A DNA stretch of 64,000 bases. Origin: Macrostomum lignano (Eukaryota). Of the stretch, positions 1-64,000 are shown piece by piece (within the stretch, counting starts at the first letter, position 1; each line of letters starts with the position of its first letter). A program made the position numbers and the translations under genes. Below the pieces are notes generated by a model. That model worked only from the letters and a program-made list of their open reading frames with translations, made no database searches and had not been told where the DNA came from. Where the stretch lies: assembly GCA_002269645.1 (NCBI GenBank), contig NIVC01003960.1, positions 3,502 to 67,501 of the forward strand. The letters run 5' to 3'.

Positions 1-25616: not shown

Positions 25617-25850
25617 TCAGCCTCCCAGATCCTCAGTTGCTGGGCCAGACTCCCAGATCCTCAGTTGTTGGGCCAGCCTCCCAGATCCTCAGTTGTTGGG
25701 CCAGCCTCCCAGATCCTCAGTTGCTGGGCCAGCCTCCCAGATCCTCAGTTGCTGGGCCAGCCTCCCAGATCCTCAGTTGCTGGGCCAGACTCCCAGATCC
25801 CCAGTTTCTGAGCCAAACTTCCAGATCCTCGTTACCGAGTCAGACTCAAA
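25617..25850. repeat. 28-bp minisatellite, array 2 (same family as 23877-24076)
   Basis: Unit gttgctgggccagcctcccagatcctca. Confidence 0.93.
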
Positions 25851-26600
25851 CTTCAGTATCTTCAATACTAATTAGGTCAAGTTATATTGAACCAAAGAAA
25901 TTAAATTTTATCCGACATAGTTACCGTTTGTCCTTAACTTATTACTAACAAAAGGTGTTTTCCTAAGCAAATGCATGTTGAGTTCATTTCCTTCATTTAT
26001 TTATGAACTTGTTAATCTACATTTTCTCATTTACTGTACACCGGAGCCCTCTGTTCGTAATAATCTATCTGGCGTGTTTTAATTCCACTAGTTGGTCCCG
26101 CGCTTGTATGACTACACGCATAGGTATTCGTATATGAGTACTTAAAGATTCTCATTTTTCAGTGTATACTTTATTTCGAATAGTCTGTATTTGTGCAGCA
26201 CTAAACATTGTGAGAATTGTATTGATTTTATTTCCTTTAGTCATTAATATTACTACATGTATGTCTAATTTTGCATGTACACAGAGGCAACTGGTACAAC
26301 CGCTTCTCAGCTATACGAATATATACTCTTGTTTCCTCATATTTTCATTCATTTTGTTAAATATTATTGATTTCATTCATTTAAGAGCGGTATAGAGTTG
26401 TCTAATATTTTGCAGTGCTGTTTTGTCTTGAAGTCAATTTTTTAAAATACATTCATTGAGACTTCTTCCTCCACTAAATGGTTCTTGTTTGTATAATTAT
26501 TTGTTTAGCATATGTCAGGTAGATGTCATTGAGTTAGTTTTTGTCTTGGAGCAACTTAGAGAGACTGGAAACTTATCTCCTCAACACCATGCATGTCGCC

Positions 26601-29600
26601 ATGGAGCTGCACGGAGCGGCGGCAGCCCCAACTGAATCTGCGGTATTATTGAGTAGCCAATCTCAAACTGCAGAGAACTTGCAACATCACTCTGAGCAGT
26701 CGCCTGATCGGGGCAGCGAACCAGAGCAAGCCGTTCAGGAAGATGATGAAGGCAACTCTGAAGTTAACGAAGATTCAGAAGAGACTGGGCAACACGAGGC
26801 TGAGACTTCCTTAGATGAGTCGGGAAGTCAGCCGCATGAGGACACAATGCCAGCAGAGCAGGAGGAAGAGGTTGAGGAAGAAGAAGCAGAGCACGAAGAT
26901 GAGGAGGAGGCAGAGCACGAGGATGAAGAAGAGGTAGAGCAGGAGGATGAAGAGGAGGCAGAGCAGGATGAAGAGGAGGCAGAACAGGAGGATGAAGAAG
27001 AGGCAGAGCACGAGGATGAAGAGGAGGCAGATCAAGAAGATGCAGAAGAGGCAGGCAATGATACAAAAGACGAATCAACCGATTCAAGCTCGTCAGACAG
27101 CGATAGCGGTCCCTCAACCGATGGTGAATCGGCGAATTTGCGTCACAAATGCGAACAGTGCAACAAATCTTTTGTCTCCAAACGAAATTTAACAGTACAC
27201 AAACGGGTGCACAGCGGAGAAAAGCCGTTCCAGTGCAACATTTGTCAGAAACGGTTCACACAGAGGGCTCACATGAGAAGGCACATCGAAGCGGTGCACA
27301 AGGACGAATCTGAGCAGCAGAGCGACTCAGGCGATGCCCGTCGCCGCCGCCGCGGTGGCGGCAGAAAAAAGTCGTCAACTGACGTAAAGAAACACGAATG
27401 CGAGCAGTGCGGTAAAAAGTTCCGATGGAAAGCGGCGTTGGAGGTTCACTTCCGGGTGCACAGCGGCGAGAAGCCCTACCAATGCGAGGAGTGTCCAAAA
27501 AAATTTGCCCGGCCCAGTCACCTGCAGGGTCACGTGGCCGCGGTGCACAAGAAGGAGAAGCCGCACAAATGCCAGCACTGCGACAAAGCATTTGCCGATC
27601 CGAGCGCTCTGAGAGTTCATACTCGAACTCATACGGGCGAAAAACCATACGAGTGTAAAGTGTGCCACAAGAAGTTTAATCTGTCCAGTCAGCTGAGGGT
27701 GCACTTCAGGCTGCACACGGGAGAGAAACCGTTTCAATGCAACGTTTGCGGCAAGCGGTTTAGCCAGTCTAGCACTCTGTTCTCTCATTTGAAGAGTAAA
27801 ACTGGTAAGAAATCCCATTGTTTGTGTGAAGTTTTACTTACTACGGTTCAGAAAGGGTTTTGTATTTGCTGCTAGGCCTAAGAGTGTTGTGGCCTTGTGG
27901 TTAAAAGCGTTGGACTTACGACTGAAAGGTTGAGGGCGGAGGGTTCGATCCTCGACTCATTCGGAACAATTTGTGTCCTTGAGCAAGGCGCTTAACTCTG
28001 CATTGCTTCGGTTGTGCCAGCTGTAAAATGGGTGCCTGCATTAGCTGGGGTAATTGAGGGTGTGTGTGCGGCGACCCCCCAGTCCTTGGACTGAACAGCC
28101 GTACGCAGCCTTCAGATGCGTCGCGCAATAGCTGCGGCTGAGCTGTCGGTTGCACATCTGGCCGAATAATATAGAAGGGCGTTCTCCGGCTGGTGACTAG
28201 GGGGGGGGGAGGGGGCGCTGTATGTGCGATAAAGTATGTGCCTTGAGAAGTTGAGAAAGACTGTGTATAGAGGGTCTTCTACGAGTAATTAATCGCTGTG
28301 CTACTACTATCGGTGTAAATCTTATTTCAGTCCACGTGCGCCGCAACGAGCCTACAGTGCAAATCTATTACGCTCCTGTCGCGCCTCCGCAAGCAAATTT
28401 CTCCGCCGTGCAAAATGTACCGCCACAGCCTCCACCGCCGCCGCCGCCGCCACAACCGCCGCTGCAGGCGCAGTACATGCCCAATTTGCAGCCTAGCGGA
28501 GCAAACAACTGCGAATTGATGCCAGATTTATTGGAGACACTCTACGTGTCTGAAATGATGTCAGCCGGCGCGATGCCGCCTAGCCATCAACAGCAGCCGG
28601 TTAATAATTTTGTAATCAGCGGCGGCGCTGCTGACCAGCAGATGTCGGCGGTGATGCAGAACGGACCGCCACCGCAGGCTAATCTGGCTAGCAGTAGCTA
28701 CAGTGCGGGCGCGCCTGTAATCATAACTCGCTACCGATGCGCTCACTGCATTAAGACCTTCTCTAGCCAGGCAGACCTGGAGAAGCACCAGCGAGTGCAC
28801 AGTGCCGACCGGCCCTACCACTGCAACATGTGCGACAAGCGGTTCCTGAAGTCCAGCCATCTTCGAATCCACATTGCCGGGGTGCACAACAAGGAGCGAC
28901 CGTTCACCTGTCAGTACTGCGGCGGAGGCTTCGCCGACCGCGGCACGCTCAACGTGCACATTCGCAAGCACACGGACGAACGGCCCTACCAGTGCAAGAT
29001 GTGCGGCAAACGGTTCAAAAGCTCCAGCCAGGTCAGCACCCATTCGAGGATTCACACGGGCGAAAAACCGTTTAAGTGTCATCTGTGCGGCATGCAGTTT
29101 CGCATGTCTGGCCATCTGAACTATCATCTGAGGCGGCATAGCAAGGGTGAGTAGCTGTTTTTTTATATTTTGTAGCACTGCACCAAAGCTGCAGACAAAG
29201 TTGTTTGGCCTTATAAATCCGGAAATCCGATCTTACAAAAAATAGCAAATTTAGTCCTGTTAGATTTTGTGAATTAGAAATCTTATCCGTTAGCCGTATT
29301 TGCCAAACTTTTTCAGGACTAGCTGTCCAGCAGTACCAGCCGTCGCCAGAAGTTATGCCCGGTCCTAATCCGACACCGCAAGACTTGCATCAGCAACACC
29401 AACAGCATCAGCAGCACCAACAGCACCAGCAACATCAACAGCATCAGCAACATCAACAGCACCAACAGCATCAGCAACATCAGCAGCACCAACAGCACCA
29501 GAACCAGCAGCATCAGCATCAGCAGCATCATCATCAGTTACCCTCCGAGCTGGAAATCAGTAACTTTGTGCTCAATAGCATGCCTATGGCGCCTATGCAG

Positions 29601-31334
29601 CAGCAGCAGCAAAATATACCAACCATGAATGTTCCTAGCACTAGCGGCAGCAACTTCAATGATGCTGCTGCTGCTGCTGTTGCTCCGCCACCTGCCGCCG
29701 TTGAGTCCCGTTTCCGTTGCCTCAGCTGCATCAAGTCGTTTGCAAACCAGGCAGACCTGGAGAAGCACCAGCGAGTGCACAGTGCCGACAGGCCCTACCA
29801 CTGCAACATGTGCGACAAGCGGTTCCTGAAGTCCAGCCATCTTCGAATCCACATTGCCGGGGTGCACAACAAGGAGCGACCGTTCACTTGTCAGTACTGC
29901 GGCGGAGGCTTCGCGACCGCGGCACGCTCAACGTGCACATTCGCAAGCACACGGACGAACGGCCCTACCAGTGCAAGGTGTGCTTGAAACGGTTCAAAAG
30001 CTCCAGCCAGGTCAGCACCCATTCGAGAATTCACACGGGCGAAAAACCGTTCAAGTGCAACGTGTGCGGTATGCAGTTCCGCATGTCTGGCCATCTCACC
30101 TATCATCTGAGGCGGCACAACAAGCGTGAGTAGCTTTATAATTGTCAACGTTATCACACAGTCAACTTAGGTTCCACAGGATCGATTCGTGTTTGTGCCT
30201 GCGTACGTATCCGTGTGCTTTGATTTTACGTTCAGAAGCTGGTTGAGATTGTAGGCCCAGTTGAAATACCTGCTGTTACAATAGTGATTACGTGTTGGTT
30301 TCGTTCCAGCGCCTGTACAGCCGCCAGAAGTAGCTCAGGGCATGCTTCAGCATGCGGCCGACAATGCGCCCTCAATAGGTCAGCAGCAGTTGCAAGGTGC
30401 TGGTCAAGCCCAGCCTGACTCCTCTCTGAACGATGGCGATTCACCAGCGGGTCATCATTCAGCTCATGCCGCCGCGTCAAGCAGCTATAAGCCGAAGAAG
30501 AACTCAAAACAGACTGACTCTGAAGATGAAGACGATTCCGTTGATCTTGACAACGATTCGGACTCCGACAGGCCAGTCAAGCGTCGGCGTCACCGATGCG
30601 ATGAATGCGGCAAGAGCTTTGCTACTAAGCAAACTTTGAAAGTGCACCGTCGAGTTCACAGCGAGGATAGCAAGCCGTACGAATGCGACACTTGTGACAA
30701 ACGTTTCTCCCAGTCTGGCCATCTCAAGCGCCACATGGAGGTGGTGCATAAGAAGACTCTACTTCGACGTCTTCTAGAAAGAAATCTAGCTCAGGTAAAG
30801 CTGGCAAATCGGTGAAAAAGAAGCACCGTGCGAGCACTGCGGCAAGACGTTCCCGTGGAGGACAGCGTTGGAGGTTCACCTCCGGGTGCACAGCGGCGAG
30901 AAGCCCTACCAATGCGAGGAGTGTCCAAAGAAATTTGCCAGGCCCAGTCACCTGCAGGGTCACGTGGCCGCAGTGCACAAGAAGGAGAGGCCGCACAAAT
31001 GCCAGCACTGCGACAAAGCATTTGCCGATCCGAGCGCTCTGAGAGTTCATACTCGAACTCATACGGGTGAAAAACCCTACCAGTGTAAAGTGTGCGGCAA
31101 ACGATTTAATCTGTCTGGCAGCTGACCAGCCACAATAGGCTGCACACTGGCGAACGGCCTTTTCAATGCAACGTTTGCGGCAAACGGTTCGGCCATTCCG
31201 GCAGCCTGTCCACTCACGCCAGCAGGGTGCACACCGGTGAACGGCCCTACCAATGCCAGGTGTGCGGCAAACGGTTCACCCAGAATAGCGGACTGACCAC
31301 GCACTCTAAAGTGCATTTGAAGCAGCAGAATTGA
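26601..31334 (+). CDS. Poly-C2H2 zinc-finger protein A, 4 exons, ~25 fingers; 4 apparent 1-nt deletions in this assembly
   Basis: Exons ~26601-27804, 28331-29146, 29317-30125, 30310-31334, all introns phase 1 GT-AG. Repeated CxxC..HxxxH fingers with HTGEKPY-type linkers and an acidic N-terminus. The frame is restored by one extra base at ~29914, ~30755, ~30827 and ~31119. The start is chosen by similarity to gene B (MELH); an ATG at 26589 is also in frame. Confidence 0.85.
27880..28160 (+). mobile_element. tRNA-derived SINE with CORE-like domain, copy 1 (intron 1 of zinc-finger gene A)
   Basis: A-box-like tggccttgtgg and B-box gggttcgatcc, then tgtgtccttgagcaaggcgcttaactc...ctgtaaaatggg, which resembles the MIR/CORE consensus. 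A second copy lies at 39707-39997. Confidence 0.85.
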
Positions 31335-33282
31335 ATTAATAACTAATGCCTTCTGTGGCTCATTGCGCTATTCTTCTATTACTTATCAGTTTGTAACTAT
31401 TGCTAGGTGGTACTTAAGTACATTTTAATTTGAGTTGTTTATCATGGTTATAAAAATGCACCTAAGCCATTAGCTATGATATAATGTACTTGCTGTATGC
31501 CTTGTTTTGTTCGTATTGCTACACTTGATCTGCTTTATTTTCTCTCTGTTTATATACACTCGTATATAGGCACAGTTTTTGCTATTTCCCATTGTCTATT
31601 ATCTTCTACCTAAGCAGCATCTTTGTTTTGCTTTTTTTATTGATGCGTTTTATTGTCGACTCATCCCCAATGTTTATTTTTTTAATCACGTCGCTTATAT
31701 CTCATCGCACTTAGGTTGCGATGCACTTTTATTTATAATTATCTCTGCTTGTTAACGGAGAAAGGTTTAGTATAAGCAGCTTAGCAAAAATATTTATTAT
31801 ATACTGCTGACTCGCAAAAGTTGCATGCTGTTTATACATTCATTACGATACGGTTTTGCTTGTCACTGTAAGCAGTGAAAATTATGCTAATTTATTTTTT
31901 TTTGTCCTGCTACAATTTTGCGTATATTTTTTCCATTATTTACTCTGTATATGCACGAGTATTTAATTTTGTTCTGGCTAGCGCGATATAAATAAAACTC
32001 TAAAATTAAAAAGCTTCTATAGTCTATGGCCGGGCGAAAGTGGGGGGGGGGTCGTTCCACCCCTCCTCGCTTCTTTCACTGCACTTGTCTATGGCCGCGA
32101 CAGACCGGCTTCGGCCACGCTTATGGGAATGAATGAAGGAATACACTGGATTGCTCATCTGAAATAGTCTATGGTCGAGTTCTTTCCTCCAAACTTGGAA
32201 TTTACCCCCCCTAGGAATCTATTGGCTGATGAAAGTTAAAAATAATCCCCCGTAGGACTTGATTGGATGCTGAATCAGTCCATCAAATACATCTTTGGAT
32301 TTCCCTCAAATTTTCAGCAGCTAGACATGCTTGTAGGTAGAAACGTCTAAATAAAGCATCACGCTGTTGCCTGCGGACGTCTCACCGGCCCTGATCATTA
32401 ATGGAGACTGGAATGGGCGACCGGTCTGAGCCCTAACTGGTTTTGTTTTTGATTTAGTAGCGAGGGTTGAAATTACGTCTCCTATTGCTGTATTCTTTCA
32501 TCCATGCTTATGGGTCTCAAAGACAAAGAACTTTAAAAGATGGTTCAGGCCATTCTCGAGGGATTGCAACTTTCTTTTTTTTAAATTCGATTATCTTTTT
32601 GTGTATTTTTCCTTTGCATGCCTGATGTAGCTATGCGCTTGTTATGCGAAGCAATTTTTTAATAAAACTATAGTTTTTTTAGTTAAACTTTTATGCTTAA
32701 GATGTCCTTAACTCTTCTGGGAGCTATCTATTGTTACTATCATAATTTTTTACTTCACTTTTAACTTATTTTCATTGGCTATTTGTTTTATTGAATAGAC
32801 TTGCTTGCTTGCGTGTTGTCTACGAGTAAAACTAAGTGGGTTTTTTCTCTGCAAAGCGTCTTTTCTCTAAAAAATTCTATAAAAAGCTGTATTCTCGTAT
32901 ACACACCCTCTGGTTTTTTTGTTATAGTTTGCGTGCTTCTAGTGCAAAAACAACTTATTTAACTATAATCGACTATTTTGCGTTAGTAATTTGTACGTAC
33001 TTCATAGTTATAGTATTGCACCTTGCGTGAATTAGCAGGAATTAATTCAAACTGTCTGCTATAATTACACTTTATTGCTCGTATATATATGACTGCATAT
33101 TGTAGTGCAAAAATATACATTATGGACAAATAAATGCGTCATTTCGTTACTTATTTTTCAGTTTTATTCTAATAGAAACTCCGAAACAAAAGTAGGAATT
33201 TTCTCGCATATGAGTATAAAGCCCTCTAATGACTGAAGCGACTACTTACGCCATTGCGTCACTAGTAAATCAAAATTTGAAC

Positions 33283-33551
33283 CTCTGTAGCTGGCGCCCC
33301 CTCTTTAGCTGTCGCCCCCTCTGTAGCTGGCGCCCCCTCTTTAGCTGGCGCCCCCTCTGTAGCTGGCGCCCCCTCTGTAGCTGGCGCCCCCTCTGTAGAT
33401 GGCACCCCCTCTGTAGCTGACGCCCCTCTGTAGTTGGCTCCCGATCTGTAGCTGGCGCCCCCTCTGTAGCTGGCGCCCCCTCTGTAGCTGGCGCCCCCTC
33501 TGTAGCTGGCGCCCCTCTGTAGCTGGCGCCCCCTCTGTAGCTGGCGCCCTC
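33283..33551. repeat. 18-bp GC-rich minisatellite upstream of zinc-finger gene B
   Basis: Unit ctgtagctggcgccccct. Confidence 0.93.
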
Positions 33552-33825
33552 CTCGGATAAAATTTCAAACACTTCCTGACCGAGTTTGGCATCCCCCACC
33601 GTCACGCAGCATTTCCAAGATGAGGCCCGCATTAGTTTTTGGAGGGAAGTCATCCTTTTAAATTTTAAGGCTGAGGAATACCTTCACACACCGGAACTTC
33701 TACTTTCCGCTTTCCGATCTTCAACTTTCCTCAAACTTTCTATTCACGTGATGTCAAAAGCTACCCGTATTTAAAGGACGACAACAACAGCTGCAGTTTA
33801 TTTATTTATTTGCATTCATGCTCTG

Positions 33826-36800
33826 ATGGAGCTGCATGAAACTGCGGCAGCGGAATCTCTGCCAGCGAATCCCAATCCCAAGTCGGCATTAGTTTATCAA
33901 AATTCTGTAAACTCCGAGTCGAACTGCGAAGTCGAATGTAGTTCAGAAGTAGGTCAAGCCGACGATAGAAGCTCCTCCGAAGCTAGCGAAGAGGCTGAAC
34001 AATCCAAGTCCTCTGTGAACGAGTCTGCAAATCAGTCGCCGGAAGAGGTCACAATAGAACAGGAAGATAATGATGAGAGTGAGGCAAGCGGCTCTGAGCA
34101 CAGTAAATCTGACGAAAGCTCAGTGGATATTAAAAGAAAAAAAAGGGTTAAGCGACCGAAGCCGCGTCACCAGTGCGAGCAGTGCGGCAAGTTCTTTGCT
34201 TCGAAGAAGAATTTAAAAGTCCACTATCGCGTGCATAGCGGCGAGCGGCCATATCAGTGCGAGTATTGCCAGAAACGATTCACTCAGATGGGTCATCTGA
34301 AGTCTCACACTGAAGCTAAGCACGCTGATAAACTTCAGGAATCTGGCGCTGCTGGAGATGCTAATACAAAAGCTAAAAAGCTCTACCAATGCGTAGAGTG
34401 CGACAAAACTTTTCCTTGGAAGAATGCATTAGATATTCATTTTCGAGTTCACTCCGGCGAACGGCCGTTTAAATGCATCGAGTGCCCGAAGAAGTTCACT
34501 CGGCTAAGTCACCTGCAGGGTCACGTGGCCGCCGTGCACAAGAAGGAGAAGCCGCACAAATGCCAGCACTGCGACAAAGCATTTGCCGATTCTTGCTCCC
34601 TTCGAGTTCACACTAGAACGCACACGGGCGACAAGCCCTACCAGTGCAAAGTGTGCGACAAGAAATTCAGTCTGTCTAGTCAACTGACTCGTCACTCGAG
34701 GCTGCACACTGGCGAAAAACCCTACCAGTGCAATAGATGCGAAAAACGATTTAATCAGCCAAGCAGTCTAGCCAGTCACTTGAGAACGCATACTGGCGAA
34801 AAACCTTACCAGTGCACACTGTGCGGCAAAGGCTTCACTCAGTCTGGCAGCCTTGCTAATCATTTAAGGAGTCACACTGGTGAGTCGACTGTTAAATTTG
34901 AGTGTTGCGTTGTGTTGGAGAAACACCAAGTCAGATGAACGCAAAGGTTATTAATGAACTGGAATTTACGAAACACTGATGACAAACAGTAGAGAACTCT
35001 GCAAAGATACACCTGACACCTTTGAAATGATATGCTCAGCAACATTGAAAAGTCGCCACTCTTTGCTCCAGTGAGCAGGTCTTTCGACCAGCGCCTCCCG
35101 TCCAAGCTTCGATCCATCCAATCTTCGCCCTCCGCTCTTCCCAAATATTGTTGAGTAAATTTATTAGTTCAGAATTTAAGTGCACCCTGTCACAGTTTAG
35201 ATTAGCAAACTATCTAAATATTGACCTGCGAGACATTGAGAACTGCGTGACCCAATTCGCTGCTTTTTTTCACCTGACAGCGTACTTTGTTGTTTTTGTT
35301 GTTGTGACCCAAGATCACTAACGAGAACAGGACCTGCCGAAAGTGCCATGTAGAGGTAGAAAGTTCACGTCCTGTTTAAGTGTAGTTGGAACTTCTATAG
35401 TGCTTCCCGTGATAAATTTGAATAGGAGGTCCCAGATAAAGTTAGGAATTTAAAAAATCTTACAGCAGATGATTAAATATTTCGCCTACTGACTCAAGAA
35501 AATATATACGTAATGGAAATTGAGGCAAAATCCATCAAAGACATGACCCTAGCCACAATGCAAATGTCATGAAGCTTCATTCCGAATACAAGCTTAAATA
35601 CTATGTTTGCGCAAGATACTTTATTTTGACTCTCTATGTCGGGAATTGTAGCCTAGTAGTTGAAGCTTTGAAGCCCAACAGCTTCCTATTTCTAAACAAA
35701 TCCGAAAACCTCGAGCCGTACTTCCTACCATTAACTATTTAAACTACTGACCGCTACTAATAGTAGGGTAATTGAAAAAACTTGACTTCTTCGACAAATT
35801 CCATGAAAAATCTTTGTTGTTGTCGGATTGACTCCTGATGCCAATCCAATTTCAACTTATGCTTGTATAATATTTCAGAAAACGTGCAGCACAATGAAGC
35901 GACAGCTGCGTCAGCATTTTACGTCCCCAACGCGCAGCCGCATCAGTCGAGTTTTCCTATGCCGAACGCTCCTCCCCCGCCGCCGCTGCCGCCGCCACAC
36001 TTCATACCGGATCTGCAACCAAGTGCAGCAAATCATAGCGATCTTGTGCCAGACCTGCTAGAGACTTTGTACGTGTCCGAGATGATGCCAGCAGGTGCGA
36101 TTAATAGTTTCGTACTCAGCGGCGAGTTAATGAGCTCCGTTGCTATGCCGAATGGACCGAGCTCCGGAGCTGGAGCTTCTACGATTGAATCGCGTCTCCG
36201 ATGCGGCCACTGCGTCAAGACGTTCTCTAACGAGGCCGACCTGGAGAAGCACCAGCGAGTGCACAGCGCCGAACGGCCGTTCCCCTGCGAACTGTGCGAC
36301 AAGCGTTCATGCGGGCCAGCCACCTGAGAATCCACATCAACGGGGTGCACAAGAAGGAGAAGCCGTTCTGCTGCCAGTACTGCGGCAGAGGCTTCGCCGA
36401 CCGCGGCACGTTGAACGTCCACATCCGGAGTCACACCGGGGAGCGTCCGTTCCCGTGCAAGGTGTGCGGCAAGAGGTTCCGAAACTCCAGCCATCTCAGC
36501 AATCACTCCAGACTGCACACTGGTGAAAAACCGTTCAACTGCGACGTGTGCGGCAAGCAGTTCCGACTGTCCGGTCATCTTGCCTATCATTCGAGGCAGC
36601 ACAAACGTAGGTTCACCATTTATTTTCATTGTTCTAATCTATATCGTTTCTTTGAAACTGTACTTAGTTTTTATCGACAGCATTATTATACAGATTGGCT
36701 CGTACTTTTTGTTTAGTTCAAACAGAGTGAAATATTTTATACATCCAGGTCAGGACGCCGCTCCTAACGAAGGCACAGAGCACACTGAGGAGCAGGCCCT

Positions 36801-38447
36801 AAATCTTCCCAATAATGAGGCGCATTATTCTGGAGACTTGGAAGACAATTCGCACGAAGACGACTGCGATTCAGATCCTGGTTGCGTAGAGGAGCGGCAC
36901 TGTTTGGCGCACGATGCCAACCAGCCGGGCCCATCCAATGCGGTCTCTATTGAGCAATCGGGTGTTCCAATGCCCAGCCAGCAAGAGATTAACACTTTCG
37001 TGCTCAACGGCATGCCCGCAATGACAGTGGCGTCAGCTCAGAACGGGTTGGTGGTTGCTAATCCAGCTGATAGCATCAGCAATGCCAGCTTCAATGCTGT
37101 CCCGCCAGCTGTAGTGGAGCCTCGCTACCGATGCGGCCACTGCGTCAAGACGTTCTCTAACGAGGCCGACCTGGAGAAGCACCAGCGAGTGCACAGCGCC
37201 GAACGGCCGTTCCCCTGCGAACTGTGCGACAAGCGGTTTATGCGGGCCAGCCACCTGAGAATCCACATCAACGGGGTGCACAAGAAGGAGAAGCCGTTCT
37301 GCTGCCAGTACTGCGGCAGAGGCTTCGCCGACCGCGGCACGTTGAACGTCCACATCCGGAGTCACACCGGGGAGCGTCCGTTCCCGTGCAAGGTGTGCGG
37401 CAAGAGGTTCCGAAACTCCAGCCATCTCAGCAAGCATTGGCGAATTCACACCGGAGAAAAACCTTTTAAATGCGACGTGTGCGGCAAGCAGTTCCGACTG
37501 TCCAGCCATCTCACCTACCATTCAATTCGCACAAATGTAAGACGCTTGTATTGTAGCTCAGATTACATTTTTAACTCCAATTGTGCTTAGATATAGTGTA
37601 GCGTTCATTTTTTTAGTTCCTACCAAGCGACGTTACGCGGCCGCTAATCAAGCTCAGCCGACTCAACAGCAGCAATCGGTGCTGGCCCGTCCCGGCTTGC
37701 TCCACTGCCCGACGAAGAATCGACCAGGAACTCGTTGGAAGATGGCGAACAGGAAGAGACGCAACCAACGGAGGTACATTCGACAGCGAAGTCTAGCAGG
37801 AAGAAGGCTTCAAGCCGGCCTAAGAAGGCTAAAGATAATTCCTCGACAGCAAAGAAGCGCTACCCATGCGAGCACTGCGAGAAAAGCTTCATGTGGAAGA
37901 GCGATCTAAGACGTCATATCAGAGTGCACAGCGGCGAGCGGCCGTTCGAGTGCGACACCTGCCAGAAAGGCTTCACCAGGCTGAGCCATCTGCAGGTCAC
38001 ATCGCGGCTGTGCACCGGAAGGAGACGCCGCACAAGTGCCAGCACTGCGACAAATCATTCGCCGACGCGTGCGGTCTAAGGGCGCACGTACGAACGCACA
38101 CGGGTGAAAAGCCCTACCAGTGTAACGTGTGCAACAAGCGGTTCGCTCTGTCTGGTCAATTGAGCACTCACACTAGAGTGCACACTGGTGAACGGCCTTA
38201 TCAGTGCAAAGTGTGCGACAAACGATTCATTAGCTCAGGTCAGCTCACCTGTCATTCAAGACTGCACACCGGTGAGCGACCCTACGAATGCAACGAGTGC
38301 GGTAGGAAATTCAGCCAATCGTACAGTCTGAACTATCACAAGATGGTGCACTCGGGTGAAAAACCCTTCCAATGCGAAGTGTGCGGCATGCGGTTCATCA
38401 GATCGGACAGTCTGCTGATGCACTCCACCACTGTACACGCCAAGTGA
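33826..38447 (+). CDS. Poly-C2H2 zinc-finger protein B, 4 exons, ~25 fingers, tandem paralog of A; 4 apparent 1-nt deletions
   Basis: Exons 33826-34879, 35879-36606, 36749-37536, 37617-38447, all introns phase 1 GT-AG. Same exon architecture as gene A. The frame is restored by one extra base at ~36305, ~37530, ~37688 and ~37996. Confidence 0.85.
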
Positions 38448-39706
38448 ACTGTGACATTTCAAGTGTTCGATAGTAACCGTTTTTGTTGATACTGATTGAT
38501 TCTTCAACATAGTTCAAATCATACTTCATAATCCATAGACTAAAAATGTTTGACGTTCTACAGTCACCAATGGTAATCTCTTAGGAAAGAAGACTAGCAA
38601 TCTAGTGCCCCATTCGGGCGCGCATGAGCAAGGAGCAAAAATCTATACCTATAAAATCAAACTTTATTCATAAGAAAACAATTATAAAAGCACATTTTCT
38701 TGAGAACCAATTCCTATATAGTTTTATAAATAAACTTGCTCGAGTAAAACTGTCACGGGCAAAGATGTTTGCCAGGAATCTCTTTTTTCTAAAATTAACA
38801 AAAACGCAACAGAATATAGCATTCACATAGATAACAGACATAATAAAGAGAAAACATCCTCAAGACAGCAAGCATCCCCCCAGATAGCAAGCATCCTTAG
38901 AGTAATCTCTTAGGAAAAAAGATGTTTTAAAGCAAAAATCGTACCCCGTGAGCTTTAGCATCAAAGCATCTGAGCAGCCCCCCATGAGCCTTGACAATGT
39001 TTTAATTTATGCACAAAAAATCGTCTATTTAGCGATAAATAAATTCTATATTAGTTTTATTTATAAGTGCCACCATTTCAGTTTTAAGCTATTATAAGTA
39101 GGTACTAATGCGTTTTTTAACTCATCTGACGCATAGCTTACATGTACTCAAACATGCGTAATCTTAATGTAGATAATAATAAAATTTATAATTAATCCTG
39201 TTTTATGATTTTTCATATTGCTGGTTTATTTCTCCTACGATTTGAATCTTTTTTTCACATGTGTTTTTGCTTTAACAGTTTATGGATAGCAATACAAGTA
39301 GTATATACCCTGTTTTGTTCTATTTTTTGGTATTTCAACAGCCACTCGATGATCTGTTATTGTGTAATATATTTTATTTTACAAGCATGTTACTAGTAGA
39401 TTCTAATTGAAAAATATTGTTGTATTTGAATTGTCATCTAATAAATAGTTGTAATTTCATTTGTGCTTAATAAATTTTTCTATTATTGTTGTTTCATCCA
39501 TGTTGTCTTGTATGGATTCAATTTGATTCGATGGTAGTTTATGTAGGAATGTCTTGCTATTTTAAAAAATGATCTAGTATTTATAGTTCTGAAAGGTACT
39601 AAAAAGGTCAAACCACTTGGTTCTGTGTGTACGGGAGACAAAACTTTAAAGAAATCACAGACTATTTTGAGAAAACTTAGATAAGTTCGTATCTATAGAA
39701 GTGTAA

Positions 39707-39997
39707 TATAGTATAATGATGGACAGATGTGCAACCGACAGCTCAGCCGCAGCTATTGCGCGGCGCATCTGAAGGCTGCGTATGGCTGTTCAGTCCAAGG
39801 ACTGGGGGGGAGGTCGCCACACACAGCCTCAATTACCCCAGCTAATGCTGGCGCCCATTTTACAGCTGGGTGAAGTGAAGCAATGCAGAGTTAAGTGTCT
39901 TGCTCATGGACACAACTTGTTGCAGTGGGATCGGGAATCGAACCCCGACGTTATAGTCGTGAGTCCGAAGCTCTAACGACTAGGCTACAACCCCTCT
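39707..39997 (-). mobile_element. tRNA-derived CORE-like SINE, copy 2, with an 11-bp TSD
   Basis: Reverse-complement homolog of 27880-28160, flanked by tagaagtgtaa at 39696-39706 and 39998-40008. Confidence 0.88.
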
Positions 39998-42900
39998 TAG
40001 AAGTGTAAAACTAGTGTAAAAGAGTTATTACGAGTATTTTTTAATTTAATATATCTTGAGACTCGATAAATCGTATTAATCTACTGTGTTTAAGTAATCT
40101 GTTTCGATTTTGGAAATTATTTCTTTTTCGAATCCATTTAATTAATTACAAAGCTTATCGGATTCAGGGATTATCGCTACGGGATTTACGGCGGATAATT
40201 TGTAAAATTGAATTTGTTTGCATAAATTTGATGAAAAGTGGCACAAGGAATTTACATAGTGGCTCTCGAGCCACGCGTCACGACCTCTGGTTGGGTCCAA
40301 TTCCGTGAGCCTCCACAATCATTGAGGGCTTGTGTGTACCCGAAAAATCAAGAGAGCCAGAAAGTGTACATGTCTGACGATTAGACAGGCAGGGCCGCTG
40401 TACACCCTCTGTGAGTGTACAACCCTAACCCTAACCGTGCGTACAGTATTGGGCGCTTGTATGTGCAAAGGAGTCAGCGGAATGTTGATTAGTGATAAAT
40501 CCAGCAGATATTTCTCCAGAAAGTTCAAAATCGATTCACCTAATCTGTTTTTATTATATAGGATTCTTATTAACAAATTTAAGCTAAAATTTTTAGTATA
40601 ATGGATGTACAACTATTTAGAACGAACGTTTTGCAATATCGACCCTTATGTAGCCATAAAGACTATCGTAATACGGATGCTGAACGTCGTGCATGCAGCA
40701 AAAACTGCTCTAAGGATGAACTTCCGGTTTTCTGTCGACTTGGCTCGCCGAATCAACAAGTGTGTGTTTGCCCATGCAGACAGCAGTATGGCGTTCTGTC
40801 AGCCTGTTACATAGCCACGAGCTCTGAATAATAAGTGAAATTGATCGCTCCCTTCCGTTGTGTCCCCACAGTTTTTTTTCTGTTTTAGTTCTACTCCCAG
40901 CTGAGCTAAGCTTGAGCTGCTGGTGAGTGTGTGTCTCTGTGTTTTACAGATGCCTGCATGACCCGCGATACTGCAACTGAGTCCGTCACTAACACAGTTG
41001 TAACTATTTTAATTTGTCAAAGGAGTTCCCGGCTTATCAGCGGCGGGGGGGGGACAACACGTGCAGTGCGACGCCATTAGAATTTTCAATGAGCGAAGCG
41101 ACTGCTCGGGAGTTCTCCGACGAGTTTGTTTCTCGGACAAGAATTCCTTTGAGACTTCTATTTCAGCCCTAGTGACGCCTTTGTAAAGCCATGTGCAAAG
41201 CTTTGCTTGCATACACTTATGCTGCTGTAAGTCCTGCATCCAATTTGCGATCCAATGAACGATCTATACAGAAGCATGAGAGCTCTTCAGCTTCTCATAT
41301 ATAGTTCAGAATGCAAATTTTGCTCCTGTCAGCGGCAAGAAAAATGAAAATCTGATTGTAAGATGCCACGAATAAATCTTAATGGATTGCTTTTGCCTGT
41401 TGCCGATCGCTATATTAGTTTAGTGAACATATAAACATGTTGCAACGGGAATAGTTCCACAATTTACAGTATATGTCGTATTACACCGTTGGATCAACAG
41501 GCGTCTTCTTTGACAGTATACTCGTACAATTGAGATTGTATTTTATTACTCGAGTAGAAGGATTGGAAACTACATACGTTTCTTGAAAAAATTTGGAAGT
41601 CAGGTTTTATCGAAATTACACTAGAGAGAATTTAGTTCTTCCTTATTTCAGCAAAATATTGTAATTTCTTTTGATAGCGGGCAGACCCAATAATCATATT
41701 TTGATATGACTTGTCTTTCTTGTGGCTATGATATTTGTAGAGCTCTTTGTTTAGAATGAAAAGGCTTTATTTTTCCAGAATGCTTAAACTAAATGTTGCC
41801 TAGAATCAGTTTTGTTACATATCAGTAATTTTTAGGCACAGGAAATGTACTCGTACGTAGAAGATAAGATTTACATTAGAACCCCAATTTTCTAAACAAA
41901 AAGCTAGTCTGCGAGTATCAATTATACAACTATAAGATAGGCAAGTCATATAAAAATATGAAAATTATGGGCCTGCCTGCTATCAAAAGCAATTTCAACT
42001 TTTTTGTGCTGAAATCGGCCTGCTCGCCATCAACCACGAGGCCAATTTTTTTGGTTTGATTGCGCAACTTATAGTTATTTTTTCGTCGCTTTGTACACAT
42101 CAGTCAGGAGTACGAGATTTTCCCGCAGGGCAAAGCTCGCTGTGTGACAATCTCATAGACCCCATCAACCATTATCCGATTTAATGGCTCATCATTTGAT
42201 AATAGCTCTTTTTCTGACCTTTTTTCTGATCCTTTTCAAGCTGCGAGTGCATATCCGTCGCCCCTCGCGCTAGCACCCAATCGTATAGTGGCGCTCTTGG
42301 CTTAATCTGTCCCTCCCCCACCGAAATGGGGCATGCAGATGCAACCCACCCCGCTGACTTAAAGGGTCGATTCACGTTGTCTGTCATCCATCAGTCTGCC
42401 ATCAGTTATTGTTTGTTTGTCCTACCTTATTTTGAGCAAGTACCTTCCCTTTCAAGGTACTTTCTCCTTTTTAATTTGTAATGTCTGTGATATAGATTTG
42501 ATATAGAGGGAAGCGATTGGAGGTCCATACGACGTACCTAGGAAGAGCCCACACAGGGCTCATGGTGCCTTCTCATTGGCTGGAAGAGCAGCATGCCACT
42601 ACGCCCCCAATCCCCATAGCAGCTCCACTCACCCAAGGTACTATGCACTGAGTCGGGATGGGGGGGGTTTCGTTGTTCTTGTTTCCAACCAGCCCCCCCC
42701 CCCCGCCGTCCCTGCGCCACCCCACCATCCGTGTTCATACTCCTCAATCGCGCTCAATGGGAGACGGGGAGACTTGGGTGGCAACGGCACCACCCCCAAC
42801 ACTCTCCCACTCCATGGGCCATAAATAGCCTTGACAGGACTTGCTGGGGTCTGTTGATGGCGCTCGTTCGCAATACGGCCTGGCCTGTGTCATACGGTGA

Positions 42901-43699
42901 GCGCCTGCGCTCCCAGACTCCTCTGTTCTTTAACTGAGCTAGACAGTTTCAAAATACGTCAACAGTTGATAGAGGAACCAACCAAGGAACCGTTGAGGTG
43001 AGACAATTACTTAACCGTGTCTTACTAAATTTTTTCATCATTAAAGAATCAGCATGCAGCTTCTCGACTTTTCTCTTCCCCTGTCCGCTTCGCAGAGTTG
43101 CCGATGCTTGTCAATCAATTCTGAAATTGCTGTTCCGCCCGCTAATTAGGGAAACCGGGGTAGTTAGCGGCTGGTAGGTAGGGGACTCCTGAGTGCGACC
43201 GTTTTTTGCTGCAGTTCAACGGTTTCATAATTGCCTGCCGAAAAAATTGTTGTGCTCAAATATGATGAGGTGTGCTTGAGTAAAAACGAACACATTACGA
43301 AGCACAACAAAAAAGATTCTAATTAGAAATTTGCTGGATTATTTCGATCTGATTGTATAGGCAGGAGGAGGCTTAACGGGATTTGGAAGCACCTGCAGAC
43401 AGAATCCACTGCCCATAGGAATCCATTGTAAAATTATTGTAGACATATCTTTAAATTGTAAGGTTGAGTCCTTCGAGCTCTTCTTATCTAGAAAAGAATT
43501 TCCAGAAACGATCCAATACCGAAGTGAATTACTAAATAATTCAAACTGTTCTAATGAACATATTTGCTTACAGCTCTTTCTGTTTGTCTTCTGTCTGTTT
43601 TAAAAGCTTTTTAGTGTCAATTTTCTGGTAACCCATGCAGCCCGCGGGGGTTGAACATCAACAGCATTATTGTTAGTACATTTGGATTAGACTATGGCA

Positions 43700-44075
43700 T
43701 CTAGCAGAATGCTCAGCAAGGGGATGTGCTGCTTAAGCTCCTCAGGGGGCTTACAGTGAATATTATATCAGCTTGGGAGTTCTAATAGCTTACAGGACTG
43801 TCTGCTTCTGATAGAGGCTGTTTTGTCGGGCTGAGGTGGAAGGACATGGTGAGGCTGGAGTGGGTTGGATGCTTAGGATTGGGGTTTTTTGGTTGAGTAA
43901 ATAGTGCTGGCACCAGCTATCCTCAGTTTCAGGCGTGCCACTGTAACTGCCTGCTGATATTGTCAGCGCTTTGCAAAAGAGACGAAAATGATGTGGAGGC
44001 AGTGAGGAGACTGAGGGAAATAGAATAGTTAGACACCAGTTGCACTCAACCATGCAGCCTGTAATTGCTAATTGG
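43700..44075 (-). mobile_element. Possible highly degenerate RTE-like non-LTR fragment
   Basis: Minus-strand peptides ECNWCLT, RLFCKALTIS and VARLKLRIAG loosely resemble the post-RT region of RTE elements. Weak, judged by eye. Confidence 0.3.
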
Positions 44076-44190
44076 ATATTATTTAAGAAAATTAATTTTG
44101 TTTATTATTGAAAATATTAATATTGCCTTTGTGAGTTTAAGCTTCTCTTTTAGACCGCTACAGGTATTAAAATGTAAATGGTTCTGTCAG

Positions 44191-45197
44191 TAGATAGATA
44201 GAGCTGCCAGTGGATAGATAGAGCTGCCAGTGGATAGATAGAGCTGCCAGTGGATAGATAGAGCTGCCAGTGGATAGATAGAGCTGCCAGTGGATAGATA
44301 GAGCTGCCAGTGGATAGATAGAGCTGCCAGTGGATAGATAGAGCTGCCAGTGGATAGATAGAGCTGCCAGTGGATAGATAGAGCTGCCAGTGGATAGATA
44401 GAGCTGCCAGTGGATAGATAGAGCTGCCAGTGGATAGATAGAGCTGCCAGTGGATAGATAGAGCTGCCAGTGGATAGATAGAGCTGCCAGTGGATAGATA
44501 GAGCTGCCAGTGGATAGATAGAGCTGCCAGTGGATAGATAGAGCTGCCAGTGGATAGATAGAGCTGCCAGTGGATAGATAGAGCTGCCAGTGGATAGATA
44601 GAGCTGCCAGTGGATAGATAGAGCTGCCAGTGGATAGATAGAGCTGCCAGTGGATAGATAGAGCTGCCAGTGGATAGATAGAGCTGCCAGTGGATAGATA
44701 GAGCTGCCAGTGGATAGATAGAGCTGCCAGTGGATAGATAGAGCTGCCAGTGGATAGATAGAGCTGCCAGTGGATAGATAGAGCTGCCGGTGGATAGATA
44801 GAGCTGCCAGTGGATAGATAGAGCTGCCAGTGGATAGATAGAGCTGCCAGTGGATAGATAGAGCTGCCAGTGGATAGATAGAGCTGCCGGTAGATAGATA
44901 GAGCTGCCAGTGGATAGATAGAGCTGCCGGTGGATAGATAGAGCTGCCAGTGGATAGATAGAGCTGCCGGTGGATAGATAGAGCTGCCAGTGGATAGATA
45001 GAGCTGCCGGTGGATAGATAGAGCTGCCGGTAGATAGATAGAGCTGCCAGTGGATAGATAGAGCTGCCAGTGGATAGATAGAGCTGCCAGTGGATAGATA
45101 GAGCTGCCAGTGGATAGATAGAGCTGCCAGTGGATAGATAGAGCTGCCAGTGGATAGATAGAGCTGCCAGTGGATAGATAGAGCTGCCAGTGGATAG
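44191..45197. repeat. 20-bp minisatellite x50, highly homogeneous
   Basis: gagctgccagtggatagata; the first 29 units (44201-44780) are identical. Confidence 0.98.
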
Positions 45198-45497
45198 GTG
45201 GAGTCAAGTCGCCTTTCGTTGTCTCATCCTCTGAATTTAAATTAATTGTCTCGGCAAGTCGCATTTCTAATTTCAATTCTGCTGCACCTCTTCCGTACTG
45301 TTTACGTTTATTGTTCATCACCTGCGCACTTTGGAATTATTTTTAGCAACCCCAGACATAAGCGCAGCTCTTCCCAACAACGAAACGTTCGCATCGTTCC
45401 CTCGGCTCAAAGTGGCAGATGTGACTAATACAAGATTTCACTTTCACTTGAGTAGTTGCCATTTCTCCTCCGCTTCATTTCAGGGTGAAACGGCTGT

Positions 45498-48400
45498 ATG
45501 GCTCTTATACTCAACGTGAGACTGCTTGAGGGCCTCGATGGCAAAGGCGAGAGGCTGTTGAAGGCAACATTTCGCGGTGAGTTTTGGTGCGACTCCTGCA
45601 CTTTCATACCCCCTTCCACTCAGGTGGAGGAATGTCAATAGCTCCCTCAAAGCTTCTCTTTCTCGTTGAACTCTTAAAAACACTAAGAGACGTCCGCGTC
45701 ACCGCTTAATTGGAATTGAGAAACGAATGTGCTGCCATCAGAATGACCATGCAGTAGCACTCGACTGGAAACTGCCAATCCAATCCTGTTTGAGATGGGC
45801 TCAGTTTTCCCGCTTCCCATTTCTCAGGCTAGATTTAGGATTCTAATAAAAAACTAGAAGTGTTTAGGAGCTTTACTTTGGAGCTTTACATCCGCTCAAG
45901 CCCCATGGCTCCCAGTTAAGCCTCATGACACCCTGTTAGGACCCCCTGACAACTGACTAGGTCACCCTGACAACTGATTAGGTCACCCTGACAACTGACT
46001 AGGTCACCCTGACAACTGACTAGGTCACCCTGACAACTGATTAGGTCACTCTGACAACTGATTAGGTCACTCTGGCAACTGAATAGGTCACTCTGGCAAC
46101 TGATTAGGTCACCCTGACAACTGAATAGGTCACTCTGGCAACTGATTAGGTCACTCTGGCAACTGATTAACTAGGTCACTTTGACAAAGGCGGTTCCTAC
46201 AGGGCGCAGGATGTAAATCAACCAAGAGCTCCATCAGCTTCTGACCTTGGGCTCTAGAGGTTAATTAGAGTTTAGCAAAGGCTGACTAATTTACTCCAAT
46301 GAAGCACTGCCAGTGAGCCGCAAATCTAGAACCAGAAAGTCCAGGAACAACATATTAAGTACAAACTAAAGTAGTGCCTGTTTGTTCTCCTCCTTGCACT
46401 CTGCCCACATCTACCCAGATCCGTCGATCCGCATACGGAATGCATTTATTGCCCTCTCAGAGTTCTGAGTCCCCCTACCCGCATAGGCCGAGAAGCATCT
46501 CGGGCACAGTTTCCCACTACTAAATCCTGGATCTGCGAGTAAATAATGCAGAGTTTGAGCCCACGCTAAGCAATCGCCCGCTTCGTTGAGATTTAACGCG
46601 CTAGCAAATCCAGTCGGATTGAGCAGCGGGCGAGAGACTCAAGCTGCGAGTAGATTCTTTAGAAGAAAGTGATATCCAAATTTGGTCTATGAGCTAGAAA
46701 TAAAGAGCGGGTAATGTTTCTTGAGAAAAAAGCAGATGAAAGAAAAATACTGTGTTCCGATTCCACTGCTGGCACAGTTCTGAAAGAGAAAATCTTTGTT
46801 AAGCTAGAGAATAATGCAGTCCAATAAGATGATTTTTTTCTAAAATTTTATTTAGTATACAGCTCTATAGTCTGCAGCCACTCTACTAGACTTTTTCTAT
46901 AAGTCCCTCTTCAAAGAGTCGTTTCCTTGACATTCAGTACTCTTTTTGTGTGTGTGCCATCGAAACCTACGCCCCATCGTCCCAATATTCAAATATCAAG
47001 TGCGCCCAGTCACGGAAGCAAACTCTAATAAGATGAAAGATATTTAGGGACAGGCATACGAGTACATCATCTCTTTGGCGCATTCGATGTTTGAGATCAT
47101 CTGTCAGAAATGCGCGCATCTAGTCGTGAGCTGTGCGCGTCATGTTAGTCTTCTCCATGACACTGTTTGCTTACTGGGGGACAGTGTCTCTTGGGAGTTG
47201 GTCAAAAAGATGCGAGGCCTAGAGGAGTCTGATGAGGCCGGGTCTGTTGGGAAGGGAGATTCTGCCTGGCTAATGGGGATGCACAGCGGCTGAGTTGTGC
47301 TGGCTGCGGGAGATCAGAGGGGTTGAGGCGCTGCCAACGCAGCAGCAAACTCCCAGTTGCGTTTCTAGCCAGAGTGAAGACGAGAGGAAGAGGGGCACTT
47401 GGAAGGAGAGAGAGGCTGGAGGGTAGAGGCCAAGGGTGCAAAGAGAAGAACTTAATGGAAGCTTAATGAATGGATGCAGTTTAAGAGTTATAATAGGCTA
47501 GCAGCAAACAGGTGTAACGTTAAGGGGCATCGAAATGTGGGGCAGGCAGGAAGTTCCCTTGCTCTCTCTCCGTACGAAAGAGATTTAAGGTCATGTTTCC
47601 TTACTCTTATGAGCACCAATAGGGAATCAATATTCAATATTCGGCTGTCTTATCAACCGGCGGGAGTAACTAAGATCGGGTTTCGGTACTTCAGCTTCTC
47701 AGCCGCTGTTAATAAGCAAAGCAGGGTGTTTTTTCGAGTATTAGCACTCGAGCAGTACCGTTCTGTAATCCTGGTGATACTGCAGTCAAAACTCGTATCT
47801 CGCCCTTTTATAATCAGAGCAATGATCCCATATCTTTTCGCCACCCTTTCGTCAGCATTGCAACCAGACGCTTTATTTTGGCCACGGGTGAAATTCTATC
47901 GCACATAGTTTAGGATTGCAATATCAGCGATATAAATTATCGATCGTGGCTGGAGCGCGTTGCATTCTAGGGGGTGGGTGAGTATCAACAACCGCAACTA
48001 GCCCTGCCAGCGTCCTTACCTCCCCTGTCAAAGCTTCGCGATCAGCTCCCGCCTGGAGGTCCGCTGCCTGCTCATCGCGACAAAAGCCCTGTCTAGCTCC
48101 CATTGGTTTATGTGTTAGGAAAAATGCTTTAATTTCTACCATTTTCTGCATATATCATCGTTTTTTTCTCTATCAATGAATCGGCTATTGCTATTCCACA
48201 ACCCCAGTGGCCGCACCCGTGCGTGAGCGGGGGGGGACTGACGAGCAGGGGTGAGAGGCAATCTAGAATCGACATGAATTGGAGACTGAGGGCTTGCTGG
48301 ATTCATCTCTCAACCCCCTCTTCCTTGCCTAATTCATGGCAGAGGGTCGTCCCCCGGCGCCCAGCATCCACGCTCTGCCAGACCAAACCCACCAAAACCA

Positions 48401-51400
48401 TCTCGCTAATGGGATAACAAATTTGCCACTGAGTAATTAACTGTCCACTCCCTCTGCTCCATCCCAACTAAACTACGCTTTAGTGGCAGGGTCAGAGGCA
48501 GAGCTAAGATACAGTATAGGAAATCGGTTCCATATAAAAATACTTTGACAGCCGACTAGCTAAACTTGCAACATCCGGGAAGCTTTGATCTGGTGTAATT
48601 TTCCGCGAAAATACGAGTCTTTGATGTCACTGCCTCGAGAATATTAACCCACTGGCATATCGACGAATCCAATTCCAATACCCGTGTATTCCACATCTTC
48701 ATAAACCGATAAGCTGTATTAGCTACTAAAAGTTGCTCATTGAATCGACAAAAACGAACAAGTTTTACGCTGCTACCACAGGGTCTCCCTAAAACACGCC
48801 CCGCACCGCCCCGAACCGCTACACATTATAACAATTTGGACTATAACTAAGGCATTTTCAAAGTGTGTTTTCTGTTAAGCTTCAAACTTTTATTAAATTT
48901 AGTTTTCTCACTTTTAAATATGAAATTCGGAGAATAATAGGTGATATTAATAATAATAATATTAAAATATGAATAATATACTTAATAACAAAAAAGAAGA
49001 ATATTAAAAATAATAATATTATTAGTAATAATAATTGAAGTTATTTATTCCATGACTCTTATAACAAATAGTTTTCTCTGCAATTAAATACTGCATTGAC
49101 AAAAATGTTATAATGTGTAGCGGTTCGGGGCGGTGCGGGGCGTGTTTTAGGGAGACCCGCTACCACAGCCTACGAACGTTGTCTGTTTAAAAAACGTTTA
49201 TGAAAGAAAGTGCAGCATCAACTCACAGAAACGCTTGCTGCTGCTTTCGGAGTTGGCGCAATCGGAGCAGTTGAGATTATTAGTCAAGTTTTCGCGAAAT
49301 CGCACCCTCTGGTCCATGTCCGACAGGCACGCGAAAATAACAACGGAAGAAGGCCGCTGTTTAGAGATAATGAGGGCAGAGCAGCAGTGAGCAGTTAGAA
49401 GCCGAAGCGTTGAAATTGCTGTCCCTCCCAATGGGACATAAAAGCGTTTGATGCCACTCTGTGAGGGAGCAAAATTATAGGAGCAGCACACAGCCACGCA
49501 TTTCCAACTCTAAAATGCTCTGTGCGACACAGTCCTCGGCGTTCCAGCTTTTAACTGAAATAGTCGAACTGAAAAACAAATAATTACACCCTCGACCAGC
49601 ATTGAACCTCATCTGGGACCAATGCATTTTGCAGTTTGACTGCAGAGCAGCTCAGTATCAGAATGTCAGCGCCACGATCCCCCGTTGAGGTTGTCCACGA
49701 ATAGTTGACCGGAGGGAGGGGTTGTGTTGCGATTCGCACCCATGAGGGCCAACCCCCAAGCCACAGAGGGTGTACATGCCTGACGATTAGAAAGTCAGGG
49801 AGGGAGGGGTTGTGTTGCGATTCACACCCATGAGGGCCAACCCCCAAGCCACAGAGAGTGTACATGTCTGACGATTAGAAAGTCAGGGAGGGAGGGGTTG
49901 TGTTGCGATTCACACCCATGAGGGCCAACCCCCAAGCCACAGAGAGTGTACATGTCTGACGATTAGAAAGCCAGGGAGGGAGGGGTTGTGTTGCGATTCG
50001 CACCCATGAGGGCCAACCCCCAAGCCACAGAGAGTGTACATGTCTGACGATTAGAAAGCCAGGGCCGCTGTACACTCTGTGTGAGCGTGTGTATGAGCGC
50101 GTGCTTGCGTACAGTTTACAGTGTGTACAGTATGTGTTCAGGAGTCAACGGAACGGGGATTGCCTCCGCACTGTTTGTGGTGCCAAAGGCGTTGCGTTGG
50201 TTAAGGTGTCTACAATCCCATCGCAAATATCTATCTCCGTTGCAGATAATGTGCAAACCTCCAACGCTGCTTCCGGCCGAGACTCTGTCTATTTTGGCCA
50301 ACAATTTAAATGGCCCGTGGGCCGACGCATCGAGATCACGGATGTGCTGGAGATTCGAGTCTACAATTTCTCGAAATATCTTGCCAACAAGTGAGAAAAT
50401 TTAGTTGAGACAGGCATTTGAAAAAGCCCAGACCCCAACAGTCGAATTTGGGAATTTGTTTTAAGGGTTGGAGACGCTTTGTGTACTTTCTCTAAGCGTA
50501 TCTAAGTGTACTTTGCAATCCAATATACTAAAAACTCTCGCCCTCGCCTCGTCCTATTTCCTAGAATGATCGGCTCGCTGACCATCAGCCTACAGCAGTT
50601 GGTGCACGAGAGCAGCCTGAAACTGCGCGAACAGCTCATCGATGCTAATCACTCCACTATGCGGGTAAGAGAGCTAAATTGCTCAAGTGGCGTGTTGGAA
50701 TTCTTCCAGCTTACAGTGCACACAACGCAAATGATGCATGAACGGTTACAGAGTGCTCCTCCCCAGATAGAGGGCTCCGGCTGCGAATAAAGAAATGCAC
50801 ACTGGCTGAAACTGCATACTGGTCTTGTCATCCTATCTCTTTCTTTTCCAATCTTCTCTGCCCTCGCTTCCTCCTTTCTTCATTCTTTTCCAATTCCTGT
50901 TCGGTCCGTCTGGAAATTCTCCCGGCGCCGTCGCTCTCCCAGCCTGAGGGGCGAGCAGGGAAAAATCTGGGGGAAGCTGGGGCCGCGTCCCGGCGCCGGA
51001 GGAAAGCTCTCGGGAAATGAGAGCCACTTCCCTTTCGTCTGCTGGTTGCCCCTCCCCCTCTTTACTTTCTCTCCCCATTTTTTATCCATGCTCGGCTCGG
51101 CTCCCATCGCTTGAAAGCTCTAAATGTCTCTGCCAGCCCGCTCTTCGCTGTCTTCTTATCATTCTTCTTCTTTTAGTTTTCTGCCGCGGGTAGAAAACAA
51201 GAGAGAAATATATTCAGAAGCCAAATGAATTCTTTTCTGAGCGCCAGGAAGACAAATCAGTCTGTAATTTTTAACCCCTCCCGGCAGTCTCACCCTGGAA
51301 GACATTCTCCTAATCTCAGGAGGCTCCTTGACAGCATTTAGTCCGCTTGTTGCTTTCTCTCCGTTTAATATATGCTCTTTCAAAAGGCTTGCAGCCTTGA

Positions 51401-54400
51401 CTTCCGTTGCTGCCGGCTTGTCATCTTTTCTTGGCTTCATAAGTCTCCAGTTGGAACCATTTCTCTGTCGGTAGTCTAATGCGATCAAACCGTGTGTTGG
51501 CTTCGGTTTGGGGGGAAGCCGAGCTTGGGAAAGAATCGAGCGATGTGTTTCTCGACTGATATCTCCTCCCCTCAGGGGAGTGGCGGAATCTGATATGGGA
51601 TAACGCTTGTCAGACCAGATTGCCATGAATGGCCATGCAGCTAAAGGATTGACAAGTGCGCTTATACATGATCTATTTGAATGCACCCGTTTGACTTGCC
51701 TTTGCCGATCTCCGGACAAAAGTCCGTCTGCGTTTTGAATTCTTTTTTTGAGTCCTATTTTTCTTGATTATTTAACTTCACAGGCAACGCTGGACTTTGA
51801 GATCAATTACTATTCGCCCGACTCGCAAATTGGCGACTGGAGACAGGACGAATTCGACTATCCGGTGCCCCCGATGCGCCCCGGAGCGGCCGGAGAGGAT
51901 CAAGAGGACAATGCCAGGTGAGGAAAAGGATGCAGATCTATTCATATTCATTTGGGACTTTTGTGTGCACGAGAATTGGTCGATGGGTTGTCGTGATTCA
52001 CAGCCATGATGGCCAACCTCCCAAGCCACAGAGAGTGCACACTCCTGACGATTAGAAAGTCAAAGCCGCTGTACACCCTCTGTGAGCGTGTTTTTGATTG
52101 CGTGCCTGTGTACAGTTTTGGCGCGCGCGAAACACTTGTATCTTTGGTTGGCAATTTTACTTATAAACGAATCACAATGGACAAGCGTTAATTTGAAAAA
52201 TACCGTCTAGCAGAGACATTGATTTCTGTAGCCACTATAAAATCGATATCATACTATTACCTTCGTTATTTCAGCATCCATTTCTCAGCAATCAATGCGC
52301 ATCAGTTAGATGACTTGCCAAACCAACTCAATCTTTTGTTACACTTCCAGTCGGATCAGCTTCTCAGACGCGCAGTCTCTGATAAAGGAGAATCGAAACA
52401 TGCTGGCGCTGGCCCAAGGCGACGAGGCCGGCTCCCTCATGACTGGCGAGGATGACGCCTCGTTGGGTAACGCGATGCGAAAGTAAGCGCTCTCCGGCGT
52501 TTTAATCCGTACTGAGTGCCTGAACGCCCCTGTAGCTGACACTCTTTCACCGTCGACCTCTCCTCTCCCCCCAGGGCAGACCCAATAAATCAATCCTGTC
52601 TCCGGCAGAAACTCATCGACTGTCGAGATCTTATTCCCTCTCTGCTGCTTAGTGGGCAACCCTCTGACTATCTCTCAAGTTCTTTCTCTCTGGCTTTTAT
52701 CTGCGCTCCTATTAGTTAGCACCACTTGATTCTCTTTAACTCTTTGAGCAAAGTGTACTGCTGCAAAGATTTTATCTTGAAAGATTTAGCTGTCTCCACT
52801 TGAAAGTGATCCACTACTCTACTCGCAAATAGACTTGATAGCAGTAAATTTTATTTTAATGACCTTTTACCTATGAGATGAGGCATTAAAGATATACGTT
52901 TTTATTAGCTTCTCGAGCGACCGTTCCGTATGACCTTTACCGCAGGACTTACCAGAGAAAGTTCAGATAAAGAACCTATACCATGCTTACCGTATTTAAT
53001 TTACTTTGAATACCGCAGCAAACTTGGGCTGTGATTAGAGAATAAATTTAACTGAGAGTTCTTGCCTCATGGCGAGTTGCTGCACCTGTTGCACTGAGGG
53101 TTCAATGCAGAACTTTTTTCTCTGTTCTGTTTAAGCTCCCCCTGTCCGCCTCCTAGAATAGCAAATAACTCACTGAATGCGCACAGTTGTGAATGCATTT
53201 TGTTCTTCTCTGTATTTTCCTCAACTTTTTTGCTTGAGCCATTGTTTCACAGCTGTTGCTCAAGTACAGCGAGTGGCCTATGGGCTGTAAAGCATAGAAG
53301 CCATGGCTTTTCATACATAGAACTTTTTTCCAATCCCATTAGGAGAAAGAGAAGATTTTTCAACTCAAAATGATTCTAGGCAGGACGATGGATCTCCAAA
53401 TTTTAATGAGGGGTTCGATTTTAGCTCAATTTTTCGCGGATGACACGTTAGGGCCGGGAAAAGTGTACTCATCCTTAACAAAGAAACAAACACAAAGATC
53501 ATTTTGGTAAAGGGTTTTATAGCCTTTAATAATCTAATTGCTTTAAGTATTTATTACTAGGCTAGCACTTTTTATTTGGCCTCAAATGAACTCATTACTA
53601 CAATCTTCTGATGAATGCCAGTACAAGAGCAAACTCAACCAGTGCGTATCTGCTTTTGCTTTAGTGCAGCGCAGTTTAGACTGAGGAACTTCAGAGCTCG
53701 CCCTGACGTGTATCTCCCATTCCTTCTTTCTCCCCCCGCTCTCGTTCCCCCCTCGCCACTCCTGGTGAGTCAATATTTGAGTAGCCAGGTTGCACTTACT
53801 GGTTTATAGGTCTGGAAAAAAGGAACTGATTCTCCTATGCTGCATGGCAGGAGTATTATTGCCTTATCTGTCTCTGACTCACCGTATCTTCGCACGAATC
53901 TCATATCCTCTTGATGTTTTTTGTTTGCCAAATAAGCTCCAGTTAGTGTTTAGACACTGGGGGCTTTTGGCGCTGCTGCAGATGAAGGCGGCATCTTTCC
54001 ACTGAACCCTGAACACTCACACGGATGTACAACGGCCCTGGCTTTCTCATTGTAATGCTTTATTGAAATTTACGTCCATTAACCTGAAACTGAGGTAGTC
54101 ATCGTTTTTTATTTAAGTAAATTTACCTTTAGCCTTTTCCATTATAATACTATTTTATAACAAAAAGATAGGGCCTTGACTTTCATCCAGAAGACCGACA
54201 GCGCGAATGTCTCTATTAAATCAGAAAAGAAATTATTTTAACATAAAAATTTTGAGATTTAAGATTTAGCCTTTCGAAATACCTTCTCCTTTTTCACAGT
54301 TAATTCCATTTACTTGATTAAACATTCCGCCCTGAGAAAACTTTTGAAGTGCTCTAGAATGAACATGTCCCTAAATAATGCAGCACAACACTAGGATTAA

Positions 54401-57400
54401 TTCAGTCTTCATGGACAAAACTGTCAATAAACTTCGCTTATTCCGCCCTGTTAGAACACTCGGAGTTCCCGTGGTCCTCGATCCAACTCTGCACAAGATG
54501 GAAGACTACCAGCTGTCTGTGACCATCATCGAAGCCAAGCAGCTCTCGGGCGCCAACATCAATCCTTGCATCGAAGTTCGAGTTGGTGATCGAGTTAAAC
54601 GAACCGAGATTCAAATGTCAACTAATTCGCCGTATTACAATCAGTACTTTCCGTTCGAGTTCCACATGTCAAAATCGGAGCTGTTCGATCAGGTTATTCA
54701 CATCCGGGTGAGTTACATGCAAATTATTGTTGAATTTCTGCTTTTAGAGGAATATTGAGAAACCCAGACCGCTCTGCAGGCTTCAGTTCCGCGAGGTCCC
54801 TTAGGAATTTTGATGGCGGAAGCTCTAGCGAAGGTCCCGCAACCGGAGGCTGCACGCCGTGGCCGCGCGGGGAGAGGATTATTTTTTGAAAGGCGAGACG
54901 CAGACGGACCTCAAAAGCTTTTGCCAGACTTTAGTGGCCTGGCGTGCGTCTCCCTTGGGACCGGATTAATAATTCATAAGGGAGGGAGCCGCAGCTTGCC
55001 AAGTCTAAGCTTGCGAGATGCGGCGCTGCCGTGGTGGCAGAATTGGATACACCGCGTCGAGACTGGGTGGTTGGGTTGGAGAGAGCAAAGAGACTGCAAG
55101 ACAGGGATAGGGAAATGGAAAAAATATATGAAGGAGCCAAAAGTTTTATTATTAACGGGCATGCAAGGCAAACAGTTCAAGAGCGCATCGCTAAAGCGGT
55201 CGGCAGCTTTGAGAGATGCTGGTTTTCCGTTGGCGTCATGGATTTTACAAACTATAGCAAACTATATCCTCCTTTATATGTCACCAAGGTATCTTTATGT
55301 ATCATAAAGCTACGCAATCGATCACAAAATGTCTCTCAATCATCAAATGTAACCAAACCATCCCCGATTATAAAAAAAACGTCGTCGAACGTCACCAAAT
55401 CCTCCTCAGTCTTGGACTGTTTTGGAATGTCTTTGACTTAAGATAGTTCTTTCAACTGTTGCTGCACTACACCAAGCAATAAAATTAAAGTCGTCCAGCT
55501 ATCTTGAACTTTCAACAAAGCATTGCTATCTTTAACTCCTAAACTACACCAACTTCAAGTTGAGAGAAAAACTTCAGATTAACTTTCCTAGTTGGCTGTA
55601 AACATTTCAGGCGCTGAACAAAGGCACAATGATGATCTCTAGGCTGTTTTCTGGCGATCTAATTGGCGAATTTCGACTCGACGTTCGCACCGTCTACAAT
55701 GCGCAAGGTAGGTGCATACTGATTTATTACTTATGAACTGGGTTAATTATGAAACCCGTCTTGAAACAGTGATTACAGTTCATAAAACTAAAATCAGGAT
55801 TAAAAAGTGCTTATACCAGCAAATAAACTTGAGTTTGTTTGTTAACAATTGACTGGAAAAATTACTGGGCGTATTCTTTTTGCAACTAGAAGTTCTCATG
55901 TACTGACTCAATTTTAAGATATATGTAATAAGTTAATAGTTCATAAATTATGAACCTTCCTACGCATAAAAGTATCATTCAGGAATAGCGAAACTAAAGC
56001 CCTATTTATGCAGCAATAGGATACAAACAGCTCATTTGCAATATATCGCCTTAAAATTCTTTTTCTGCTCATGAATAATTATCCCGTGTTAATATATAGA
56101 TCTGCCTTTAGTACCCAGTTTCGCTAAATTACTGTCACTAAGTCTGCTCTAAAAATTGATTTATGAAGCAAAAAGTAAGAGTTGCAACTCGAAAACACGT
56201 CTTAACTTCGAAAACTTATATGTTAGAAGCTTCGAAGACCTGACTACTTTCAGGAAGTTCCAACCATGGCTTTGCAATCTGGGCTTAAAAATTTTATGTT
56301 TGAAATCCCATTTGACGTTTCAAATCGTTTAGGGATTAAACAGCAACTAATGGTCACTCCTTACACGTAGCAGTCGGCCTTCACATTGCTTATTAAAATC
56401 TGTGCAATAGTGTTGAATTACACACGGAGTGTAGGCTTTGCAACGCTTGTCGCCCGTAACTCTGCTCGGCCTTCTACACGCATTACCGCAACTTGGTCAC
56501 CCACTGCTTCATTCCCCGATTCGTCATTATGACCGACTTCGTTCAAAATGTGAAAAAAGTTCTTAAACAGATATATCTCGCGATTGCTTTATTATCTCAT
56601 ACACATATCAATAAATGTTATATAGGTTCTGACGTAAAAATATTGTGTATTTAGTTTATTTACGTCGCAGCTATTTGCAGTCAAAGCGAAAATAAAACTT
56701 TGCATCAATTTCCAGACCACATGTTCTTCCACAAGTGGGCCTGCCTCATCGATCCCAAAGACATTCTGGGCGGTCCGAAAGGCTATGTTAAATGCGACAT
56801 CAACGTGATTGGGAAGGGCGAACAGATGAAGGTATGCGAAAAAGTCTTTTATTTTAACTTCTGCGTTTCATTGATTAAGAACTTAGATTATAGCAGCATC
56901 CATTGGATAACCCATTTATACTACTAGCAGTTGCATTATGTTTTTTCTTAGAATTTTCCAAAAATAGCCGTTCGTCACGCACCATAGTATCTAGCAATCC
57001 GTTATTATTATTCGGAATTCACCTGTTTTACCAAAACTACTTACAAGCGTCTTGCTACTTGCTAAATGGAGGCATATTTTCTTTACACCCACGTTTTCCT
57101 GTTTAGAAGTCGGGTTAGTTCTTTGAGTCAGAATTTTGCTTTACTCTGTCGAGTATTGTACGTCGTATTCGTTTGGAATCGAAAAAAAACTAGAAAGCCA
57201 ACGAAGCGTTCATTGTGGCTTTCGACGTTGCAGCGATAGTTACTTTCCTTGTTTGTAAACTTTTGATATCCGCGTGTACTAAACAGTAAAGTAATATAAT
57301 TTTTTGCCTATTGTAGGACCCAAAGAAGGTAGTCTCTAGATACAAAAAACGTTTTGTTATATTCTTGTAGCAATTGGAACAGTTGCGGTTTATTACATTC

Positions 57401-60400
57401 GAATAATAATAACTATTGCTTTACTGCTTCTTTGTAATCTTGAGGTAGAAGTTTCTTTTTTATGCAATTGCGTAGCAGGATATGTATTTTAAGAAATTTT
57501 TGATTCACGCACCTGTAGAAAAATAAGTCTAATTACTAGTACCAGGTATCAGTCAAAAGACCATCTGATATCTGGATGAAGTAAGCATAATATTCCAAGC
57601 ATCCATTTTTTTAATTGAGAGTTCATAACAGTCGACTTTTTGGCAACATGGTTAACATTGGCTTGACTATAAAGCTCTTTGGTGGATCAAACATTGGTTT
57701 GAATCTACAGTTATTGTGATTTTTGTCACAGCAGCCATGCAGTAAATTGTTGATGCTATTTTACATACCTTGAAGCGCAACAGCAAACAAAAAATCGAAG
57801 CTAACAGCTAGATATTTAAAGCGGTTTCTTACGATTGAAGTCGATATATTCATATTTTAGTTCTAAACAGTAAAAGTCAAATAAAATACGTTCAAACTAC
57901 TAAGTACGAGCGTAGTTAGTAGTTAACTACAAAGCATGGTCTTTTGACGTTTGAAAGTGTTTTATTATGATTTCTACGAAATGGGCACCACAATGAATTA
58001 CACGTATATTAGTACAAATCGCACGCATCGTAAAAAGTAATCAATGCTATTTAAAGGGTCGGGTTTCATTTTCGGAAGCATATTTTCGCTTGAACCTTTG
58101 TAACACTGCACATTCTTTAGCTACTACTTAAGGTTCAAGTTCAGTAGCGACTATAGAAAATGGCGACTATAAGTTTTTATCCAATCTGTACAGGCAAAAT
58201 GTTGCACTGCTAGAACTTATGTAACCTGCTTTTTGCTTTCCCCAAAAACATTGTCATTGCATAATTTGTTGCATAAAATCTGCTGCCATCGATTTCTTTT
58301 CGCTTTCAGTCGCGACCGAAGGTACGTTGATTTTTGTAAACCAAAGCCTATTTTCGACCAGGCGGAATCCATAACAGAAATCTTTTTTTTAGAATTTGCA
58401 ATCTTTCATTTGAACTCTTGAGACTTCCAGAGTACTTATTTATTACTGTGCTTATTTCTTATTTCTAATCTTCGCATGCCTTCAATAGAGCACAATTTAA
58501 ACCTCTACATATATAGGTAAAACTGTAAACTGCATTCACATTCTGCTTACACATTATTCTTTTTATCCTTAATTTTATTATTATTATTTTGGTATGACGA
58601 TGTACATCAATTTATTTCGATTTCTACACAAAAACAGAAAGCAAAATTTGAACAGCTCAATATTTGATTATTATTCGCTACCTCACGCTGAGCTAAATTC
58701 CACCTAATTACCGTTCCCGTGTCCTGACTAACTGGCAATTTTATACTGATGGGGCTTCTTAGCTTCCTAGCTTCTGCCTAAAATATTTAACTTGTTAACT
58801 TGTCTTATTCGACAATTGTTTTAATCGCACTGGTTAGGATCAGTCCCTTAATTCGATTGGAAGGCCGATAATTTTACTTTATTGCAGCGCGATTTAATAA
58901 AAAGCTGTTAAACTAATACTCCGAAGTATTTTAAACATTTGCGTATATATAATCACTATCAATATTTTAGGAAAAACTAAACAAAAAGAAAATCAAACTA
59001 AGGCAGCCAATAAAATTAAAAGTTTTCTTGGGTCTCTTCGTTGTTTTCCCTAGAGGGGTTTCCCTTCAGAAAGTTTCTCCAAGTTGCAGGACGTTTCCCA
59101 GCAGGAGGTTCTCCCGCAGTGAGTTTCTCCCGCAGTGAGGTTCTCCCGCAGTGAGGCTCTCCCGCAGTGAGGTTCTCCCGCAGTGAGGCTCTCCCGCAGT
59201 GAGGCTCTCCCGCAGTGAGGCTCTCCCGCATTGAGGTTCTCCCGCAGTGAGGTTCTCCCGCAGTGAGGCTCTCCCGCAGTGAGGCTCTCCCGCATTGAGG
59301 TTCTCCCGCAGTGAGGTTCTCCCGCAGTGAGGCTCTCCCACAGTGAGGCTCTCCCGCATTGAGGTTCTCCGCAGTGAGGTTCTCCCGCAGTGAGGCTCTC
59401 CCGCAGTGAGGCTCTCCCGCATTGAGGTTCTCCCGCAGTGAGGTTCTCCCGCAGTGAGGTTCTCCTGCAGTGAGGCTCTCCCGCATCGAGGTTCTCCCGC
59501 AGTGAGGCTCTCCCGCAACGAGGTTCTCCCGCAGTGAGGTTCTCCGCAGTGGCACCACAATGGGCACCACAATGGGCACCACAATGAATTACACGTATAT
59601 TAGTACAAATCGCACGCATCGTAAAAAGTAATCAATGCTATTTAAAGGGTCTGGGTTTCATTTTCGGAAGCATATTTTCGCTTGAACCTTTGTAACACTG
59701 CACATTCTTTAGCTACTACTTAAGGTTCAAGTTCAGTAGCGACTATAGAAAATGGCGACTATAAGTTTTTATCCAATCTGTACAGGCAAAATGTTGCACT
59801 GCTAGAACTTATGTAACCTGCTTTTTGCTTTCCCCAAAAACATTGTCATTGCATAATTTGTTGCATAAAATCTGCTGCCATCGATTTCTTTTCGCTTTCA
59901 GTCGCGACCGAAGGTACGTTGATTTTTGTAAACCAAAGCCTATTTTCGACCAGGCGGAATCCATAACAGAAATCTTTTTTTTAGAATTTGCAATCTTTCA
60001 TTTGAACTCTTGAGACTTCCAGAGTACTTATTTATACTGTGCTTATTTCTTATTTCTAATCTTCGCATGCCTTCAATAGAGCACAATTTAAACCTCTACA
60101 TATATAGGTAAAACTGTAAACTGCATTCACATTCTGCTTACACATTATTCTTTTTATCCTTAATTTTATTATTATTATTTTGGTATGACGATGTACATCA
60201 ATTTATTTCGATTTCTACACAAAAACAGAAAGCAAAATTTGAACAGCTCAATATTTGATTATTATTCGCTACCTCACGCTGAGCTAAATTCCACCTAATT
60301 ACCGTTCCCGTGTCCTGACTAACTGGCAATTTTATACTGATGGGGCTTCTTAGCTTCCTAGCTTCTGCCTAAAATATTTAACTTGTTAACTTGTCTTATT

Positions 60401-63400
60401 CGACAATTGTTTTAATCGCACTGGTTAGGATCAGTCCCTTAATTCGATTGGAAGGCCGATAATTTTACTTTATTGCAGCGCGATTTAATAAAAAGCTGTT
60501 AAACTAATACTCCGAAGTATTTTAAACATTTGCGTATATATAATCACTATCAATATTTTAGGAAAAACTAAACAAAAAGAAAATCAAACTAAGGCAGCCA
60601 ATAAAATTAAAAGTTTTCTTGGGTCTCTTCGTTGTTTTCCCTAGAGGGGTTTCCCTTCAGAAAGTTTCTCCAAGTTGCAGGACGTTTCCCAGCAGGAGGT
60701 TCTCCCGCAGTGAGTTTCTCCCGCAGTGAGGTTCTCCCGCAGTGAGGCTCTCCCGCAGTGAGGTTCTCCCGCAGTGAGGCTCTCCCGCAGTGAGGCTCTC
60801 CCGCAGTGAGGCTCTCCCGCATTGAGGTTCTCCCGCAGTGAGGTTCTCCCGCAGTGAGGCTCTCCCGCAGTGAGGCTCTCCCGCATTGAGGTTCTCCCGC
60901 AGTGAGGTTCTCCCGCAGTGAGGCTCTCCCACAGTGAGGCTCTCCCGCATTGAGGTTCTCCCGCAGTGAGGTTCTCCCGCAGTGAGGCTCTCCCGCAGTG
61001 AGGCTCTCCCGCATTGAGGTTCTCCCGCAGTGAGGTTCTCCCGCAGTGAGGTTCTCCTGCAGTGAGGCTCTCCCGCATCGAGGTTCTCCCGCAGTGAGGT
61101 TCTCCCGCAGTGAGGCTCTCCCGCATCGAGGTTCTCCCGCAGTGAGGTTCTCCCGCAGTGAGGTTCTCCCGCAGTGAGGTTCTCCCGCAGTGAGGTTCTC
61201 CCGCAGTGAGGTTCTCCCGCAGTGAGGTTCTCCCGCAGTGAGGTTCTCCCGCAGTGAGGTTCTCCCGCAGTGAGGTTCTCCCGCAGTGAAGTTCTCCCGC
61301 TGCAAAGTTTTCTAGCAGGAGAATTTTCCACTGTAAGATTCCCGCAGCGAAGTTCTTCCTCCGAGTTTTTTCTCGCCGAGGTTTTGCTATAAATATTTGT
61401 CAGTTTCTTGCACTCCCCCCCCCGTTTTTCTTATCAAGTCTTACGCGTCTACAGTATATTGTAGTTCTCTTGAAATACGTGAACGTGATGAATACGTGAC
61501 CAACCCACCAGTTTGGTCATGGTACCAACTGATCTATAGCGCATACTTCAGTATTTCCCATTTTTTGTTTCTAGTTTAGCTTTTTTCTCTTACTCTCTCA
61601 GATCTCGCAGATCCAGACCAGAGAACAACAGATTGCATTAGTTTTTAAGTTGAAATTTCACAACAAGAAATGTGTTGGACTGTTTGCGTTGAACACTTCC
61701 AGGATTATTAGCATTTTGTATGTCAGCATCGTTATCTTCCTTCTTGTGAAAGTATTTCATTCGTCAGTATAGTTCTAGTTCTCATACTGATTACAAACTC
61801 AACAACATTTTTCGTTTGCCTGAAACTTGGTAAAAAAAACTCGCTAACTTTGAAAAAAATATTTGCAAAGCTAAAAAGACCAACCTTGGTGCATTCCAGA
61901 CTCAGACCAGGAAGTCGAAATCCAATGATGAAGAAGACATTGAAGCGTGAGTGTCTCTTCATCTATTTATGTATTTCAAATTCATAATTATAGCTACAGT
62001 TTTGTACACCCACACCGTCGGTGCCTACTTATGCAGCAACCTGTTGCTGCCCAGCGGTGTCCCAATCAAGCGCCAGAACGCTGAAATCTCCGTTAGAATC
62101 TATCGGGCCGAAGATCTGCCCAAGATGAACACTGATTTCATGGCCACTATCAAGCAGGCAATCACGGGCGACTCAAAGCCACTAGCTGATCCCTACGTTC
62201 AGGTTTCCTTTGCTGGACATTCGGTGAGCTTTTCCGAATTTTAATTAGACAGCTAGATTGTAAACTAGGTTTTTTGGAGTGTTTTGACTAATTTTATAAT
62301 AAAATTTATAACTAACTTATCTTACATGCATGTAAAGCGTTTTAGCGAAATTTAAGAGTACTATTTAAATTAGGATTGAAAACAAAACAGACAGACAGTA
62401 AGTAGGGCGCAGAGCCCAAAATGGGTTTCGAGCGCAAGTAAGAAAAGGAGGGGTGGAGTGCGCGACTAAGGAAAGAGGGGAGATTGAAGAGCCAATCAGA
62501 GGCGGCGAGGGAGAGAGATAAGAATTCACAACGCTGAACGAGACAGAGAGGGAGAGAAAACAGAGTAAACAGACGAGTGCAGATGAACCAAGAACTGACA
62601 TAACAAACGTACGAGTGCGTAGCTTAACATTGACATAAGTTTAACGGGAATGATGCAGAATTTGGGCTTCAAAAGTCAAGTTAACTTATTTACTCCGTAC
62701 AAATGCATTGTTTATAACAAACCTGCAGAATGTTTTTGCGCACGTATCAAAGCCGTCTAACTTATTGCAGGGCAAGACGAAGTTGAAAAAGAACACGTAC
62801 GATCCACAGTGGAATGAGGCGATCGTGTTCACTGAAATGTTCCCGCCGCTGTGCAACCGGGTTCGAATCTCCGTCTACGACTGGGACACCGTCTACAACG
62901 AGTGCATCGCGACGCACTTCATTGACCTCAATCAGATTATGAACGACGCCGAGAGCGGTGAGTTTAAAAATTAGCAATTTACTACTATCAAATTTTGTGT
63001 CTTCGAAGTAAGAGCCCCTGTCTGAGACTAAGTTTGTACCGCGCTAGGTTTGTGGTGGCTTTGAGTAATAAAGAAACTGGGTTTTTCATTTTTTAAAAAT
63101 ATAACATTTGAAAATGCAAGTTTTCCCTGAAATCAAAGCTTTTTATTGTAATCTGCTACTGAGACAAAAAATTATATTAATATTTATTGTATCGTCGGAG
63201 CGTAGCAAATGTGTGGTGATTTATTTATGCATGTGCAAAGAACGACCTTTGGACCTTGTACATGGAAATGTTTGGTAGGCTGTCGCTGGATTCGCAACCA
63301 TGAAGGCCAACCCCTTAATATCATAGCCAAGTCAACTTAATATCATATTTTCAGGCTTCATGCCTACATTTGGACCGTCATGGATAAATCTTTACGGCAC

Positions 63401-63578
63401 TCCGCGTAACTACAGCTACGAAAACATGATCCACCCCAAGGAGGAGTTGAACCTCGGCCTAGGCGAAGGTGTCGCCTACAGGGGCCGCCTGTTGATGGCC
63501 ATAAAGACAGAAGTCAAGACGGATAATTCTGGCCTGACTTCCGGGGCTAGAGTCGCTTCGACTCATCCGGTACCAGAT
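45498..63578 (+). CDS. OTOF: Otoferlin-like ferlin (C2A, C2B, FerI, C2C seen), 5' part; continues beyond the window
   Basis: Exons 45498-45576, 50246-50390, 50565-50664, 51784-51917, 52351-52482, 54455-54707, 55611-55707, 56716-56831, 61900-61946, 62037-62223, 62771-62957, 63355-63578 join in frame (1701 nt). Otoferlin-like segments: [99 protein letters not shown]. Orthology within the OTOF/FER1L4/FER1L6 group is not resolved. Confidence 0.92.
45952..46187. repeat. 21-bp minisatellite in ferlin intron 1
   Basis: Unit taggtcaccctgacaactgat; period checked at 45961 and 45982. Confidence 0.93.
46200..46650 (-). mobile_element. Probable degenerate non-LTR retrotransposon 3' fragment
   Basis: The minus strand reads [38 protein letters not shown], resembling a LINE ORF2 C-terminus. 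It contains stops and frameshifts. Confidence 0.4.
48781..49158. mobile_element. MITE, Mutator(MULE)-like, 378 bp
   Basis: Perfect 53-bp TIRs at 48781-48833 and 49106-49158 starting GGGTCTCCC; 9-bp TSD gctaccaca at 48772-48780 and 49159-49167; AT-rich non-coding interior. Confidence 0.9.
49711..50125 (+). repeat. 88-bp tandem repeat x4 derived from a dispersed hairpin-forming element
   Basis: catgagggcc at 49741, 49829, 49917, 50005; related copies at ~40356-40460, 51985-52125 and 63277-63314. Confidence 0.92.
57981..61300. repeat. ~1.59-kb near-identical tandem duplication, each unit ending in a 16-bp minisatellite
   Basis: acaatgaatt at 57990 and 59581; arrays of gaggttctcccgcagt at ~59104-59549 and ~60695-61300 share the same variant order. 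Confidence 0.96.
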
Positions 63579-64000
63579 GTGAGTCGACATGCATTGTGTG
63601 ACTAAAGTACATTTAACGAATCGAGTGGAGAGTTTCACTTTTTACGGAATTCTAGCTTTTCGCTTGCGTCTTGAGAGCAAAATGAGAAGTTTTTTAAACC
63701 AAACAAGAACTGATTTGAAGATATTTAGTAGACACTTTGCGTCCAGAAACAGATTTTTTATGCTGCCCCACGGAGTTCTACATATACGTATGAGCGTAAT
63801 ATCGAGTCTTACCCACAAACGGTTGTCTTCATTCGCGCAACTCGAATTTGTAACTAATGCTTGAATCCCTCTTTACCATATCTCACTTTGGCTAATAAAA
63901 AGTCTACTTTTGCTGGTGAAATTAAAACTAGTCATAGAAAAGCTACGAATATATCGTAAAACTGCCTAGGCGCGCAAAAAATCAAAAAAGTAATCTGCGG

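Follow-up and report, generated by a model that had tools for sequence, protein, structure and literature searches.

Several kinds of proteins with many zinc fingers have been described. Krüppel-type poly-C2H2 proteins such as ZNF568 have tandem C-X2-C-X12-H-X3/4-H fingers with TGEKP-like linkers. The KRAB-ZNF clusters of tetrapods contain tandemly duplicated many-finger genes, lie in repeat-rich genomes, and have diversified rapidly. ZFX/ZFY proteins have an acidic N-terminus and H-X4-H fingers that read ...RPS.L..H.AAVH and alternate strictly with H-X3-H fingers. In Ikaros (IKZF1) and in the Drosophila genes Broad-Complex and lola, finger exons are swapped or dropped by splicing; the isoforms are documented, and the modules differ in specificity. 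ZNF423 (OAZ) is a multi-cluster factor whose finger clusters are separate or homotypic modules. BCL11B is another multi-cluster factor, with its arrays as separate or homotypic modules (PMC13225276), and isoforms of transcription factors have been surveyed more generally (bioRxiv 10.1101/2024.03.12.584681).

We analyzed a 64-kb window that forms the end of contig NIVC01003960.1 from assembly Mlig_3_7 of the flatworm Macrostomum lignano. The window contains two adjacent genes, A and B, with four exons each and, after correcting their reading frames, 25 C2H2 fingers each. Our best explanation, to which we give a probability of roughly 75%, is that A and B are a tandem pair of poly-zinc-finger genes that grew by duplication of a cassette exon, that have undergone gene conversion, that are under purifying selection, and whose frame breaks are assembly errors.

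Each of the known systems resembles A and B in part. Like Krüppel-type proteins, A and B have fingers in tandem (C-X2-C-X12-H-X3-5-H) and TGEKP-type linkers of seven residues in every cluster (such as TGEKPYQ, SGEKPFQ, or KKEKPHK), but their fingers are in four clusters, one per exon, with spacers of 80-180 amino acids in between. Like KRAB-ZNF genes, they are tandemly duplicated many-finger genes in a genome that is, as the initial annotation of this DNA said, rich in repeats (15% of it consists of tandem and simple repeats; PMC5730564). Unlike KRAB-ZNF genes, they lack a KRAB domain and their fingers are spread over several exons; and instead of diversifying rapidly, this old pair (dS about 0.7-1 between A and B) has conserved DNA-contact residues and is under purifying selection. 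BCL11B and ZNF423 also have several finger clusters with long disordered spacers between them, but we found no relation in sequence outside the finger fold. The clusters of A and B are recent duplicates that were kept alike by conversion, and given their near-identical contacts, one would predict that they recognize similar short motifs. As in Ikaros, Broad, and lola, the finger modules are on separate exons whose phases permit in-frame omission, but the modules of A and B are near-duplicates with near-identical contacts, and our comparison is from the genes alone. Finally, A and B share with ZFX/ZFY an acidic N-terminal region and a finger that reads F-x-R-P-S-H-L-x-x-H-V-A-A-V-H (finger b), followed by C-x-H-C-D-K-x-F-A-D-P. 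We rejected membership in the ZFX/ZFY family: Pfam found no Zfx_Zfy_act domain, and there is just one H-X4-H finger per five-finger core, without alternation.

The initial annotation also suggested that the genes are lineage-specific, and this appears to be so. Our search of 5.8 billion proteins turned up neither an orthologue nor a match to the spacer motif. Frame-corrected gene B, used as a query, matched only generic poly-zinc-finger proteins. (The top match, LOC143448625 from Clavelina, is one of these, and we rejected it as an orthologue.) A search with an alignment of the Y1 spacers gave 6 candidates and no match, and searches of PDB sequences with the X and Y cores gave generic matches only (ZNF568 was the best; CTCF and PRDM9 were also found). 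A protein from M. lignano itself (P0011; "Gastrula zinc finger protein XlCGF57.1-like" in UniRef, 1117 amino acids) also has four repeats of a spacer and a finger array. Its spacers are about 130 amino acids long, and its arrays open with an H-X4-H finger that resembles finger b (CDTCQKKFSRKxHLKAHISAVH). However, its spacers are unrelated to those of A and B, and the best local alignment between it and gene B has just 34% identity. P0011 may itself be a model in which tandem genes were fused. Overall, the pair is a lineage-restricted member of a known protein class, with a four-cassette design that is real but ordinary for the class.

Structure of the two genes

Gene A starts with the ATG at 26601, and gene B's stop codon ends at 38447, as originally annotated. 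The exons are:

26601..27804 (+), A exon 1 (X1), 1204 nt: start codon, two fingers (a' and b'), then core fingers a-e; phase-1 donor; acidic E/D-rich spacer at about 26862-27060 and basic linker at 27336-27371, between b' and the core
28331..29146 (+), A exon 2 (Y1), 816 nt: Pro/Gln-rich spacer with a 13-residue motif at 28522-28560, then a five-finger core
29317..30125 (+), A exon 3 (Y2), 809 nt: poly-(HQQ) spacer with an 11-residue motif at 29553-29585, then a five-finger core
30310..31334 (+), A exon 4 (X4), 1025 nt: spacer with a basic stretch at 30570-30596, eight fingers, stop codon
33826..34879 (+), B exon 1 (X1), 1054 nt: start codon, acidic/Ser-rich spacer, eight fingers; basic stretch at 34132-34167; frame intact
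35879..36606 (+), B exon 2 (Y1), 728 nt: spacer with a 13-residue motif at 36049-36087, then a five-finger core
36749..37536 (+), B exon 3 (Y2), 788 nt: spacer with an 11-residue motif at 36985-37017, then a five-finger core
37617..38447 (+), B exon 4 (X4), 831 nt: spacer, seven fingers, stop codon

Each exon encodes a spacer and then a finger array. The finger counts by exon are 7, 5, 5, and 8 for gene A and 8, 5, 5, and 7 for gene B, which agrees with the initial annotation and with its description of the genes as modular. (The final finger of A exon 1, HLKSK, is degenerate, and just 45 distinct fingers can be counted in the assembled sequence without correction.)

In Pfam, the families zf-C2H2 and zf-H2C2_2 matched with 363.5 and 425.4 bits, versus gathering cut-offs of 25.2 and 40. 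Only C2H2 families were found. KRAB (PF01352) had no match with the spacers (E ≤ 0.1) or with the whole protein (E ≤ 0.01), and BTB (PF00651), SCAN (PF02023), and ZAD (PF07776) were also absent from the Pfam results, as had been proposed. A and B encode C2H2 poly-zinc-finger proteins, probably nuclear, without a recognisable effector domain. The acidic N-terminus and the conserved 13-residue motif are candidate effector or interaction sites. Scans of the window for Rfam families and tRNAs found nothing.

The neighbors of A and B are a GLUT-like gene and CSN3. The CSN3 protein is 100% identical to PAA49162.1 from M. lignano; at one place, the contig encodes 21 Gly and the deposited protein has 11.

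All six introns have a GT donor, a pyrimidine-rich AG acceptor, and phase 1, as initially reported, but the phase of the intron after B exon 3 holds only if a base that is missing 13 nt upstream of the donor is restored. Introns 2 and 3 are just 80-184 nt long. In gene A, reading on past the GTGAGTAG donor of exon 2 or exon 3 leads to a stop after two codons (...SKGE* and ...NKRE*), which had also been noticed. For the remaining four donors (A exon 1 and B exons 1-3), about 20-35 codons are read past the end of the exon before a stop.

These early stops and the short introns might instead indicate that each "exon" is a small zinc-finger gene in its own right, part of a polycistron, with trans-splicing of a spliced leader at the AG acceptors and translation from internal start codons. 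There are in-frame ATGs near the starts of A exons 3 and 4 (29355 and 30342). But at all six boundaries, there is a strong GT donor at the same codon position, with matching phase 1, and four of the donors are not followed by an early stop. Also, the spliced leader ends in ATG, and joining it to A exon 3 would give ATG GAC TAG, an immediate stop; more broadly, phase-1 exons are out of frame with the leader's ATG. Before the first internal ATG, the spacers are already open and conserved; AATAAA and ATTAAA are absent from gene A's introns (and there is no poly(A) hexamer inside gene A), and a deposited coding sequence for gene A on another contig links exon 1 to the stop codon of exon 4. We consider separate genes to be improbable, slightly more so than the other alternatives.

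Frame breaks in the assembled sequence

Neither gene can be read through in the assembled sequence. The cause is eight single-base deletions, which the initial annotation missed:

after 29914, A exon 3: GCCGAC reads GCGAC
30761, 30829, and 31119, A exon 4: three deletions
about 36305, B exon 2: GCGGTT reads GCGTT
about 37523, B exon 3: 13 nt before the donor
somewhere in 37648-37866, B exon 4
about 37996, B exon 4: CAGGGT reads CAGGT

Adding one base per break gives open reading frames of 1285 amino acids for gene A and 1134 amino acids for gene B, with internal exons of 816 and 810 nt (A) and 729 and 789 nt (B).

These breaks look like errors in the PacBio-CLR-based consensus of Mlig_3_7 rather than the decay of pseudogenes. 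On a sister contig, NIVC01001817.1, gene A is intact, with four exons and an open 3858-nt coding sequence (1285 amino acids). Exon 1 has the same length (1204 nt) and the same frame there, and the sister contig has one extra base at each of gene A's four break sites. (The evidence from the sister contig covers gene A; the four breaks in gene B were judged by analogy and from paralogous exons alone.) Across 29.3-31.8 kb, the window is the shorter sequence at 8 of 8 one-base indels relative to the sister contig. A exon 4 has three deletions and just one substitution relative to its sister copy, and at six further one-base differences nearby, the window is always shorter. As an internal gauge of assembly error, we used a direct duplication outside of A and B:

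57980..61144 (+), direct tandem duplication

The first 1420 aligned bases of this duplication, which are non-coding, have three one-base indels and 0 substitutions. Mlig_3_7 was built with Canu from PacBio CLR reads, and by REAPR, just 63.95% of its bases are error-free (PMC5730564); 93% of read pairs have several mapping locations (PMC10733133).

Alternatively, A and B in this copy might be young pseudogenes: of three paralogous subgenome copies, one would be in decay since the genome was recently duplicated. Most loci of M. lignano, a neopolyploid, are present about three times (PMC10733133), and this redundancy would allow loss. There are eight breaks in the 7.26 kb of coding sequence of A and B versus none in the sister copy of A or in the roughly 3 kb of coding sequence of the GLUT-like and CSN3 neighbors, where about 3 would be expected at the density in the zinc-finger genes (P ~ 0.04). 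So, the errors would have to cluster locally. On the other hand, all eight lesions are one-base deletions, there are 0 nonsense codons in the 2419 codons of corrected A and B, and the same pattern of indels without substitutions recurs in the window's non-coding duplicated DNA. The differences between the two copies of gene A (20 synonymous and 6 non-synonymous, or pN/pS = 0.08) also argue against decay, as do the sister copy, which is intact at all four sites, and the documented error rate of the assembly. Decay seems very improbable to us.

These probable assembly errors imply a warning for other users of Mlig_3_7: some regions have about one single-base deletion per kilobase, and apparent frameshifts or "pseudogenes" therefore need to be compared with paralogous contigs.

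Gene conversion and probable cassette duplication

All 8 of the exons share an ungapped core of 134 amino acids, with five fingers a-b-c-d-e. The X and Y cores are 50-56% identical, which is only modestly above the identity of unrelated poly-zinc-finger arrays, so their common origin rests mainly on their collinearity and on the H-X4-H finger, which is the second finger (b) of every core. Three stretches are more similar within a gene:

28734..29156 (+), gene A conversion tract: Y1 fingers and 10 nt of intron, 94.3% identical to 29714-30135 (Y2)
36198..36609 (+), gene B conversion tract: Y1 fingers, 94.6% identical to 37128-37539 (Y2)
27386..27787 (+), gene A X1 core fingers: 87.9% identical to the X4 core at 30817-31216

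For comparison, the Y tract of gene A is about 80% identical to the Y exons of gene B, and the X1 and X4 cores of A are 73-80% identical to their positional counterparts in B. The identical donors after A exons 2 and 3 are explained by the tract extending into the intron. Gene A's X1 and X4 cores form a second conversion tract, older or partial. Within each gene, the Y1 and Y2 fingers are 92-95% identical at the amino-acid level, with dS of 0.16-0.23, as compared to about 0.7 between A and B. Also, fingers cluster by gene, while spacers cluster by position: the 13-residue motif is common to the spacers of A exon 2 and B exon 2, and EIxxFVLNxMP is common to those of A exon 3 and B exon 3.

These patterns suggest how the genes arose. 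A and B are probably old tandem paralogues, each of them a four-fold repeat of one cassette exon, which encodes a disordered spacer and the collinear five-finger core; the first and last exons hold extra fingers. Each gene probably grew by exon duplication, which is tolerated only if both ends of the exon have the same phase, and this would account for the uniform phase 1. After the duplication that gave rise to A and B, gene conversion held each gene's Y finger arrays near-identical, while the spacers stayed distinct. That both genes reach 25 fingers is due to chance, as the first and last exons gained and lost different fingers; it does not reflect a mirrored design.

If this explanation is correct, then the pair is a clean and small example of how a many-finger gene can grow by duplicating an exon of "spacer plus five fingers", of how intragenic conversion can keep DNA-binding modules alike while the spacers drift, and of how such a gene persists under purifying selection in a neopolyploid flatworm.

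Splicing, selection, and DNA contacts

The initial annotation proposed that cassettes could be skipped or retained by splicing to give different finger repertoires, and that the pair may be a flatworm counterpart of the KRAB-ZNF clusters that target repeats. Its claim that any internal exon can be skipped in frame is correct for the intact sister copy of A and for corrected B; as assembled, it is true only for A exon 2, which is the sole internal exon that is intact. With phase 1 at both ends, the internal exons (816 and 810 nt in gene A's sister copy) could in principle be skipped without loss of the frame. Retention of A's intron 2 or 3 would introduce a stop after two codons. But symmetric phases are a requirement of exon duplication, not evidence of regulated skipping.

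The deposited gene models might seem to support skipping. On the sister contig, an RNA-guided gene begins 3 nt upstream of the ATG and ends at the stop codon of exon 4, and its product (1016 amino acids) is exactly 270 residues below the full open reading frame, which corresponds to 810 nt, or the length of exon 3. However, 810 nt is also the offset between Y1 and Y2 in the mRNA, so the short model can be an artefact of collapsing the repeat. As candidates for this product, we considered the exact exon-3-skipped protein and nine chimeras of Y1 and Y2, and none of them has a match in the protein collection. The deposited product inside the window has 357 amino acids and looks like a jump between homologous positions of X1 and X4. 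Neither product equals the four-exon open reading frame, and deposited models are unreliable here, as in other internally repeated genes of this assembly.

The fingers themselves also argue against new specificities. At the contact residues (-1, 2, 3, and 6), Y1 and Y2 differ at just 1-2 of 20 positions (SADK/NADK, KSHI, DGTV, SSQT, and MGHY), and in gene A, cores X1 and X4 have the same contacts in their first three fingers. So, exon skipping would alter the number of modules, not their specificity. Between A and B, 55 of 83 contact residues are identical (66%), as compared to 96 of 168 other variable positions (57%), so the contacts are no more variable than the framework (P = 0.17, Fisher exact test). 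A and B are under purifying selection: dN/dS is 0.19-0.25 for paralogous comparisons of A and B, and 0.08-0.25 throughout. The contact residues and dN/dS for A versus B give no sign of the arms race that is seen with KRAB-ZNFs, and an effector domain is absent. Overall, nothing in the sequence data shows alternative splicing or shuffling of the cassettes, and despite the repeat-rich genome, we consider the proposal to be unlikely. Instead, we infer that both genes are spliced constitutively from four exons.

A related idea is that cassettes are used in variable number, either by skipping Y or X exons or, in an animal that trans-splices, by adding the spliced leader at internal acceptors. This seems slightly less probable still. 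If it were true, the worm's proteins would differ in how many copies, from one to four, they have of two near-identical five-finger modules, with avidity or spacing tuned for tandem repeats (minisatellites and simple repeats account for about 15% of the genome); the match between modules would be maintained by conversion; and the deposited model that is 810 nt shorter would be a real isoform. The gene pair opens no long-standing question, and the splicing idea would be of interest only with RNA evidence.

As judged from the domain class alone, each gene probably encodes a sequence-specific DNA-binding protein with two X-type and two Y-type modules of like specificity. Such paired modules would suit DNA in which the same short motifs are clustered or repeated.

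Anatomy of the two genes and their frame breaks

The two neighboring 25-finger C2H2 genes, A and B, each have four exons:

26601-27804, 28331-29146, 29317-30125, and 30310-31334, + strand: gene A, exons 1 to 4
33826-34879, 35879-36606, 36749-37536, and 37617-38447, + strand: gene B, exons 1 to 4

The initial annotation had both end coordinates (26601 and 38447) right. As it described, every exon encodes a low-complexity spacer and a finger array, with 7/5/5/8 fingers per exon in gene A and 8/5/5/7 in gene B; the fingers follow the spacer, are of C2H2 type, and have TGEKP-type linkers. The introns (526, 170, and 184 nt in gene A; 999, 142, and 80 nt in gene B) have GTAAGA, GTGAGT, or GTAGGT donors and pyrimidine-rich acceptors (CAG or TAG), and their G+C content is 0.30-0.50, vs. 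0.49-0.58 for the exons. Read-through past the GTGAGTAG donors of exons 2 and 3 of gene A does stop after two codons. Pfam searches with seven spacers and with the whole protein returned C2H2-type families only, so the reported lack of KRAB, BTB, SCAN, and ZAD domains holds; Zfx_Zfy_act is absent as well.

Neither gene has an open frame as assembled: the spliced sequence meets stops in exon 3 of gene A and in exon 2 of gene B. The assembled exons are 1204/816/809/1025 nt (A) and 1054/728/788/831 nt (B), and exon 2 of gene A is the only internal exon whose length is divisible by three. The claim that any internal exon can be skipped without a frameshift is true of that exon as assembled, but not of the other internal exons until missing bases are restored. 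We placed single missing bases by aligning the paralogous exons, such as at 29914 (GCCGAC became GCGAC), 36305 (GCGGTT became GCGTT), and 37996 (CAGGGT became CAGGT). The eight sites lie at 29914, 30761, 30829, and 31119 in gene A and at about 36305, about 37523, within 37648-37866, and at about 37996 in gene B. Inserting a single base at all eight opens both reading frames, to 1285 aa for gene A and 1134 aa for gene B, without internal stops, and the internal exons become 816 and 810 nt (A) and 729 and 789 nt (B).

Published properties of the assembly bear on these breaks. Mlig_3_7 was built with Canu from PacBio CLR reads, plus Illumina and 454 reads, and REAPR rated 63.95% of its bases as error-free (PMC5730564). 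About 85% of the M. lignano genome exists as three paralogous copies that diverge by 2.2% overall and by 1.1% in coding sequence, and 93% of read pairs align to multiple loci (PMC10733133), which hampers polishing with short reads.

The sister contig NIVC01001817.1 is 97.4% identical to 25616-32074 of the window and carries a paralogous copy of gene A; this comparison covers gene A alone. With the same splice sites, the exons of the sister copy measure 1204/816/810/1028 nt, its coding sequence of 3858 nt is uninterrupted, and at window positions 29914, 30761, 30829, and 31119 it is in each case exactly one base longer. We counted 20 synonymous and 6 non-synonymous differences between the window copy and the sister copy (pS = 0.025, pN = 0.002, ratio 0.08), and this pS is that of neutral paralog divergence. 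Across 29.3-31.8 kb, the window has the shorter allele at all 8 one-base indels, while exon 4 has just one substitution. Elsewhere in the window, a direct duplication (57980-59400 vs. 59571-60992, 1.42 kb) has 0 substitutions and three one-base indels. That is about 1 indel per 950 nt, which is the density of the eight breaks in 7.26 kb of zinc-finger coding sequence. The indel-only signature of the duplication reflects either consensus errors or a very recent duplication.

Because the sister copy is intact, pN/pS is low, the window always has the shorter allele, the duplication shows similar indels, and the lesions are deletions only, the frame breaks in genes A and B are most likely consensus deletion errors. 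Alternatively, both genes could have become pseudogenes very recently. No breaks occur in the sister copy of gene A or in the 3 kb of neighboring coding sequence, so any errors must be locally clustered. But at the four break sites in gene A, the sister copy has the extra base and an intact frame; all eight lesions are one-base deletions, with no nonsense codon in 2419 codons; and the ratio of 0.08 points to constraint between the copies of gene A. We consider real pseudogenization very unlikely.

A probable single spliced gene and its deposited models

In M. lignano, about 30% of genes are trans-spliced and the gaps within operons are around 100 nt (PMC8629364), so we gave the short introns 2 and 3 a second look. 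The exons might be separately transcribed genes, as the initial annotation had allowed. Several observations favor a single cis-spliced gene instead. Strong GT donors lie at the identical codon position in all exons, phase 1 continues across every junction of both genes, and the spacer reading frames stay open and conserved ahead of any internal ATG. The spliced leader, 35 nt long, has ATG as its last three bases (PMC8629364), and this ATG would be out of frame with the exons (joined to exon 3 of gene A, it would give ATG GAC TAG). The introns of gene A contain no AATAAA or ATTAAA hexamers. Finally, on the sister contig, the deposited gene, which was guided by RNA-seq, starts 3 nt ahead of the ATG and extends through the stop codon in exon 4.

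The deposited products of gene A have 357 aa (window 26598-31125) and 1016 aa (16888-21617 of L002, a part of the sister contig), and neither equals the four-exon ORF of 1285 aa. Judging from its coordinates, the 357-aa model appears to jump between homologous positions in exons 1 and 4. The 1016-aa model falls short of the full ORF by 270 residues, or exactly 810 nt. Exon 3 is 810 nt long, and exons 2 and 3 are offset by this same distance in the mRNA, so the model could represent an isoform that skips exon 3 or an artifact of collapsing the repeat. Neither the exon-3-skipped protein nor any of nine chimeras of exons 2 and 3 had an exact match in the protein collection searched.

The neighboring gene for COP9 signalosome subunit 3 (CSN3) shows another discrepancy: the GCG repeat in its last exon (23622-23686) encodes 21 glycines in the contig, vs. 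11 in the deposited PAA49162.1 (P0121 in our set). Deposited coding sequences of Mlig_3_7 are thus not plain translations of the contigs. Also, the 8 nt at 20620-20627, just before the deposited start of the CSN3 coding sequence (ATTGCATG), match the 3' terminus of the spliced leader (...TTATTGCATG). This match may be due to chance, or it may bear on the trimming or annotation of 5' ends. Gene A has no spliced-leader match of this kind.

Probably one cassette in four copies

All eight exons share a collinear, ungapped 134-aa core of five fingers, a-b-c-d-e. Finger a is C..C.K.F.....L..H.RVHS; finger b has an unusual H-X4-H spacing (...SHL..H[IV]A.VH.KE[KR]P); finger c is CQ[HY]C...FAD...L.VH.R.HT; and fingers d and e are ordinary. 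The initial annotation saw an X-Y-Y-X series, with exons 1 and 4 as type X and exons 2 and 3 as type Y. Core identity is 61-81% for X-X, 72-94% for Y-Y, and 50-56% for X-Y pairs. X exons have an additional a'-b' pair upstream (lost in exon 4 of gene B) and one to three additional fingers downstream. Since the core is common to all eight exons and X exons differ by their end fingers, the modular layout stands, but the series is better described as one cassette in four copies. The equal totals of 25 fingers are a coincidence of differing gains and losses at the ends. The genes probably arose by exon duplication, which requires uniform phase 1; the six phase-1 introns are then not independent events, since they descend from one or two ancestral introns.

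The fingers of exons 2 and 3 (Y1 and Y2) are alike by gene. Identity of their coding parts is 94.3% (A) or 94.6% (B) for Y1 vs. Y2 of one gene and about 80% across genes, and dS for the Y arrays is 0.16-0.23 within genes vs. about 0.7 between them. The spacers show the opposite pattern: exon 2 of both genes shares a 13-residue motif and [VI]N.FV[IL]SG, while exon 3 of both genes shares EI..FVLN.MP. It follows that Y1 and Y2 are older than the duplication that produced genes A and B, and that the finger tracts were later homogenized within each gene:

28734-29156 with 29714-30135, + strand: conversion tract in gene A, Y1-Y2 identity 94.3%
36198-36609 with 37128-37539, + strand: conversion tract in gene B, Y1-Y2 identity 94.6%

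The tract in gene A reaches 10 nt into the intron, which accounts for the identical GTGAGTAG donors. Exons 1 and 4 of gene A share a similar tract (88% identity).

The 13-residue motif (28522-28560 and 36049-36087) is acidic-hydrophobic and does not vary between the two genes, although dS is about 0.7-1 and the surrounding spacer evolves fast. It has no match among 5.8 billion proteins, and we consider it a candidate interaction or activation motif.

The Y arrays have dN/dS of 0.19-0.25 in recent and old comparisons alike. At DNA-contact positions (-1, 2, 3, and 6), 66% of residues are identical between A and B counterparts, vs. 57% at other variable positions (P = 0.17). The Y contact residues are SADK/NADK-KSHI-DGTV-SSQT-MGHY in gene A and NADK-RSHI-DGTV-NSH[NK]-L[GS]HY in gene B; the X cores have W.A[VI]-RSHG-D[SC][AS]V in exons 1 and 4 of gene A and exon 1 of gene B, and exon 4 of gene B is more diverged. 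Each protein would thus combine two modules of type X with two of type Y, each pair being alike in predicted specificity, so dropping an exon would alter the number of modules and not the repertoire. On sequence evidence, the proposal that splicing assembles different finger repertoires is not supported. The suggested analogy to KRAB-ZNF clusters is not supported either: there is no KRAB domain, and neither the contact residues nor dN/dS shows a sign of the diversification seen in KRAB-ZNF paralogs. That a variable number of modules serves to bind tandem repeats, possibly via internal trans-splicing, is a long shot. Overall, exon duplication and gene conversion probably shaped both genes, which evolve under purifying selection.

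Relatives and neighbors

Searching gene B against 5.8 billion proteins found generic poly-ZNFs only, with local identity of at most 44%. A profile of the Y1 spacer had no match, and among PDB entries the X and Y cores had generic matches alone (ZNF568, CTCF, and PRDM9). The structure of genes A and B is real and neatly modular, and they look like lineage-restricted members of the ordinary poly-C2H2 class. P0011, a 1117-aa M. lignano protein from UniRef, likewise has four spacer-plus-array repeats, with spacers of about 130 aa and arrays that start with an H-X4-H finger. Cassette-type ZNFs may form a wider family in M. lignano, or the P0011 model may instead have fused several tandem genes.

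Other genes and repeats in the window include:

2213-12068, + strand: GLUT-like MFS sugar transporter, at least five exons; deposited product of 607 aa
15216-18036: (ATCT)n microsatellite, 2.8 kb
18838-20428: minisatellite, 49-nt unit x32
20625-23707, + strand: CSN3, three exons, intact frame; matches human CSN3 in PDB (E = 5e-34)
21129-22015: minisatellite, 32-nt unit x27
22490-23137: minisatellite, 20-nt unit x33
44184-45197: minisatellite, 20-nt unit x51
54375-63602, + strand: several ferlin-like C2-domain exons; the gene extends past the contig end

In an exhaustive HMMER search with CSN3, the protein PAA49162.1 / PAA63734.1 of Macrostomum lignano was 100% identical, and the runner-up was 46% identical. 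Its deposited locus matches 10628-33707 of the window without difference, which places the window at the final 64,000 nt of contig NIVC01003960.1. The 1.42-kb duplication belongs to a 1.57-kb direct tandem duplication (57980-59551 and 59571-61144) that ends in a 16-nt minisatellite; its first 1420 aligned bases are free of substitutions. Long minisatellites also occur in introns of the GLUT-like gene, at 7564-7857 ((GTCT)n), 8869-9351 (34-nt unit), and 11128-11414 (92-nt unit). Five very large micro- or minisatellite arrays, two of them in CSN3 introns, account for much of the DNA between genes and in introns.
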